Shown: one piece after another, positions 1-64,000 of the stretch | How the letters are laid out: each line of letters starts with the position of its first letter | Numbering within the stretch: position 1 is the stretch's first letter | Origin: Parcubacteria group bacterium Greene0416_36 | GTDB lineage: Bacteria; Patescibacteriota; Patescibacteriia; VMEV01 | Assembly: GCA_007375725.1 (NCBI GenBank) | Contig: VMEV01000001.1 | Location: 15,503-79,502 of the forward strand | DNA: 64,000 nt | Direction of reading: 5' to 3' | Translations under genes and position numbers: made by a program | Notes under the pieces: generated by a model | Seen by the model: only the letters and a program-made list of their open reading frames with translations | What the model was told of the DNA's origin: nothing | Databases searched by the model: none

Positions 1-918
1 AGGAAGTAAATTGATAATCGCCAAATTAATGGAAAGTAAAGCGGTGAAACCCAGAAGATACATCCAACCCATCTCGGTTACTTCACCCGTGATCACGGCA
101 ATGCCCACAGGTCCAGCCAAAGCCACCTCCACATCTCTTCCGCCAAAAAAATCATAGGCGATCGACCCCAAAGCACCGAGGATGGAAAGTGTCACGCCAG
201 CCGTCCTTTTCGCTCCTTCCCACAAAGAGACGGGGAATGGGTAGGAAACAATGGCGCTTCCAGAAAGAGCAACCCCAATGCCGCCTCGGCTTGTTTCCTG
301 CCGCGAGACCGGAACAATATTTTTCTCCATTTGAGTCTCTCCTCTTTGGAAATTGAACGACACCGAGGCATCTTTTTTCTGGTCCAAATAGTCCTGCATC
401 TGGAGAATATTGGTGATCTCTTGCTTGTCCATAGACACAATAATATCTCCCATTTTCACGCCAGCCGCTTGGGCCGGAGAGTCAGGCAATACTTCCACCA
501 CTTGGATCCGAGGGTTCTCTACCGTAGCAAAACGAGAAAAGGAGCTGGTCTCCGATGTGGCGACCGGCATTCCAAAGGAGTAGCCAATGGAAAATAGACA
601 AAATGCCGCGAAAAAATTCATCGCCACTCCGGCTAAAATAATCACCATTCTCTGCCAGATGGGCTTATGCGAAAAACTGTCTTCCTCCTCGGCAAACTCT
701 CCGCTCTCTCCCTTAATTTTCACATATCCTCCGAGCGGAATCAGATTGAGGCTGTAATCCGTACCCTTGTGATGACGAGACACAATTCGGGGAGGAAACC
801 CGATCGCAAACTCGTCCACCGCCACCCCAAAAAGTTTAGCCGCAGCAAAGTGTCCCAGTTCATGCACAAAGACAAGGAACCCCAAAACCAGTAAAAAAAT
901 AATAAGTGTTGTAAACAT
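1..918 (-). CDS. rseP: Site-2 protease RseP-like zinc metalloprotease (M50 family). The N-terminus is at 918 and the C-terminal end lies beyond the window start.
   Basis: Reverse-strand translation from ATG at 918-916 gives MFTTLIIFLLVLGFLVFVHELGHF... with the HExxH zinc motif, a PDZ-like middle region and a C-terminal ...LAIINLLP motif. It is not in the ORF track because no stop codon falls inside the window. Confidence 0.7.
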   Translation of the reverse strand, partial: MFTTLIIFLLVLGFLVFVHELGHFAAAKLFGVAVDEFAIGFPPRIVSRHHKGTDYSLNLIPLGGYVKIKGESGEFAEEEDSFSHKPIWQRMVIILAGVAMNFFAAFCLFSIGYSFGMPVATSETSSFSRFATVENPRIQVVEVLPDSPAQAAGVKMGDIIVSMDKQEITNILQMQDYLDQKKDASVSFNFQRGETQMEKNIVPVSRQETSRGGIGVALSGSAIVSYPFPVSLWEGAKRTAGVTLSILGALGSIAYDFFGGRDVEVALAGPVGIAVITGEVTEMGWMYLLGFTALLSINLAIINLLP

Positions 919-920
919 AA

Positions 921-1475
921 TTATATTTTCATAATCTCCGTTTCTTTTTCAACGGCCATTTGCTTGAGGCGCTCGTTGAATTGATGGATATAATCATCCA
1001 TTTCTTTGACGAATCGATATTTATCGTCTTCGGCAATTTCTTTATTCTTTTCAGCCTCCAGGATCGAGGCTTTCACCTCATCCCGGATCATGCGGGCTTT
1101 TACCTTGGATTCCTCGGTCTTATTCAAAATAATTTTAACCAAATCCTTGCGATTCTCTTGGGTCAGCGGAGGTAGGCTGATCAAAACGCCTTCCCCAATC
1201 GTATTGGGATTGACCCCGAGTTTTGCCTCCACGATTCCCCGTTCAATATCTTTGAGAATCGATTTGTCCCAAGGGGAAACCAGAAGGGTCTTAGCATCCG
1301 GAACCGTGATGGAAGCCAACTGTTTGATGGGAGTCCGCACGCCGTAGGCTTCCACGGAAACATTATCCAGCATGGCGGGATTCGCCACCCCAGATCGCAG
1401 AGCCCTCATCTCGCCCCGCAAAAAAGAGACAACATCTTCAAAATCCGATTTACGTAATTCAATGTAATCATTCAT
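921..1475 (-). CDS. frr: Ribosome recycling factor
   Basis: 184 aa; LPPLTQENRKDLVK and the overall RRF pattern. Confidence 0.9.
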   Translation of the reverse strand: MNDYIELRKSDFEDVVSFLRGEMRALRSGVANPAMLDNVSVEAYGVRTPIKQLASITVPDAKTLLVSPWDKSILKDIERGIVEAKLGVNPNTIGEGVLISLPPLTQENRKDLVKIILNKTEESKVKARMIRDEVKASILEAEKNKEIAEDDKYRFVKEMDDYIHQFNERLKQMAVEKETEIMKI

Positions 1476-1501
1476 AAAATTAGTATGTGGGCAGTAAAAA
1501 A

Positions 1502-2581
1502 TTAGAAACCAAATGTATTATTGCTTTTCCCGGCAGATATCGCCCCACCGGCTCCCAAATAGAGCGTATCCCCCAGCCTTGGGTCCGCGCGTAAAACTTT
1601 TACAGACTGCGAGGTGGGAAGGGACTTAATGCTCCATGTTTGGGCCCCGTCCACTGAAATATAAATCTTGCCGGGAGTCGTATAATAAATCACCTTCGGA
1701 TTTTTGGGATCCACGGCCAGCGAGAAAATCTCAATGCTTCCCGGAGGGGTCAATAACGCCAGAGCATCCCAATCTGCAGCGCCATTTGTGGATTTCAAAA
1801 TCCCGTATTTGCTGGCGTAATAGATAGTATCAGAACGGCTGGGATCCAAGAGCGCGTCTTTAAATATCAAACTATCGGTAAACCTCTCGGATAAAACGGA
1901 TCGAATCTCAATCCAATTAGCCCCGAAATCAATGCTTTTGAAGATCCCCTTGGACTGGGTAAAGACATAGATTTTTTTAGAATCCCGAGGATCAATCACT
2001 ATTTTCTCTATGCGATTTTCGGCTGATTTGATAATGGACCAGCTCACTCCGCCATTGGTGGAACGAATAAGCGCACCATCCGCTAGTCCCATATAGATAC
2101 GATTGGAATCCAAAAGATCCAGCTCCAAAGAGGTAATGGCAACACCTCGCGACTCCGCGTATATATTACTAAAATTTTTACCGCCATCGGTTGTTTTAAA
2201 CACCGAGTTTCCTCGAGCAATATACATTTCATCGGAATTTTTTGGACTGATAGCTATTAAGTTTAAAGCTCCTTCCCGAGGACCAAAGGCCTCCCATTTC
2301 TCTCCGGCATTGGAAGACTTGAACCCTCCTTTATTTCCAGTTCCCACAAAAAGAATATCCGGATTTTTCGGATCGAATTCCATATCGAGAATAGTAGTAT
2401 TTGCAATGGTGACGGGCTTATTTTTGACCGTATCGACAAAAATCCGAGGCTCCCAAGTGGAAGCCCGGTCCGTGGAGCGAAAAACACCGCCGTCCGTAAC
2501 CGTAACCGCACCGGGAAGCGTACATCCCGACAAAAAGACGAGGGGGGATAACAATAGAGAATATTTAAATAAAATTGGCAT
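1502..2581 (-). CDS. Lipoprotein with BNR/Asp-box beta-propeller repeats (Ycf48/sortilin-like)
   Basis: Signal peptide with an LSGC lipobox; repeated S-x-D-x-G-x-x-W motifs (STDGGKNF, STNGGVSW, SVDGAQTW). Confidence 0.55.
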   Translation of the reverse strand: MPILFKYSLLLSPLVFLSGCTLPGAVTVTDGGVFRSTDRASTWEPRIFVDTVKNKPVTIANTTILDMEFDPKNPDILFVGTGNKGGFKSSNAGEKWEAFGPREGALNLIAISPKNSDEMYIARGNSVFKTTDGGKNFSNIYAESRGVAITSLELDLLDSNRIYMGLADGALIRSTNGGVSWSIIKSAENRIEKIVIDPRDSKKIYVFTQSKGIFKSIDFGANWIEIRSVLSERFTDSLIFKDALLDPSRSDTIYYASKYGILKSTNGAADWDALALLTPPGSIEIFSLAVDPKNPKVIYYTTPGKIYISVDGAQTWSIKSLPTSQSVKVLRADPRLGDTLYLGAGGAISAGKSNNTFGF

Positions 2582-2600
2582 AATGACAGAGAGTTTTTCG

Positions 2601-3560
2601 TTATTTTAGCTTCAAAAATAAATTTTGCAATAATAATTTTGAATTGATATGTGATTCGATGCCTTTTTTTGCTTTGGTGATGGCATCGAGGATACCCGCT
2701 AACTCCGACTCCGAATAGCGCAAAGACAATTGCTTGTCAGGGAGATGATGATTAAAGCCATATTTCGCGCGGAGCAAAGAATACGCGATATAAAAAGAAT
2801 GTTCCAAAAAATTCCAAAGCCCTTCCCCAGAGCACTCATCCAGTCGCCCCAGCCTCTTGGCTCGAGTAGAAGTGAAAATGGACAAGGCCTGCTCGTACTC
2901 CTCTCGATACTTCTGTCTATAAGAAAGATTGGTATACAACCGATGGGCCAATGCCGGCTTTCCTCGCGATAAAGTAGCCAGGAGTGAAGCCTCATCCGAG
3001 AGAGCCCCCAGACTGCCTACAAATGAGGCAATCTCTGGCTCCGGCACTAGGGAAGATTTGAGCGATACACATCGAGAACGAAGCGTTGGGAGTAGAGACA
3101 TGGGCCGAGAAGTCACCAGAAAAAACACCGAATTCCCACGCGGCTCTTCCAAAACTTTTAAAATGGCATTCTGGCTATTGCGATTGAGAGCGTGGCAATT
3201 ATCGACAAGCACCGCCTTATAGGACCCCATCCATGGCTTTTGATTCAAAAAAGAACGCGTGGCTCGGACCTCTTCGATGACTATAATTCCGGTCTCCGGA
3301 TTCGGAGAGATCAGCATGAAATCAGGATGGGTTCCGGCACGAAAATGCCGGCAGCCTAGACAAGATCCACAGGCTTCTCCCTCTTTCCTCTCGGAACAAA
3401 AGAGCAAACCGATACATTCCAGAGCCAAGGTCTTTTTTCCGATATGCTCCGGACCGGACAAGAGGTAACTGGAAAAAAAACTACCCTCAGAAAAAGCGCG
3501 ATGGAGACCAAGCAAAACGGAGTCATGGCCGCAAATAGCATGTCCCACAAACGTTACCAT
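2601..3560 (-). CDS. holB: DNA polymerase III delta-prime subunit
   Basis: YLLSGPEHIGKKTLA P-loop-like box, a CGSCLGC zinc module and an SRC motif. Confidence 0.75.
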   Translation of the reverse strand: MVTFVGHAICGHDSVLLGLHRAFSEGSFFSSYLLSGPEHIGKKTLALECIGLLFCSERKEGEACGSCLGCRHFRAGTHPDFMLISPNPETGIIVIEEVRATRSFLNQKPWMGSYKAVLVDNCHALNRNSQNAILKVLEEPRGNSVFFLVTSRPMSLLPTLRSRCVSLKSSLVPEPEIASFVGSLGALSDEASLLATLSRGKPALAHRLYTNLSYRQKYREEYEQALSIFTSTRAKRLGRLDECSGEGLWNFLEHSFYIAYSLLRAKYGFNHHLPDKQLSLRYSESELAGILDAITKAKKGIESHINSKLLLQNLFLKLK

Positions 3561-3563
3561 TAA

Positions 3564-4154
3564 TTATTCAATCGTGATTTTCGTGATAACGACTTCATTT
3601 TCAGCCAGGGGATGATCATTGGCATTCACTTTTACGCCTTCGATGCGGTCAATCACCTCCATGCCGGATACCACTTCTCCAAAAACCGTATGCTTGCCGT
3701 CCAGCCAAGGGGTGGACGGAGCGGATACGACAAAAAATTGGCTCCCATTGGTATTGGGGCCGTAGTTGGCCATGGCCACCATGCCGCGCACCATTTTGTG
3801 AGCATTGATTTCATCTGCGAAAGCATACCCCGGACCTCCGCGGCCATGAAGCGACCAGTCGGCTAGGCGAGAATTCGGGTCTCCGGTTTGGAGCATGAAC
3901 CCCTTGATGATTCGATGGAACTTAATCCCGTCATAAAATCCTTCCTTCGATAATTTCACAAAATTCTCCACAGTTTTGGGAGCATCCGAATCGAAAAAAC
4001 GGATTTTTAATGTGCCCATATTCGTCTCCACGCTCGCCAATGTGCGCTTTTGTTCCACTGGCGTCACCTCACTGCCAATATCCGTTGGTTTATTCATACA
4101 TCCCGCTCCTATTAAAAAGGGTAAAGAAAATAATAAAATGGCTATTTTTTTCAT
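3564..4154 (-). CDS. Cyclophilin-type peptidyl-prolyl cis-trans isomerase (lipoprotein)
   Basis: FHRIIKGFMLQTGDP, GPNTNGSQFFV and HTVFGEVVSGMEVIDRI cyclophilin signatures; signal peptide and lipobox. Confidence 0.9.
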   Translation of the reverse strand: MKKIAILLFSLPFLIGAGCMNKPTDIGSEVTPVEQKRTLASVETNMGTLKIRFFDSDAPKTVENFVKLSKEGFYDGIKFHRIIKGFMLQTGDPNSRLADWSLHGRGGPGYAFADEINAHKMVRGMVAMANYGPNTNGSQFFVVSAPSTPWLDGKHTVFGEVVSGMEVIDRIEGVKVNANDHPLAENEVVITKITIE

Positions 4155-4228
4155 ATGAATAGTAGTTTAATATCTTATTGATTTATATCACAATTCGATG
4201 TAATTTACCATTGACTCTAAAATAATAC

Positions 4229-4316
4229 GGTAGGGTGGCCGAGTGGTTGAAGGCGCCGGTCTCGAAAACCGGTATACCGAAAGGTATCATGAGTTCAAAT
4301 CTCATCCCTACCTCCA
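4229..4316 (+). tRNA. tRNA-Ser (anticodon CGA) with a long variable arm
   Basis: Cloverleaf read by eye: acceptor GGTAGGG/CCCTACC, D-arm GCCGAGTGGTTGAAGGC, anticodon loop CTCGAAA, long variable arm, T-arm ATGAGTTCAAATCTCAT, encoded CCA. Confidence 0.7.
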
Positions 4317-4348
4317 ACATAAATCGAACCGGCCGTGTCCCGCGTAAA

Positions 4349-4420
4349 GAAGTGAAGAGGGATCTCGAAAACCGGTATGCCGAAAGGTATCGTGGGTTCG
4401 AATCCCACTCCCACCTCCCA
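4349..4420 (+). pseudogene. tRNA-like 3'-half remnant (anticodon-like arm, variable arm, T-arm, acceptor 3' strand; no 5' acceptor or D-arm)
   Basis: About 80% identical to the 3' half of the adjacent tRNA-Ser, including GGTTCGAATCC. No complementary 5' acceptor strand lies upstream. Confidence 0.5.
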
Positions 4421-4486
4421 GGTTTTGGGCCAAAGGCGCATTCTCCTTTGGCGAAAAATCTCATCCCTAGCTCCAAAATATAATAT

Positions 4487-4723
4487 ATGCACTCAAAAAT
4501 CGAAATCTTTGGCTGGTATGGCACAGTCGCTATTATCAGCGCCTATTTCGCCAATAGTTTTGGTTATCTTGATGCGGGATCTTTGATTTATCAATTGCTC
4601 AATTTGACAGGAGCTCTTGGGATCGTGGCTATTTCTCTATCCAAAAAAGTCTATCAGCCCATGGTGATCAATATCATTTGGGCCATCATTGCAGTATTTG
4701 CCCTCATCAAAATATTATTCTAA
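4487..4723 (+). CDS. Small 2-3 TM membrane protein (possibly CBU_0592-like family)
   Basis: 78-aa hydrophobic ORF in an otherwise empty plus-strand gap; the family assignment is uncertain. Confidence 0.4.
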   Translation: MHSKIEIFGWYGTVAIISAYFANSFGYLDAGSLIYQLLNLTGALGIVAISLSKKVYQPMVINIIWAIIAVFALIKILF

Positions 4724-4737
4724 TCCCTCCAATCCCA

Positions 4738-5382
4738 ATGTTCCACTTTTTTTCCAAAAAAAATCTCAAAAGAATAGGAATCATCACCTTCCTCTTTTTT
4801 TTCATTTCCTACCAATACGTCGAATGGGTGGCGGCGGGGAATACTTATGATAAAATCGAAAAAATGCCGAAAAATCACGCGGGACTGGTGTTTGGAACTT
4901 CGCAGTATGCCGTAACAGGAGGACTCAATGCTTATTTTTATTATCGAATAGAAGCGGCCGCTCTACTTTATAAACAAGGCAAAATCTCAAAAATCATTGT
5001 CTCCGGAGACAATAGGACTCTTCAATATAATGAGCCAAAGGCCATGAAAGAAGCGCTCCTAGAAAGAGGGATTCCGAAAGAGGCTATTGTCGAGGACTTC
5101 GCGGGTCTGCGCACGCTCGATTCCGTCATACGCGCCAAGGCAATTTTTGGACAAACGAGCATCACCTTGATTTCCCAAGAATTCCAAAATAAACGGGCGA
5201 TCGCCATTGCTGAGCATTATGGCATCGTCGCCTTAGGATTCAATGCTGCCGAGCCTCAAATCCCTTGGATTCGGGCAAAGGTATTTCTGCGTGAAATACT
5301 GGCAAGAACGGCCATGATGGTGGACCTCATCGCAGAGACCGATCCGAGGCATTTAGGGGAAAAAATAGATATAAACAACTAG
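4738..5382 (+). CDS. SanA/YdcF (DUF218) family membrane-anchored protein
   Basis: N-terminal TM then a DUF218-like core (KIIVSGDN...EP, ITLISQEFQNKRA). Start taken at the internal Met (MFHFF). Confidence 0.65.
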   Translation: MFHFFSKKNLKRIGIITFLFFFISYQYVEWVAAGNTYDKIEKMPKNHAGLVFGTSQYAVTGGLNAYFYYRIEAAALLYKQGKISKIIVSGDNRTLQYNEPKAMKEALLERGIPKEAIVEDFAGLRTLDSVIRAKAIFGQTSITLISQEFQNKRAIAIAEHYGIVALGFNAAEPQIPWIRAKVFLREILARTAMMVDLIAETDPRHLGEKIDINN

Positions 5383-5452
5383 GCTTTCCGCAGTTGCCCC
5401 TCAGGATAAAATAAAACAAAAAAAGATGGGTTATTGCCATCTTCACAATTCT

Positions 5453-5662
5453 TTATTTCGCAAGATCGTTTTTCACCAACTTGCGTGTCTCCTCACTCAA
5501 TAAATTATCAAGAAGAGTCTTAAAATCTTCCGGCGTCAACAGATTTTTCCACTTTTCCAAAGCTGCTTTTTTTTCTTTTTTGGTGCTTATTGCTTCTAAT
5601 TCCATAGCGACAAGCAAATTGAAGTTTCCGATCTTTTTTTCATTTCCTGCAGGCTGATCCAT
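5453..5662 (-). CDS. Hypothetical small protein (69 aa)
   Basis: ORF only; it fits the minus-strand gene train between the sanA-like gene and tsaD. Confidence 0.25.
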   Translation of the reverse strand: MDQPAGNEKKIGNFNLLVAMELEAISTKKEKKAALEKWKNLLTPEDFKTLLDNLLSEETRKLVKNDLAK

Positions 5663-5672
5663 TTTTCATCTC

Positions 5673-6818
5673 CTATTTTTTAGGCTCAAAGGCTTCCCCA
5701 CATCCGGCCAACGACAATGTCGGCTTACGATCTAAGGAGTTTATATTAATAACATATTTTTTTCGCAAATACAAATAGTATCCGACAAACCCAATCATAG
5801 CCGCGTTATCCATGCAGAATTTTGGATCGCTGAATAGAATAGGAATTTCCGGATAATCCTTCATTCCGCGGCGCAATTTTCTGCGGAGTTCCAGATTCAC
5901 ACTCACTCCCCCGCCCACCGTGATCATTTTGGGTTTATGGGTTTTGAGTGTTTTCTCGAGCTTGATCCAGAGAATATCAAACACGGCTTCCTGAAGTGAC
6001 GCGCAATAATCGGGAACAATTTTTTTAAAATTCTCTTTGAGTTCGGCCTCCAGTTTTTGAATTTGATACAAACAAGAGGTCTTGAGACCGGAAAAACTAA
6101 AATTCAAATCATCTTTGGTTTTCATTGGTCTCGGCAAATCATAGGCCTTTCGATTGCCTGATTTGGCAAAATGCTCCACCACCGCTCCCCCAGGATAACC
6201 CAGACCCAATAAACGGGCAATTTTATCGAGAGCCTCACCCGCAGCATCATCGAGTGTTCGGCCAAGGATTGTATATTTACCAATATCATCGACCCAGACG
6301 ATTTCCGTGTGACCGCCGGATACGATCAACGACAAAAACGGATATTCCAACCCCGCGTTTTTTGTATAAAAATTCCCCTTTCGATTCTTGATCAATGCTG
6401 AAAAAATATGGCCTTCGATATGATTGACGGCGATAAGCGGCTTATTATATTCAATCGCCAATTCTTTTGCCTTCTTCACCCCAACTTGTAAGGCGGGGGC
6501 AAGGCCCGGGCCGTAGGTGACGGCGATGGCATCAATTAAATGTAGGGGCAGACCTGAGTGTCTGCCCTGCTCCTCACCCGACGATAGGGTCGGGCGCACA
6601 TGCAAGTGCGCCCCTACGAGACCGGATTTTCTAATGGCCAATTCAATGCACGGACCGATATTTTTTTCATGTTCCATCCGCGCCAAATTCGGCACGACGC
6701 CACCCCATTGTTTGTGGATTTCCACTTGAGACGAGACGACGCTCGAAAGCAGGCAGTCATCTTTTAAAATGGCTACCGAGGTGTCGTCGCAGGAAGTGTC
6801 GATGGCGAGGATATACAC
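5673..6818 (-). CDS. tsaD: tRNA N6-adenosine threonylcarbamoyltransferase TsaD (Kae1/YgjD)
   Basis: MYILAIDTSCDDTSVAIL, HIEGHI and VSGGHTEIV motifs. Contains an in-frame insertion of about 24 aa before IDAIAV. Confidence 0.9.
   Translation of the reverse strand: MYILAIDTSCDDTSVAILKDDCLLSSVVSSQVEIHKQWGGVVPNLARMEHEKNIGPCIELAIRKSGLVGAHLHVRPTLSSGEEQGRHSGLPLHLIDAIAVTYGPGLAPALQVGVKKAKELAIEYNKPLIAVNHIEGHIFSALIKNRKGNFYTKNAGLEYPFLSLIVSGGHTEIVWVDDIGKYTILGRTLDDAAGEALDKIARLLGLGYPGGAVVEHFAKSGNRKAYDLPRPMKTKDDLNFSFSGLKTSCLYQIQKLEAELKENFKKIVPDYCASLQEAVFDILWIKLEKTLKTHKPKMITVGGGVSVNLELRRKLRRGMKDYPEIPILFSDPKFCMDNAAMIGFVGYYLYLRKKYVININSLDRKPTLSLAGCGEAFEPKK
6541..6616. repeat. GC-rich double-hairpin palindromic element inserted in-frame in tsaD
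   Basis: gtaggggcagac-ctgagt-gtctgccc ... gggcgcac-atgcaa-gtgcgcccctac. It encodes VGAHLHVRPTLSSGEEQGRHSGLP between the conserved SGL and IDAIAV blocks, where E. coli TsaD has 4 aa. Confidence 0.7.
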
Positions 6819-6819
6819 A

Positions 6820-6905
6820 AATTAAGAATTAAGAATGAAAAATTAAGAATGAATAAAGAAACAAGAACATATATAATTCTTCATTCTTAATTTTTCATTC
6901 TTCAT
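6820..6905. repeat. AT-rich inverted repeat of the aattaagaatgaa family (copy a)
   Basis: aattaagaattaagaatgaaaaattaagaatgaa ... ttcattcttaatttttcattcttcatt. The same motif recurs at 11747, 25775 and 27797. Confidence 0.6.
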
Positions 6906-8007
6906 TGACTTTATATCTAATCCTCCTCTTCCCCTCCCCCACATGTTCCAAAAAGACATGGAGAATAAGGGATTCCTTCAAATACGGCTGAATCACATCC
7001 ATAATACGCTCGGCCCATTCGATGCACACGATATTAGGGGATTTTCCTCCAAAGGCGGATCCGCCTCCGGCGGAGAAAATCGCGGGCAAGTCGAGGATAG
7101 TAATTTCTTCAGGTTTTTCGAGGCGATAGGTGTCGAGATGTTGTAATTGAAAGGGCTTGCCTTCCCAAGAGGCCTCGTATTCATTGCACAAAATAAAGGT
7201 CGGAGATACGACTGACTCTTTTACTCCCAATCTCTTGGCCAAAAATTGAGTAAACGTAGTTTTGCCCGATCCTAATTGCCCATTAAGCAAAATCACAATC
7301 GACTTTTTACCTAGAAAAGGCTTGATTTCATTGAAAATGATTTCTGAGAATGCATTGGTTTGTTCAACACTCTCCGAAATAAAAGTTTGGGCGTCTTCGA
7401 AGAAACGATCGCCTTTTCGAAGTACCGCCAAGTGTTCTTGGGTCGTATCGATGACTGTGGAAGGAGCTCGAGGGGGTAATTCTCCCGCGTCCAGCACCAA
7501 ATCAATCAAATCTCGCTGTTTACCCGACAAATAATCAAAAATATCCGCCACCTTGTAAGGCGTTTTTTGTCCGGAAGAATTGGCCGAAGTTGCTGTAACC
7601 GGTTTTCCGAACACCCGGACAATTTCGGTGATCAGGGGATGGTCGGGAATGCGAATCCCCAAGGTTCCCTGTATTGACTGGACCCCAGGAGCTACTTTAT
7701 TTTTCCCCTTCGAAATCACCGTCACCGGCCCGGGCAAAAAATTATGGTAGATATTCCGTGCCGTCTCATTCATTTCCACATACTCCCCCGCCATTTTCTC
7801 GTCCACAACCGCAACTGAAAAAGGCTTGTCCTGCCGCTTGGTCTTATATTCGAGGAGTTTGGCCACCGCCTCCGGATTTGTCGCGTCCACCCCCGCCCCA
7901 TAGCAAGTCTCAGTCGGATAAATCAAAAGACCGCCGGAAGCCAATGTTTGGAGGGCGTGATTGATTATATTTTCTTGGGAAGTATTTTTTAAATCGAGAA
8001 TTTGCAT
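6895..8007 (-). CDS. Fused L-threonylcarbamoyladenylate synthase TsaC/YrdC (N-terminal) and TsaE/YjeE ATPase (C-terminal)
   Basis: N-terminal half has YrdC motifs (LIYPTETCYGAGVDA, LPGPVTVI, IRIPDHPL). C-terminal half has TsaE motifs (GQLGSGKTTFTQ, SPTF, HLDTYRL). Start set at MQILDLK (8007); the ORF track extends the frame into the upstream repeat. Confidence 0.75.
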   Translation of the reverse strand: MQILDLKNTSQENIINHALQTLASGGLLIYPTETCYGAGVDATNPEAVAKLLEYKTKRQDKPFSVAVVDEKMAGEYVEMNETARNIYHNFLPGPVTVISKGKNKVAPGVQSIQGTLGIRIPDHPLITEIVRVFGKPVTATSANSSGQKTPYKVADIFDYLSGKQRDLIDLVLDAGELPPRAPSTVIDTTQEHLAVLRKGDRFFEDAQTFISESVEQTNAFSEIIFNEIKPFLGKKSIVILLNGQLGSGKTTFTQFLAKRLGVKESVVSPTFILCNEYEASWEGKPFQLQHLDTYRLEKPEEITILDLPAIFSAGGGSAFGGKSPNIVCIEWAERIMDVIQPYLKESLILHVFLEHVGEGKRRIRYKVNEE

Positions 8008-8022
8008 ATCATATAGAATACA

Positions 8023-8108
8023 GCAACAAATCCCCCTTAATCCCCCTTTGACAAGGGGGAAATAGCGCCCTCCTTTGTCAAAGGGAGGGTTGGGGAGGGA
8101 TTTGTTGC
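8023..8108. repeat. GC-rich palindromic repeat element, copy 1
   Basis: aacaaatccccc..cccctttgacaaggggg..ccctcctttgtcaaagggagggttggggagggatttgttg; outer inverted repeat plus two internal hairpins. Confidence 0.8.
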
Positions 8109-9400
8109 TTATCCCTTCTTTTCCTATGAAACGTAATCGCAAATCGATGAGCTTCTTCTCTCATCCTTTCCACCAAAAGAGGGTCGTTTAAAAAAAATAA
8201 TGCCTGATCATTTTTAATCTCCTCCAATCCATACATATCCGTCTTTTTACGCGTGGGACCTTTGGCCACGGAGGCCACGGGGATCTTCTTCCCCGACCTT
8301 TCCACGGCCATCCGCGCCACGGCGAGCTGGGTTTTCCCGCCATCGATCAGGATCACGTCCGGCACGGACCAATCGTCATGTCGGAGACGCCGCTCCAGCA
8401 CTTCTTCGAGAGCCGCCAGATCATCAGATCCTGTCTCAGAACGTAAAATGAATTTCCGATATTCGTTTCGGTCCGGCTTTCCGTCGACGAAAACGACCAT
8501 GGATCCCACGGTATCGTGGCCTGATGTATGCGAAATATCGTAGGTTTCGATGCGGCACCGTTGGAGCGCACCTATGTGTGCGCCCTCATGACCATGACCA
8601 AGGCCCGAACCATCTCCGACAGGGCGGACACGCAGGTCCGCCCCTACGTCATCGGATGATCCCAACAATGCAATATCACGAATATGCCGCAGAGCAAATG
8701 CCTGATTGCGCAGAATCGCCGCGCGTTCAAAATCTTCGGATTTACCCGCCAGAACCATGTCTCTTTCCAATTTCTTGAGTAATTGTCCCTTTTTTCCTTC
8801 CAGCATCATCTGAATTCCCTTTATATTACGCAAATATTGGCTTCGGTCAATCGCCCCGTCATAGGGGCCGGGACACAGGCCAATCTGATAATCCAGACAT
8901 CCTTTCTCGCTTTTCTCAATCCGCTCATGAAAAGGAAAAATCTTTCGGATAATTTTGAGGGCAATGGTCATGTGTTTTCGTGAGGTATACGGACCGTACC
9001 TCCGCAAAATTTGTAAGGGCACAAAATTTTGTGCCCTTACAAATTGGGTCTCTCGCCAAATCAAAACTCGTGGAAATTTTTCCTTGGTAATCACAAAATA
9101 GCAGAAAGATTTATCGTCTTTACCGAGCGAATTATATTTCGGCTTATATTTCTTGATTAAATTCGCCTCGAGAATGAGGGCCTCGAGCACGGTTTCCGTC
9201 TCGACATAATCCACCTTGGCGCTCTGCCCCACCATATTGAAGATCCTCTCCCCCCTCGAGTCGTTCCCTGTGAAATACTGCCCCACCCGAGAACGCAGAT
9301 CCGTGGCTTTCCCAACATACAAAAGCCCGCCTGATTTATCTTTCCATAAATAGACGCCGGGGGTGTGGGGGAAGGTTTTGACACTCTCCATCAAATTCAT
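8078..9400 (-). CDS. uvrC: Excinuclease ABC subunit C, short form (GIY-YIG plus RNase H-like endonuclease region; no C-terminal HhH domain)
   Basis: GVYLWKDKSGGLLYVGKATDLRSRVGQYF GIY-YIG motif and a RIETYDISHTSG block. The C-terminus runs into repeat copy 1. Contains an in-frame insertion of about 30 aa. Confidence 0.75.
   Translation of the reverse strand: MNLMESVKTFPHTPGVYLWKDKSGGLLYVGKATDLRSRVGQYFTGNDSRGERIFNMVGQSAKVDYVETETVLEALILEANLIKKYKPKYNSLGKDDKSFCYFVITKEKFPRVLIWRETQFVRAQNFVPLQILRRYGPYTSRKHMTIALKIIRKIFPFHERIEKSEKGCLDYQIGLCPGPYDGAIDRSQYLRNIKGIQMMLEGKKGQLLKKLERDMVLAGKSEDFERAAILRNQAFALRHIRDIALLGSSDDVGADLRVRPVGDGSGLGHGHEGAHIGALQRCRIETYDISHTSGHDTVGSMVVFVDGKPDRNEYRKFILRSETGSDDLAALEEVLERRLRHDDWSVPDVILIDGGKTQLAVARMAVERSGKKIPVASVAKGPTRKKTDMYGLEEIKNDQALFFLNDPLLVERMREEAHRFAITFHRKRRDKQQIPPQPSL
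8562..8656. repeat. GC-rich double-hairpin palindromic element inserted in-frame in uvrC (same family as the tsaD insert)
   Basis: gagcgcac-ctatgt-gtgcgccc ... gggcggac-acgcag-gtccgcccctac. Encodes DDVGADLRVRPVGDGSGLGHGHEGAHIGALQ between the conserved LLG and RIExxDISH blocks, where E. coli has about 6 aa. Confidence 0.7.
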
Positions 9401-9505
9401 AATATTCCTTATAGCTTTTAAAAGCTTACCCAAATCCACTAAAAAAACAAAAGCCAACAAGATACAATCCTATCGGCCTTTAAAATGAATTATTTATTTC
9501 TCCGC

Positions 9506-10066
9506 TTATTTTTCCGCAATTTGTTTGTGCCAAATGCGGTACTTATCTCCAGATGAGCATTCCCATCCCAGAGCACCCAGATCTAAATTCACCACCCAAT
9601 TATTCAGCTCCTCTTTCAAGGTAAATTTGAGCAGTTTCTCATACCGAGTAACCTCCATTCTGAGATAAGGATATGATTTGCTCTTATCCGCAGGAACCTT
9701 TAAATCAACGAGGAATTTAAAGGAAGCACTCTTCAAAAAAGTCATTGCTTCCTGCTCTACCTGGGCGAGAAGATTATAACAAGCCCTTTCCTGTAAAATC
9801 TCAGTTGCCTGGACTTTCAAAGCCTCCAGATCTTTTTTGTAGATTTTCAACAAACTCTGACTATTTTCTTCAGACAAATCAACTGATTCTCCGGACAAGC
9901 TGAGAAAACGGTCATCAATGTCCACAAAAAACTTCGATTGAATTCCCAGCACGGTCAAAACATACTGAAAATTCTGTGGTTTTTTTTCACCCAAACACAC
10001 TAAAAACAGAATCAATCGGTCCACTTCGGAAATATCGCTTCTCTTGAAAAAATTACTCGCACTCAT
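9506..10066 (-). CDS. Hypothetical protein (186 aa)
   Basis: ORF in the gene train; no recognisable motif. Confidence 0.4.
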   Translation of the reverse strand: MSASNFFKRSDISEVDRLILFLVCLGEKKPQNFQYVLTVLGIQSKFFVDIDDRFLSLSGESVDLSEENSQSLLKIYKKDLEALKVQATEILQERACYNLLAQVEQEAMTFLKSASFKFLVDLKVPADKSKSYPYLRMEVTRYEKLLKFTLKEELNNWVVNLDLGALGWECSSGDKYRIWHKQIAEK

Positions 10067-10127
10067 TATAGAGCTCCTTTATCAAAAAAAATAAAATCAA
10101 AACCTCAAGAAAGTTAACACAAAAATA

Positions 10128-11279
10128 TTATCTTGTCAATACCCCCCTCGTCTCCCTCGCACACCTCTCCCACGAAAAATCACGAAGCCGAATCTTGCCC
10201 TTCTCGATCAAATCCCTCTTTAATGCCTCATTTTTTAAAATCCCCGCTATTTTCTCCGCCATATCCTCCACCGAATGCGGATCAAAATAGAGGGCGCCGT
10301 CACGGGCCACTTCCGGAATCGAAGCAATATGAGACGCGACCAGAGGAGTCCCCGCCGTAAACGCCTCCAGAATCGGAATCCCAAACCCTTCATACAATGA
10401 TGGAAACACAAAACAATCAGCACCTTTCATCAGATGAGGTAAGTCGGATTGGGGGACCCAGCCGGGAAACAACAAATCCCTCCCCAACCCTCCCTTTGAC
10501 AAGGGAGGGGGTAGCAGCCTCCCCCTTGTCAAAGGGGGATTGAGGGGGATTTGTTGCTCTATCTCCTCCCACCCCGTCCCCTTCCCTCCCGCCAAAACCA
10601 ATTTATGAGGGATCTGATACTTCTCTTTCAAAATCCGAAACGCGCGAATCAAGCCAACGACATTTTTCTTTTTCTCCAGACGCCCGACATAAAATAAATA
10701 CGGACCCTCAACATATTTTCGGACAATCTCCGACGTTTTATTCCAATCTGTTTTTTTATAAAGCTCCTCATCATATGACTGATACACTACGGAGATTTTG
10801 GACTCCGGAATCCGATAGCGCGCGATCATTTCCTGCCGCGAAAACTCCGAAATCGTGATGATGTGGCGCGCGCGGCGGACAGCCAGTCGCATGGTGAACC
10901 GGTGATAGGCCAGTTCTTTCCAGGAGTACAGTTCTGGAAAAGTCTCAAAACCGATATCGTGGCAGGTGGTGACGGTATTTTGTGGACTGATGATCGGCAA
11001 GGTATGCGCGGGGACAAATAAGACATCGGGAGCATCTGAGAGCATCTCCAGCGACAATCTCCCCTGTGTCCAGAGATATTTCGGCGGCCAATTCAAATAC
11101 TTCACCTTAAAATTCTCCGGCCAAACCGAAAAATCCGAGAGGAGCGGATCTCTCGTATATAACCGATATTGATTCTCGCGGTCCAATCGCGCCAAAGCAC
11201 GAATCAGATGATACGAATACCATTCAGTACCGGTACGTTTGGGTTTATTGGCGCGGGAAGCGTCGATGCCGATTAACAT
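10128..11279 (-). CDS. Family 1 (GT4-type) glycosyltransferase
   Basis: YVGRLEKKKN, LVLAGGKG and ADCFVFPSLYEGFGIPILEA motifs. Start set at MLIGIDAS (11279); the track ORF runs on into upstream repeat copy 3. Confidence 0.75.
   Translation of the reverse strand: MLIGIDASRANKPKRTGTEWYSYHLIRALARLDRENQYRLYTRDPLLSDFSVWPENFKVKYLNWPPKYLWTQGRLSLEMLSDAPDVLFVPAHTLPIISPQNTVTTCHDIGFETFPELYSWKELAYHRFTMRLAVRRARHIITISEFSRQEMIARYRIPESKISVVYQSYDEELYKKTDWNKTSEIVRKYVEGPYLFYVGRLEKKKNVVGLIRAFRILKEKYQIPHKLVLAGGKGTGWEEIEQQIPLNPPLTRGRLLPPPLSKGGLGRDLLFPGWVPQSDLPHLMKGADCFVFPSLYEGFGIPILEAFTAGTPLVASHIASIPEVARDGALYFDPHSVEDMAEKIAGILKNEALKRDLIEKGKIRLRDFSWERCARETRGVLTR
10470..10556. repeat. GC-rich palindromic repeat element, copy 2, lying in-frame (87 bp) inside the glycosyltransferase gene
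   Basis: Near-identical to copies at 11301 and 32514. It translates as QIPLNPPLTRGRLLPPPLSKGGLGRDLL within the GT ORF without a stop. Confidence 0.8.
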
Positions 11280-11300
11280 AATTAAACAACAAACAGCCAA

Positions 11301-11397
11301 CAACAAATCCCTCCCCAACCCTCCCTTTGACAAGGGAGGGGGTAGCAACCTCCCCCTTGTCAAAGGGGGATTGAGGGGGATTTGTTGTTTATTTTTT
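11301..11397. repeat. GC-rich palindromic repeat element, copy 3
   Basis: Same sequence family; lies between the GT start and the hpf stop. Confidence 0.8.
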
Positions 11398-11401
11398 ATT
11401 C

Positions 11402-11746
11402 TTAATTGTTTTTCGCCCTCACCCCTTCCTTCTGATCCTTGGCATGCAGTTTCTCCTTCGCTTTCTTAAGTTCCATTTCCAGTATTTTCTTGACTTCGAC
11501 GACAGCTTCGTCCAGATTCTTCGCCACACTCTCGGCGCGGATCAGATCACCGGCATTGAGATTCACAATCGCGCGAAATACATCACCTTTGTGATGATGA
11601 GTCGTTTTCTCGACTTCCACTCGGCCATCAATGATTCTGGAGTAGAATTTATCGAGATTGCCGATCTTGTCCTCGATCAAAGACTTGATGGCTGGAGTCA
11701 GGTCAAAATTTTTGGCGGAAATATGAAGAGTGATCATAAAAACCAA
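11402..11746 (-). CDS. hpf: Ribosome hibernation promoting factor / RaiA family
   Basis: ISAKNFDLTPAIKSLIEDKIGNLDKFYSRIIDGRVEV matches the S30AE/RaiA pattern. Confidence 0.8.
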   Translation of the reverse strand: MVFMITLHISAKNFDLTPAIKSLIEDKIGNLDKFYSRIIDGRVEVEKTTHHHKGDVFRAIVNLNAGDLIRAESVAKNLDEAVVEVKKILEMELKKAKEKLHAKDQKEGVRAKNN

Positions 11747-11820
11747 TTAAAAATTAAAAATGCAAAATTAAAAATGAATAAAAAAGCTGTTTCATTCTTA
11801 ATTTTTAATTATTAATTTTG
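11747..11820. repeat. AT-rich inverted repeat of the aattaagaatgaa family (copy b)
   Basis: aattaaaaatgaataaaaaagctgtttcattcttaattttt. Confidence 0.5.
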
Positions 11821-11823
11821 AAT

Positions 11824-12495
11824 TTAAAACCCCACCATCCTTATCCTCTCTCTCAGCTGCACCCCGTGCTGGTCGCGGACTTGCTGTTTGACATAGGAAA
11901 TGAGCATAACGGCGTGATTGGCGGTGCCTTTTCCCAAATTCACGAAAAAATTCGCGTCTTCTTCCGGCACCAGAATATCACCCATTTTTTTCCCCCGCAA
12001 ACCGGCTTTGGCCAATAAGTAGGAAGCGGGGATTTTTCCCGATTTACGAAAACCGTCATGTTCTTCCATGCAGTCACGAAGAATATCGTTTTTAAGCGCG
12101 CCCTGTTTGTCATTGGCGAGTTCACACGAATCCGGTTTGAGGACCACATCTTCAAATAAAGGCCCCGCATACCCAGCCAGTCCCGAAAAACGTGAATCAT
12201 CCGGAATTTCTGGCGTAGGATAAAATAGCACCACGGATTTGATCGCTCCATTATTACAGATCACGGGTTCTCCTTGAGGCAGTAAAAAAGAACTGATCTT
12301 CTCCAATTCAAGCTTTCGCACAGCCTCTTCGGCCTCTTGTTTGGATGACATCTTCAAACAATACAAAGCCGTCCCACCTACTTTTAAAGTGGTATACGGG
12401 GCGAGGGGCTCATTGAGGAGTAATTTTTCTTGGAAATTTTGTTGGAGAAAATGAAGGGGGTCCATAAGCATGTCATGGTGAGCCTGTCGAACCAT
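11824..12495 (-). CDS. murB: UDP-N-acetylenolpyruvoylglucosamine reductase (short form)
   Basis: LAPYTTLKVGG motif and dcw-cluster context. Confidence 0.75.
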   Translation of the reverse strand: MVRQAHHDMLMDPLHFLQQNFQEKLLLNEPLAPYTTLKVGGTALYCLKMSSKQEAEEAVRKLELEKISSFLLPQGEPVICNNGAIKSVVLFYPTPEIPDDSRFSGLAGYAGPLFEDVVLKPDSCELANDKQGALKNDILRDCMEEHDGFRKSGKIPASYLLAKAGLRGKKMGDILVPEEDANFFVNLGKGTANHAVMLISYVKQQVRDQHGVQLRERIRMVGF

Positions 12496-12540
12496 CTCTC
12501 TGTAAATGAAGATCCTTCGACAGGCTCAGGATGACAAGTT

Positions 12541-13920
12541 TTATTTTTTTAAAAACTTCCTCGCCACCCTGCCCGCGTCCCCAGCCCCCATAAACACAAT
12601 CACATCTCCTTTTTGAGTACTTTTCTCTAACCAGGCCTCAACCTCATCAAGAGTGGGCACAAAATAAGCGGTTTTTCCGATTTTAGAAATTTCAGCCACA
12701 ACTGAGGCTCCGGTAATCGTCCCTTTGGCTTCTCGGGCAGAGGCATAAATATCCGTCACCACGGTCACATCCGCGTCCAAAAAGGCTCCTCCGAAACCAG
12801 CGAGCAAGGCTTCGGTTCTCGAAAAGGTATGGGGCTGAAACACGGCTACAATCCGACGTCCGGGATAAAATTCACGGAGCGCGTCTAGAGATGCCTCGAT
12901 TTTCTGCGGATTATGAGCATAGTCATCGATGACTAGCACTCCATTCTTCTCCCCCAATACCTCCAGCCGCCGCTCCACCCCGCCATAAGAAGCCAAGGAA
13001 GACTGAATGGTTCCAAAAGGCACTTGCAAAGCGCGAGCGAGCGCAATAGCGCCGAGAGCATTGTGAACATTGTGACGGCCCGGAACACGAAGCGACATCT
13101 CCGCGGACCCCACGTCAAACAAAATATGCCCTTTTTCTACTCGGACTTTCTCTCCTCGAATCTGCGCCTTGGGTGAAAATCCAAAGGTCACGAGTTTGCA
13201 TTTGGCACGGGAGACGATGGTCTCGACAATCGGATGATCGATTCCAGCGACCAAGATTCCGTCCTTGGGCAAGAGGCCAATGAACTCTTCAAATACTTTT
13301 TGATAATCCGCTGGAGTGGGAAAACAATCGGGATGTTCCCAATCAATATTATTTAGCACTATGGCTCGAGGACGATACTGCAGAAACTTTTTCTGATATT
13401 CATCCGACTCCAGAATAAAATGATCGCCGCCACCCACCAAAGCATTCCCCCCCAGTTGAGGCACATTCGCGCCGATAATGGCCTTGGGATCCAGCCCCGC
13501 GTCCTTGAGAATACAAGCGAGCATAGCGGTGGTCGTGGTTTTGCCATGCGAACCACACACGGAAATACCAAAAGGGCTCGCGTTGAACAAAAGGGCAACA
13601 GCCTGCGGATACGACAATGCCTCAATTTTCTGTTCCATCACCCAGCCTAATTCGGGATTCGTCTCGGGCCGATAGGCCGTGGAATAGATGACACCTTGAC
13701 CTGGTAAGGGCGTATTGCAATACGCCCTTACATGTGCCACCGAAAACCCCTCATGAACTTCTATTCCCGACTTCGCCAATACGGCATCCGTGCCGAATTT
13801 CTCCGCCACGTCCGAACCTGTTACCCGAATTCCCATGGACTGGAGCATTTGAGCCAAAGCCGTCATGCCCACGCCTTTAACCCCGATCATATATACCGAT
13901 TTTATTCGCGAGAAATCCAT
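12541..13920 (-). CDS. murC: UDP-N-acetylmuramate--L-alanine ligase
   Basis: IYMIGVKGVGMTALA and GSHGKTTTTAML motifs. Confidence 0.9.
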   Translation of the reverse strand: MDFSRIKSVYMIGVKGVGMTALAQMLQSMGIRVTGSDVAEKFGTDAVLAKSGIEVHEGFSVAHVRAYCNTPLPGQGVIYSTAYRPETNPELGWVMEQKIEALSYPQAVALLFNASPFGISVCGSHGKTTTTAMLACILKDAGLDPKAIIGANVPQLGGNALVGGGDHFILESDEYQKKFLQYRPRAIVLNNIDWEHPDCFPTPADYQKVFEEFIGLLPKDGILVAGIDHPIVETIVSRAKCKLVTFGFSPKAQIRGEKVRVEKGHILFDVGSAEMSLRVPGRHNVHNALGAIALARALQVPFGTIQSSLASYGGVERRLEVLGEKNGVLVIDDYAHNPQKIEASLDALREFYPGRRIVAVFQPHTFSRTEALLAGFGGAFLDADVTVVTDIYASAREAKGTITGASVVAEISKIGKTAYFVPTLDEVEAWLEKSTQKGDVIVFMGAGDAGRVARKFLKK

Positions 13921-14007
13921 AAATTTCTCTTATTTTAGCATCTATCAAGATAAAAATCCAAATAAAAAAAGAACCGAAAATATTTTCGATTCTTTTTCTA
14001 ATTCCAC

Positions 14008-14286
14008 AAAAAGGGCTTGGTTGACAGGCGGGATTCTTTGACGTATACTAATATAAAGTTGTAAACAAGGTATCTGATCCAACTATAGGATCTACTTGCA
14101 TGGACTTGTTTACAGACTTCATATTTTACTTTGCTTCAAAGAGTCCTATGGCTATAGGATTCTTTTAGTTTTAATTGCAATTACTATAAGTAAAAACAAG
14201 GTTAAAACTAAAATGGTTTGATCCATAACACCTATCACCCCCTTTCCTGAGTTAATGACTCAAGATCCGGATCAGATACGCAAGTA
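14008..14286 (+). ncRNA. Conserved non-coding element copy A; candidate small RNA carrying its own promoter (function unknown)
   Basis: About 85% identical to 16002..16278. Stems are preserved with loop changes and a G-U-compatible substitution (GAGTCCTA..TAGGATTC versus GAATCCTA..TAGGATTC). No conserved ORF. Confidence 0.4.
14021..14049 (+). promoter_or_regulatory. Sigma-70-like promoter TTGACA-N17-TATACT
   Basis: ttgacaggcgggattctttgacgtatact; conserved in copy B at 16015..16043. Confidence 0.5.
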
Positions 14287-14342
14287 TTTCAACTTAACCT
14301 ACCAACACAAATTTGCAAGGTCGTTTTATCCCCAAAAATTCG

Positions 14343-14380
14343 AATAAAAAAAGAACCGAAATTTATTTCGGTCCGCACTT
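14343..14380 (-). terminator. Rho-independent terminator hairpin downstream of the 14399..14737 gene
   Basis: accgaaa-tttat-tttcggt stem followed by a T-run on the minus strand. Confidence 0.5.
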
Positions 14381-14398
14381 TCCAGACTATTAAAAGTT

Positions 14399-14737
14399 TC
14401 ACAACTGGCTCAATAGTTTTTTGAGCTGTTCGACGGCGACGGGATTCTTACCGGCTACTTTTTTAATCGTCGTTCTATAATCAGCCGCCATCAAAATATG
14501 ACACTTTTCTCGATTGGCTTTATAAAATGCAAAAGCCTCATCAATGGCAGCCGGTAAGATATAGTGATATTTTTCCTTAATGGATTGAATGGTACTATGC
14601 GTCATGTGCCAATCCATAACCAAGCGAATAACCTTCATTTTAGAGCCATTCATGATAGGCTCCCCTTTTTCATTTAATGAAATGTATTGATAAGACATGA
14701 TCCATCTCCTGAACAAAAAATTACTCCGTACTTCCAA
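14399..14737 (-). CDS. Small protein, possibly DUF433-like, between murG and murC
   Basis: Weak resemblance of KVIRLVMDW...TIQSIKEKYHYILPAAIDEAFAFY to the DUF433 pattern; low certainty. Confidence 0.35.
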   Translation of the reverse strand: MEVRSNFLFRRWIMSYQYISLNEKGEPIMNGSKMKVIRLVMDWHMTHSTIQSIKEKYHYILPAAIDEAFAFYKANREKCHILMAADYRTTIKKVAGKNPVAVEQLKKLLSQL

Positions 14738-14797
14738 AACACACTAAAAAATAGCATATTGCGGGAAACAAGACAACCCCACCTAATCAAAATCCGT

Positions 14798-15879
14798 CTA
14801 AAAAGCTTTCCTCACCACCTCCGCCATCTTCTCCGCCCCATCTAATGGCATAATTCCCTTTAAATTAGATTTCAGCTTCGCGGATTCGCTGGGGTCGAGC
14901 AATAATCGCACGGCCACAACAAGATCCCTCGGCAATAATCCTTTTTGAGGCAAAACGCGAATGGCGCCTTTTTCTTCGAGGAATCGGGCATTATTTTCTT
15001 GGTGGGAGTCGGGGATGGGGATAATGATCGAGGGTTTGCCGAGGGCGATGATCTCGGAGAGAGAGCCGATGCCAGCGCGGGAGACCACGAGGTCAGCCGA
15101 GGCATAGGCATCGCCCATCGACTCCATCAAAAACTCAAATCGGCGATAATTTTTATCAATGAGAGGATCTTTGGGGACGGGATGATCCAAGTCCTTGCCT
15201 TTGCCGGTGATATGAATCACCTGGGTCCATTGGAGCAAATCGGGAAGGGCTTTATAGACCAGATGATTGATGCCGGAAGCCCCGGTCCCTCCGCCAAAAA
15301 TTAAGGTCACTGGCATTTCGGAATTGAAATTTAAATTTTTAAAGGCGCGATCTTTATTGCCCTCCACTATTTCTTTTCGAATCGGCTGGCCGGTCCAAAT
15401 AGCTTTATTTTTAGGAAAATCTTCGAGCGATTTTTCAAATACCGTTGTGATTTTAGTAGCAAAAGGGGCCATCAGTTTATTGGCGAGTCCAACTAAAATA
15501 TCCTGTTGATGAACGAATATGGGAATGCGAAGAATCCATCCAGCCCAAACTACAGGCACGGCCACAAATCCGCCGGCCGTGAGAATCGCTTTCGGCCGAT
15601 TGAAGAGCAAATACGCAAGACTATACAAAAAAGCCCCGCCAAGGCGAAAAAAATCCGTGATATTTCGCCAGTCCCAATAACGGCGCATTTTCCCGGAGGG
15701 AATCGCCACAAATCGAATCCCCTGCTTTTCCACGACCTCTTTCTCCGGTCCTTCTTTCGTCCCCATCCATACCGGCTCCCACTCCCCCTCGTCGCGAAGT
15801 TCTTGCCATACGGCCAAAAGAGGGACCACGGGCCCTAGGGTTCCTCCGCCGGAGAATAAAATTTTATTTTTCTTGCTCA
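14798..15879 (-). CDS. murG: Undecaprenyldiphospho-muramoylpentapeptide beta-N-acetylglucosaminyltransferase
   Basis: ILFSGGGTLGPVVP and GGTGASGIN motifs; start at MSKKNKILF. Confidence 0.9.
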
Positions 15880-16001
15880 TAAAATTCCCCTTTTCACTCA
15901 CGATAACATGTAAATAAGGTAAACAAAATAGCCCTCCCCGCTTCGCCCTAAGGCGGGCTACGCGGGGCAAGCCCCGGTTGGGAAAGCTATCTTTTTTTTC
16001 A

Positions 16002-16278
16002 TAAAAGGGATTGGTTGACAGAGCGGATTCTTTGACGTATACTCAGATAAAGTTGTAAACAAGATACCCGATATCTTTTGTGTCTACTTGCACGGACTTG
16101 CTTACAGACTTCACCTCACGTTTGTTTAGAGAATCCTACCCTATAGGATTCTTTTTGTTTTAATTGCAATTACTATAAGTAAAAACAAAGTTAAAACTAA
16201 AATAGTTTGATCCATAGTTCTCTGTCTCACCCCCTTTCCGAGTTTAATAACTCCAGACCCGGATCGGATACGCAAGTA
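16002..16278 (+). ncRNA. Conserved non-coding element copy B; candidate small RNA
   Basis: Paralog of 14008..14286 with the same TTGACA-N17-TATACT promoter (16015..16043). Confidence 0.4.
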
Positions 16279-16356
16279 ATTCACATTACATCAAAGAATT
16301 ATATTTTCAATGCTGACTTATCCACCAAAAAAGAGCCACCTGAGGTGGCTCTTTTT

Positions 16357-17493
16357 TTATCGAAACGAGCGTTTTCCACGGCTATCTCCCCCCTGCCTGG
16401 AAATATTAATCAAGATGCCGATCGCGGCCATGGTCACGACGAGAGAAGAGGAACCGTAGCTCACGAGGGGAAGAGGCACACCAGTCAGAGGAATGAGACT
16501 GAGCATGGACGCGATATTGATGAAGGACTGGAAAATAATCCAGAAGGTGATCCCTGCGGCTAGGTATTTGCCGAAATCATCGGGGGCACAGTAGGCGGCT
16601 CGCAGGCCGCGAAAAAAAAGCCAGAGGAGAAGAAAAATAAAACACACCATCACCACAAAACCCATCTCTTCGGCAATCACGGCAAATATCGAATCCCCCA
16701 CCACCTCGGGCAGATACATCTGCTTTTGTATGGAGTTGCCCAGGCCTTTGCCCCAGAGTCCGCCAGATCCGATAGCAACCAAGGCTTGATTGATATGATA
16801 ACTGATGCCCTGCGGATCGGCTTCGGGATTCATGAAAGCCAGAATACGCGCGGCACGGTAAGGCGCGATTTTGACGAGCAGCCAAAATAGGAAGACGCCT
16901 CCAGCACCCAACAAAGCTAGATGCCTCCACGGAGCTCCGGCAATAAAATAAACCATCATCGAAAAGAAGACAATAATAGACATGGTTCCTACGTCCGGCT
17001 GGAGGATGATCAGAAACATCACGAGTCCCAAAGAACTCACGAATGGCACCAGCCCCGCGTGAAAATCCTGAATTTCGCGGGATCCTCTTTGCGCAAAAAA
17101 AGCCGCAATATAAATCAAAAATCCCAGTTTTACGGCCTCAGAAGGCTGAAATGAAAATCCTCCGATATGAATCCAGCGGCTCGCCCCCAACAATTCTGCG
17201 CCTAGCCCGGGCAAAAAAACGGACAAAAGAAGAATGATGGATCCCACAAAAAATGGAAAGGCCCATTTCTTCCACATTTTGTAATCCAGCATGGAAAAAA
17301 GGGTCATCACGATCAGTCCCGGGATCACACCCTGCAAGAGTTGATTTTTGAGATAATAGTAACTGTCTCCAAATTTTTGATATGCGACAGCATTGGATAC
17401 TGAAGAAAGCATGATCACCCCAAAAACAAGCAAAAACAAATATCCGCCCACCAATCCGTAATCAGGAGATTTCATTTTTTGGAAAAAAGACAT
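16357..17493 (-). CDS. ftsW: SEDS-family peptidoglycan glycosyltransferase FtsW/RodA
   Basis: Ten-TM protein ending in PLPLVSYGSSS; dcw context. Confidence 0.9.
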   Translation of the reverse strand: MSFFQKMKSPDYGLVGGYLFLLVFGVIMLSSVSNAVAYQKFGDSYYYLKNQLLQGVIPGLIVMTLFSMLDYKMWKKWAFPFFVGSIILLLSVFLPGLGAELLGASRWIHIGGFSFQPSEAVKLGFLIYIAAFFAQRGSREIQDFHAGLVPFVSSLGLVMFLIILQPDVGTMSIIVFFSMMVYFIAGAPWRHLALLGAGGVFLFWLLVKIAPYRAARILAFMNPEADPQGISYHINQALVAIGSGGLWGKGLGNSIQKQMYLPEVVGDSIFAVIAEEMGFVVMVCFIFLLLWLFFRGLRAAYCAPDDFGKYLAAGITFWIIFQSFINIASMLSLIPLTGVPLPLVSYGSSSLVVTMAAIGILINISRQGGDSRGKRSFR

Positions 17494-17696
17494 AAGGGAA
17501 CAAACCCATCCCCAACCCCTCCCTTAACAAGGAAGGGCGTAAATCGAACCCTTTCGAAAATAAAAAGGGCCAGTGGGGTTTCTATTAGAATACTGGGATA
17601 CGAAAAATTAGGCAAAAAATGAATAAACCATCGCTATTGGGCGATGGCTATTTTGGAAAAGATAGAATTCCAATGCTATTAGTCTACCATTTTCTT

Positions 17697-18494
17697 TTAT
17701 TGCATCCCTACAACCGCCAGCAAAGTCCGAGTTCGCTTTTCACGTTCTCGATAATGGGAGGGAAGACCGCTGCAAATGGTGCAAATGCAGTGGGAGGCAT
17801 CAATATTTTCTTCCAAAATACCTCGACGCAAAAGGGATTGTTTATTGCAAAAGAGTAAATCAAGAAAAGCTCCCGACTTTTTGGTTTTGGGATTGAAAGC
17901 CATCCGAACCGAACCCTCACCGAATTCGGATTTGAATCGCTTCCACCGACAAGGCTCAGGATAATCTTTATCAACGGCATTGACCACATCGTAGCAACAG
18001 GCAAGGGCCGAAGGGCATATAGTGACTCGAATATCAGAAGATTTTGACCCATTGGCAATAAAAAAATCCACCATTTTTCCAGGAAGACGCTTTCCTGTTC
18101 CCTCATACCCAGCATGAGCAACTCCACACACCTTCTTTACAGGATCATAATAAACCACAATTGGGCAATCTGCGGCATAAGCAACAAGAAAAACCCCATA
18201 ATCCCGAGTAAACAGTCCATCAGTATCCTCAATCGGACCTTTATTGGAACTCAAAATACTGGCTCCACGGTCCTTCTCAAATACCTCGACTATTTTATCT
18301 CCCCCAATTTGATTGGGGAATACGAGAGAGTTGACTGAAATTTCGTGTCTCTCACATATCTCTTCCCGAGCCAAAGAAACTTCTTTCTCATTCTTTCCGG
18401 AAACCAATTTCGGACATTCCTCCATGAAACAAAGTAAACCCTCAACCTCTTCTATCAAAACAACCGGCTTTTTCTTTTTCTCTAGAGTTAGCAT
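17697..18494 (-). CDS. YfiH/PgeF (DUF152) family purine nucleoside phosphorylase / peptidoglycan editing factor
   Basis: AADCPIVVYYDP....GVAHAGYEG matches the YfiH motif. Confidence 0.7.
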   Translation of the reverse strand: MLTLEKKKKPVVLIEEVEGLLCFMEECPKLVSGKNEKEVSLAREEICERHEISVNSLVFPNQIGGDKIVEVFEKDRGASILSSNKGPIEDTDGLFTRDYGVFLVAYAADCPIVVYYDPVKKVCGVAHAGYEGTGKRLPGKMVDFFIANGSKSSDIRVTICPSALACCYDVVNAVDKDYPEPCRWKRFKSEFGEGSVRMAFNPKTKKSGAFLDLLFCNKQSLLRRGILEENIDASHCICTICSGLPSHYREREKRTRTLLAVVGMQ

Positions 18495-18515
18495 AACTTC
18501 TCTCCTTTATTGAAA

Positions 18516-19562
18516 TTACAAAATACGATCCAAAATAAAGAGCGCCAATCCAAATGCCGCGGATACGGCAGAAATCACCCAAAAACGCATGACGATTTTG
18601 GATTCCGGCCAGCCGATGGCTTCAAGATGATGATGGATTGGGGCTGACAGAAACACCTTTTTACCACGAAATCGTTTGGACAACAACTGGATAATCACGG
18701 AAAGCGACTCAACCACAAACAAAATACCAATAATCGGCAGGAATAATGCGGTATTGGTGAGCATGGCCATGATGCCCAAGACCACACCAAGTGACATGGC
18801 CCCGGTGTCTCCCATATAAAAACGAGCCGGAGGAATATTGTACCAGAGAAATGCCAAAAGGCTTCCCATGATCACGCCGCAAAAAGCGGCCAAATCATAT
18901 CGGCCCAATAAGAAAGCCATCACCGCCATAGACATAAAAGCGGCCAAAAGTGTTCCTCCGGCCAACCCATCGAGGCCGTCGATTTCATTGACCGAAAAGG
19001 CGGTAGCCACAATGATGAAAATAAAGATGGGAATATACCACCAACCAATGGAAAAATCACCCAAAAAAGGAACATGAAAAATATCCCAGCCCAATTTTGA
19101 ATAGAACCACCAGGCGCAAATCGAGGCGACAACCGTGTACAGACCCAAACGCTGTTTCATGGTGAATCCGCCGGATTTAGAGATCATGCGGTTGATATTG
19201 AACCAATCATCCGCCATTCCCACCAATCCCGCCAAAACCAAGGCACCCAGAGGCAAAAGAGTCTCGGATCGACTCAAAAAATTGAGTCTGCCGATCCATG
19301 AATCCGGAAACCAGGAATGGAGATAAAAAAATAGGAGAGCCAGGCACAGTGTCGTTCCCCACATCAAAATTCCACCCATAGTGGGAGTTCCTGCTTTTTT
19401 GGCATGAAGAGCGCTCATGACGGGCGTCGAACCGTCGCTGCGGATATGTTTGCCCATCTTATATTTATAAAGAAAATGGCTCAGAAACGGCGTCACTATA
19501 AAGGCCGCCACAAAAGATAAAGTCGCTAGAAACAAAATTTTTACCAAATAAAAACCGAGCAT
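18516..19562 (-). CDS. mraY: Phospho-N-acetylmuramoyl-pentapeptide transferase
   Basis: NEIDGLDGLAGG and MGDTGAMSLG motifs. Confidence 0.9.
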   Translation of the reverse strand: MLGFYLVKILFLATLSFVAAFIVTPFLSHFLYKYKMGKHIRSDGSTPVMSALHAKKAGTPTMGGILMWGTTLCLALLFFYLHSWFPDSWIGRLNFLSRSETLLPLGALVLAGLVGMADDWFNINRMISKSGGFTMKQRLGLYTVVASICAWWFYSKLGWDIFHVPFLGDFSIGWWYIPIFIFIIVATAFSVNEIDGLDGLAGGTLLAAFMSMAVMAFLLGRYDLAAFCGVIMGSLLAFLWYNIPPARFYMGDTGAMSLGVVLGIMAMLTNTALFLPIIGILFVVESLSVIIQLLSKRFRGKKVFLSAPIHHHLEAIGWPESKIVMRFWVISAVSAAFGLALFILDRIL

Positions 19563-19571
19563 AAAAATTGA

Positions 19572-19925
19572 TTATTGAGAAATAAGGCCCCTCAAAAAAA
19601 CGGCAAATACAAAAAGCAATATATTGAAAAAAATAGAGCTCAAAAGGAGCCAATACGATAAAACACTCGGTTTTCTAGACAAAAAGAACAAAAACAGGTG
19701 CAGGCAACAAATCCCCAAACCAAATGCCCCCAGAAAAAATATATTATACCCGGAACCCAAAAAATCAATGCCTGTATAGATACTATAATGAAGGGGCACC
19801 CGCTCCCATCCCGCATCCACCCAATGAAACAAAAATCCCCACAAAATAAGATTTAGAACAAAACCCAATCCAGCCAAAATTTTCATGATCAAATCCTCTT
19901 TAAAAACGTCCTTTAAAAAAATCAT
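19572..19925 (-). CDS. Hypothetical 4-TM membrane protein
   Basis: Hydrophobic 117-aa ORF immediately upstream of mraY on the same strand. Confidence 0.4.
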   Translation of the reverse strand: MIFLKDVFKEDLIMKILAGLGFVLNLILWGFLFHWVDAGWERVPLHYSIYTGIDFLGSGYNIFFLGAFGLGICCLHLFLFFLSRKPSVLSYWLLLSSIFFNILLFVFAVFLRGLISQ

Positions 19926-20050
19926 ATTGACCCAGCCTTATAAAACAAGTTACTTTAACTATAAGCAACATTTTATTTTTTTTCCAAATATACTATACTT
20001 ACTTGTTCTCCAAATCAGAAAATCTCGACTTAAATACCCATTGGAATATT

Positions 20051-21946
20051 ATGAAATATCTATCTAAAAGAAATATTATTATCTATGCGGTCTTCGTCTC
20101 CATTGTTGGAATATATTTCGTCGCCAGAGGAGAACCAAACATCGAATACGATTTTGTCATTGCCCAAAAATCCAACCTCCAGCAGGAGGTATCGGTGAGT
20201 GGAACCGTGACCCCCGTGGATCAGGTCGAATTATCTTTCGAAGCCACGGGCAAGATCGCCAAAATCAACAAGAAAGTGGGAGACGAAGTCGCCAAAGACC
20301 AAGAAATTATCGCGCTCGATGCCGGCGATCTGTGGGCCCAGCTACAAAGAAAACAAGCGGTCCTAGGCAATGCCCAATCGCAATACAAACAAAGCCAGCT
20401 GGAGCTAGAACTAGAACAAATAAAACTGGATGAAATCAAAAAAGGAGCACGCATCGAAGAAGTCACCCTCTCAGAAACCAAGGTTTCCAATCTGGAAGCA
20501 CAAAGGACGGATCTGGAACAAAATCTGACCGAAACCAAAGAGATCTCGGCCACCCAGCTTCAAAATGCAGGAAATAACCTGAAAGATGCCAAAAACCAGC
20601 TCAGCATCACGGAAGAAAAGGCCGACATTGATCTAGCCAATGTCTACGCCAAAAGCGAAGATGTCGCGGAAGACACCTTCGGCAAAGCCCAAGAAGCCGT
20701 GAGCAAGCAAACTGATGAACTATTCAACGCTGATAATTCCGCAGATCCCCAGCTTTCTTTCTTCACCAGTTCCGCGCCCCTCGAACAAGCGGCTGAAACT
20801 GGCAGGCGCCTTGCCCAAATAACCTTAGAGGAGTTAGCCACCCAATTAATCGTATTCCCCCCCGATCCGCTCCAGTCGGAGTCACTGCTGCGCGACATGC
20901 AGAAAAAACTCTCCTCCACACGGGACTGGATGAGCGGGCTCTTGGCCACCGTCGACGCAGCATTATCCCTGGACCAAACCACCAAAGACCGCTTCAAATC
21001 CAATATCGCTTTGGGACGCACAAATCTCACCTTGGCTGTCACTTCCCTCTCCAATCAGTTACAGCTGATCTCCTCGCAAAAAATCACCAATCAAAACAAT
21101 GTAACCCTTGCGAAAAGCACCTACAATGCCGCAAAAAATAATTTTGACCTGACACAAAATTCCACAAAAAATAATATCTCCCTGTCTCAAAACCGAATCA
21201 ATGAGGTGGAAAACTCTCTGGAATTGGCCAAAAAAGAATTGGAACTCAAAAAAGCGACCGGCACTCCGGAACAGCTGGCCAGCCAAGCGCTCATTATTCG
21301 GCGATCAGAAATCGCCTTATCTTTGGCCGCCAACCAAATCCGTCAGGCCCAAGCTGATATTAGAGAACAATACTCCCGAATCAGCAAAACTGTGATCAAG
21401 GCGCCTTTTGCTGGAACCATTACCCTGCTTGATGCCAAACAAGGGGAATCGGTCACTCCCAATAAAATTGTGGTTGCCATCATTACTCAAGGCGTCTACG
21501 AAATCCTAACCCATATTCCGGAAGCCGATATTGCTAAAATTCAGCTCGGAAACAAAGCCCATGTGCGCCTAGATGCGTACGGAAACGATGTTCCCTTCGA
21601 AGCCGAAATAACCAGAATCGATCCGGCAGAAACCGTCATTGACGGAGTCCCCACCTACCGAACCACGCTTGGCTTCACGGTTCAAGATCCCCGAATCAAG
21701 TCCGGAATGACCGCGGATCTCGATATCCAAACCGCATCCAGAACCCATGTTTTGGCAGTTCCCCAGCGCGCTGTGATTGAAAAACAGAATAAAAAATTTC
21801 TGCAAACACTGAACAGTGAGAATCAAATCATAGAAAAAGAAATTTCCACCGGACTCAAAGCCTCAGACGGCAATATTGAAATAACCGCAGGAATCGAGGA
21901 AGGCGAAAAAGTAATTGTGTTTATCGGAAAACAAAACGGCAACTAG
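20051..21946 (+). CDS. HlyD-family periplasmic adaptor (membrane fusion protein) with a very long coiled coil
   Basis: N-terminal TM, biotinyl-lipoyl-like SGTVTPVDQVELSFEATGKIAKINKKVGDEV, long heptad region, C-terminal beta domain. First gene of the operon with an ABC ATPase and permease. Confidence 0.7.
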   Translation: MKYLSKRNIIIYAVFVSIVGIYFVARGEPNIEYDFVIAQKSNLQQEVSVSGTVTPVDQVELSFEATGKIAKINKKVGDEVAKDQEIIALDAGDLWAQLQRKQAVLGNAQSQYKQSQLELELEQIKLDEIKKGARIEEVTLSETKVSNLEAQRTDLEQNLTETKEISATQLQNAGNNLKDAKNQLSITEEKADIDLANVYAKSEDVAEDTFGKAQEAVSKQTDELFNADNSADPQLSFFTSSAPLEQAAETGRRLAQITLEELATQLIVFPPDPLQSESLLRDMQKKLSSTRDWMSGLLATVDAALSLDQTTKDRFKSNIALGRTNLTLAVTSLSNQLQLISSQKITNQNNVTLAKSTYNAAKNNFDLTQNSTKNNISLSQNRINEVENSLELAKKELELKKATGTPEQLASQALIIRRSEIALSLAANQIRQAQADIREQYSRISKTVIKAPFAGTITLLDAKQGESVTPNKIVVAIITQGVYEILTHIPEADIAKIQLGNKAHVRLDAYGNDVPFEAEITRIDPAETVIDGVPTYRTTLGFTVQDPRIKSGMTADLDIQTASRTHVLAVPQRAVIEKQNKKFLQTLNSENQIIEKEISTGLKASDGNIEITAGIEEGEKVIVFIGKQNGN

Positions 21947-21949
21947 AAT

Positions 21950-22681
21950 ATGGAAAAAGTAAAAATCATAGAAACAAGAAATCTTCAAAAAACATACTTT
22001 TCCTCTGAAGGTCTCCCCACTCCCGCTCTCCGAGACATCAGCATCACCATTTCCAAAGGCGAGTTCGTCTCGATTATGGGACCTTCGGGATCCGGCAAAT
22101 CAACCTTGCTTCATATTTTAGGATTATTGGACGAACCCACGAAAGGCGACTATTTTCTGGATGGCAAAAATATAAAAGATTATGATAAAGAAGCCATCGC
22201 CTCACTCCGAAATGAAAAAATCGGCTTCATTTTTCAATTCTTCAACTTACTGGCCCGAACCAGTGTCTTTGATAATGTCATATTGCCGCTTCTCTACAGC
22301 AAGGTCCCAGAAAAAGACTGGAAACATCGAGCCCTGGAAGCCATTGAAGCTGTCAATCTCGGACACCGGAAAGATTACCTGCCCTCCCAGCTCTCTGGAG
22401 GCGAAAAACAAAGAGTCGCCATCGCGCGAGCCTTGGTGACTGACCCTTCCATAATATTCGCTGATGAACCCACGGGAAACCTCGACTCAAGAAATGGACA
22501 TAATATCTTGGAAATTCTCCAGAATCTCAATGAAAAGCAAGGCCGAACCATCATTCTCATTACCCACGAATCCCACGCCGCCGCCCACGCCCAAAGGAAA
22601 ATCATCTTGAAAGACGGCCTCGTGGAAATCGACGAAAAAATTCTCAATCAGCTCAGACCCACCGACGTAATTATCAAATAG
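21950..22681 (+). CDS. ABC transporter ATP-binding protein (MacB/LolD-like)
   Basis: [26 protein letters not shown] and [11 protein letters not shown] motifs. Confidence 0.9.
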
Positions 22682-22692
22682 TTTCCAAATTT

Positions 22693-23931
22693 ATGAAATG
22701 GAAACACTACCTCAAAACTGCGGCCGGCGGACTTCTCGTCCATAAATCACGATCAGTCTTGACGATTTTAGGAATTGTGATTGGAATCGCCGCCATTATC
22801 ATGATTTCATCTCTTGGGGAAGGCGCCAACCAGCTCATTCTGAGAGAAATCCAAGCAATGGGATCCCGAACCCTAGTGGTCACTCCCGGAAAAGAACCGC
22901 GGGGTCCATCAAATATAAATTCTCTATTTCTGGATGCTCTCAAGGAAAGGGAACTCAAAGCTCTCCAAGATCAGTCCAAAGTCCCTTCTGTAGTGGATGC
23001 AACACCTATGATCATTGTACCCGGAAGCGTTTCTTATGGAGGCGAAACCTATGATCCCACGACTATGGGCAGTTCTGAAAATTTTGCCGAACTCATGGAT
23101 GTCTACCCCAACCCAGGACGATTTTTCAATGCCGAGGAAGTCCGCCAAAATGAAAGCGTCGCCATTATCGGCTCCGAGGTAAAAAATAAACTTTTCGGCC
23201 CTTCCGAAGGCCTTGGCGCAAAAATAAAAATACGAGGGCGCTATTTCCGAGTGATCGGTATTTTCCCACAAACCGGCAGTTCTATTTTCTTTAATATGGA
23301 TGACTTGATAGTGATCCCATATACCACGGGACAAAGATATTTATTGGGTACGGACCATTTCTTCGAAATCATTGTGCGGGCCCAGAGCGAAGCCTTGGTT
23401 CCGCGAGCCGTAGCCGAAATAGAAGCCACCCTCCGAGAAACCCAAGGAATCACGGATCCGGAAAAAGATTATTTCCATATCCATACACAAATCGATCTGG
23501 CTGACCGAGTAGGTCTGGTCGGGACAATTCTAACCCTCCTGCTCTCTTCCATCGCCGCCATATCTCTCCTGGTAGGCGGCATCGGCATCATGAATATCAT
23601 GCTGGTATCCGTGACCGAACGCACCCGAGAAATCGGTCTGCGAAAAGCAATCGGCGCCACGGAGAAAAATATCATGACCCAATTCGTGTTGGAAGCCATT
23701 TTGCTTACGGGACTGGGCGGAATAATTGGAACAACCCTCGGCATAACAGCCTCTTTCATTATTGGACAACTCATACGCCGCTTTGGGGGCCTTGAATGGG
23801 TCTTCTCGATTCCCATAGCCTCGGCTTTGGTCGGCATCACCCTTTCCTGTTTGATCGGCCTGATTTTCGGCATATTCCCCGCCCGAAGCGCGGCCAAGAA
23901 AAATCCAATAGAGGCGCTAAGGTACGAATAA
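22693..23931 (+). CDS. ABC transporter permease (FtsX/MacB-type)
   Basis: N-terminal TM, large periplasmic domain, C-terminal 3-TM FtsX-like block ending IEALRYE. Confidence 0.85.
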   Translation: MKWKHYLKTAAGGLLVHKSRSVLTILGIVIGIAAIIMISSLGEGANQLILREIQAMGSRTLVVTPGKEPRGPSNINSLFLDALKERELKALQDQSKVPSVVDATPMIIVPGSVSYGGETYDPTTMGSSENFAELMDVYPNPGRFFNAEEVRQNESVAIIGSEVKNKLFGPSEGLGAKIKIRGRYFRVIGIFPQTGSSIFFNMDDLIVIPYTTGQRYLLGTDHFFEIIVRAQSEALVPRAVAEIEATLRETQGITDPEKDYFHIHTQIDLADRVGLVGTILTLLLSSIAAISLLVGGIGIMNIMLVSVTERTREIGLRKAIGATEKNIMTQFVLEAILLTGLGGIIGTTLGITASFIIGQLIRRFGGLEWVFSIPIASALVGITLSCLIGLIFGIFPARSAAKKNPIEALRYE

Positions 23932-23933
23932 AA

Positions 23934-23970
23934 CAAGTAGGGGCGGTCACATAGGACCGCCCCTACTTGT
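23934..23970. terminator. GC-rich hairpin of the gtaggggc...gcccctac family (bidirectional terminator-like)
   Basis: caagtaggggcggtc-acatag-gaccgcccctacttg, between convergent genes. Confidence 0.55.
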
Positions 23971-23980
23971 TTGTATCTTT

Positions 23981-24973
23981 CTAAGCAAACGCCAAATTCA
24001 CATCCGGCTGAGCGAACGATCCCAAAAGAGAGACTTTTGCTCGAATCAAATCCTGCCGGCTCATTTTTTTCGCCTGAGCAATCTTAGCTTTCGAAACCGC
24101 ATATTTGATAATGGCTCCAGGGATATCCACACCAGTGGCTTGCATGATGCCCTCGAATCCAGGATTAGAATTCACCTCGATGATCTGCGGCCCTTCGTGG
24201 GTGCGGAGCATATCCACGCCGGCAATCTCGATGCCGATGACTTTGGCAGCTTTCAGAGCCAGCGTCTTCTCATCAGGAGTAAGATCCACTTTCGCCACAC
24301 TCCCGCCCAAATGAAAATTGGACCGGAATTCGCCGGGCTTGGCCGTCCGCTCCATGGCGGCAATGACTTTGCCTCCCACGACAAAAATCCGCAAATCTTT
24401 GCCTTTGGCTTCTTCAATATATTCTTGGATGAGATATTCATTTCCATGCCAGTCCATGAGTAAATCCATCACCGAAGTCAATGTCTGAGCATCCGGAATA
24501 TATAAAACTCCTTTTCCTTGGGTGCCGCAGGCTTTTTTGATCACCACTGGAAACTTGCCGAGTTTTTCCACGGCCTTTTCAATTTGATCCCGTGAATACG
24601 CGACAATGGTCCGCGGAATAGGAATATGATGATGATCCAAATATTGCAAAGTTCGAATCTTATTTTTCGTAATGATCACTGGCAAATGAGTATTGACCAC
24701 GGTATAACCGCAATACTGAAGATGTTTGATCGCACCCGCTTCCAGATCATAGTTATCGTTAAATCCAGGGCGCACAATCACCACATCCACTTTCCCCAAC
24801 GGCTTATTTTTATATAAAAAACGTGTTTTTTTGCCGGTCCAGTCCAGCTGGCAATCGTGCTTCCTTATCACCCGTAAATCATGCCCCATCTCGCGAACCT
24901 TAGCACGAAGAACTCTCATGCTATGAGAAAAGTCCTCGTCTTTTTTTGTGTAGTGAAATATAGCTATCTGCAT
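23981..24973 (-). CDS. ATP-grasp ligase of the RimK family
   Basis: ATP-grasp pattern (VVIKKACGTQGKGV, LIQEYIEEAKGKDLRIFVVGGKV, IAGVDML). Confidence 0.75.
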   Translation of the reverse strand: MQIAIFHYTKKDEDFSHSMRVLRAKVREMGHDLRVIRKHDCQLDWTGKKTRFLYKNKPLGKVDVVIVRPGFNDNYDLEAGAIKHLQYCGYTVVNTHLPVIITKNKIRTLQYLDHHHIPIPRTIVAYSRDQIEKAVEKLGKFPVVIKKACGTQGKGVLYIPDAQTLTSVMDLLMDWHGNEYLIQEYIEEAKGKDLRIFVVGGKVIAAMERTAKPGEFRSNFHLGGSVAKVDLTPDEKTLALKAAKVIGIEIAGVDMLRTHEGPQIIEVNSNPGFEGIMQATGVDIPGAIIKYAVSKAKIAQAKKMSRQDLIRAKVSLLGSFAQPDVNLAFA

Positions 24974-25130
24974 ATTAAACTAGGATTTAGGGTCTAGAAT
25001 TTAGGATTCAGGAATAAAGAACAAACTCAAGTATCTCAAATTTATCCTGAATCCTAGATCCTTATTCCTGAATCCTGAAATTTGCCCCAAAGATAACAAA
25101 AAACAAAGAGAAAAGCAAAGCTTTCTCCCC

Positions 25131-25772
25131 TTATTTTGAAATTCGCAGATAGTTGATTTTTTTCCCCGCTTTCAAATGCTTTTTTTCGAAATGGGTTTGG
25201 ATCTGGAGGATCGGATCCAGATTTATTTGCGCGTGAATATCTTCCGTGGACTCGCCAATCTTCCAGCCCAACTCCGCCGCGATTTCTTTGGAATACAAAA
25301 ATAAATTCGGATCATCGGTTTTGAGATTCACCGTACCTGCTTGGCCCAGTAAATAGCGATAAAGATCCAAAAAAATATGTGAGGTCAGACGCCGCGCCGC
25401 TTGTCCTTTTTTGGGAAAAGGATCCGGAAAGGTGAGCCAGATCTCAGATACTGAACCCTCTTTTAAGAATTCTCGCAAAAACACTACATCCATTCGAATA
25501 AATAAAACATTTTCAAGCGTGAATTCTGATCTCATTTTCGCTCCATACCAAAGACGCTCCCCCTGCCGGTCCAGAGCGATGAAATTGGTATGAGGAAATT
25601 TCTTTGCCATTTCGATGGTGAAATCCCCTCGTCCGCATCCTAATTCCATTACCAGTGCTCCTTTTCGTGACAAAAAAAGCCCCAGCTTGGAGCGGAAATC
25701 CGGATCCGGCTTTTCAATCACCCCCGGCCACTCTTTTAAGGTTTCGATGAGTTTTTTTTTGATTCGAGGCAC
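25131..25772 (-). CDS. trmB: tRNA (guanine46-N7)-methyltransferase
   Basis: ELGCGRGDF and LTFPDPFPKK motifs. Confidence 0.8.
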   Translation of the reverse strand: MPRIKKKLIETLKEWPGVIEKPDPDFRSKLGLFLSRKGALVMELGCGRGDFTIEMAKKFPHTNFIALDRQGERLWYGAKMRSEFTLENVLFIRMDVVFLREFLKEGSVSEIWLTFPDPFPKKGQAARRLTSHIFLDLYRYLLGQAGTVNLKTDDPNLFLYSKEIAAELGWKIGESTEDIHAQINLDPILQIQTHFEKKHLKAGKKINYLRISK

Positions 25773-25774
25773 AT

Positions 25775-25860
25775 GACAAAAAAATTAAGAATGAAGAATT
25801 AAGAATGAAGCGGACTGTTGTTCATCTTTAATTCTTCATTCTTCATTCTTAATTATATGA
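25775..25860. repeat. AT-rich inverted repeat of the aattaagaatgaa family (copy c)
   Basis: aattaagaatgaagaattaagaatgaagcggactgttgttcatctttaattcttcattcttcattcttaatt. Confidence 0.5.
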
Positions 25861-25862
25861 CG

Positions 25863-26822
25863 CTATTTTTTCGACAACAGTAAGGCAAGTTTCACCGCTC
25901 CCGCTACCGGCGCTTGGGACGAAAAAATAAGATTCGCCTTGGGATAAAATTTCGCCATTTTATCGATGAATAAAGAACGGATATATTTTTTGCGATGGAG
26001 AATCGATCCAGCGATCACGAGATCGAATGAAATATATTTTAGTTTCAGCCGAGTAATCACGGCATGTACAGAGTCAAATAACTCCGAAACGGCTAGGATT
26101 TGAATGTCGCGAACCACGGAATCAGCGAAAGGATCCACCGAGTCTAAAAGCATGGCCAATTCTCCCATCTCACTTTTCCCAAACGAGGGGGCATAAATAT
26201 GACGCAAAATATCTCGGAAATCATGGATTTTGAAATGACCCATCACCAACTTTTCAAGCTTTGTTTTGGGTCCTCGCCCATCATAGCTCTTAGCTGCGGC
26301 TTCCAGAATTTTCCGCCCCAGCCAATATCCCCCGCCCTGATCAGCTAAGAGATAATCCAGTCCCGAAGAGGACGCACTCTCTCCTGCCGGATTGGCCCCG
26401 TAGCAATGAGTGCCAGTTCCGGCGATCAACGAAACACCGAAAGAGGCGTCTGATGCGCTCGGAAATACAATTTTTATATCATTTCCGGCCTCTCCATGCG
26501 CAACGCGGTAAGGTCTCAGCATTTTTTTAAATAAAATACTCGCTTTGATTTCATCCGATTCCATATCTAAGCCGGCCATACCCAAATAAGCCGCCGCTAC
26601 AGGCGCTCCTTTTTTCTTCAACTTTTTCCAAACTTTCGCAATCGTCTTCTCAATATTCTCGAAATTTTTATCCCTCCCGAGCATGGTATTCCAAGACCCA
26701 GGACCTCCTTTTTCCGTAAACAAAATCTTCCCGGCCATATCAGCAATCGCCACTTCCGTTTTAGTCGCCCCCGCGTCCACCCCGAGGAGGAAAGATTCTT
26801 TTTTAGTGGGTGAGAAAAACAT
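25863..26822 (-). CDS. BadF/BadG/BcrA/BcrD-type ATPase (N-acetylglucosamine kinase-like)
   Basis: LLGVDAGATKTEVAI N-terminal ASKHA motif and GTGTHCYG. Confidence 0.65.
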   Translation of the reverse strand: MFFSPTKKESFLLGVDAGATKTEVAIADMAGKILFTEKGGPGSWNTMLGRDKNFENIEKTIAKVWKKLKKKGAPVAAAYLGMAGLDMESDEIKASILFKKMLRPYRVAHGEAGNDIKIVFPSASDASFGVSLIAGTGTHCYGANPAGESASSSGLDYLLADQGGGYWLGRKILEAAAKSYDGRGPKTKLEKLVMGHFKIHDFRDILRHIYAPSFGKSEMGELAMLLDSVDPFADSVVRDIQILAVSELFDSVHAVITRLKLKYISFDLVIAGSILHRKKYIRSLFIDKMAKFYPKANLIFSSQAPVAGAVKLALLLSKK

Positions 26823-26836
26823 AGAAAATCCGTAAT

Positions 26837-27796
26837 TTACTGAATAGGTCTCATCTTCACGGGAACCCCACCCTCCGGCATAGGCACGCCCGAGAGATCA
26901 ATCACGCTCCGCTTGAAACACGCTTCTCCAGTGGAATGGGGCCAAGTCTGGGCATAATAATCATAAGGTTCATTTTTCTGGCCTTGATTATCGAGGCGAA
27001 AATTGGCACAGAGTTCGAACTCATTTTCAGATACAATGCGGTAGACAAAAGGCTTACCGGTCTCTTTATCGGCCCAGGATTCGGATGAGAGCCAGGTAGA
27101 CACCGATTTAATTTGGCCGAGATTCGCGGGAAACTCTTTTTTGATCGAATAAAAATTACGGACTTCATTCTCAATTTGGGACAATTTCTGGAGATTTTCT
27201 TCATCCAAACGGCGCATGCGAGTCTCGGCCGGACTCTCGACTATGGCAAAAGCCGTTACCAAAGAGCCTAAAACCAATACAATGGCCCCAATGGCGGAGT
27301 AGCGAATCACCGAATCGTTCTTTTTGGCCTCGCGGCGCTTGATATCATACAAATAATACCCAAATATAAAGGCGGTAATGCTCATGGTGACGAAAGCTTT
27401 GAGCATAAATTTCGTCGTCAGCTCGCCATCGAGAAAACTGTAAACCAAGGCCACGAGATAACCCAAAATGGTGACAGATGCGACGAATAGGATGAAATAA
27501 GACAACCAGCGACGAATGCCCGCCTCGAGCGATAACATTTTAGACACAATAGCCTTATTGATCTTCGACACCGCCAAAAAATAAATCGGCGCGCCGATAA
27601 TAATCGACGAAACCGCGAATTTAATCGCCCCCGAGCTGTACGCGGCCGAGTAATTCGTTACCAAATCCGGCACATATTTATTGACGACCTGATAAAGAAT
27701 CATGCCCACACTCGTCGCCGTGAAACTGAGCGCGACAAGAGAAAGCAAGTACCAAAAAGCGTATTGGGCGGAATTGGTGGGGGCGGGTTGGGACAT
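26837..27796 (-). CDS. Hypothetical membrane protein (N-terminal multi-TM, C-terminal soluble domain)
   Basis: ORF with several hydrophobic spans and a C-terminal Cys/Trp-containing domain. Confidence 0.4.
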   Translation of the reverse strand: MSQPAPTNSAQYAFWYLLSLVALSFTATSVGMILYQVVNKYVPDLVTNYSAAYSSGAIKFAVSSIIIGAPIYFLAVSKINKAIVSKMLSLEAGIRRWLSYFILFVASVTILGYLVALVYSFLDGELTTKFMLKAFVTMSITAFIFGYYLYDIKRREAKKNDSVIRYSAIGAIVLVLGSLVTAFAIVESPAETRMRRLDEENLQKLSQIENEVRNFYSIKKEFPANLGQIKSVSTWLSSESWADKETGKPFVYRIVSENEFELCANFRLDNQGQKNEPYDYYAQTWPHSTGEACFKRSVIDLSGVPMPEGGVPVKMRPIQ

Positions 27797-27841
27797 AAGA
27801 AAAAAATGAAAAATTAAGAATGGAGAATGAAGCAGCAGAAC

Positions 27842-27918
27842 AACAAACCCATCCCTAACCCTTCCCTTTGCTCCAGAGGCGCATCCGCCTTTGGCGGGAA
27901 CAAGGAAGGGAGCAAGGA
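27842..27918. repeat. Divergent member of the GC-rich palindromic repeat family
   Basis: aacaaacccatccctaacccttccctttgctcc..aggcgcatccgcct..ggagcaagg. Confidence 0.5.
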
Positions 27919-27977
27919 AATTTCGCTATTTGCTGATATTATTAATAATATCGTTTTTATTGATTTTATTCAAAAAT

Positions 27978-28991
27978 TCACCCCACCCCCTTCGATCTCT
28001 GATACTGCCCCAACCCCCGCGATTTCGTACCCGAACGGAGTTTTTTATATTCGTCTTCGGGAAGCTCGGTAATCGCGCAACACTCCGTAGAACAAGTTCC
28101 TCGGAAGCGCGAAACACACTCAGGGCAGGCGATCATGAGTCGATGGCACATGAGATTGGCACAATTGTGGTAATCGTCTCCGGGCTTTCCGCAGATATCG
28201 CAGAAACTTAAAATATCGGCCGTCACGCGCTCGGACATTCGGCCGTCAAAGACAAAATTTTTGCCACGAAATAGAGATGAGATTTCCTCTTTTTTCACAT
28301 CATGTGCATATTTGATCACTCCCCCTTCCAGCTGATATACATTTTTAAAGCCCTGCGCCTTGAGATACGCGCTCGCTTTCTCACAGCGAATGCCGCCCGT
28401 GCAGTAGAGAAGAACCTTCTCATTTTCTTTCCCCGCTAATTTTTCGCGGACCAGAGGCAGCTCATCGCGAAAGGTCACGGCCGGAGGGCAGTAGGCATTC
28501 TGGAATGCCCCAATCCGGCTCTCATAGTGATTGCGCATGTCCACGACATTCGCGCCCTGTTCAATCATCAAATTGAATTCAGAAGCCCTCAAATGAGTGC
28601 CCACGCTTTGCATATCATAAGACCCCAGCGGCAAATTATCCGCCACGATCTGCGCTTTGACCTTGATTTTCAATTTTATAAAAGAGAGGTGATGTTCCAC
28701 CGCGATATTAAGGCGAATCCCTTCCAATCCAAAATCTGTTAAACTTCCCACAAAGCTCTCCCAATTCTTCTGGGGCACCGAAATCTGCGCATTGATTCCC
28801 TCCCCCGCCACATAAATACGTCCCAAAACCCCAATCGCGTCCCAGACAGCGAACAATCGGTCCCGATATTCCCCGGGATTGGCAATCTCAAAATACCAAT
28901 AAAACGATAGTGTTTTTCTGCTTTCTTGTTCACCGAGAACCTTTTGGAGGGCTTCTTCGGGAGAAAGGAGGTTTCGAAGAGGGGAAGACAT
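27978..28991 (-). CDS. trhO: Rhodanese-domain tRNA U34 hydroxylase TrhO (YceA/UPF0176)
   Basis: YCTGGIRCEKASAYL rhodanese active-site loop and a C-terminal Cys cluster. Confidence 0.8.
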   Translation of the reverse strand: MSSPLRNLLSPEEALQKVLGEQESRKTLSFYWYFEIANPGEYRDRLFAVWDAIGVLGRIYVAGEGINAQISVPQKNWESFVGSLTDFGLEGIRLNIAVEHHLSFIKLKIKVKAQIVADNLPLGSYDMQSVGTHLRASEFNLMIEQGANVVDMRNHYESRIGAFQNAYCPPAVTFRDELPLVREKLAGKENEKVLLYCTGGIRCEKASAYLKAQGFKNVYQLEGGVIKYAHDVKKEEISSLFRGKNFVFDGRMSERVTADILSFCDICGKPGDDYHNCANLMCHRLMIACPECVSRFRGTCSTECCAITELPEDEYKKLRSGTKSRGLGQYQRSKGVG

Positions 28992-28997
28992 AAAATT

Positions 28998-30107
28998 CTA
29001 ATTCATCTCGCGCCCCAACTCCTCGAGCAATTCCTTCGCCCGTCGCGACAATTTCTGCGGCACATCTACGGTAATTTTGAAAACATGATCGCCGCGATGG
29101 CCTCGGGAATCCGGTACCCCTTTGCCTTTAAGGCGCACTAAAGCCCCGCCGGCAGTTCCAGCAGACACGACTAATTCAAGGTCGCCATCAAGGGTGCGGA
29201 CTTTCTTTTTTCCTCCCAAGGCGGCGATGGGGTATGAAATCACGAGACCTGAATAAATATCGCGTCCCTGCCGCTCGAATTCGCGGTGAACGCGCACAGA
29301 AATATGTAAATATAAATCTCCGGAAGTGCCTCCCGCCGAAGCATTGCCTTTGCCCATGACCTTCACGACTTCCCCAGAACTAATGCCCGGTGGAATCTGG
29401 ACCTTGATCTGGTCTTTTTGTTGGAGCAGTCCTGAGCCGCCGCATTTCTTGCAAGGCTTCTCGGGCATTTTTCCGGATCCTGAACAGGCCGAACACGTTA
29501 CCACGGTCTGAATATTTCCCAAAAATGTCTGCCGCACCTCGACTCGCTGGCCTTTTCCCGCGCAGGACGGACAGGTCACAATCTTAGTCCCAGCCTGGGA
29601 GCCATTGCCCGAACAGTCGGCGCATTTCTCGACCCTCTGGAGCATGATTTCCTTTTCCACTCCAAACACGGCCTCCTCGAAACCGAGTTCGAGCGCGGCT
29701 TCGATATCCTGGCCGCGCGAAGAACGGGAAGACCGGCCGCGTCCGCCTCTCCCCCCTCCAAAAAAACCCTCAAACATGTCTCCCAAATCCCCAAAATCAA
29801 AATGCACACCCCCTTGTCCGCCTCCGCCCCCAAAACCTTGGGCGAAATCCTGCCAATTGAATCCCCCAGCGCCGCCCTGCCCGCCCATTCCTCCCTGAGA
29901 ATCAAAAGTCGTCCCATACTGATCGTATTGGGCCCGCTTGGCCTTGTCGGAAAGCACCTTATACGCCATGGCTACCTCCTTGAATTTCTCCGCATCTCCC
30001 CCTTTTTTATCAGGATGATATTGATGCGCCTTGGTACGAAAGGCCTTTTTGATCTCTTCCTCAGAGGCGGTTTTGGGAATGCCTAAAATATCGTAGTAAT
30101 TTTTCAT
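28998..30107 (-). CDS. dnaJ: Chaperone DnaJ
   Basis: J-domain HPD motif (YHPDKK), Gly-rich linker, four CxxCxG zinc repeats. Confidence 0.95.
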
Positions 30108-30115
30108 GTGTTTAT

Positions 30116-31972
30116 TTATTTCTGTTCCCCCGTCGGATTTTCAGGATTCGCTCCCGGAGGCGGAGTTCCGCCCTGAGCACCGTACATATGTTCACCAATC
30201 TTCATGGCTGCAGCCTGTACCGCATCGATTGCCGATTTGATTTCCGCGGCATTCTCGGAATTCTGTACTTTTTTGAGGGCTTCGAGCTTCTCGGCCACGT
30301 CTTTCTGATCTTCTGGTTTCACCTTATCTCCCAGGTCTTTAACTGTTTTTTCCGTGGTGTAAATCGTTGTCTGGGCCATATTCTTTGCCTCAGCCAACTC
30401 TTTCTTCACGCGGTCTTCAGCTTCGTGGACTTTTGCCTCATTGGCCATCTTCTCGATTTCCTCTTTGGAAAGTCCGGAAGAAGCGGTAATGGCCACTTTC
30501 TGAGTTTTACCCGTGGCTTTGTCGAGCGCCGAGACATTCACAATGCCATTAGCGTCGATATCAAAACTCACTTCGATCTGCGGCACACCCCGGTGAGCGG
30601 GCGGGATGCCGTCGAGAATGAATCGGGCCAAGGTCTTATTGTCTCGAGCCATTTCGCGCTCGCCTTGGAGCACATGAATTTCCACCGTGGTCTGATTGTC
30701 CGCGGCCGTCGAAAAAACCTGTTTATGAGAAGTGGGAACCGTGGTATTTCGAGTAATCATCTTGGTGGAAATTCCTCCCATAGTTTCAATTCCCAAGGAC
30801 AAAGGGGTGACATCGAGAAGCAAAATATCCTTGACCTCTCCTTGCAAAATTCCGCCTTGGATTGCGGCGCCCATGGCCACGACTTCATCGGGATTCACCG
30901 AAACATTGGGCTTCTTCTTGAAAAATCCTTCCACGGTCTGGAGTACCAATGGCATGCGGGTCATACCGCCGACCATGATGATTTCGTCCATATCTGCGAC
31001 CGAATATTTCGAATCAGCCAAGGCCTTTTTGCAAGGCTCCATAGTCTTCTCCACCAGATGACGAGTCAATTCCTCAAGCTTCGATCGCGTGAATTTCTTG
31101 ACCAAATGCTTGGGGCCGGAAGCGTCAGAGGTAATGAACGGCTGGTTGATCTCGGTTTCGAGCGAGGTGGAAAGCTCGATTTTGGCCTTTTCTCCGGCTT
31201 CCTTGAGGCGCTGGAGAGCCATTTGATCCTTGGACAGATCAATCCCATATTCTTTTTTGAAGTCAGTGATCAGCCAGTCGATAATGACCTGGTCGAAATC
31301 ATCGCCACCCAATCGAGTATCGCCATTGGTCGCCTTCACTTCGACTGTATCGTCGCCGATTTCAAGCACGGATACATCAAAGGTTCCTCCACCTAAATCA
31401 TAGACGAGAATTTTCTGCCCTTTTTTCTTATCGAAACCATAGGCCAAAGCAGAAGCAGTCGGCTCATTGATAATGCGTTTGACATCCAGTCCCGCAATTT
31501 TTCCCGCGTCCTTGGTGGCCTGTCTCTGGGAATCGTCAAAATAAGCGGGAACCGTGATCACGGCTTCGGTGATCTTTTCTCCAAGCCGTTCCTCAGCATC
31601 CAGCTTGAGCTTCTGAAGCACCATGGCGGAGATTTCCTGCGGAGTATATTCCTTTCCGGCCATCACAACCTTCACTCCGTCTCCAGAACGAATCACTTTG
31701 TAGGGAAGCGTTTTGGTCGAATTTGTCACGGACGAATCATCGAAACGGCGGCCGATGAGCCGCTTGATCGAATACAGCGTATTTTCCGGATTAGTCACCG
31801 ACTGGCGCTTAGCCAATTGGCCCACCAATCGCTCGCCGCTTTTAGTTGTGGCAATCACGGACGGCGTGGTTCTGGCTCCTTCCTTATTCTCCAGGACGCG
31901 TACCTTCCCTCCCTCCATCACCGCCATAGCCGAATTTGTCGTACCTAAATCAATACCTAATATTTTTGGCAT
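30116..31972 (-). CDS. dnaK: Chaperone DnaK (Hsp70)
   Basis: [18 protein letters not shown] and IVNVSAxDKxTGK signatures. Confidence 0.97.
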
Positions 31973-31983
31973 ATTATTTACAT

Positions 31984-32069
31984 AAAATCCCCCTCAGTCC
32001 CCCTTTGACAAGGGGGAGGCTGCTACGCCCCCTCCCTTGTCAAAGGGAGGGTTGGGGAGGAATTTGTTG
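31984..32069. repeat. GC-rich palindromic repeat element, copy 4 (between the dnaK start and the hsp20 stop)
   Basis: aaaatccccctcagtccccctttgacaagggggaggctgctacgccccctcccttgtcaaagggagggttggggaggaatttgttg. Confidence 0.8.
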
Positions 32070-32071
32070 TT

Positions 32072-32506
32072 TTACTTAATATTCTTAACTTTAATCTGTT
32101 TAATTTTCTTCGATTCTTCTTTTTCCTTTGGAATTAAGACTCGGAGGATGCCGTTTTTGGAATATTCAGCTTCGGCTTTATCAAGCAGAAGCCCGGTTGG
32201 CAATGGAATCACTCGAGAAAACTGTCCGGTCTGGATTTCTTTCCTATAATATTTTTCCTCTTCCACCTCGGTCTTGGTCTCAGTTTTACCGGACACCACC
32301 AGACGTCCTTCCTCTACGCTCAGCTCCACATCCTCGCTTTTGACCTTTGGAATGGATAATTCCACAACCAAATTGCCCTTTTCAAGATACATGTCCATTT
32401 TTGGAACAAAAGACATATCAGTCCAGCCCTTTGGAATATCGAGGGCAAATTCTTTGAAAAACTTGTCAAAATCCCCGGACATGGGGATGAGATTGATGAT
32501 GGACAT
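32072..32506 (-). CDS. Hsp20/alpha-crystallin family small heat-shock protein
   Basis: Alpha-crystallin domain (DMYLEKGNLVVELSIPKVKSEDVELSVEEGRLVVSGK, GILRVLIPK). Start set at MSIINLIP. Confidence 0.85.
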   Translation of the reverse strand: MSIINLIPMSGDFDKFFKEFALDIPKGWTDMSFVPKMDMYLEKGNLVVELSIPKVKSEDVELSVEEGRLVVSGKTETKTEVEEEKYYRKEIQTGQFSRVIPLPTGLLLDKAEAEYSKNGILRVLIPKEKEESKKIKQIKVKNIK

Positions 32507-32513
32507 AGAAAAT

Positions 32514-32599
32514 AACAAATCCCCCTCGGTCCCCCTTTGACAAGGGGGAAGCTGCTACCCCCTCCCTTGTCAAAGGGAGGGTTGGGGAGGGATTTGTTG
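32514..32599. repeat. GC-rich palindromic repeat element, copy 5 (between hsp20 and grpE)
   Basis: Same family; near-identical to copies 2 and 3. Confidence 0.8.
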
Positions 32600-32611
32600 C
32601 TAAATTGTTAA

Positions 32612-33127
32612 TTACTTCGCCACAATCACCTTTGCATGACGGAGAACCTGGCCGTTATATTCATACGCTCCGCATAATTCACGGAGAACGACACCGGACA
32701 CTCCGTCTTTGACCATTTCCTCTCCCACAGTTTCGGCATATTTCGGATCATAGGGCTTACCCAACAGCTCGATACGTTTGACTCCCAAACCAGATAGAAA
32801 CACATCCATTTGGCGTCGAATGCCAATAATACCCACCACCCAATCTTGTTTTTTCTGATCCTCGGGAATAAAGTTTCCTGCCATGTCCCAGTGTTCCACC
32901 ACCGGCAAAAGGCCTTTGATGAAAGACTGGAACGAAAATTCTTTCATCTTGTCCTCCCGGCGAACCACTTCTTTTTCCATATTCTGATAGTCCGCGAGCG
33001 CTCGTTTCCACCCCACGAGATACTCCAGCGCTTCTTTTGTTTTCACCGCCAGCTCGTCTTTTAAATTCTGTATTTCGAGAAGGGTGATTGATTTATTTTC
33101 TTGACTTTTTTGTTCTTCATTATTCAT
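32612..33127 (-). CDS. grpE: Nucleotide exchange factor GrpE
   Basis: WKRALADYQN and a C-terminal beta-domain pattern. Confidence 0.9.
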   Translation of the reverse strand: MNNEEQKSQENKSITLLEIQNLKDELAVKTKEALEYLVGWKRALADYQNMEKEVVRREDKMKEFSFQSFIKGLLPVVEHWDMAGNFIPEDQKKQDWVVGIIGIRRQMDVFLSGLGVKRIELLGKPYDPKYAETVGEEMVKDGVSGVVLRELCGAYEYNGQVLRHAKVIVAK

Positions 33128-33153
33128 ATTTTTGTAGTGGATTATCTTTCTAT

Positions 33154-33276
33154 CCGACCCTTCGACTCGGGGCCCTTTGGGCCGCCTCGCTCAGGGTCTA
33201 GCGACCCACACCTCTAGCCACGGGTCGCAGACCCTGAGCGAGGCGGCCGAGTATCGGCCCCGAGTCGAAGGGTCGG
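33154..33276. repeat. 123-bp GC-rich near-perfect palindrome with a nested central hairpin
   Basis: ccgacccttcgactcggggcc...gccgcctcgctcagggtc / gaccctgagcgaggcggc...ggccccgagtcgaagggtcgg with inner gcgaccc-N14-gggtcgc. About 65% GC in an otherwise AT-leaning region. Confidence 0.7.
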
Positions 33277-33330
33277 TAACAAAGCACAGAATAATATAAA
33301 GGAGAAAGTCATTCTATTGTAAAACACAAC

Positions 33331-33906
33331 CTACTTCCTAATTTTTAAATCATACAAAATCTCCTCCACTCGGCTCAAATTGCGCTTGGCGTCATCGAAT
33401 TTGGAACGGAGTTTGCCGACTAGGTCGAAACCCAAAAGGCCGGCGACCACATTTTCGGTGAAAGCGCGGATATTTTTGATTTCAGACTCCGAATCCTTCT
33501 TGCCTTCTACAACCAAGAGCACAGCGCGGCGAACCAGTTCACCGGTCACATCGCAAACAGCCCCCAAATACTCCTCAAAAAATTCGACTTCCACGGACTT
33601 GAGTAATTCCACAGATTCTCCTTTGAGATACATATAAAAAAACTTAGCTTCAAGATATTCTTCCAGCGCCGCGCGAAACACGCCTTCGGAATCCTCGCCG
33701 TCGGAGAGCCGGTTGATGTCCTTGATTTTGGCATCCATCAAATCAAAATTCTTCTCGGCCAGAGCTAAATCATTGCGATGCAGAGCAAAAATAGACTGTT
33801 TGGCAAGCTTCAAAATATCAGAAGACTCGGCAATAACGGCGTGACGGCTCTCTCGATATTTTTGATAATGAGACAAAAGCTCAGGAAACATTTTTTTAGA
33901 GATCAT
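33331..33906 (-). CDS. Translin-family-like protein embedded in the heat-shock operon
   Basis: LEEYLEAKFFYMYLKG and DVTGELVRRAV resemble the translin motifs QEYVEAVSFQHFIK and DLTGELMRM. Confidence 0.5.
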   Translation of the reverse strand: MISKKMFPELLSHYQKYRESRHAVIAESSDILKLAKQSIFALHRNDLALAEKNFDLMDAKIKDINRLSDGEDSEGVFRAALEEYLEAKFFYMYLKGESVELLKSVEVEFFEEYLGAVCDVTGELVRRAVLLVVEGKKDSESEIKNIRAFTENVVAGLLGFDLVGKLRSKFDDAKRNLSRVEEILYDLKIRK

Positions 33907-33937
33907 ATTTTTTCTATTTTAATCATGTGAAGCGGAA

Positions 33938-34018
33938 GCAACAAATCCCCCTTAATCCCCCTTTGACAAGGGGGAGACTGCGCCCTCCCTTGTCAAATGG
34001 AGGGTTGGGGAGGGATTT
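33938..34018. repeat. GC-rich palindromic repeat element, copy 6 (between translin-like and hrcA)
   Basis: gcaacaaatcccccttaatccccctttgacaagggggagactgcgccctcccttgtcaaatggagggttggggagggatt. Confidence 0.8.
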
Positions 34019-34022
34019 TTAT

Positions 34023-34712
34023 TTAAAATTGTTCAATTTTATTACGGCAGTATTCGAGCAAGGTCACATTATAATTATAATCCATTCTCATGGGGCCTAG
34101 GAGAGCCAGCATTCCGGGCACTTTATTTTCATAACGAACCAGTAAGGTGGAATAATAAGCTCCAAAAGGATTATTATTTCCCACAAAAATATTCACTTCT
34201 CGGTCAATCTCGCCAAACACACGAGAGGCCGCTCCGGTGAGATTATCAAGCAAAACCGAAACATCCCGAACCTGATCGATTTCATGAAATTCTTTCTTGG
34301 AAAAAAGATGAGAAAGTCCGGTATAAAACACGTCACTATCCGAAAAAGCCACTATCGCCAAGTCCACCGAGCAATTGGCCAGCCCCTTTGCCATATTTTT
34401 GGACCGTGTACGAAAATCCAAATTCTCGCCCAAGGCCGACTCTTCCAAAAGTGCCCGGTCCTTGGCGGTTAACTCGCGGCGATCCATGCAATGAGCGATA
34501 TAGTGCTGATAGGCAACTTCCGTAGGAATTCTGCCGGCGGAAACATGCGGCTGATGCAAATACCCCAGGGTCTCCAGCTCCGACATTTCATTCCGAATGG
34601 TAGCCGAAGACAATTTTTGCGACGAAGACAAAGCGACCGAACCAATAGGTTCGCCGGTTTCAATATAGCTTTTCACTATTTTTCGCAGAAGGTGTTCTTG
34701 TCTCTCGGTCAT
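34023..34712 (-). CDS. hrcA: Heat-inducible transcription repressor HrcA (short form)
   Basis: N-terminal wHTH (RQEHLLRKIVKSYIETGEPIGS) and sits downstream of a CIRCE element. Confidence 0.85.
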   Translation of the reverse strand: MTERQEHLLRKIVKSYIETGEPIGSVALSSSQKLSSATIRNEMSELETLGYLHQPHVSAGRIPTEVAYQHYIAHCMDRRELTAKDRALLEESALGENLDFRTRSKNMAKGLANCSVDLAIVAFSDSDVFYTGLSHLFSKKEFHEIDQVRDVSVLLDNLTGAASRVFGEIDREVNIFVGNNNPFGAYYSTLLVRYENKVPGMLALLGPMRMDYNYNVTLLEYCRNKIEQF

Positions 34713-34772
34713 AGTGTCATTGCGAGAATCGGCGTCTTAGCCGAAGCGAAGCAATCTCATGGAAAAATCCTT

Positions 34773-34799
34773 TTAGCACTCACCAAAGACGACTGCTAA
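34773..34799. promoter_or_regulatory. CIRCE operator (HrcA binding site)
   Basis: TTAGCACTC-N9-GACTGCTAA; one mismatch to the TTAGCACTC-N9-GAGTGCTAA consensus; immediately upstream of hrcA. Confidence 0.7.
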
Positions 34800-34895
34800 A
34801 AGCATTATAGGAACACCCAAAAACAATGTCAAATACAAACGCAAAAACGCCCTATATAAAAGCGTTTTTCAATGCAATTGATCCCAAATCTAGAG

Positions 34896-35480
34896 TTAGA
34901 TTTTCTCAGGAACCCAAAAGCTAAACTGACTCGGCACCTCGAGCAATTTTTTCTCACCCAAGGCAGAAAGCACGGACCGCATGCAGTAATATTCGGGAAT
35001 AAAATCATGCGTTCCCGCGCACCACGCGTTTCGATTGTCCGACAAATCTTTGCGAATCGAATCCAAGGTCTTCCATTCCAAATCCGCCACCTCGCTGGCC
35101 TGGGGCACCAAATCTTTAATCGGCACCGAAGAAAGAATCACGAACTCCTTGACCCACAATCGAGCGATCTCAATCTTGGTCACCCGCCAAGGGATCAATT
35201 TCTCCGGAGAGACCCAGAGCCCCACTTCCTCACTCAATTCTTTTTGGGCATTGGATTCATAAGATTCGCCGACCCCCACATGTCCGCCAAAATGAGTGGA
35301 CCACACTCCGGGCATGCGTTCTTTGGCCAAGGACCTCTTGTGACAGAGAATTTCTCCCTCATGACTCATCACAAACACATTGGTCGACCGGCACCACATT
35401 TTTTTCTCCAGTACCTCGGCCCGAGGAGCACACCCTTTTTCAATATTTGTATGCTCACATACGATTGGAAGCATTTCCAT
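34896..35480 (-). CDS. NUDIX hydrolase
   Basis: Nudix box GGHVGVGESYESNAQKELSEEVG. Confidence 0.75.
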   Translation of the reverse strand: MEMLPIVCEHTNIEKGCAPRAEVLEKKMWCRSTNVFVMSHEGEILCHKRSLAKERMPGVWSTHFGGHVGVGESYESNAQKELSEEVGLWVSPEKLIPWRVTKIEIARLWVKEFVILSSVPIKDLVPQASEVADLEWKTLDSIRKDLSDNRNAWCAGTHDFIPEYYCMRSVLSALGEKKLLEVPSQFSFWVPEKI

Positions 35481-35881
35481 ATCATTAAAAAGCAGGAAAA
35501 CAAAAAAACGCCAACATGACGTTTCAAAACTCCATTATATTCTAAAAAAGAGTCTCGAAACAAAATGGATCCTCTATTATTGAGGACAATCAGCTGATTT
35601 TCTTATTCCCGCCAAAAGCTAAGAATAAATCCATTTGTTTCAAAGTTTTGGTCCGTTTTTAGTTCCTTCAGATTGGCGAGTACCGCAAATATTGCGAATC
35701 GGAGAGCCAATCTGAATAAAAACAGCTTCAATCTTGAAACAAATGTACAGCTATTGTAGCGCAATTTACGGATAAAATCAAGCCCTTTTAAAATTCGACC
35801 CTTGAAATAATTTCCCCGAAATGCTATCTTAATCCCGTTATTAGTGTTCTCTACATTTTTTCATAAATCAGGAGATAATTC

Positions 35882-36403
35882 TTGAAAAAAAAGATTATCG
35901 CCGTGGTCATGGGCTACGGCGCAATATTTCATGAGGGAATACGACAGTATCTAAATAAATTTCATGAACACTCCCAAAAAATACAGTATTCGGTCATCAT
36001 CACGGCCGGAGGAGTCACGAATCCAATCAAAGCTCCCGGGGTCAGCGAAGCTGGAATGATGGCGGATTACTTGGAGTCGCTACAACTCACAACTCCCATA
36101 ATCAGAGAAGATAAATCTCATAGCACAAATGAGAATCTAAGAGAAGTCAAAAAGCTATTAGATTTGCACAATATCAAGGTTGGGACAATAGTGATCTACA
36201 GTGATGCGATTAGAGCTTTCAAAATTCGAATCATTGGCAGAATCATTCTAGGAATATGGCCCCAAGTCATTGGCTATCCCCTCACCAAAAGCTGGAAAAG
36301 CAAAGTATTGCAAATCCTGATCGCCACCCCGCTGGACATTCTGGGTGCGCTATTCCCCCAACTCGAAAAAATCGAACGGGCGATACTCAAACTCAGGAAA
36401 TAA
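35882..36403 (+). CDS. YdcF/DUF218-like protein
   Basis: VVMGYG....ITAGGVT....SEA..M pattern typical of DUF218; weak. Confidence 0.45.
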   Translation: MKKKIIAVVMGYGAIFHEGIRQYLNKFHEHSQKIQYSVIITAGGVTNPIKAPGVSEAGMMADYLESLQLTTPIIREDKSHSTNENLREVKKLLDLHNIKVGTIVIYSDAIRAFKIRIIGRIILGIWPQVIGYPLTKSWKSKVLQILIATPLDILGALFPQLEKIERAILKLRK

Positions 36404-36594
36404 AAAAATTTATTTCTCATCAAAAATACAAAAGCAGTAAGGAAAATAGAATTCTTACCGCTTTTTTAAATCCCCAAAAAACTCATGAATGCATGTAGAA
36501 AAAAACAAATCGCAATTTGACTTTTAACACAAACAATGCTATGTATTTCTTGCGTACATGAACAATTGAATACCCCTCCAAATAAGGAGATCAC

Positions 36595-38127
36595 ATGAAG
36601 TTCAATGGAAAAAAATTAATAAAAGCGGGGATCAAAGTCATTGCCGAAGGAATCCCTTTTTTTGGGAAATTCATCAAAGCCATCGGCGAGATGGAATCCG
36701 AAGAACAAAGCATCGAGATGCAGGAAGGCATCAAGCAATCGGAATCCAGAATCGATGTGCTCGAAGATGCCATTCAGGATATCCTGACTCAGAATACTGA
36801 TATTGATTCTTCGGTCAGAAAAATCAAAGAGGTACTGGAGAACCCACAAACTTGCCTGAATTTCTCACTACTCCCCAATCTCATCAAAGGAAAACACGAT
36901 TTCTTCAAGATACTTGCTTCCCCCGGAGATTACGGCGGAACCGTTACCAGTCCCCTCGGAGCCACCGAATACCAAAAACATCTCATCCCCATTATTTCCT
37001 ACGCCCCCGACGGAGAAACCTTGCTCGTGACCCAATTCCCAATCGGAACATTCAAACTGATTTCGAATGTTCTCAAACTCGAACATCCCGACCGCCTTTT
37101 ATCTGCTCACGATGAACAGTCTATCTGGACCCTGAAGAAAGAGATGCCTATTTTCCATGAAACCTCAAATCAAGCAAAGATTGCAGAAGAACGCGTCCAA
37201 AACAATTGGACTCCTCTGGGCGGAAAAATAGACGGATGGGAAATCATACGGTTCGTCATGGACGATGATATAAAGTACTGGGATTCAAAAATCAAAACTC
37301 TAAAAACGCATCGATTTCAACCAAAAATCCTTTTGATTTTCGATTACTCCGTAAAAAATGTCCTGAAGGAAAGCGGAATGTTTGAACTGATCGATTTCTT
37401 CTGCGAACAAAAAACAATTCCATCTTTTGTGACAGGCGGAGAACACATTAAACAATCCCTCATTCGTTCTGGTCTTTTAAACCAGGATCCTTTTGGAAAG
37501 ATAAAAACGCTTCACGGTTATGGATTCAAATATTTTTCTTCTTGGGCAGAATTGAATGGAGAATTGGATATCCTCAGAAAAAAAAGCAACCCAATCAAAG
37601 CAAAAGCCCAACCAGATGACAATTCAGATCCCTATCTGAAAAGAATTGAAATCCACCCCCAAAAAAACCGACAGGATGAAGTGACATTTGTGAAAAAGGA
37701 AAGCCAATGGTCTATAGGCAAAGAAAAAAAACGCCGTCATTATAGCGAGGTACAAATAATGAATCCGATGGAAGAAGAAAAGGCATATAGGTCTATTATA
37801 GACATGCGCATTCATGACGCTCATATTGTATGCTTCAACTTCGAACACTATGAATGCTATAAAGGAGAAACTCCTTACTGCGATACCATGAACAAATTTC
37901 TAGGTCAGGCCGATACTGAGAGTAATCCTAAACACAAAAAGCAACAAATATCCTTGTGTTTCCAGAAAAAAGTAACATTATTGATCCTTGGTAACCCAAC
38001 TATGACCAAGGAGATCAACCTTTGGCATGGCATCGAGGATTTTGAAAAAGCATGTCAGCTCCTCTATATGCCGAGCAATTTACACAAGGAGGAGTATTTA
38101 AAACAATTCCAGCTTACTCTAGTCTAA
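36595..38127 (+). CDS. Hypothetical 510-aa protein (orphan). N-terminal amphipathic helical region; central/C-terminal domain with a possible TIR-like signature; C-terminal Cys/His cluster.
   Basis: Long ORF with an RBS-like aggagatcac upstream. KILLIFDYS ... FKYFSSWAELNGELD weakly resembles the TIR betaA and SxWCxxEL motifs; unverified. Confidence 0.5.
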   Translation: MKFNGKKLIKAGIKVIAEGIPFFGKFIKAIGEMESEEQSIEMQEGIKQSESRIDVLEDAIQDILTQNTDIDSSVRKIKEVLENPQTCLNFSLLPNLIKGKHDFFKILASPGDYGGTVTSPLGATEYQKHLIPIISYAPDGETLLVTQFPIGTFKLISNVLKLEHPDRLLSAHDEQSIWTLKKEMPIFHETSNQAKIAEERVQNNWTPLGGKIDGWEIIRFVMDDDIKYWDSKIKTLKTHRFQPKILLIFDYSVKNVLKESGMFELIDFFCEQKTIPSFVTGGEHIKQSLIRSGLLNQDPFGKIKTLHGYGFKYFSSWAELNGELDILRKKSNPIKAKAQPDDNSDPYLKRIEIHPQKNRQDEVTFVKKESQWSIGKEKKRRHYSEVQIMNPMEEEKAYRSIIDMRIHDAHIVCFNFEHYECYKGETPYCDTMNKFLGQADTESNPKHKKQQISLCFQKKVTLLILGNPTMTKEINLWHGIEDFEKACQLLYMPSNLHKEEYLKQFQLTLV

Positions 38128-38203
38128 AACCAAAATAATTTCATATTATACAAATAATATAAGCCATCAGGACCGAATCTGATGGCTTTGTTTTCTGTGC
38201 CTA

Positions 38204-38503
38204 TTGTTGAACAAAGATTCGGAATTTGGAGATGTGCAGGTAAGGTTAAAAATCAGCCACTCCGACAACCTAGGCAAACAAACGGCCAGCTGTTTTTTTG
38301 CAAGATTCGAAGAAATCGAATCAATAAAGGTGCAAGATCCCAACAAATGGCAATATTACGAAGACCCTCAGGATGGTCGTTCCCTGGAAATTAGTTCAAT
38401 AGAAATGCTTCAATTCTATGGAAATCAGACATGGGAAATGTTGGAAATCGTTAAAAAAATAGGAGTAAAAAGCCTAACAGACACAACCAAGAGCTTTTCC
38501 TAA
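38204..38503 (+). CDS. Hypothetical 99-aa protein
   Basis: ORF downstream of the 510-aa gene on the same strand. Confidence 0.3.
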   Translation: MLNKDSEFGDVQVRLKISHSDNLGKQTASCFFARFEEIESIKVQDPNKWQYYEDPQDGRSLEISSIEMLQFYGNQTWEMLEIVKKIGVKSLTDTTKSFS

Positions 38504-38641
38504 AATAAATCTCCCCCACCCCACAAGCAAGGCACACCCCCTCGAACAACAAAAACAGCACCCTCCCCAACGGACCGCGTGCTGTTTTTTTTATTTGCTC
38601 CCTGTTTATTTGTCATTTATCACTTTTGCTTTGTCATTTAC

Positions 38642-39646
38642 TTATTTCATCTTCTTCCCCACCAATACCGTCAAATCCGCGAGGCGTTGAGAATACCCCC
38701 ATTCATTGTCATACCACACCATGATCTTAGCGAAATCGCCGCCCATGACTTGAGTCAGAGGCAGATCGACAATCGCGGAGTAAGGAGAGCCGATAAAGTC
38801 GGACGAGACGAGAGGTTCGTCTGATACAGCTAAAATACCACTATACCTCTTGGACTCTGACTCTTTTGTGAAGACCTTGTTGATTTCTTCCACCGTGGTT
38901 TTCTTTTCGAGAAGCACGGTGAAATCCGATAAAGACCCAACGATTATAGGAACACGAAGCGACTGCCCGTCAAATTTCCCGGCAATGGCGGGCAAGATTT
39001 TGCCGATGGCGCCAGCCGCTCCGGTCGAAGTCGGCACGATATTCTGAGTGGCGGCGCGTCCCCGCCGCATATCCTTGGCCTGAGGCGCATCTTGGAGAGC
39101 CTGCTGCGCCGTATAGGCATGAATCGTGGTCATGAGTGATTTCTTGATGCCAAAATGGCGAGACAAAATTTCCATCACCGGCCCGATACAATTGGTCGTG
39201 CAAGAAGCATTCGATACCACCAAAGCCTTGCCGTCATATTTGTCGGCATTCACTCCGATCAAGAAAGTCGGAGTCTCATCCTTGGCCGGCGCGGACAGAA
39301 TCACTCGCTTGGCTCCGGCTTTGATATGCGGCATGGCCAATTCAGTGGACACGAAAAATCCGGTACACTCGAGGACCACGTCCACTTTCAACTTCTTCCA
39401 CGGCAACATGCCCGGATCTTTCTCCGCGAAAACGGGAATTTTCTTCCCATCCACGATCAAATGCTTCTCGTCATAATCCACTTCTCCATCAAAATGGCCA
39501 TAAGCCGTGTCGTATTTGAGGAGATACGCCAAAGTTTTAGTATCCGTCAAATCATTGATGCCCACGAAATTCAACTCCTTTTTCTCGAGCCCCGCTTTGA
39601 ACACATTCCGGCCAATCCGGCCAAACCCGTTGATGGCGACATTCAT
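38642..39646 (-). CDS. gap: Glyceraldehyde-3-phosphate dehydrogenase
   Basis: MNVAINGFGRIGRNVFKA and SNASCTTNC active-site region. Confidence 0.95.
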   Translation of the reverse strand: MNVAINGFGRIGRNVFKAGLEKKELNFVGINDLTDTKTLAYLLKYDTAYGHFDGEVDYDEKHLIVDGKKIPVFAEKDPGMLPWKKLKVDVVLECTGFFVSTELAMPHIKAGAKRVILSAPAKDETPTFLIGVNADKYDGKALVVSNASCTTNCIGPVMEILSRHFGIKKSLMTTIHAYTAQQALQDAPQAKDMRRGRAATQNIVPTSTGAAGAIGKILPAIAGKFDGQSLRVPIIVGSLSDFTVLLEKKTTVEEINKVFTKESESKRYSGILAVSDEPLVSSDFIGSPYSAIVDLPLTQVMGGDFAKIMVWYDNEWGYSQRLADLTVLVGKKMK

Positions 39647-39764
39647 ATAATTTGAGGCTATTAGGCATTAGGCCATTAGCTTATTAGATTGATAGAAAAC
39701 TGATTGCTTAAATTTTAGCAAAAATAGCACAGAAAAAAAGCAGGGATAAAAAACCCTGCTTATA

Positions 39765-39800
39765 CACAAAAAATGTCCGACATGTCGGACATTTTTTGTG
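39765..39800 (-). terminator. Perfect palindromic Rho-independent terminator between tsf and gap
   Basis: cacaaaaaatgtccgacatgtcggacattttttgtg; preceded by a second hairpin gcagggataaaaaaccctgc at 39741..39760. Confidence 0.65.
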
Positions 39801-39826
39801 TATATTTTTTCTAAAAACTAAAAACT

Positions 39827-40414
39827 CTATATCTGATATCTCGTAAACCTCGTGACCTCAATCTTCTCTCCCAATCGCGCGATCTTTTCTTTGACGAGAT
39901 CAGACACGGTTTTCGTATCATCCTTGATAAATTTCTGTTCCAAGAGGCAATTATCCTGATAATAAGTCTTGAGCTTGCCTTCGAGGATCTTGTCGAGCAT
40001 TTCTTCTTTTTTGCCCTCTTTTCGAAGCTGTTCTCGGAGGATTTCTTTCTCTTTCTCCACCGCTTCCGTAGGAACAGACGCAATGCTCACAAAAAGAGGA
40101 TTGCCGGCCGCAGCCTGCATGGCCAAATCTTTCGCCAGCTCCTTAAATTCCTCATTGCGTGCCACGAAATCCGTCTCGCAGCGCACTTCCACCATAGTGG
40201 CTACCTTACCATTGGCATGCAGATACATGCCGACGAGGCCTTCTCCAGCCGTGCGGTCATTCTTCTTGTCCGCCTTCAGAATCCCCTGCTTGCGAAGATA
40301 TTCCGCGGATTTATCCATATCTCCCCCATTGGCTTCGAGGGCCTTTTTGCAGTCCACAATCCCCGCGCCCGTCCTTGCGCGCAGTTCGGATACGAGTTTA
40401 GAATCAATGTTCAT
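39827..40414 (-). CDS. tsf: Elongation factor Ts (short form)
   Basis: LRARTGAGIVDCKKALEANGGDMDKSAEYLRKQG UBA-like N-terminus. Confidence 0.9.
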   Translation of the reverse strand: MNIDSKLVSELRARTGAGIVDCKKALEANGGDMDKSAEYLRKQGILKADKKNDRTAGEGLVGMYLHANGKVATMVEVRCETDFVARNEEFKELAKDLAMQAAAGNPLFVSIASVPTEAVEKEKEILREQLRKEGKKEEMLDKILEGKLKTYYQDNCLLEQKFIKDDTKTVSDLVKEKIARLGEKIEVTRFTRYQI

Positions 40415-40483
40415 AAAATAAGCCGCCCTGTTGTTCCCTCCCTTGTAAAGGGCAGGGTTAGGGAGGGGTTTATTGTTAGAGCC

Positions 40484-41248
40484 TTACTTCTTGCCCTCTT
40501 CTTTCTTCGCTGAAGCTTCGAAGGACACGGCCTTCACATCCTCTTTTTTGATGATCACCGGCTTGGGTCGGGCCTTGCCTTCCTTCACAGCCTCGGCAAT
40601 AAGACCGACGATAAAGGTGATGGATTTGGTCGCGTCATCATTGGCGGGAATCGGATAATCGATTTCTTCGGGATTCACATTGGTGTCGCAAATGGCGACC
40701 ACGGGAACTCCCTTGGTCTGGGCTTCCGCAAAAGCGGTTTTCTCGCGTTTGACATCCACCAAAAATACCGCATCCGGAATCTTTTCGAGATTAGCGATAC
40801 CCCCCACGCTCTCCTCCAACCGTTCGATTTCACGGGAAAATTCCAATTGTTCTTTCTTGGTATATTTGGATAATTTTCCGACTTCCATTTTATATTTAAG
40901 ATCCTTATATTTCTTAAGCACCTTGAATAGTACATTAAAATTGGTCATGAGTCCGCCCAGCCATCGCTTATTGACATAAGGCATGCCGCAAGAGAGAGCC
41001 GCGTCTCGGATAATATCCTGACACTGGCGCTTGCTGCCCACGAACAAAACCGTTCCGCCACTCGCCGCGATATTGGCCACAAACTCGCAGCTTTTGAGAA
41101 GAGCTTCCTGAGTTTTCTCCAAATTAATAATATGGACCCCGTTTCGGACTCCAAAAATATAGCCCCCCATTTTCGGGTGCCATCTCGACACTTGATGCCC
41201 AAAATGCAAACCATTTTGGAGCATTTCCAAAAGACTGACGTCTTTCAT
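40484..41248 (-). CDS. rpsB: 30S ribosomal protein S2
   Basis: LLEMLQNGLHFGHQVSRWHPKM and LGGLMTNF. Start set at MKDVSLLEM. Confidence 0.9.
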   Translation of the reverse strand: MKDVSLLEMLQNGLHFGHQVSRWHPKMGGYIFGVRNGVHIINLEKTQEALLKSCEFVANIAASGGTVLFVGSKRQCQDIIRDAALSCGMPYVNKRWLGGLMTNFNVLFKVLKKYKDLKYKMEVGKLSKYTKKEQLEFSREIERLEESVGGIANLEKIPDAVFLVDVKREKTAFAEAQTKGVPVVAICDTNVNPEEIDYPIPANDDATKSITFIVGLIAEAVKEGKARPKPVIIKKEDVKAVSFEASAKKEEGKK

Positions 41249-41975
41249 ATAAATTCTTGTCGGACCGTAGCTTTTTAGCAAAGGCCGAATCTTTTTAATC
41301 TCTACTACCCCTACCCTTTCGCCCTAGTTAGAAAACAAGGGAAGAATGAAAGGATATTGGAAATGCTTATAAATAAGCACTGGAGATAGTATAAAGGATG
41401 AATAAATTAGCTTCTTTAGGCTTTAGCTTCATTAGCTTCTTTAGCTAAAAAAACAAATAAAACCATTTAAAAGCTATTAAGAGAAACTAACAGATTTAAG
41501 CCAGATGATCAACTTGACAAAATACAAATAAAAGACTATTGTATTGGCACTATTCGACCGTCAATTATCAGCCTTTTTTCGCTGATCGATGAAGATTGGC
41601 GAGGAGAGGCACTTTGAAAAGGAAAAAAAGAATGAATGACAAAAAACACACAATCAATCCATGGACAAAAGAAGAGCTTGAACAATTAGCCAAAAGCATG
41701 AAAAGGCAAAAAGACAGAATAAAAAAAATTAGTGAGTCGGACAATGAAGCCATTTGGGAAGCTTGGGATTCTGGCAATCCAGCGAATCACCAAGAACCTT
41801 CTGTAAAACAGAAAAAATAAATAATTTCGAACCCCCTCACAACCAAATCCCGCCGCACTCGGATCCAACCCAGTCAGCGGTTTTTAAATTTCTAGGGAAT
41901 TTAAAAAGGCCGCGAGAGTATTGGACTGCGGCCAATTTTGTAAAATTTTTCATTTTCATTTATAAATTCCCTTTT

Positions 41976-42635
41976 TTAGGCCACCTTCAACTGCGGGAAC
42001 ACATGCCACCGCAGACCCCAATAATGACAGAACATGCCAAAATTCACACAGATATGCCAAAGAGCGTGGTAATACCAGCGGTGAGAGTCGTATTTATAAA
42101 ACCACAGAGCTCCCAGCATGTACCAGCCCCCGCCAATAATAATAAAAGCAATTGCGTCCCAAGAAAGATTCTTGAGTATGGACCGGCTGAATAGAAAAGC
42201 GTATCCGGCTAGACCATAATAGAGGCAAATAGAGTCGGGGTGATATCGGTGCGGACATCCGATTTTATATAGCACACCAAAAACACAGATAAGAGCGGCT
42301 CCAACCGTATAAATTTTCTGATTGGGAAACGCGCTCAAAATCACAATCGCCACGGTCACCGCTATATGGACGAAAATACAGCAATGATCGAATATCTTTA
42401 TGGCTTGATTGAATGTATCCGAGGAATAATGACCATAAAGACCGTGGTATAGCGCACTGGAGAAAAAAACTCCAAAAATAGACCAAGCATAAACAAAAAA
42501 GAGCTTCCTCTTTTTCTCTTCCCAAGCCGGAATATAAAATAGCACTACCCAGAGGGAAATCAACGCGGGAATGGCGTGAGTGATCCAGTTAAGCGGATAA
42601 TACACGCAATATCTGCCAATACTCAGTGCTTCCAT
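41976..42635 (-). CDS. Hemolysin-III / PAQR-family 7-TM membrane protein
   Basis: Seven hydrophobic spans with conserved His residues (YHGLYGH, HCCIFVH, HALWHICV). Confidence 0.6.
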   Translation of the reverse strand: MEALSIGRYCVYYPLNWITHAIPALISLWVVLFYIPAWEEKKRKLFFVYAWSIFGVFFSSALYHGLYGHYSSDTFNQAIKIFDHCCIFVHIAVTVAIVILSAFPNQKIYTVGAALICVFGVLYKIGCPHRYHPDSICLYYGLAGYAFLFSRSILKNLSWDAIAFIIIGGGWYMLGALWFYKYDSHRWYYHALWHICVNFGMFCHYWGLRWHVFPQLKVA

Positions 42636-42746
42636 GGCCGCACCTCACTTTCGGGACATGCCCCTATAAAAAAGAACGATTCCCTATATATTAGAACGGT
42701 AGTATTTTTTGAAAAAAACAACAAACCCTTTCTTGGAGAAAGGGTT

Positions 42747-43166
42747 TTATCGTCGATATCGACTTGCTTTTAGCAAGGCTTCTTCCAGCCCCGGTTCAAA
42801 TTTCTGTTCTTTGATCTCGTCTTTATGAATCCAGATGAATTGGGTTTCTGTCTTATTTTCATGATCCATAAAAAGAATTTCATTTGGCACATCCATTAAA
42901 TACACCACATAAACACGATGAAAAGACCTTTCCGGCGCAAAATAAGTAAATGCATGCAAAAGTCCGGGGTTCTCACTGAGGGTATAATTTAGCTCTTCCT
43001 TCAATTCACGGCGCAAGGTGTTCAGCAATGTTTCTCCATATTCTACAGTACCTCCCGGAATATCCCGCGTTCGGCTCGCACTATTCCTCATCGAGTACAG
43101 AACCTTATCTCCGCTAAAAAGAAGGGCTGAAATCAAAACATTTGTATCCAGTACTACTTTTATCAT
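42747..43166 (-). CDS. NUDIX hydrolase (second copy in window)
   Basis: Nudix box GGTVEYGETLLNTLRRELKEELN. Start set at MIKVVLD, 7 nt after the stop of the upstream small ORF. Confidence 0.65.
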   Translation of the reverse strand: MIKVVLDTNVLISALLFSGDKVLYSMRNSASRTRDIPGGTVEYGETLLNTLRRELKEELNYTLSENPGLLHAFTYFAPERSFHRVYVVYLMDVPNEILFMDHENKTETQFIWIHKDEIKEQKFEPGLEEALLKASRYRR

Positions 43167-43173
43167 AAGGAAT

Positions 43174-43404
43174 CTAGCGGGACCTGACAGCCTCAATTTC
43201 TTCTTCAATTTCATTCTCACTTATCTGTGCGCCTATAGATTTAAGCCTAGACTTTAAAGCAGACAGAGAAGGATTCTCCATCTTTTTAATAATCAAACTA
43301 TCGACTTCTGCCATAATATACACATCAGCCCCTTCCCAAGACTTTTGTAATTGCGATGATAGTCTAATCGATCCTCTTTTAACTTGGCTTGTTTTGACGG
43401 TCAT
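43174..43404 (-). CDS. AbrB/MazE/SpoVT-like swapped-hairpin small protein (antitoxin-like)
   Basis: VKRGSIRLSSQLQKSWEGADVYIMAEVDSLIIKK fits the AbrB/MazE fold pattern; co-oriented and almost abutting the Nudix gene. Confidence 0.4.
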   Translation of the reverse strand: MTVKTSQVKRGSIRLSSQLQKSWEGADVYIMAEVDSLIIKKMENPSLSALKSRLKSIGAQISENEIEEEIEAVRSR

Positions 43405-43410
43405 AGAATA

Positions 43411-43758
43411 TCAATTTATGCTTCTATGATATAAGAAAAACCAATAGAAATCCAGCTTTTCCATATCCATTACTTTGAAATCGCAGTCGGAATAAGAAAA
43501 TTTCGCGATTTTAATCAATTTTTCAGAAATACCTATCCCGCAAGATATTTCCGCACCCATAGTTTTGAGATAATGAGAATCTTCCCCACTGCCACAGGCC
43601 AAACTCAATACTTTCTTCCCTTTCAGATCGGGCAAAAGCGCGTACATCGCCGGCTTTTCATAATAAGCATGATACAGAGATTCCTCCGGATTTCTCACAT
43701 GCTCCGAATATTGCTGAGAATTATCATTATACCACGCTATAGTTTTTGGATCAGTCGA
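43411..43758 (-). pseudogene. Class I SAM-dependent methyltransferase fragment (motif I present, C-terminal half missing)
   Basis: KVLSLACGSGEDSHYL motif I, but the ORF ends about 70 aa later, too short for a full Rossmann methyltransferase. Confidence 0.4.
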
Positions 43759-43885
43759 CATAAATAAATCATGATATTCCAATGCTCTCAGATTAGCCCA
43801 ATTCCCTCTTTCTCTCAAGCTCCAAAATTGACAATTCACCCTAAAACATAATAATCTGAAAACGTTCCTTAGCGCATCATTATTC

Positions 43886-43959
43886 GCCCTCATCGTCTAA
43901 CGGTTAGGACATCAGATTCTCAATCTGGTAATCGGAGTTCGATTCTCCGTGGGGGTACC
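43886..43959 (+). tRNA. tRNA-Glu (anticodon CUC; inferred by eye)
   Basis: TCGTCTAACGGTTAGGACA D-arm typical of tRNA-Glu, anticodon loop TTCTCAA, T-arm CGGAGTTCGATTCTCCG, acceptor GCCCTCA/TGGGGGT with two G-U pairs. Confidence 0.6.
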
Positions 43960-44378
43960 CTAAAACGACTCTCCCGCCAATAGCGGGACCAAGTATCTGT
44001 AACATCAATATTGATCTGATTTTTTTCAAACAAAAAAAAGACCCCAGTTAATTTATATTGATATTATTCAATATTTTAACTGAAGTATTTTTGATCTTCA
44101 TCTCCTTTTAATTGCCTTTTCAGGATTTTTTCTGCGGCAATCTTTTTCGGTGGAGACAGGCTTTTTCACCTTTCAACTGCTTTCAAATAACTGTCTTCGA
44201 AAGCAAACCGTCAGATTTCTCTAGGTAGAAATCTGCAAAAGAAATTTTCGATATATCCACCATTTTTACCTAATATGGGATATATCTACTCTAGGAGCAG
44301 GCCTAGTCCTTTAAGAGGTTCCTGTTCTTTTGGAACAGGGTTGACCTCTATTTGACCCTCTGCTTTTTGGAAGCAGAT

Positions 44379-44745
44379 ATACTTTTTCCTAACCCTACCC
44401 CTTTTTTTAAGGGGAAGAGCTGTAAACTTTATCTGGTGCCTATCACAACAAAATGTGACTAGGCGATAAAGAAGATTCGGACAGGATTTGCAACCTGTGG
44501 ATTTTGATGAGGAGCTTATAGCCTGCCTCATCTCCATCCAATCTTTTATCCCATAAAGAACCGTCCTTTTTCCTAACCCCTCTTTTTTTACAAAAAAGGA
44601 GCTGTAAACTTTATTTGATGCCTATCACATAAATGTGACTAGGCGAATAAAGAAATTCGGCAGGTGTTTCAACCTGAGGGTTTCAATGAATGGACCCATG
44701 TCCTCGTTCATTGATTCCCAATTTTTCTTACAAATCGATCATGAA
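44379..44745. repeat. Two tandem units of about 184 bp, highly structured, in a 1-kb gene-free region
   Basis: Unit 1 (44379..) and unit 2 (44563..) share about 130 nt (cctttttcctaaccc...agctgtaaactttat..tgcctatcaca...tgtgactaggcga..caggt..caacctg) with conserved stems and variable loops. Confidence 0.6.
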
Positions 44746-45004
44746 AACATACTAACACATAAAAATAGATATGTCAATATTCTACAAAAAAATGCTAATA
44801 TATAATCAAAAAAAGAAATCCCATTGATTTTGGATCAATGGGCTTCTGGTAGGCATTATGTATATGAGACCTATTAAGGCAGAACAATTTAATGCCTGTC
44901 CATATTTTCAACCTACCGATTTAGAAGTACATATACTATACCACACCTGAAACAAAAAGTCAAAAATAGTTAATAAAATCGCTAATATAAAATAAAATTC
45001 AAAA

Positions 45005-46252
45005 CTACTGCCTCACCAATACCGCCGGTGCGCCCAAGGGCTCGGCCATGAGCTCGCGGACGATTTTCTCCATGCGGGTTTCGGCACCTCCGGAAACCAT
45101 GAGGAGGTCGCCTTTTTCGAGGCGGTTCTGGATGAATCGGCCGGCTTCTTCTGGGGTCGGAAAATAAAAACACCGTTCTTCGAGCATGCCGGCTTCTCGG
45201 GCTCCACGGACAATATCGCGGGCCTTCTCGCCTACGGCAACCAGATAATCCGGGTTCGTTTCAAATACTTTAGCTCCGATCGCACGATGCTCGTCTTCCG
45301 TGTAGCGGCCGAGATGGCTGATCGACCCCAAGACCGCAAACTTCTCGCGAGGTTTCTCAAGCGCAATCGACGCCAAGGTGTCCAATGCCACCTTCATGGA
45401 ATAAGGATTGGCGTCTCGGGTATCGTCGATGATCATGGTTTTCTTAATGCCGCGGATGAGGCACAATTTCCCGGGGGTGGGATGGTATCCGACAAAAGAC
45501 TCCACCATTTTGAGTAAATTCCCGCCCAGGTGAAGTCCGGCCAAAATTCCGGCCATGAATCCGCGCGCGTGATCCGCCCCCACGGCTCCGGGCAAAAACA
45601 CGGGAATGCTGTTTCCTTGATAATTGAGCTTGAACGACATGCCCAAAAGCCGGCCGTCGGTTTCCTCGGCCTGCCGGTCTTCCCATACCGATAAATCACT
45701 GGCTCGAATCGTTGCACTAGAAGAAAATCCAAATGAAACAGAAGGCGATGAAACCCCCTTGGCCGCGGCCGCCACATTCAGATTATCGGCGTTAAAAATC
45801 ACCAGAGGATTCGCCCCGGACACCGCAAAAATGCCGGATTTCTCCTTGGCCTCTTCTTCGATCGAGGCAAAAAATTCTTGATTGGTGTCGCTCACGGTTC
45901 CCAAAATTCCAATCGAGTGCGGATGAAAATCCAAAAAAGGCTTCATTTTTCCCGGAGCATGCGCCGGATATTCCACGACAAAACATTTCGTAAAATCGCG
46001 GCTTCCGACCAAACTTTTGATGCCTTGCACCACAATATTCTTTTTGCCGTCCAAAACCCATCCAGCCAAATCCTCCAAGGGTTCCTTTCCATACTCTCCC
46101 GAACGCACCACCCTGCCTCCCACGACTTCCTTGAGCGCAAAAAATACGGCATCTCGAATGATGACTGACTCCGCATCTCCGGCAACCGCAATCCAATGCG
46201 GCCTATGCCGGGCAAGAGTTTTTTGCGCGAGTCTGACTATAAATTTTTCCAT
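45005..46252 (-). CDS. murF: Mur ligase family protein, MurF-like, lacking the N-terminal domain and with a non-canonical P-loop
   Basis: IIDDTRDANPYSMKVAL matches the MurF DDSYNANP box and there are central-domain matches. The position aligned to the GSSGKT P-loop reads AGDAES. Confidence 0.6.
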   Translation of the reverse strand: MEKFIVRLAQKTLARHRPHWIAVAGDAESVIIRDAVFFALKEVVGGRVVRSGEYGKEPLEDLAGWVLDGKKNIVVQGIKSLVGSRDFTKCFVVEYPAHAPGKMKPFLDFHPHSIGILGTVSDTNQEFFASIEEEAKEKSGIFAVSGANPLVIFNADNLNVAAAAKGVSSPSVSFGFSSSATIRASDLSVWEDRQAEETDGRLLGMSFKLNYQGNSIPVFLPGAVGADHARGFMAGILAGLHLGGNLLKMVESFVGYHPTPGKLCLIRGIKKTMIIDDTRDANPYSMKVALDTLASIALEKPREKFAVLGSISHLGRYTEDEHRAIGAKVFETNPDYLVAVGEKARDIVRGAREAGMLEERCFYFPTPEEAGRFIQNRLEKGDLLMVSGGAETRMEKIVRELMAEPLGAPAVLVRQ

Positions 46253-46270
46253 AGATATCTGATCACCAAG

Positions 46271-47989
46271 TTATTTAGGCACATGATAATACTCCAATAA
46301 GAATTTGGCAATCTCGCCGAATAATGGCGCGGCCGAAGACCCGGCAAAATCCGACTTTTTGGGTTCATCGATCTTGGTGAGCATCACAAAAAACGGATCG
46401 TCTACCGGACCAAAACCCACAAAAGACTGGATGGTTCCGCCCTCAGAATACCCTTTCTGGGTCTTATCGGAAATCTGCGCGGTCCCGGTTTTCCCGCCCA
46501 GGTAATAACCTTGGACCGAAGCTTGTTTATTTTGTCCTCCGGCGATCACCGTCACAAGCATGCCGCCCAACAGAGCGGCCGTCCGGGGAGAAATCACCTG
46601 CCCCACAAGCTGGGCTTGCCTCTGCCAGACAGTATCGGAACCGCGGACAATCTGCTCCACTACATAGGGACGGAATAATCTTCCTCCATTGGCCACAGCT
46701 CCATACGAAGCCAAGAGCTGGATGGGGGTCACGGTGATGCCCTGTCCGAATGACGCGGTCGCCAAATAAATCTCGCTCTTTCGGTCGAGAGTGGACAGAT
46801 CGCCGCTCGACTCATAGTCCAAATCAATGCCGGTTTTGGCGCCAAAACCGAAATCTTCCAGATATCGGCGAAAAGAATCAAATCCCGCCTGCTTGGCGGC
46901 ATAAATAGCGCCCGTATTGAGAGACTTTTCCAGAACCGTGATCATCGAGACATCCCCTAATGGAACCGGATTCACATTCTTGATAGTGTACGGACCGATT
47001 TCGATCTTTCCTTCATCATTGTAGGTGCTTCCAGGACCGAGAGCATTGCTGTCCAAAGCGGCGGCCATAGTCATGACCTTGAACGTGGACCCGGGTTCAT
47101 AGGAGCCGATAATGGACATATTATTGTAGACTTCCGGATTTCCAACCTTGGAATATTCATTCGGATCAAAGGTCGGATAGTTGCATAGAGCCCATATCGC
47201 CCCATTTTTTGGGTTCATAACAATGACATTGCCTCCTGAGGCCTCCAGCTTTTCCACATATTCTTTCAATTTATTGCAGGCATAAAACTGCAAATTACGG
47301 TCGATGGACAAAACCAAATCCAAAGAATCGGTTTGGCTCACCTCATTTTTGAGTGATGGATTTTTCTGCCACCCCGATTCTTTTTCTATCTTCTCCATAT
47401 TTCCACCTCCCAGCAAGTCATCATAATACCCCTCGACGCCATAGACTCCCCCTTTTTTATCATTGCGATACCCGACAAAGCCTACGATATGAGAAAAAAA
47501 AGATCCCGAAGGATAATAGCGCCATTTCTCTCGGGCTATGCCGATACCGGACATATTTAATTTTTTGATTCGCATAGCCGTCTCTTCCTCCACTCGGGAG
47601 GCAATGGGCTCATAGGGATCATCTGCCTTGATCAATTTGGGCAAAATCGCTGATTCTTCCAGCTTCAATTCCCCAGCCAAGACTTTTGTGGAAATTTCAG
47701 GACTGGTCACAAGAGATGGAACAGCATATACCACATAGAGATCTTTATTCACCGCGACCGGAAACAAAGAACTGTCCGCATTTTTGTCGTTCAGATAAAT
47801 ATTGCCGCGCTTCGAAATACCCAAAGACCGGCCCTCGGCTTTTTCGTCGGCCTGATTGGCATAAATGGAATAATAAAAAAATTGCAGCGAAAATAGGCGC
47901 CACAATATGAAACCCACCCCCGCCACAACCCCCGCACCCACCCAAAAAAAACGGTTTGGGATTGCCAATGACATAAGTGAGAGGATCAT
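46271..47989 (-). CDS. ftsI: Penicillin-binding protein 2/3-type transpeptidase
   Basis: N-terminal TM, SGSTFK (SxxK), SLN and KTGT motifs. Confidence 0.85.
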   Translation of the reverse strand: MILSLMSLAIPNRFFWVGAGVVAGVGFILWRLFSLQFFYYSIYANQADEKAEGRSLGISKRGNIYLNDKNADSSLFPVAVNKDLYVVYAVPSLVTSPEISTKVLAGELKLEESAILPKLIKADDPYEPIASRVEEETAMRIKKLNMSGIGIAREKWRYYPSGSFFSHIVGFVGYRNDKKGGVYGVEGYYDDLLGGGNMEKIEKESGWQKNPSLKNEVSQTDSLDLVLSIDRNLQFYACNKLKEYVEKLEASGGNVIVMNPKNGAIWALCNYPTFDPNEYSKVGNPEVYNNMSIIGSYEPGSTFKVMTMAAALDSNALGPGSTYNDEGKIEIGPYTIKNVNPVPLGDVSMITVLEKSLNTGAIYAAKQAGFDSFRRYLEDFGFGAKTGIDLDYESSGDLSTLDRKSEIYLATASFGQGITVTPIQLLASYGAVANGGRLFRPYVVEQIVRGSDTVWQRQAQLVGQVISPRTAALLGGMLVTVIAGGQNKQASVQGYYLGGKTGTAQISDKTQKGYSEGGTIQSFVGFGPVDDPFFVMLTKIDEPKKSDFAGSSAAPLFGEIAKFLLEYYHVPK

Positions 47990-48351
47990 TAACGCTTAGC
48001 AACAGCCTCGGCGGTTCCGACATATTGAATATCGGCAGTTTTTTGCATCTCCAATCCCTCTACCGCGGTTTCCACTTTTTCAATTTGGCGGAGTTCAGCT
48101 TCCGCCAAAACCAAATCATTATAAGACTCTTTTAGTTTGGTGAGCTCGGTCTTTTGTTCATCCAGCCGATAACCCCAAACACTGACCCAGTTGACTTCAA
48201 TGATATACACCACCACTAACATAACACTGGATAAAACCAATAGTCCCCCAAATGACCGAGTCAAACCCGACAATGAAAATGTATTTTTTTTATTTTTTGT
48301 TTTCACAAGCGCGTCCAAATTTCCAGAACGCGTTCGGTAAGTTTGGTTCAT
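47989..48351 (-). CDS. FtsL-like cell division protein
   Basis: Single TM plus coiled coil; sits between rsmH and ftsI. Confidence 0.5.
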   Translation of the reverse strand: MNQTYRTRSGNLDALVKTKNKKNTFSLSGLTRSFGGLLVLSSVMLVVVYIIEVNWVSVWGYRLDEQKTELTKLKESYNDLVLAEAELRQIEKVETAVEGLEMQKTADIQYVGTAEAVAKR

Positions 48352-48357
48352 AGTTTT

Positions 48358-49314
48358 TTATATTCTCTCCGCTGCTCTTAATTTCGCGCTTCTCGACCGC
48401 CGATTAATATCCACTTCTTCGCCGGTCGGAACCACAGGTTTCTTCGTGATGATTTCTAGATTTTTTCTCTGCCCGCACCGGCATATAGGGAATCTCGGGG
48501 GGCAGACGCAGGATACCGAATGTTTTTTAAAAAAATTTTTGACGATTCTATCTTCCAAAGAATGGAAAGATATCACCACCAGTCTCCCCCCCACGGCCAA
48601 TAAATCAATGGACGCTTCCAGCACGCGTTCGAGATTGTCCAGTTCGCCATTCACCTCGATGCGAATGGCCTGAAAAATACGAGTGGCCGGATGAATACGC
48701 GACCCCTTTCTCCCTCCGACCGTGCGCTCCACCAAGGCAGAAAGCTCCAGGGCCGTGTCGATCGGCTTTTCCTTACGGTATTCGACTATGGCCTTGGCAA
48801 TTACGAAAGCTTTTCTTTCTTCGCCGAAAGAGCGAAAAATCCGAGAGAGCTCATCCACTTTGTAAAAATTAACCACATCCCAAGCCGAGAGAGGCCGGGT
48901 GCGATCGCCCCGCATGTCCAGCTTTGAATCGCTTTGGAAAGAAAAACCGCGAGTCCGGTCATCCATCTGCAAAGAGGAAAATCCCAGATCCAATAAAATA
49001 CCATCCACGGGTATGGGAAAGTTTGTAGCAGAGGCCAATTTAGCCACATGGCTGAAATTCCCCCACACAGGAACGAAAGACTCTCCATATTTTCCAAAAG
49101 AACCCGACATTTTTTCCAAATTTTCACGGTCCCAATCGATTGCCAAAAGTTTTCCTCCCGGACCAATGGCCTCCAAAATAGAGCGTGAATGACCTCCTCC
49201 TCCGAAGGTCGCATCAATGATTTTTTTCCCTGGAGATAAATTCAAAAGATGAATTGATTCTTCCAGAAGAACACTCTTGTGAACCAGATTTTTTCCATCT
49301 GTTTTTTCATCCAT
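48358..49314 (-). CDS. rsmH: 16S rRNA (cytosine1402-N4)-methyltransferase RsmH/MraW
   Basis: HKSVLLEE, DATFGGGGHS and DLGFSS motifs. Confidence 0.9.
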   Translation of the reverse strand: MDEKTDGKNLVHKSVLLEESIHLLNLSPGKKIIDATFGGGGHSRSILEAIGPGGKLLAIDWDRENLEKMSGSFGKYGESFVPVWGNFSHVAKLASATNFPIPVDGILLDLGFSSLQMDDRTRGFSFQSDSKLDMRGDRTRPLSAWDVVNFYKVDELSRIFRSFGEERKAFVIAKAIVEYRKEKPIDTALELSALVERTVGGRKGSRIHPATRIFQAIRIEVNGELDNLERVLEASIDLLAVGGRLVVISFHSLEDRIVKNFFKKHSVSCVCPPRFPICRCGQRKNLEIITKKPVVPTGEEVDINRRSRSAKLRAAERI

Positions 49315-49323
49315 ATCAAAAGT

Positions 49324-49764
49324 CTAAATTGCCGTCCCCGAAAAATCCCCCAACTTTTCCGCAATACTAGAGCTGGAAGACTCATTGTCCGACTGATATC
49401 GGGTCCAAGCCTCCTCATTCCAAATTTCCACTTTATTATATAAACCCACCACCACGGTTTTCTTGCTGATTTTGGCGAATACGCGTAAATACTCGGGAAT
49501 CACGATTCTTCCCGCGCGGTCCATCCCCACATCCATCGCCCCGGAGAGCACAAAACGACTAAATGCCCGGCCATCGCTTTTGTTGATCGGCAGGGTCGCA
49601 AGTTTCTGGGCCAAGGTTTTCCATTCATCCAGAGCGTAGAGAGTGAGGCATCCATCCAGTCCCCGGGTCACCACCGCTCCGCGCCCCAAGGACTCTCTGA
49701 ATTTCACCGGCAATGACAATCGCCCCTTATCATCCAAAGAATAAAAATATTGTCCGATAAACAT
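49324..49764 (-). CDS. mraZ: Transcriptional regulator MraZ
   Basis: MFIGQY, DDKGRLSLP and a duplicated MraZ-domain pattern. Confidence 0.9.
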   Translation of the reverse strand: MFIGQYFYSLDDKGRLSLPVKFRESLGRGAVVTRGLDGCLTLYALDEWKTLAQKLATLPINKSDGRAFSRFVLSGAMDVGMDRAGRIVIPEYLRVFAKISKKTVVVGLYNKVEIWNEEAWTRYQSDNESSSSSIAEKLGDFSGTAI

Positions 49765-49969
49765 AATTTTTTCCTACTACCGCCTTGAAAAGGTAGGAGC
49801 ACAGCGCGCTGTGCCCCTACCTTTTAGCATCCGTCGGGCGTGATATCACGACAAGCATGGAAGTGATTCCACTTTTTCCCACTTTTAACCACTACAAGCC
49901 CAAGATACACCACACCGACCCAAACATCAATATTATTCCTGTGCATAAGTCATTTTTTTAAGAAAAATA

Positions 49970-50004
49970 AATGTAGGGGCGTTGCATGCAACGCCCCTAC
50001 ATTT
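49970..50004. terminator. GC-rich hairpin of the gtaggggc...gcccctac family (bidirectional terminator-like)
   Basis: aatgtaggggcgttgcatgcaacgcccctacattt flanked by A/T runs. A related hairpin aaaggtaggagcacagcgcgctgtgcccctaccttt lies at 49788..49824. Confidence 0.55.
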
Positions 50005-50019
50005 ATTTTTCGTGATTGA

Positions 50020-50667
50020 TTATGCTTGCGTATCCGCCACCACATCCCTTATCCGATCCCATACCACAATCTTTCTGGCATTGAGAATAGAATCGAGAAA
50101 TTTGTCTCCAATGCCTTGGCGATAGCGGAATTCGTCGGGAGAAAAAATGGAAAATCGGATGGAACGGCCCAGCTTGGCTTCATATTCTGCCAAAAGACTC
50201 CGAATATCCGTTCTCGACTGATCCATGACCAATAGAATATCCACGGGGCTCTCGGCATCCGTAAAAAAACCGGTCGCGGCAAAATAATCAATGCCGCCCA
50301 AGGCTAGAATTTTGGTAAAGTATTGCTCGCGAAAGAAGAACTGGGACTTAAGAAAAAGCCCTTGCAGTTCAGGATAAAGACGAAAGGCCTTGGCTACCTG
50401 GAAATATCTTTTTTCCTGAATTCCGACAGCCCCCCCACCTTCGTCCCCCTTTAGGGATTCCGACTCTTCCAAAATGCCCACCTGCACAAGGTTAAGAAGT
50501 TCCCTTCGGACCGCGTGAATTTGGATATCTGCCATTCGAGTCAATTCGCGCACATAAAAAAATTTGTCAGGATGAGTGAAAAAAATATAAAGTAGAACGA
50601 ATCGAGTCCTAGACCCGAACAAATTTTCCAAAAGTAAATCTTGTTTCCAATCCGAACTATAATCCAT
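50020..50667 (-). CDS. Winged-helix plus nucleotidyltransferase-like domain protein
   Basis: N-terminal wHTH-like segment (FYVRELTRMADIQIHAVRRELLNLVQVGIL) and a C-terminal GGIDYFAATGFF....ILLVMD NTase-like pattern. Confidence 0.45.
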   Translation of the reverse strand: MDYSSDWKQDLLLENLFGSRTRFVLLYIFFTHPDKFFYVRELTRMADIQIHAVRRELLNLVQVGILEESESLKGDEGGGAVGIQEKRYFQVAKAFRLYPELQGLFLKSQFFFREQYFTKILALGGIDYFAATGFFTDAESPVDILLVMDQSRTDIRSLLAEYEAKLGRSIRFSIFSPDEFRYRQGIGDKFLDSILNARKIVVWDRIRDVVADTQA

Positions 50668-50728
50668 AAATTCATTTACTTATCAAATTGGACATAATAT
50701 AATATTTTCGTATCAGTCTGTAAAGCTT

Positions 50729-52864
50729 ATGCAACATAAGATCGTTCAATGCGAAAAATTCGTACAAAATTCTCCAGGCCGGCACAATTATATGTCTGTC
50801 TTTTCAGCCTCCTCCGGAGAAGATTCTTCCGTCTTGGCTTTGATTGTCGAAGCCAGAAAACAAAACCCGTCGGAGCATGGAATCGAATTCGAGAGTCTTT
50901 TTAAGACCCTCCAATATTATTATTGGCATATCCATAACGATCCCCAAAAAAAACCAGAGGATAATTTCGAACAATCCCTCAAAAGCCTTAACAATGAAAT
51001 ACTCCGGATGATCCAAGAGCGAAAACTCATTATCCGCCTCTCGGCCATTCAAATGCTTGTCATGCTCATCAAGCCATCCCGCGAATCCAATAAATATTGG
51101 GATATTTATATGTCCTCTTACGGGAATCTCCGAGCATACCTCATTCATCAGCTGCCGCTGGAAACTTATAAAATGATCTCCATTCCACTGGACGGCGTGG
51201 CCCTGACAGATAACCGATTTGCGCCGCTCTTCGCCAATATCATATCTGGAAAATTGCAGGAAAAAGACACATTACTCATGGGAGGGGATGCCATACTCGA
51301 ATATATGAATGAAGAAGAACTCACGGGAGTCCTTTCCTCTCTGCCTCCGTCAGGCGTTGCCAATTATATTCGAACCCAGCTCCAAAAATACAATCAAACA
51401 TTCGGATCGTTAATTTGTAAAATTGGAGAGATTCCCAGTCCCTCCCGTTTTGAGTACGCGCACCAAAATCCAGATACCCAAAGCCAAGAATCCCTTGAAA
51501 ATCTAGTGCTCACCGAAAAAAGAACGGCTCAAATACTCTCCCCGCTCGCCTCAGAAACCGACAATAAATTCGTGCGAACATTGGGGAAAAGCCTCCTCTA
51601 TTTGCGTCATGGAGCCAGCCTTGCGGCTCAATTTGTCAAAACGCGATTTGGCAGTCTTTTCGCTAAAACCGACCCGCAGATATTGCCAGAGAAGCCCCAG
51701 ACCCAGCTTGGCCGAATACAAAATATCACCATGAATATTATCGGCTTTATCTTCAATCTGATCACATCATTCTCCTCCAAAAGTTTTCGGCTCTTGGGCA
51801 TCACCTTGATTCTGTTCACCTTAACCTATGGTTCCATAGTCTGGATCAAAAATAAAAAAATATCCGTGGAAGCCGAACATGCCTATACTCGAATAACCCA
51901 AGAGACCCAGGAAACAAAAAATCAGATTGAAGCCGCGCTGATCTATGGACAAGAATCAAAGGCCAGAGAACTGTTGGAAACCCTAAAAAATAAAATATCC
52001 TCTATAAATCCCAGCGACGACCAAACCAAACAAGAATTTTTCTCTGGCGCCCGCGGAGATATTGCCAAATTCCAAGATATCCTCAATCATAATAACCGAC
52101 TGACTCTCGGCGAAATCTGGATGAACATCTCCTCCACCTTGGGAGATAAAAAAACGATAGCCTGGGCATCCACCCAGACCCACCTCCACGCCGTTCTAGA
52201 CACGGGAGTTATTTATAAAATAGACATCAAGAACAAAGATATATTGGAACTCGAAGAATTTCAGGGCAAAAACGCGGCACTGGCCATAGGAAACACTCAG
52301 CAAATCTTGATTTTGGACACTGGCGGCAATTGGCATCTTTTGGAAAAAGATAATAGCTTCTCCGCACTCAAATCTAATATTCCTAACCCGGAATCTATCA
52401 GCGACGGTGTTTTCTATAATAAAAAGCTTTATCTCCTCGACCGCGCCCATAGCCAAATTTATAAAGCGAGAATCGATGGCAGTAGCTTGGTTTTAGAAAA
52501 AAAATGGCTTGAAGATAATACCGATCTCTCCCAAGTAAAAACGATAGCCGTAGACGGACGGGTTCTTGCATCGAACTCTTCCGGAAATATCAAGATCTTT
52601 TTTAGCGGTAAATTGTCGGCAGACGTGATCACTCTTGACCGACCCAATCCGGAACTGGGCTCGATCACCCAACTCTATACCCAGCTAGATTTCCCGCACA
52701 TTATCGCCCAAGACAAAAGTCGAGTCCTCATCTGGAGCTCCCAGGGTCAGCTGGAAGGCCAATTCGCCAAGGAAGACCTCTCCCCTCTGGACGGATTTTC
52801 CGTGGTCGGACAAGATCTCTACATCGCCGGAGGAGGGATGATTTGGAAAGAGGAGTTGAAGTAA
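50729..52864 (+). CDS. Hypothetical 711-aa membrane protein: cytoplasmic N-domain, one TM, extracytoplasmic beta-propeller-like C-domain
   Basis: TM at LLGITLILFTLTYGSIVWI. C-terminal repeats LYLLDRAHSQIY, VLASNSSGNIKIF, VLIWSSQGQL and LYIAGGG suggest a propeller. Confidence 0.45.
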   Translation: MQHKIVQCEKFVQNSPGRHNYMSVFSASSGEDSSVLALIVEARKQNPSEHGIEFESLFKTLQYYYWHIHNDPQKKPEDNFEQSLKSLNNEILRMIQERKLIIRLSAIQMLVMLIKPSRESNKYWDIYMSSYGNLRAYLIHQLPLETYKMISIPLDGVALTDNRFAPLFANIISGKLQEKDTLLMGGDAILEYMNEEELTGVLSSLPPSGVANYIRTQLQKYNQTFGSLICKIGEIPSPSRFEYAHQNPDTQSQESLENLVLTEKRTAQILSPLASETDNKFVRTLGKSLLYLRHGASLAAQFVKTRFGSLFAKTDPQILPEKPQTQLGRIQNITMNIIGFIFNLITSFSSKSFRLLGITLILFTLTYGSIVWIKNKKISVEAEHAYTRITQETQETKNQIEAALIYGQESKARELLETLKNKISSINPSDDQTKQEFFSGARGDIAKFQDILNHNNRLTLGEIWMNISSTLGDKKTIAWASTQTHLHAVLDTGVIYKIDIKNKDILELEEFQGKNAALAIGNTQQILILDTGGNWHLLEKDNSFSALKSNIPNPESISDGVFYNKKLYLLDRAHSQIYKARIDGSSLVLEKKWLEDNTDLSQVKTIAVDGRVLASNSSGNIKIFFSGKLSADVITLDRPNPELGSITQLYTQLDFPHIIAQDKSRVLIWSSQGQLEGQFAKEDLSPLDGFSVVGQDLYIAGGGMIWKEELK

Positions 52865-52919
52865 TAGCAACAAACCCATCCCCGGCCCTCCCCTTAACAA
52901 GGGAGGGTTAGGGAGGGGT

Positions 52920-53891
52920 TTATTTTGGAATCTGAGGGCAATTAAACAAGAATTTCGTTTCTTCCAAACCGTTGACGCCTTTTTTAAAATTCACGTGGCG
53001 GCCGATATCAGATACCAGCTGATCGAAAGATTTCCAGGCCTTAACGGATAATTGAGGGTCCGAAAGAGTCGGATAAGTATTTTTGACATGAATAAAAGAA
53101 AGCTTCCAAATAGGCGTATACGAAGGATGACTGCGTTCAAAACTGGCCACATTAACAGAATCCCGCAAATCAGTATCTCCACTCATATCCTTGGACCACA
53201 TCTTTTCAAACAGGCTTTCCTTATCCCCATCCCTCCAGACAGACACAACCGGCATGGTATCTATTTTCTTTACTTCCGAAACTGCCAGACTGGTTTCAAA
53301 TTGAAGCGCAGTGGCGCGTTTTTTATTGTAATAGATATCTATTTTTCTCGGGAAATTGCCGTCATGATCTTGAATTTTCACGTCGCGGCTCACGATAGGC
53401 ATATTGACCCCCATGCCGGAAAAAGTGACCGAGAACACTTTGTCTTTTTCAGCCTCCAAAATAGTATGGATGGATTTCACCGAGTTGGGCACATAACGCC
53501 GCGGAACATGAACATGAAAAATCTCCCACATTTCCCCATAAGCAGGATCTCCCGGCTTAATATAAACAATAGGCATTTGATCTTCTATCACGCGGCCATC
53601 CGGATCCATAAAATAATAGAGGGCATTGATGTAAGGATTTGGAACTTGTGGGATAAAGTAGCACGACCGCTCCGCTCCGCCCGCGTAATAATCAACAAGA
53701 TCAATATTGCGGGGATACAAATCCGCATTGCTGTCGTCCAAAATACCCTCCTCGACATCCGAATATTTAGCCAAAACAGCATCTTCCCGCTGGAGAGTCC
53801 GGAAATGATACAAACCTATTCCCAATGCTGCCAATACACAAATACTCAAAATATAAAACCGTTTTTCCATTAAATTCTCCATATAAATCAA
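52920..53891 (-). CDS. Hypothetical signal-anchored secreted protein (323 aa)
   Basis: N-terminal hydrophobic anchor; no recognisable domain. Confidence 0.4.
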   Translation of the reverse strand: MIYMENLMEKRFYILSICVLAALGIGLYHFRTLQREDAVLAKYSDVEEGILDDSNADLYPRNIDLVDYYAGGAERSCYFIPQVPNPYINALYYFMDPDGRVIEDQMPIVYIKPGDPAYGEMWEIFHVHVPRRYVPNSVKSIHTILEAEKDKVFSVTFSGMGVNMPIVSRDVKIQDHDGNFPRKIDIYYNKKRATALQFETSLAVSEVKKIDTMPVVSVWRDGDKESLFEKMWSKDMSGDTDLRDSVNVASFERSHPSYTPIWKLSFIHVKNTYPTLSDPQLSVKAWKSFDQLVSDIGRHVNFKKGVNGLEETKFLFNCPQIPK

Positions 53892-53972
53892 AAAAATGAT
53901 TGCGTGAGTTTAGTGGATTTACTTTACCAAAAAGAAAAAATTTTACCAGAAGAAATAAGAGATGGGGTTATA

Positions 53973-55328
53973 TTAGCCTTTTTTTCCTCTAAAAAATTCA
54001 TCGATATAGGGCAAAATCTCTTCTTGAGTGTCAACCAAGTAAAATAAATCCAGATCCTTTGATTCAATACAGTGGTTTTGGTCCAAAATGATTTTTTTAA
54101 TGAATTGAAGAAGCGGCTGCCAAAATTTTTTTCCCACCAAAAAGATAGGTACCGGCTCCATTTTTTTGGTTTGTACAAGAGTGGCCAAATCAAAAAAATC
54201 ACCCAAAGTACCATACCCTCCCGGAAAAAAAACATAGGACTGTGCGCACATCGTCAAAATGACCTTGCGCGTGAAGTAGTAATGGAAGGTAATGCCTCGG
54301 TTGACAAAGGGGTTCATTTTCTCAGTCGGAGACATTTTGTCCAGACCCACAGAAATTGCCCCGCTCTCTTTGGCCCCCCGGTTGGCGGCTTCCATAATTC
54401 CGCCGCCGCCAGGAGTCACCACGGTCATACCCCGCTTGCCGAGCGACAAGCCCAGGCGATAAGCCTCTTTGTAATAAATTGTCTTCTCGCTGGACTGGCC
54501 GGAACCGAAAACGCCCACCACGCGGTCCAGCTTGGAAATAAACTGGAACCCTTGCACAAATTCGGCCATGATGCGGAAAATACGCCAGTTAGCATTTTCT
54601 CTGAAAGAAAAAATTCTATCGCCAGCCAAGGAATCCATATATTCCCGCTCTCGTGTTTTTTTCACAATCGCGACCGCGCGATCGACACTGGGAACTAGAT
54701 AAATATGACTCCAGTCTTCCTTGGAAATAGCGCCCAATTGCTCACAGACTGACTCTTTCAAGAACGAGAGCAAGGGCTCCCAAAATTCCAGCCCCACCAG
54801 AATAATAGGGACATTTTCGATCACGCCCAATTTGATCAAAGTGAGCATTTCAAACAGCTCATCCAAGGTGCCGAAACCTCCTGGAAAAAAGACATAAGCC
54901 TGGGATGAAATGCTCAGCATCACCTTTCTCGTGAAAAAATAATGAAAGGCAATAGCTTTATTCACGTAAGGATTGATTCTCTGCTCAAAGGGCAGCTGAA
55001 TATTGAGCCCTACGGACAAAGCGCCGGCTTCAAACGCGCCGCGATTGGACGCTTCCATGATTCCCGGGCCGCCTCCGGTAATGACGGAATATTTGGCCTT
55101 CCCTGCCTTGAATCCAAATTCTCGGGCCAACTGATAATAGGGATGATCTTCCTTAAAACGGGCCGATCCAAAAACACTGATTTCATGGTGGATATCTGCC
55201 AAAAATTCAAAGCCTTCCACAAACTCGGCCATGATCATGAAAATCTGCCAATTCGCATTGGCCGCAAAATCAAACTTCTTATGAGAATCCAAAAGCATTT
55301 GATTGTAATTCAAGCTGTCCGATATCAT
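53973..55328 (-). CDS. Tandem fusion of two LOG-family (TIGR00730) domains
   Basis: Two copies of the LOG signature: ITGGGPGIMEA....FFPGGFGTLDE and VTPGGGGIMEA....FFPGGYGTLGD. Confidence 0.75.
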   Translation of the reverse strand: MISDSLNYNQMLLDSHKKFDFAANANWQIFMIMAEFVEGFEFLADIHHEISVFGSARFKEDHPYYQLAREFGFKAGKAKYSVITGGGPGIMEASNRGAFEAGALSVGLNIQLPFEQRINPYVNKAIAFHYFFTRKVMLSISSQAYVFFPGGFGTLDELFEMLTLIKLGVIENVPIILVGLEFWEPLLSFLKESVCEQLGAISKEDWSHIYLVPSVDRAVAIVKKTREREYMDSLAGDRIFSFRENANWRIFRIMAEFVQGFQFISKLDRVVGVFGSGQSSEKTIYYKEAYRLGLSLGKRGMTVVTPGGGGIMEAANRGAKESGAISVGLDKMSPTEKMNPFVNRGITFHYYFTRKVILTMCAQSYVFFPGGYGTLGDFFDLATLVQTKKMEPVPIFLVGKKFWQPLLQFIKKIILDQNHCIESKDLDLFYLVDTQEEILPYIDEFFRGKKG

Positions 55329-55342
55329 ATCTTTGGAATACT

Positions 55343-57451
55343 TTAAAATTTTATGACTTGTCCGGGCCGGATCGACTCTGATTTTGGAAGAGGCTGCTCT
55401 GCTATTTTAGGCAGGCTGATAGCGGCCTCTTTATTCTTGAGAGCCGTGCCCAAGGCCTCTTTCAGGCTGATCGGAGCGGGCGTCTGTACGAGCACTGGAG
55501 AGCCCGCTCGAATCGGACTCCTAGGAGGAGGGGTGAAGACTGGCCGAGCAGGCACTGGGACAATAGGCTTGAGAGCCATCGGGAGCTTTGGCGCGAGCAT
55601 GGAAGGCGTAACAAGCCGAGGCAAAGCAGGGGGTGCCTGCTGAGGCTTAGGGACCAGAGTGGCGATAGGAGAAGGAGATACTGCCGGACGCCGAGGCGGA
55701 ACTATAGGCGCAGAGGCTAGTTTGGGATAGACAGGCGACGAGACGGGTTTAGCTGCAAGCGGATATTTCACCGGCGGTATTGCCGGAGCGACTGCTCTGG
55801 AAGGAACTGACGGCAGAACCGGAGGCTTTGGGGGAGCGAGGACAGGCGCCACTGGCGGTTCCGAGGCGATAGAGGGGACATCGGTGGCAACGACAGGCAC
55901 AGCCGGGGCTGGAGGCGGAGTGGGAGCTGGAGGCATCGGAACCGCAGCCCATGGAGGAGGCGTAGTGGGTGGCTTAATCATTCCCTGACGGTAGAGCTTG
56001 AGACAGTCCTTGCAGTAGGTGGGACGCACACCGTCTGGCGTAAAATTCACGCGGGTGTCTTTTTGACAATTCCAGCATTTGGCGATAATCGCATTGGGGT
56101 CCACCGGCCCTTCCGAAAAACTAGAAGATTCGTCGTCTTTGGCTTCAGCCCAGCGCCGAATTTTGTCTTCCACGATCTGCCGAGGCTTCGCATAGCGCTC
56201 GCGGGAGACGCGGATGATTTTCTCGACATTATTCGTAATAAATTCCTTAGGAATGGGCGGCAGGCCATGAGCAGAAAAGGGATCTGAGGCCACGCCGTCG
56301 ATCATGAGCTTGATATAAAAACTCCATTTAGCGAGATTCACCAAATCCTGCTGCATGAAAATAGGCTCAAATTCTTTTTCGAGAAATTCTGCATCAGCCG
56401 CCCCTACTCGCATGGTGATAAGGCTTCCTACATTGCCAAATACAGCGTCGCGAACTTTTTCATCCAGCTGGGTGATATACTGATGAGCCATGATGAGACA
56501 TAGATGATATTTGCGGGCTTCAGACAAAATATCGGCAAAACTCTCAGTGGCGAAATTCTGAAACTCATCAACATAGAGATAAAAATCTTTGCGGTCTGTC
56601 TCGGCCATATCCACGCGGCTCATGGCGGCGAGAGTGATCTTCGTAATCATCATGGCGCCCAACATGGCGGAATTATCTTCTCCGACTTTTCCCTTGGACA
56701 AGTTCATCAGAAGAATTTTGCTTGAATCCATGGCCTCTCTCATGTCGAAAGAAGATTTGATCTGGCCGATGCTGTTGCGAATAAGAGTGACCGACAAAAA
56801 CTGTCCCACCTTGTTCTGAATGGGGGAAATGGCTTCGGTCGCGAATTTATCGGTATATTTGGCGAATTCATCAGTCCAGAAGGCTTTGACCACGGGATCT
56901 TGAATTTTGGCCACGACTTTTTTCCGGTATTCCTTGTCTGAAAGCATGCGGACCACGCCCAGCAAAGTGCTTTCCGGATAGTCCAAAAGAGCCAAAATAG
57001 CATTACGGAGCAAATATTCCAAGCGAGGTCCCCATGAATCGGCCCATATTTTCTTGAAAACGCCAATGATCCCTGACGCAATCAAATGGCGGCGGCTAGG
57101 ATCCACTTTTTCAAGCACATTAAAAGCAATGGGGTGATCAATATCCGAAGGATTAAAATAAATCACGTCATTGATGCGGTTGCTGGGGATATAGTTGATC
57201 ACCTTCTCAACAAGTTCACCATGAGGATCAATGAGGGCGAGTCCCTTGCCATTGATAATATCCTGGATGATCATATTCTCCAGAATCGTTGATTTGCCCA
57301 TGCCTGTTTTGCCCAATAAATACATGTGCCTCCGACGATCATCGATTTTGATACCAAATTTTTTTTTGGTATTGCGAAAATTAGTAACCCCCAAAAGGGC
57401 GATCTCGGACATAATTATAAAAGATAAAAAATAGAGAACCAAATTAGGCAA
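55343..57451 (-). CDS. TraD/VirD4/TrwB-like (type IV coupling protein family) P-loop ATPase with a C-terminal zinc ribbon and a proline-rich tail of about 200 aa
   Basis: Walker A LLGKTGMGKST; YLYVDEFQNF and ARKYHLCLIMAHQYITQL match the TrwB/TraG AAD-binding pattern; CWNCQ...CKDC ribbon; long PPTTPPPWAAVPMPPAP... tail. Confidence 0.55.
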   Translation of the reverse strand: MPNLVLYFLSFIIMSEIALLGVTNFRNTKKKFGIKIDDRRRHMYLLGKTGMGKSTILENMIIQDIINGKGLALIDPHGELVEKVINYIPSNRINDVIYFNPSDIDHPIAFNVLEKVDPSRRHLIASGIIGVFKKIWADSWGPRLEYLLRNAILALLDYPESTLLGVVRMLSDKEYRKKVVAKIQDPVVKAFWTDEFAKYTDKFATEAISPIQNKVGQFLSVTLIRNSIGQIKSSFDMREAMDSSKILLMNLSKGKVGEDNSAMLGAMMITKITLAAMSRVDMAETDRKDFYLYVDEFQNFATESFADILSEARKYHLCLIMAHQYITQLDEKVRDAVFGNVGSLITMRVGAADAEFLEKEFEPIFMQQDLVNLAKWSFYIKLMIDGVASDPFSAHGLPPIPKEFITNNVEKIIRVSRERYAKPRQIVEDKIRRWAEAKDDESSSFSEGPVDPNAIIAKCWNCQKDTRVNFTPDGVRPTYCKDCLKLYRQGMIKPPTTPPPWAAVPMPPAPTPPPAPAVPVVATDVPSIASEPPVAPVLAPPKPPVLPSVPSRAVAPAIPPVKYPLAAKPVSSPVYPKLASAPIVPPRRPAVSPSPIATLVPKPQQAPPALPRLVTPSMLAPKLPMALKPIVPVPARPVFTPPPRSPIRAGSPVLVQTPAPISLKEALGTALKNKEAAISLPKIAEQPLPKSESIRPGQVIKF

Positions 57452-58994
57452 TCGGCAAATTGGCCGGCGGCTCGGCTTTTTTCGCTTCGTCTTCGGCGGG
57501 CTCGAGCAATTCTGGAACTTCGGAATCCAGCGAAAAATAATCTTCCATCTCGCGAATCTGGGTTTCGTCCGAAGCTATTTTGCTGGCGGCAGCAGACTTC
57601 CTCTCCGCTTCGGTAGGCTTGATCATCATCCCTGGAATGATTTCTTCTCCCACATGTATCGGGAGCCCGAGTGGAGGCTCAGATTTCTTGGTCACTGTGC
57701 GTTTAAGGAGAGGCGCTTTGACGGAAATATCTGGGAAATGAAAAATCGTAGCCAGCTCCTCGGTATTGAGGATAAAAGGAGTGCTGCCCGTAGACCAGGA
57801 ACGGGCGCGATAGGCCTTCATGAATTTTCTCTGGCGGGCTGCCACTCTCGTTTTTTTGAAAAAATACTGCACCTTGGTAGCCACGCGCTTATCAGGCTTA
57901 AAAGCATTCAAATTGAGAGTATTATACTGCCGAATAGCTCCCAAGACCGCGGCAACCCCTCGGATTTTGGAAAAAACTTCGCGGCGCGCGATATAGAGGA
58001 TCCGAAGTTTGACATCAAAACCAATTTTCGTCATCTTTTTTTCCATCTGCTTCAATTGTTCTTTGCCTCCGGGAGTCAACTCGGAAATTTTCATCCCATC
58101 CACCGACTTGGCGGCATGAGCATCCTCTTCTGCGGCAAAGCTGATATCGAAAATAGAAAGAATCCCCTCTAGAATAAAAACAATAACATTAAAAGGAGCC
58201 ATGATGACCTGAAAAAGAAATCCAGAATGGGCATGGGGAGTTTTTTTGAGAAAAACATCGATTTCTTCCTTACACTTTTCCTTCCAATCATCACCAGGGT
58301 GCGGAGTGACTAGGAGTTGAATCCAAATCTGCTCGCCAATCTGAAGACGGCTCATGCTCTCAAGGAGGGATGCCATCGGATCTTTGAGTGCCTGCGAAAG
58401 CGCGTGCTCGAACTCCTCATAAGTACGGATCGGGTATACGGCATGCTTGGCTGTGATCAGCTCGGTGCCAAACATCTCATACTCGCTGTCGGGAAAAGTA
58501 ACGGGAGCGGCCTTGGTATAATCTTCCACTTCCGTGATTTCAAGGGTCGGGTATTGAGCATAAAATACGGACTCCACCAGATCTTTGATCTTCTCATTGC
58601 AGTGAATCAAAAATTGAACATAACCGTCGATGCTGACGATTTCAAAACTGATTTTTTCTTGGACTTCCCCCTTCCAATATTTTTCCACGAAATTGTTCGG
58701 ACTGGCCAGCGCGGAGAGGGTGGAGAAAATATTCTCAACCGCTTTTGGCGACTGCTCATTGTCTCGGGGAACGTCAATGGCAAGGACGACGAAATGACGA
58801 TGCTCGCAATACTGTTCTTCCACGTGATAAAGCCACAGTTCTTTGAGAAGATAAAAGCAAGGAAAAAAGTAAACTAGCCATCCTCCAGAACGGAATATTT
58901 CAATAAACAAAGCAGGGAAAGATAAATTTCCCCACAAAGTTATGAGATTATCGACAATCTCAAACAAAGAAAAATCTAAAAAAGTTTCCCACAT
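57444..58994 (-). CDS. Hypothetical 516-aa membrane-associated protein, overlapping and upstream of the T4CP-like ATPase
   Basis: 8-nt overlap with the downstream ATPase gene (operon); hydrophobic segments near the N-terminus and the middle; no known motif. Confidence 0.4.
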   Translation of the reverse strand: MWETFLDFSLFEIVDNLITLWGNLSFPALFIEIFRSGGWLVYFFPCFYLLKELWLYHVEEQYCEHRHFVVLAIDVPRDNEQSPKAVENIFSTLSALASPNNFVEKYWKGEVQEKISFEIVSIDGYVQFLIHCNEKIKDLVESVFYAQYPTLEITEVEDYTKAAPVTFPDSEYEMFGTELITAKHAVYPIRTYEEFEHALSQALKDPMASLLESMSRLQIGEQIWIQLLVTPHPGDDWKEKCKEEIDVFLKKTPHAHSGFLFQVIMAPFNVIVFILEGILSIFDISFAAEEDAHAAKSVDGMKISELTPGGKEQLKQMEKKMTKIGFDVKLRILYIARREVFSKIRGVAAVLGAIRQYNTLNLNAFKPDKRVATKVQYFFKKTRVAARQRKFMKAYRARSWSTGSTPFILNTEELATIFHFPDISVKAPLLKRTVTKKSEPPLGLPIHVGEEIIPGMMIKPTEAERKSAAASKIASDETQIREMEDYFSLDSEVPELLEPAEDEAKKAEPPANLPIA

Positions 58995-59069
58995 AAATGG
59001 CGAATATCCTCCAAAACTATTATAAAGGAAAAGAGAAATCCTGTCTTCTGCTAAGTGGGCCTGATTATT

Positions 59070-60143
59070 TTATTTTTTGGCCAAAGAATAGCGCTTATCG
59101 TTCAGTTTAGCGAAGCGATCTTTATTCATGAGGGCAAGGTGAATGGTGCTTTTTCCAACCAGACGCTGCTCGAGAACACGATCCACTATCTCCTCGCGGC
59201 TCATAGCACCGGATTCGCTAAGAATCTCGCAGATCACATCAGAGACAACACCGGGTTTGTAGCCCCATTCGCGGAGAGCATAAATGCCTCGGCCTACCAA
59301 TACGTATTTATCATCCAGAATCAATTCGTTGTGGATGGTGGCCGGATAAGCGACTTTGTGATCGAATTTGATTTCATTGATGCGCTTGGCGATTTCTCCG
59401 AAGTGGAGAGGCTTCTGTATCTGGCGGAGCACGAGATAAATCTTATCGTTCATGCGTTTCGGCCGAATCGTGCTCCAGTCGGAAAGCCCCCAATGTCCGA
59501 AAATATTGGCTCCGATATTGCGAGCCAATCTCAAATGAGACCGAAATACACTCCGATCGCGAAGCAAATCATCTTCCTCCGATGTTTTGTGGTATTCGGT
59601 AAAAAGCACATCTTCTTCCAAAGTATCTTTCTTAGATTTGATAATCTCTTCCATCTTCTCCAGCCGGCATAAAATATCATCCGTCTGGCATTCCTTAAGC
59701 TTCCAAGAATTACGAATCTGGTCATGCTTGGAGAGAGACTCCACATCAGAATCTAACAATTTCTCCAACGTGAAGGTGAAGAAGCCATGATTATCGCTGT
59801 CCAGCATCTCTCCCAAATGAGAAAGCAAATGTCCGGACTCCATCATCCCTCCATGAGCACGAACCAAGGATACGATGATTTCTCGAAAGGCATCAACAGC
59901 TCCTTTGAAATCATTTGTCTGCTTGATCTTTTTGATCGAGACACTCTCTATCTGGCGGACGCGCTCACGGGTAACGCCAAAATCCTGGCCGATTTCTTCC
60001 AAAGTATGTTCAGTCTCCTGGCTGATGCCATATCGGCGAGACAGCACTTCTCTTTCCCGTTCCGTTAAGGACGAGAAAACAGATTCCACCACTCTATTGA
60101 TATCTAATTTGGATACTTGATTGTCTTTATTCTCTCTTGGCAT
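59070..60143 (-). CDS. Protein with an N-terminal sigma-70 region-4 HTH and a C-terminal HARE-HTH-like domain
   Basis: LTEREREVLSRRYGI....TLEEIGQDFGVTRERVRQIE is sigma region 4.2. C-terminal YVLVGRGIYALREWGY matches the HARE-HTH signature of RNA polymerase delta. Confidence 0.5.
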   Translation of the reverse strand: MPRENKDNQVSKLDINRVVESVFSSLTEREREVLSRRYGISQETEHTLEEIGQDFGVTRERVRQIESVSIKKIKQTNDFKGAVDAFREIIVSLVRAHGGMMESGHLLSHLGEMLDSDNHGFFTFTLEKLLDSDVESLSKHDQIRNSWKLKECQTDDILCRLEKMEEIIKSKKDTLEEDVLFTEYHKTSEEDDLLRDRSVFRSHLRLARNIGANIFGHWGLSDWSTIRPKRMNDKIYLVLRQIQKPLHFGEIAKRINEIKFDHKVAYPATIHNELILDDKYVLVGRGIYALREWGYKPGVVSDVICEILSESGAMSREEIVDRVLEQRLVGKSTIHLALMNKDRFAKLNDKRYSLAKK

Positions 60144-60279
60144 ACGATTTGGAAAAATCTTGCCGCATGAGTCAAATGCGGCATCTCTTAAAATTTAATT
60201 GAGCTTCTAATCTCAATTCAAAAAGTAACAGAAAAGGCATTCATCCGTCAAGTACACTTCGTGTGTAAAAAACAGTATT

Positions 60280-61338
60280 TTAATTCTTCGAATCATGGAG
60301 ATACCAAGTCACCAAGAGGGGGCTTGCCAAGAAAATAGAGGAATAAGTTCCGGCGACAATACCTACAATGAGAGCCAAAACAAAGTCTCGGATGGATTCT
60401 CCTCCCAAGAAATAAACCGAGAGCAAAACCAAAACCGTGGTCAGGGATGTATTGATTGAACGCATCAAAGTTTCATTGACGGAAAAATTCACGAGTTCGG
60501 GGAAGGGCGTTTTCATCTTGGACAAATTTTCTCGGACACGATCAAATACCACAATTTTGTCGTGGATGGAAAAACCTAAGACCGTGAGCATGGCGGCCAC
60601 TATGGTGGTGCTAACTTCCAATCCATAATAATGACCCATGATCACATAAAGCCCTAAAGGCAAAGAAAGATCGTGGAGTAGAGTCACCAAGGAAATCGCG
60701 CCATATTTCCAAGAAGCCACAGGCCATGACGCCTTGCGGAAGGCAAAAGTAATATAACAGCCGATGCCCACAAGCCCCAATAAGATGGCATAAAAGGAGC
60801 GCGTGCGAAGCTCATCGCCGATCACAGGACCAATGGAAGAGAAACGCTTTTCGGAAAGCTGATTTAACTTATATTCTTCGGGGACACCGGAAGAGTCGAG
60901 GGCCACTTGGGAAGAAAAATCCTGCCCATCGATCTCTACCTTGGCTCCGGGAGCTAACTCCACCTTGGCATTGGGATCACCTCCCGAAGGAGTGATGGAA
61001 AATCCTCCGGAACTGGGGAGCGCCGCGGGAGCAAATCCTTCCCGAAGCTGCCGGAGAATTTTTTGATGCGTGTCTTCAGAAATTTCTTTGGTGCGAATAA
61101 TATACCCCTTTTCTCCCGCAGGCTGGATATCAATTTTGCCCAAATTCAGGGACTCCAAGCGAGAGACCAGGCTCACGGAATCCGGACGGGCGGCCGAAAA
61201 TTCCACCTCCATGAGAGCGCCTCCCGTGAAATCAATACCGTAGCGAAGTCCCACCGTGAAAAACAAAACCCAGCAGGCCAGAGAAATCGCCCCAAAAATG
61301 ACATAATAATATTTACGAGTTCCAATGATATTGATCAT
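60280..61338 (-). CDS. secF: Protein translocase subunit SecF
   Basis: GIDFTGGALMEV motif and a C-terminal 6-TM RND-like block. Confidence 0.85.
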   Translation of the reverse strand: MINIIGTRKYYYVIFGAISLACWVLFFTVGLRYGIDFTGGALMEVEFSAARPDSVSLVSRLESLNLGKIDIQPAGEKGYIIRTKEISEDTHQKILRQLREGFAPAALPSSGGFSITPSGGDPNAKVELAPGAKVEIDGQDFSSQVALDSSGVPEEYKLNQLSEKRFSSIGPVIGDELRTRSFYAILLGLVGIGCYITFAFRKASWPVASWKYGAISLVTLLHDLSLPLGLYVIMGHYYGLEVSTTIVAAMLTVLGFSIHDKIVVFDRVRENLSKMKTPFPELVNFSVNETLMRSINTSLTTVLVLLSVYFLGGESIRDFVLALIVGIVAGTYSSIFLASPLLVTWYLHDSKN

Positions 61339-61342
61339 AAAA

Positions 61343-63388
61343 TTATTTGCGACGTGAACCTAAGAATAAAAAGGGACGTTTCTCCACGGCGGAAACAGCT
61401 AAGGAACGGAGAATAAAACGGGTGACCGTAATGGCCGTGAACATGCTCACGAGCACGCCGATCATTAAAGTGATGGCAAATCCTTTGATCAGTCCCGTTC
61501 CCATCCAGATCAAAATCACGCAAGTGAGGATAGAGGAAAAGTTGCTGTCTCGGATCGAAAACCAAGCTCGAGAAAAGGCTATGTCCATAGCGGAACGGAG
61601 TCCTCGGCCAGAGCGAAGTTCTTCTTTAAGCCGCTCGTAGATCAAAATATTGGCGTCTACTGCCATGCCAATGGACAAGACAAAACCGGCGATTCCAGAA
61701 AGGGTCAGTGTCACTCCAACCCATTTGAATACAGCCAAGGTCAAAATAGTATAGACAATCAATGCCAGTGAAGCCACGAGTCCAGCCAGGCGATAGTAAA
61801 GAACCATGAAAACGCAGACAATGATCAATCCTACCATGCCGGCAAATACACTTTTATTGACCGAGTCTTGTCCGAGCGATGCTCCAATAGTCTGCTGGGT
61901 AAGCAAGGTCACGGGCACGGGCAAGGCCCCTGAATTGAGGCGGGAAACCAGCTCCTTGGCCTCGGCAATGGAAAAGTTTCCGCTGATCACGGCGCTGCCG
62001 TCAATGATCGGCTCATTGACGCGAGGCGTGCTGATCGGCGATCCATCCAAGAAAATGGCGATGGATTTGCCGATATTTCGTTTAGTGAGTTCCTTGAACA
62101 AATCGCGGCCTTCCGAATCAAACACAATGCCCACTTGAGGCGCGCCGGTGCGAGTATCAAACTCGAGCGTGGCTTTGGAAAGCTGAGCCCCCGAAAGACC
62201 CGTATTCTTCCAAGGGTCAGCAGGACCCAAAACTTGGTCGCGCGTCTTCTTGGGAATCATGATGCGTCCCAGCTCATATTCCGTCACTTTTTTCTCCGAT
62301 TTTTTGTAAATCAAATGATATCCGAATACAGTTTCAACCACTTCGGAAATCTGGCCATTTTTCATAGAGAATAAAGGACCTTCAAATTCGGGAACCAGCT
62401 TGCCCTTTCTCATGAAGCCGAGATAGCCGGCAGAGTTGGCGGCTCCGGGTTCCGTCGAATTATCCTTGACCAATTGTTCAAAATTGGCGGCGGTGGCCTG
62501 CTTTTTGAGTTCATCAATCTTGGCTTTCGCTTCTTCTTTTGTAAATTCTTTATCGCAACTCTCGGCGCCTTTGTAGCAAATCAAAATATGATTGGATTCC
62601 GCGGCCACGGCATCACGCTTGGAAATAAGTTTCAACACATTATATTCCGTGTCCAGATCCACGACATTGCGAGAAACTTCCCCACTCAACTTAAATTTAC
62701 CTACGGGACCTTGAAATTCCGCGGCTAAATCTTCTAAGGCGAAAAATCCCCATAGACCGCCTTGAGCTTTGGAACTTTCATCCGAACTGTAGACTGGGAC
62801 CAAATCTTCAAATTTCTTGCCTTTATTCAATTCGACAAAAAAATCATCGAGCTTTTTCTTGGCTGCGTCATTAAAATTTTTGAGTTCCTTTTCCTGCCGA
62901 GAAGAGAGAGTGCGGTTTTCCGCCGCTTCCCCTTCTTCCTTGAATTCCAAAAGCGGAGTCTGGCCAATCAAATCAATGGCCTGTTTGACATCCTTGACTC
63001 CGGCCAACTGCACCACCAAACGGTCGGCGCCGCTGACCTGTACCAGAGGTTCGGACACACCCAAAGAATTCACGCGCTTTTCAATAATATCGCGCACTCC
63101 GGACATAGCCTCGGAGCGGCTTTCATCTGGAATCAAAGACAGATCCGCCTGATACATCAAATCCGTTCCGCCCAAGAGGTCCAAGCCTTCTTTGAAGGGG
63201 ACGCTCTTCCACGCGGGAAGAGTAATTCCAGTTCGATCCTTGATCCATCCGGACGTGGCTTCATAGCTTCCGGGATAGACGAAAAAGAAAAGACAAAAAG
63301 AAAGCAAAAAAACAGCCAAGACAATGCGTCGGGCTCGCCCTACTTCCCCTTTGCCCGCAAATATAAAACGAGAAATATTTCCTTGCAC
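61343..63388 (-). CDS. secD: Protein translocase subunit SecD carrying two inserted parvulin (PpiC)-type PPIase-like domains in the periplasmic head
   Basis: SecD TM core (LGIVFDSEGRDLF, C-terminal 6 TM) plus two segments with parvulin signatures (GGLWGFFALEDLAAEFQ...; GYLGFMRKGKLVPEFEGPLFSMKNGQISEVVETVFGYHLIYK). Confidence 0.75.
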   Translation of the reverse strand: MQGNISRFIFAGKGEVGRARRIVLAVFLLSFCLFFFVYPGSYEATSGWIKDRTGITLPAWKSVPFKEGLDLLGGTDLMYQADLSLIPDESRSEAMSGVRDIIEKRVNSLGVSEPLVQVSGADRLVVQLAGVKDVKQAIDLIGQTPLLEFKEEGEAAENRTLSSRQEKELKNFNDAAKKKLDDFFVELNKGKKFEDLVPVYSSDESSKAQGGLWGFFALEDLAAEFQGPVGKFKLSGEVSRNVVDLDTEYNVLKLISKRDAVAAESNHILICYKGAESCDKEFTKEEAKAKIDELKKQATAANFEQLVKDNSTEPGAANSAGYLGFMRKGKLVPEFEGPLFSMKNGQISEVVETVFGYHLIYKKSEKKVTEYELGRIMIPKKTRDQVLGPADPWKNTGLSGAQLSKATLEFDTRTGAPQVGIVFDSEGRDLFKELTKRNIGKSIAIFLDGSPISTPRVNEPIIDGSAVISGNFSIAEAKELVSRLNSGALPVPVTLLTQQTIGASLGQDSVNKSVFAGMVGLIIVCVFMVLYYRLAGLVASLALIVYTILTLAVFKWVGVTLTLSGIAGFVLSIGMAVDANILIYERLKEELRSGRGLRSAMDIAFSRAWFSIRDSNFSSILTCVILIWMGTGLIKGFAITLMIGVLVSMFTAITVTRFILRSLAVSAVEKRPFLFLGSRRK

Positions 63389-63582
63389 AAAGTGAATTTT
63401 AAGAATAAAAAATCGCTATTATTATAACAATTTTGACTTGAACGTCAACCCCGCTTCGCTGCCATCGCTGCGCTCATGGGCGAGCTACGCGGGGCACGCC
63501 CCACTTCTGGGGAGGGGAAAAAAGAAGAGGTTTTAAGGGTTTTTTATGTAGAAATCGTTAAAAATACGCAACTAAATAGAGT

Positions 63583-63999
63583 CTATTTTTTCAATAAATC
63601 ACTTAGATTTTCTTTCTCTGCCACAGCAAAATCATCAAATCCAATTGCTTCAAAATGTTTTTCGGCGCATTTGATTTTTTGCTTTTCAATATCTGAAAGT
63701 TGTCGGTCTAAATTTCTATAACCAAATTTCGTTTCGCGGACTAAATATAATCGCTCTTGCCCGACACTATTAGGGTTTGGATTCCAGACAATTGCCCAAT
63801 CAGGAATATATTCTCCCCAAGGGGTCGACACTTTAAAATTTCGTGGCAATTTTGCGTATACTTTAATGCTCGAACTATTTTCTAGACTTCTGATGAAATT
63901 CAATTCCCCATGGCTATCAAAAGCCGTGTGATCATATACTCCTTTTTTGGCAGACAAAACCTTACTAGAGAATGATTCAAATTCATCAAAAACGCTCAC
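63583..63999 (-). CDS. PD-(D/E)xK nuclease-like protein, partial (N-terminus beyond the window end)
   Basis: YIPDWAIVW ... LYLVRETKFG resembles a PD..(D/E)xK core; the ORF has no start codon within the window. Confidence 0.3.
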   Translation of the reverse strand: MSVFDEFESFSSKVLSAKKGVYDHTAFDSHGELNFIRSLENSSSIKVYAKLPRNFKVSTPWGEYIPDWAIVWNPNPNSVGQERLYLVRETKFGYRNLDRQLSDIEKQKIKCAEKHFEAIGFDDFAVAEKENLSDLLKK

Positions 64000-64000
64000 A

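What the first reader, a model, noticed from the sequence alone, without database searches (positions are those of the whole stretch)
43960..45004. 1-kb gene-free, densely structured region with tandem units of about 184 bp between tRNA-Glu and the murF-like gene
In a genome where intergenic gaps are typically under 100 bp, about 1045 bp following tRNA-Glu lack any credible ORF. The region contains many strong hairpins (for example cagatttct-ctaggt-agaaatctg and agaggttcctgttc..gaacagggttgacctct). It also contains two tandem units (44379.. and 44563..) that share about 130 nt, with conserved stems and altered loops (cctatcaca-loop-tgtgactagg; cagg..cctg). This could be one or more large structured non-coding RNAs. 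It could also be the decayed remnant of an element integrated next to the tRNA. No integrase or direct repeat of the tRNA 3' end is visible.
Basis: seen in the sequence. Interest (0 to 1): 0.5.

Follow-up and report, generated by a model that had tools for sequence, protein, structure and literature searches.

The report
Orphan structured non-coding RNA locus
The 1-kb gap between tRNA-Glu and murF in this Parcubacteria genome is a real, protein-free, very hairpin-dense stretch that most likely encodes two non-coding RNAs, one of them about 710 nt long with an internal tandem duplication, but it matches no known RNA family and has no relatives in public data, so its function cannot be pinned down.

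Summary
Window 43960-45004 has no credible ORF and is the only long run of strongly structured windows in the 64 kb. It holds two head-to-tail units of about 183 nt, at 44379-44562 and 44563-44745.

The two units keep the same four-to-five-helix fold through about nine compensatory changes. Both are more stable than randomly mutated copies at the same divergence, so the structure appears to be under selection.

The best promoter signals lie on the minus strand, the strand of murF and convergent with tRNA-Glu. These are two near-consensus extended -10 promoters, each followed by a canonical intrinsic terminator. I read them as an sRNA of about 120 nt (44928->44808) and an RNA of about 710 nt (44742->44032) that contains both units plus eight more hairpins. 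Strand assignment is not secure, because wobble pairs are mixed.

Rfam gives nothing. Scans of genomes, metagenomes, viruses, phages and plasmids find no homologue. The nearest relatives (MurF no more than 46% identical) lack the region. I found no integrase, no att repeat and no small protein.

Verdict: a lineage-specific, unclassified ncRNA locus. It is real and moderately interesting, but it cannot be tested by covariation with current data.

The parts
43828..43855 (+). Promoter of tRNA-Glu (TTGACA-16-AATAAT, 11 of 12). This is context, and it shows that the sigma-70 consensus is used in this genome.
43886..43959 (+). tRNA-Glu (anticodon CUC), convergent with the proposed ncRNA genes.
   Evidence: ARAGORN; Rfam 59 bits
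43972..43988 (-). G+C-rich 7-bp hairpin followed on the minus strand by GAGUCGUUUU. It looks like a weak back-up terminator that stops antisense transcription before the tRNA gene. On the + strand it has no U tract.
44032..44098 (-). Long hairpin (stem 44041-44086) flanked by A8 and U5, which gives the shape of a bidirectional terminator. On the minus strand the stem has 3 G-U pairs and is followed by U8, the proposed 3' end of RNA-B. On the + strand the same positions are C-A mismatches, and the hairpin could terminate the tRNA-Glu transcript.
   Evidence: (I1)
44111..44377 (-). String of eight unrelated hairpins at 44111-44141, 44149-44170, 44178-44205, 44212-44235, 44250-44286, 44291-44306, 44314-44349 and 44359-44377. 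The linkers are short and A-rich on the minus strand. This is the proposed 3' half of RNA-B.
44379..44562 (-). Tandem unit 1. In + coordinates: conserved leader CTTTTTCCTAACCC 44382-44395; H1 44398-44414; junction GAGCTGTAAAC; H2 44427-44471; three-way junction made of stem 44472-44477/44540-44545, H3 44481-44498 and H4 44499-44539.
44563..44745 (-). Tandem unit 2. Leader 44566-44579; H1 44580-44601; H2 44609-44652; H3 44661-44676; H4 44678-44719; junction stem about 44653-44659/44720-44726.
44749..44777 (-). Promoter P2: TTGACA-17 nt-TAGTAT with an extended -10 TG. The inferred start is near 44742, abutting the edge of unit 2.
44808..44928 (-). sRNA-A, about 121 nt. It consists of a long imperfect hairpin, then a 9-bp terminator stem (44820-44842), then AUUUCUUUUUUU. 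This is also the first terminator after the murF stop codon. Fold z = -4.5.
44935..44963 (-). Promoter P1: TTGACT-17 nt-TATAGT with an extended -10 TG. It lies 42-70 nt downstream of the murF stop codon.

Best explanation
The spacer holds two non-coding RNA genes on the minus strand. That is the same direction as murF and convergent with tRNA-Glu.

Gene A. Promoter P1 (44963-44935) starts an sRNA of about 120 nt near 44928. It folds into one long imperfect hairpin and ends at a canonical intrinsic terminator (44842-44820 plus a U tract). The same terminator also ends the mraZ-murF operon.

Gene B. Promoter P2 (44777-44749) starts an RNA of about 710 nt near 44742. This RNA contains two tandem 183-nt modules, then eight further hairpins. 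Each module has a three-way junction with one long variable hairpin and one short hairpin with an 8-nt loop, a 17-bp hairpin with an internal loop and a bulge, and a U/A-rich hairpin. The RNA ends at a bidirectional terminator (stem 44041-44086, U8) that it shares with tRNA-Glu.

Shown: the absence of coding capacity, the fold signal, selection on the fold of the two modules, and the promoter and terminator sequence motifs.

Inferred: that these promoters fire, that the minus strand is the RNA strand, and the function. My working mechanism is that RNA-B is a stable structured RNA. Its duplicated module would offer two copies of one binding surface for a protein or RNA partner, so it would act as a scaffold or sequestering RNA and not as an mRNA leader. 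sRNA-A would be a separate trans-acting or 3'-UTR-type sRNA.
For: Non-coding status rests. The indels between units are 1-2 nt, not multiples of 3.

Structure: there is a continuous run of z < -3 windows found only here, and z is about -10 for the 716-nt core.

Selection on structure. H4 has diverged by 47% against 20% for the rest of the unit (Fisher p = 0.001), yet both copies still form a hairpin of -17 to -21 kcal/mol. Randomly mutated copies at the same divergence reach the observed stability in 0-3% of 1000 trials for whole units and in 0-0.9% for H4. RNAalifold finds 4-5 pairs with changes on both sides. Aligning the helices by hand gives about nine.

Promoters. In 128 kb of both strands only three sites combine at least 10 of 12 consensus matches with an extended -10 TG. 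Two of the three are P1 and P2, both on the minus strand. Of the 17 sites with at least 10 of 12 matches, 12 lie in the 13% of the window that is non-coding. Eight of the 17 sit directly upstream of a gene or the tRNA (two of those eight inside an upstream or spurious ORF), so the consensus is predictive in this genome. No comparable + strand promoter precedes either unit, and the sequences upstream of the two units are unrelated.

Terminators. The two minus-strand terminators have U7-U8 tracts. The stem of the second has G-U pairs only on the minus strand.

The same genome has another promoter-bearing non-coding paralogue pair, so orphan ncRNA genes seem to be a feature of this organism.
Against: No expression data are available. 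No homologue was found anywhere, so covariation rests on only two paralogues.

The strand is ambiguous. Stabilities and z-scores are about equal on both strands. Several wobble pairs exist only on the + strand, in the junction stem and in H2 and H4 of unit 2. Five hairpins are followed by short U-rich runs on the + strand.

Most stems are perfect Watson-Crick palindromes, which would also fit a role at the DNA level.

The predicted architecture is mostly hairpins in a row, unlike known large ornate RNAs.

The flanking DNA is low in G+C and holds decayed genes, so a decaying region is possible.

No repeated loop motif supports a sponge-type mechanism.
Confidence: 0.5

Rival explanations
1. The RNA strand is the + strand. 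The region would then be a long 3' trailer of the tRNA-Glu transcript, or a set of + strand sRNAs. The two units would be tandem paralogous sRNAs of about 170 nt. Each would carry a pyrimidine-rich 5' seed (CUUUUUCCUAACCC, able to pair with Shine-Dalgarno-like AGGA sequences) and a 3' hairpin followed by a U-rich tail.
For: Wobble pairs specific to the + strand occur in the junction stem of both units and in H2 and H4 of unit 2. Unit 2 folds better on the + strand (z -5.0 against -3.5). Hairpin-plus-U-run motifs lie on the + strand at 44359-44377, after H4 of both units, at 44111-44141 and at 44041-44086. The tRNA-Glu promoter is strong, and no canonical + strand terminator follows the tRNA directly.
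Against: No + strand promoter reaching 9 of 12 lies anywhere between 43960 and 44900. The DNA upstream of the two units is not conserved, unlike the X1/X2 pair, where the promoter is conserved. The U runs after H4 are predicted to pair in the junction stem. Read-through from the tRNA would have to pass the 44041-44086 terminator. The outer stem of H1 forms only on the minus strand.
Confidence: 0.2
2. The region has no function of its own. It would be left-over DNA in a decaying, low-G+C part of the genome, for example what remains after gene loss or of an old inserted element. Its hairpins would be retained or accumulated terminators and palindromes, and the two units would be a neutral tandem duplication.
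For: The stretch 41.3-45.0 kb has 33-40% G+C against about 50% around it. It contains a truncated methyltransferase ORF that overlaps the tRNA, and a PIN N-terminus fused to a NUDIX domain. The region is absent downstream of murF in the nearest relatives. No homologue was found anywhere. Strong intergenic hairpins are common in this genome.
Against: Divergence between the units is non-uniform and compensatory, and both copies are more stable than neutral drift predicts. Two near-consensus promoters with extended -10 elements are unlikely to persist by chance. None of the hairpins belongs to the genome's own palindromic repeat family or recurs elsewhere in the window. CPR genomes are compact (87% coding here, median gap 80 nt), which argues against keeping 1 kb of junk. 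That last point is an inference.
Confidence: 0.2
3. The element works at the DNA level. It would be a cluster of palindromes acting as protein-binding, recombination, replication or topological sites (REP/BIME-like), or a stack of terminators that insulates the convergent tRNA-Glu and dcw-operon transcription units.
For: Most stems are perfect Watson-Crick palindromes with few wobble pairs on either strand (4.5% on plus, 7.3% on minus; counts). The region lies between convergent transcription units. Terminator-like hairpins are present in both orientations.
Against: The palindromes share no sequence with each other or with other loci, so they do not form an array for one binding protein. The GC skew shows no turn here, which argues against an origin or terminus. 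One good bidirectional terminator would be enough for insulation. The promoters P1 and P2 are left unexplained.
Confidence: 0.07
4. The region encodes one or more small proteins, for example a type I toxin with an antisense RNA.
For: Gene callers sometimes call an 81-aa and a 33-aa ORF here (locus L002). Type I toxin loci are often duplicated in tandem and strongly structured (general knowledge).
Against: The 83-aa ORF has no homologue. It is interrupted in the other unit by 1-2-nt indels. Only two ORFs of at least 12 codons have even a minimal Shine-Dalgarno match, and neither is conserved between the units. No hydrophobic peptide was seen.
Confidence: 0.03

Closest known systems
Large ornate bacterial ncRNAs found next to tRNA genes (GOLLD, ROOL; also OLE)
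   Same: It is in the same size class: about 710 nt here, against a mean of 581 nt for ROOL. It has no ORF, a very strong fold signal, and lies immediately beside a tRNA gene. [quoted passage not shown]
   Different: No match to any Rfam model, even at E up to 10. [quoted passage not shown] There is no prophage context. It is confined to one clonal population instead of being spread over phyla. It is convergent with the tRNA. It carries an internal tandem duplication.
Tandemly duplicated sRNA genes (such as OmrA/OmrB and PrrF1/PrrF2; from general knowledge)
   Same: Two adjacent non-coding units 75-80% identical, with conserved single-stranded blocks and a diverged hairpin that still folds.
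   Different: The units have no promoter of their own on either strand. They abut head to tail with no spacer. They most likely sit inside one longer transcript. No sequence homology to any of these families.
sRNAs that share the terminator of the upstream mRNA (3'-UTR-type sRNAs with their own promoter, such as MicL or DapZ; from general knowledge). This applies to sRNA-A only.
   Same: Promoter P1 lies just after the murF stop codon, and the sRNA ends at the first terminator downstream of murF.
   Different: P1 lies downstream of the stop codon, not inside the coding sequence. No target, chaperone or expression data exist. No homology.
TIGR stem-loop arrays of CPR bacteria and phages (PMC12045711)
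   Same: A tandem series of stem-loops with variable palindromic stems, in a CPR genome.
   Different: No Tas (Nop-domain) gene is adjacent. The loops are 3-19 nt, too small for two 8-12-nt spacers plus box C/D-like motifs. No recurring box motif was found.
REP/BIME-type clusters of intergenic palindromes
   Same: Many hairpins packed between convergent genes. This genome does have a palindromic repeat family of about 90 nt elsewhere.
   Different: The hairpins here are all different from each other and from the rest of the window.

Membership tests
Any Rfam 15 family | Covariance-model score at or above the family's gathering threshold | tested here: not met
   Only the two tRNAs pass in the whole window. 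Permissive scans of the region and its sub-pieces give nothing better than rli38 at 27 bits against a gathering score of 49 (E 0.034), and group-II-D1D4-3 at 16 bits against 32 (E 0.5).
GOLLD / ROOL / OLE large ncRNAs | Match to the family model with its conserved nucleotides, multistem junctions and pseudoknots | tested here: not met
   No hit at E up to 10. The MFE fold is mostly serial hairpins.
GOLLD / ROOL / OLE large ncRNAs | Typical context: next to tRNA genes, often in prophages (PMC5737381) | tested here: inconclusive
   It is adjacent to tRNA-Glu. There are no phage genes within 10 kb and no phage similarity.
Independent bacterial ncRNA gene (sigma-70 promoter plus intrinsic terminator, no ORF) | -35 and -10 hexamers at a spacing of 16-18 nt | tested here: met
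   P1 is TTGACT-17-TATAGT and P2 is TTGACA-17-TAGTAT. Both have an extended -10 TG and 10 of 12 matches. They are two of only three such sites in 128 kb. This is sequence evidence only.
Independent bacterial ncRNA gene (sigma-70 promoter plus intrinsic terminator, no ORF) | G+C-containing stem-loop followed directly by a U tract on the same strand | tested here: met
   44842-44820 followed by AUUUCUUUUUUU. 44086-44041 followed by CUUUUUUUU.
Independent bacterial ncRNA gene (sigma-70 promoter plus intrinsic terminator, no ORF) | A detectable transcript with defined ends | not testable with these tools
   No expression data are available.
Riboswitch or other cis-regulatory leader (single or tandem aptamers) | An ORF downstream on the same strand | tested here: not met
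   On the + strand the next gene is the convergent murF. On the minus strand come terminators and then the antisense of tRNA-Glu. No ORF lies in between.
Tandem paralogous sRNA genes | Each copy has its own promoter and terminator | tested here: not met
   No promoter reaching 9 of 12 lies upstream of either unit on the + strand. On the minus strand only unit 2 has one. The upstream sequences are unrelated.
Element integrated at a tRNA gene (prophage, ICE or genomic island) | An integrase gene and a direct repeat of the tRNA 3' end | tested here: not met
   No second copy of the 23-nt tRNA 3' end, allowing up to 3 mismatches, in 64 kb. No integrase among the called genes. No phage or plasmid similarity.
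Type I toxin-antitoxin or small-protein gene | A short ORF with a ribosome-binding site, conserved between copies | tested here: not met
   frame-breaking indels between the units.
TIGR-Tas array (dual-repeat or stem-loop type) | An adjacent Nop-domain Tas gene, and units that carry two 8-12-nt spacers flanked by box C/D-like motifs (PMC12045711) | tested here: not met
   The neighbours are murF, the tRNA and a methyltransferase fragment. There is no short periodic repeat. Hairpin loops are 3-19 nt. A divergent Tas protein elsewhere in the genome was not excluded.
REP/BIME or MITE-like repeat cluster | The same palindrome recurs at many loci | tested here: not met
   No part of 43960-45004 recurs in the rest of the window. 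The genome's own palindromic family is absent from the region.
Group II intron (ORF-less) remnant | Domain 5/6 motif and a significant match in D1-D4 | tested here: not met
   No Intron_gpII hit. The group-II-D1D4-3 hit scores 13-16 bits against a gathering score of 32, with E of 0.5-9.6.

The most novel reading that the evidence does not exclude
RNA-B would be the founding member of a new class of large (over 700 nt) structured non-coding RNA in Parcubacteria. It would be built around an internally duplicated 183-nt module, a pseudo-dimeric architecture. It would act as a self-assembling or protein-scaffolding RNA in the manner of OLE, ROOL or GOLLD, and would be encoded, like them, beside a tRNA gene. 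Relatives would be missing only because this lineage is almost unsampled: the nearest MurF is 46% identical.
Probability: 0.12. Interest if true: 0.7.

Novelty: new member of a known kind. Interest (0 to 1): 0.4.

Why it matters
CPR/Patescibacteria genomes are small and tightly packed, and almost nothing is known about their regulatory or structural RNAs.

A 1-kb locus that is free of protein genes, appears to be under selection for structure, and carries strong promoters would be one of the larger bacterial ncRNA candidates outside the known families. Together with the second paralogous non-coding pair seen at 14-16 kb, it suggests that this organism invests in several lineage-specific RNAs.

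If transcripts are confirmed, the duplicated module offers a natural handle for finding what it binds: two diverged copies with the same fold.

If the region is not transcribed, it would instead be an unusual example of retained non-functional DNA in a reduced genome.

Tried and rejected
1. Finding homologues. Gapped DNA patterns built from the blocks that are identical in both units were scanned in several collections.
- GTDB representative genomes, two scans: nothing.
- JGI metagenomes, two scans: nothing in the first; nine hits in the second, all chance matches inside coding DNA.
- IMG/VR, three scans: chance hits only.
- blastn against phages and plasmids: nothing.

2. Synteny. The closest MurF relatives (35-46% identity) have ordinary genes 70-230 nt after murF. 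The three other contigs that carry the identical MurF are 100% identical over 6-21 kb, so they give no population variation.

3. Spurious-ORF trick. Searching the 83-aa ORF as a protein, in the hope of finding related contigs, returned only itself.

4. A third, degenerate unit. None was found by local alignment with shuffles or by a covariance model.

5. Strand from unpaired-base composition. On the minus strand 51% of unpaired bases are A. The same test gives the wrong or an ambiguous answer for tRNA-Glu and for the X1/X2 elements, so I dropped it.

6. An 8-nt identity between the conserved GGGUUAGGA and the D-arm of tRNA-Glu is at chance level: 152 of 300 shuffles match it.

7. CsrB-like sponge. 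No recurring loop motif, and GGA counts are equal on both strands.

8. Other readings rejected: dif site, oriC, hammerhead, box C/D, group II intron and TIGR. There is no skew turn, no significant model match and no Tas neighbour.

9. Literature. Searches for CPR ncRNAs found nothing relevant.
Full report
**Context**

The window comes from a Parcubacteria (CPR) metagenome-assembled genome. Its MurF-like protein is named 'Parcubacteria group bacterium' by NCBI. The same contig is ENA ERZ27284378 k139_284924.

tRNA-Glu(CUC) lies at 43886-43959 on the + strand, with its own near-consensus promoter at 43828-43855. The murF-like gene (Mur_ligase_M/C) lies at 45005-46252 on the minus strand. It is the last gene of an mraZ-rsmH-ftsL-ftsI-murF block. 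The 1045-bp spacer therefore lies between convergent genes.

Yes.

- *No credible ORF.* The longest is 83 aa. It has no homologue among 5.8 billion proteins other than its own spurious call. Only two ORFs of at least 12 codons have even a minimal Shine-Dalgarno match, and neither is kept in the sister unit. Recoding any one stop codon does not produce a plausible gene.
- *Gap size.* A crude gene map gives 87% coding and a median gap of 80 nt, so this is the largest non-coding stretch in the window. Seven other gaps exceed 300 nt.
- *Fold signal.* In a scan of the whole window with dinucleotide shuffles the background is z = -0.5 +/- 1.6. The 160-nt windows from 44001 to 44960 are all below -3 on at least one strand, and no other run of this length exists. 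The 716-nt core has z = -9.8 on the minus strand and -11.5 on the plus strand.
- *Quoted hairpins.* Both are present, at 44212-44235 and 44314-44349.
- *Other hairpins in the genome.* Isolated, even stronger hairpins occur elsewhere. They are single intergenic terminators or members of a palindromic repeat family. None of them occurs in this region, and no part of the region recurs elsewhere in the window.

**The tandem units**

Two head-to-tail units, 44379-44562 and 44563-44745, are confirmed. There are exactly two. Pattern searches with mismatches, local alignment against shuffles and a covariance model find no third copy in the window or in the murF loci of relatives.

Over 166 aligned columns there are 44 substitutions, and the indels are 1-2 nt long. 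That is incompatible with a conserved reading frame.

Each unit folds into the same set of helices:

- a U/A-rich hairpin (H1);
- a 17-bp hairpin with an internal loop and a bulge (H2);
- a three-way junction, whose closing stem (AAGAUU/AAUCUU in unit 1) encloses a short hairpin with an 8-nt loop (H3) and a long hairpin (H4).

Divergence is far from uniform. H4 differs at 20 of 43 positions, the rest at 24 of 123 (Fisher p = 0.001). Yet both H4 copies remain stable hairpins.

In simulations, copies of one unit carrying the observed number of random substitutions reach the stability of the real sister unit in 0-3% of 1000 trials. For H4 alone the figure is 0-0.9%.

RNAalifold reports 4-5 pairs changed on both sides with pairing kept. 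Aligning the helices by hand I count about nine: three in H1, one in the base of H2, one in the junction stem and four in H4.

With only two sequences this is not a covariation test in the usual sense. It does argue that the fold has been maintained since the duplication.

**Which strand?**

Thermodynamics does not decide. Summed hairpin energies and z-scores are about equal on the two strands.

Wobble pairs point both ways:

- The outer stem of H1 (AGCUC/GGGUU) and the long hairpin at 44041-44086 need G-U pairs that exist only on the minus strand.
- The junction stem of both units, and H2 and H4 of unit 2, have G-U pairs only on the plus strand.

The clearest signal is transcriptional. In both strands of the 64 kb only three sites combine at least 10 of 12 consensus positions with an extended -10 TG. 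Two of them are in this spacer, both on the minus strand: P1 (TTGACT-17-TATAGT, 44963-44935) and P2 (TTGACA-17-TAGTAT, 44777-44749).

The consensus is predictive in this genome. Of the 17 sites with at least 10 of 12 matches, 12 fall in the 13% of non-coding DNA. Eight of the 17 sit directly upstream of a gene or the tRNA; two of those eight lie inside an upstream or spurious ORF.

No plus-strand site reaching 9 of 12 precedes either unit, and the DNA upstream of the two units is unrelated.

Each minus-strand promoter is followed by a canonical terminator. One is 44842-44820 plus AUUUCUUUUUUU. The other is the 44086-44041 stem plus U8. A weaker hairpin with a U4 run at 43988-43972 follows, just before the tRNA.

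On the plus strand, five hairpins are followed by short U-rich runs. These runs are displaced from the stem or are predicted to pair in the junction stem.

I tried to use the A-richness of unpaired positions on the minus strand (51% A) as further evidence. The criterion fails on tRNA-Glu and is ambiguous on another ncRNA-like pair of the same genome, so I do not rely on it. I put about 60-65% on the minus strand.

**Model**

- *sRNA-A*, about 121 nt (44928->44808). It starts at P1 and folds into one long imperfect hairpin plus the terminator (z = -4.5). Its terminator is also the first one after the murF stop codon.
- *RNA-B*, about 710 nt (44742->44032). It starts at P2, right at the edge of unit 2. 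It runs through unit 2, unit 1 and eight unrelated hairpins. It ends at a bidirectional terminator that can also end the convergent tRNA-Glu transcript.

What RNA-B does is inference. It has no downstream ORF, so it is not a leader or riboswitch. It has no recurring loop motif, so it is not a CsrB-type sponge. I favour a stable structured RNA whose duplicated module presents two copies of one binding surface.

**Comparison with what is known**

- *Rfam 15.* No hit at gathering thresholds. Permissive scans of the region and its sub-pieces give nothing credible.
- *GOLLD and ROOL.* These are the nearest in size and in their habit of lying next to tRNA genes (PMC5737381). There is no model match, no prophage context, and a much simpler predicted architecture.
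- *TIGR stem-loop arrays.* These occur in CPR bacteria (PMC12045711) and were considered because they are strings of variable palindromic stem-loops. Here there is no adjacent Tas gene, and the loops are too small to hold two spacers with box motifs.
- *Integrated-element reading.* There is no integrase, no repeat of the tRNA 3' end, and no phage or plasmid similarity. The surrounding 41.3-45.0 kb is low in G+C and contains decayed genes, which keeps a 'decaying region' reading alive at about 20%.

**Relatives**

They found either nothing or chance hits.

The closest MurF in 5.8 billion proteins is 46% identical. In four relatives, murF is followed after 70-230 nt by ordinary genes. The other contigs that carry the identical MurF are 100% identical over their whole length.

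The locus is therefore an orphan of a barely sampled lineage. Covariation analysis is not possible with present data.

**Verdict**

This is a real, unusual, protein-free and strongly structured locus. It is best read as two lineage-specific ncRNA genes on the minus strand, one of them large and internally duplicated. It is a new, unclassified member of the general kind 'bacterial non-coding RNA gene'. Confidence in that reading is about 0.5, and interest is moderate (0.4). Strand-specific transcript mapping is the decisive missing piece.

Noticed in passing
window 14009-14291 and 16003-16283 (+ strand): A second pair of paralogous non-coding elements. They are 82.6% identical over 287 nt (E 2e-78) and lie in two long gaps (13921-14398 and 15971-16356) between minus-strand genes. 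Each begins with a nearly identical promoter, TTGACA-17-TATACT (11 of 12), followed by about 235 nt of structured, ORF-poor sequence (z down to -7). No Rfam family matches. They are probably two copies of another orphan ncRNA gene.
   Followed up: partly
window 8018-8110, 10467-10556, 11299-11387, about 32001-32047, about 32558-32577, about 33981-34000: A family of near-perfect palindromic elements of about 90 nt, with ends CAACAAATCCC...GGGATTTGTTG and core CCCTTTGACAAGGGAGGGGG in both arms. They sit in intergenic DNA, are REP/MITE-like, and have fold z-scores of -6 to -10.
   Followed up: partly
window 41300-45000: A low-G+C stretch (33-40% against about 50%) that holds decayed or chimeric genes. 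One ORF has a PIN-domain N-terminus (VVLDTNVLISALL) fused to a NUDIX domain (42747-43220, minus). A truncated SAM-methyltransferase ORF (43411-43893, minus) has its longest reading overlapping tRNA-Glu by 8 nt. A 76-aa ORF (43174-43404) has no Pfam match.
   Followed up: partly
window about 33150-33280; 39735-39800; 49955-50015: Exceptionally long perfect hairpins in intergenic DNA. One is a G+C-rich stem of about 60 bp (-124 kcal/mol for 33120-33340). They are presumably bidirectional terminators, but are much longer than needed for that.
   Followed up: no
window 41514-41542 (+), in the 694-nt gap 41282-41975: An orphan promoter-like site, TTGACA-17-TATTGT, upstream of a 62-aa ORF (about 41632-41820) that only some gene callers call. 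This is either a small protein or another ncRNA candidate.
   Followed up: no
loci L002 and L003 (Logan assemblies), which start at window 49817: Two independent Logan assemblies from different runs break at exactly the same base. It is next to the hairpin-rich mraZ upstream region (49760-50030). This suggests a repeat or a hairpin-induced assembly break.
   Followed up: no
window 50729-52864 (+) and 36595-38127 (+): Two large proteins (711 aa and 510 aa) with no Pfam domain on record. They were not examined further. If a divergent RNA-binding or RNA-guided protein exists near the locus, these are the only candidates within about 8 kb.
   Followed up: no
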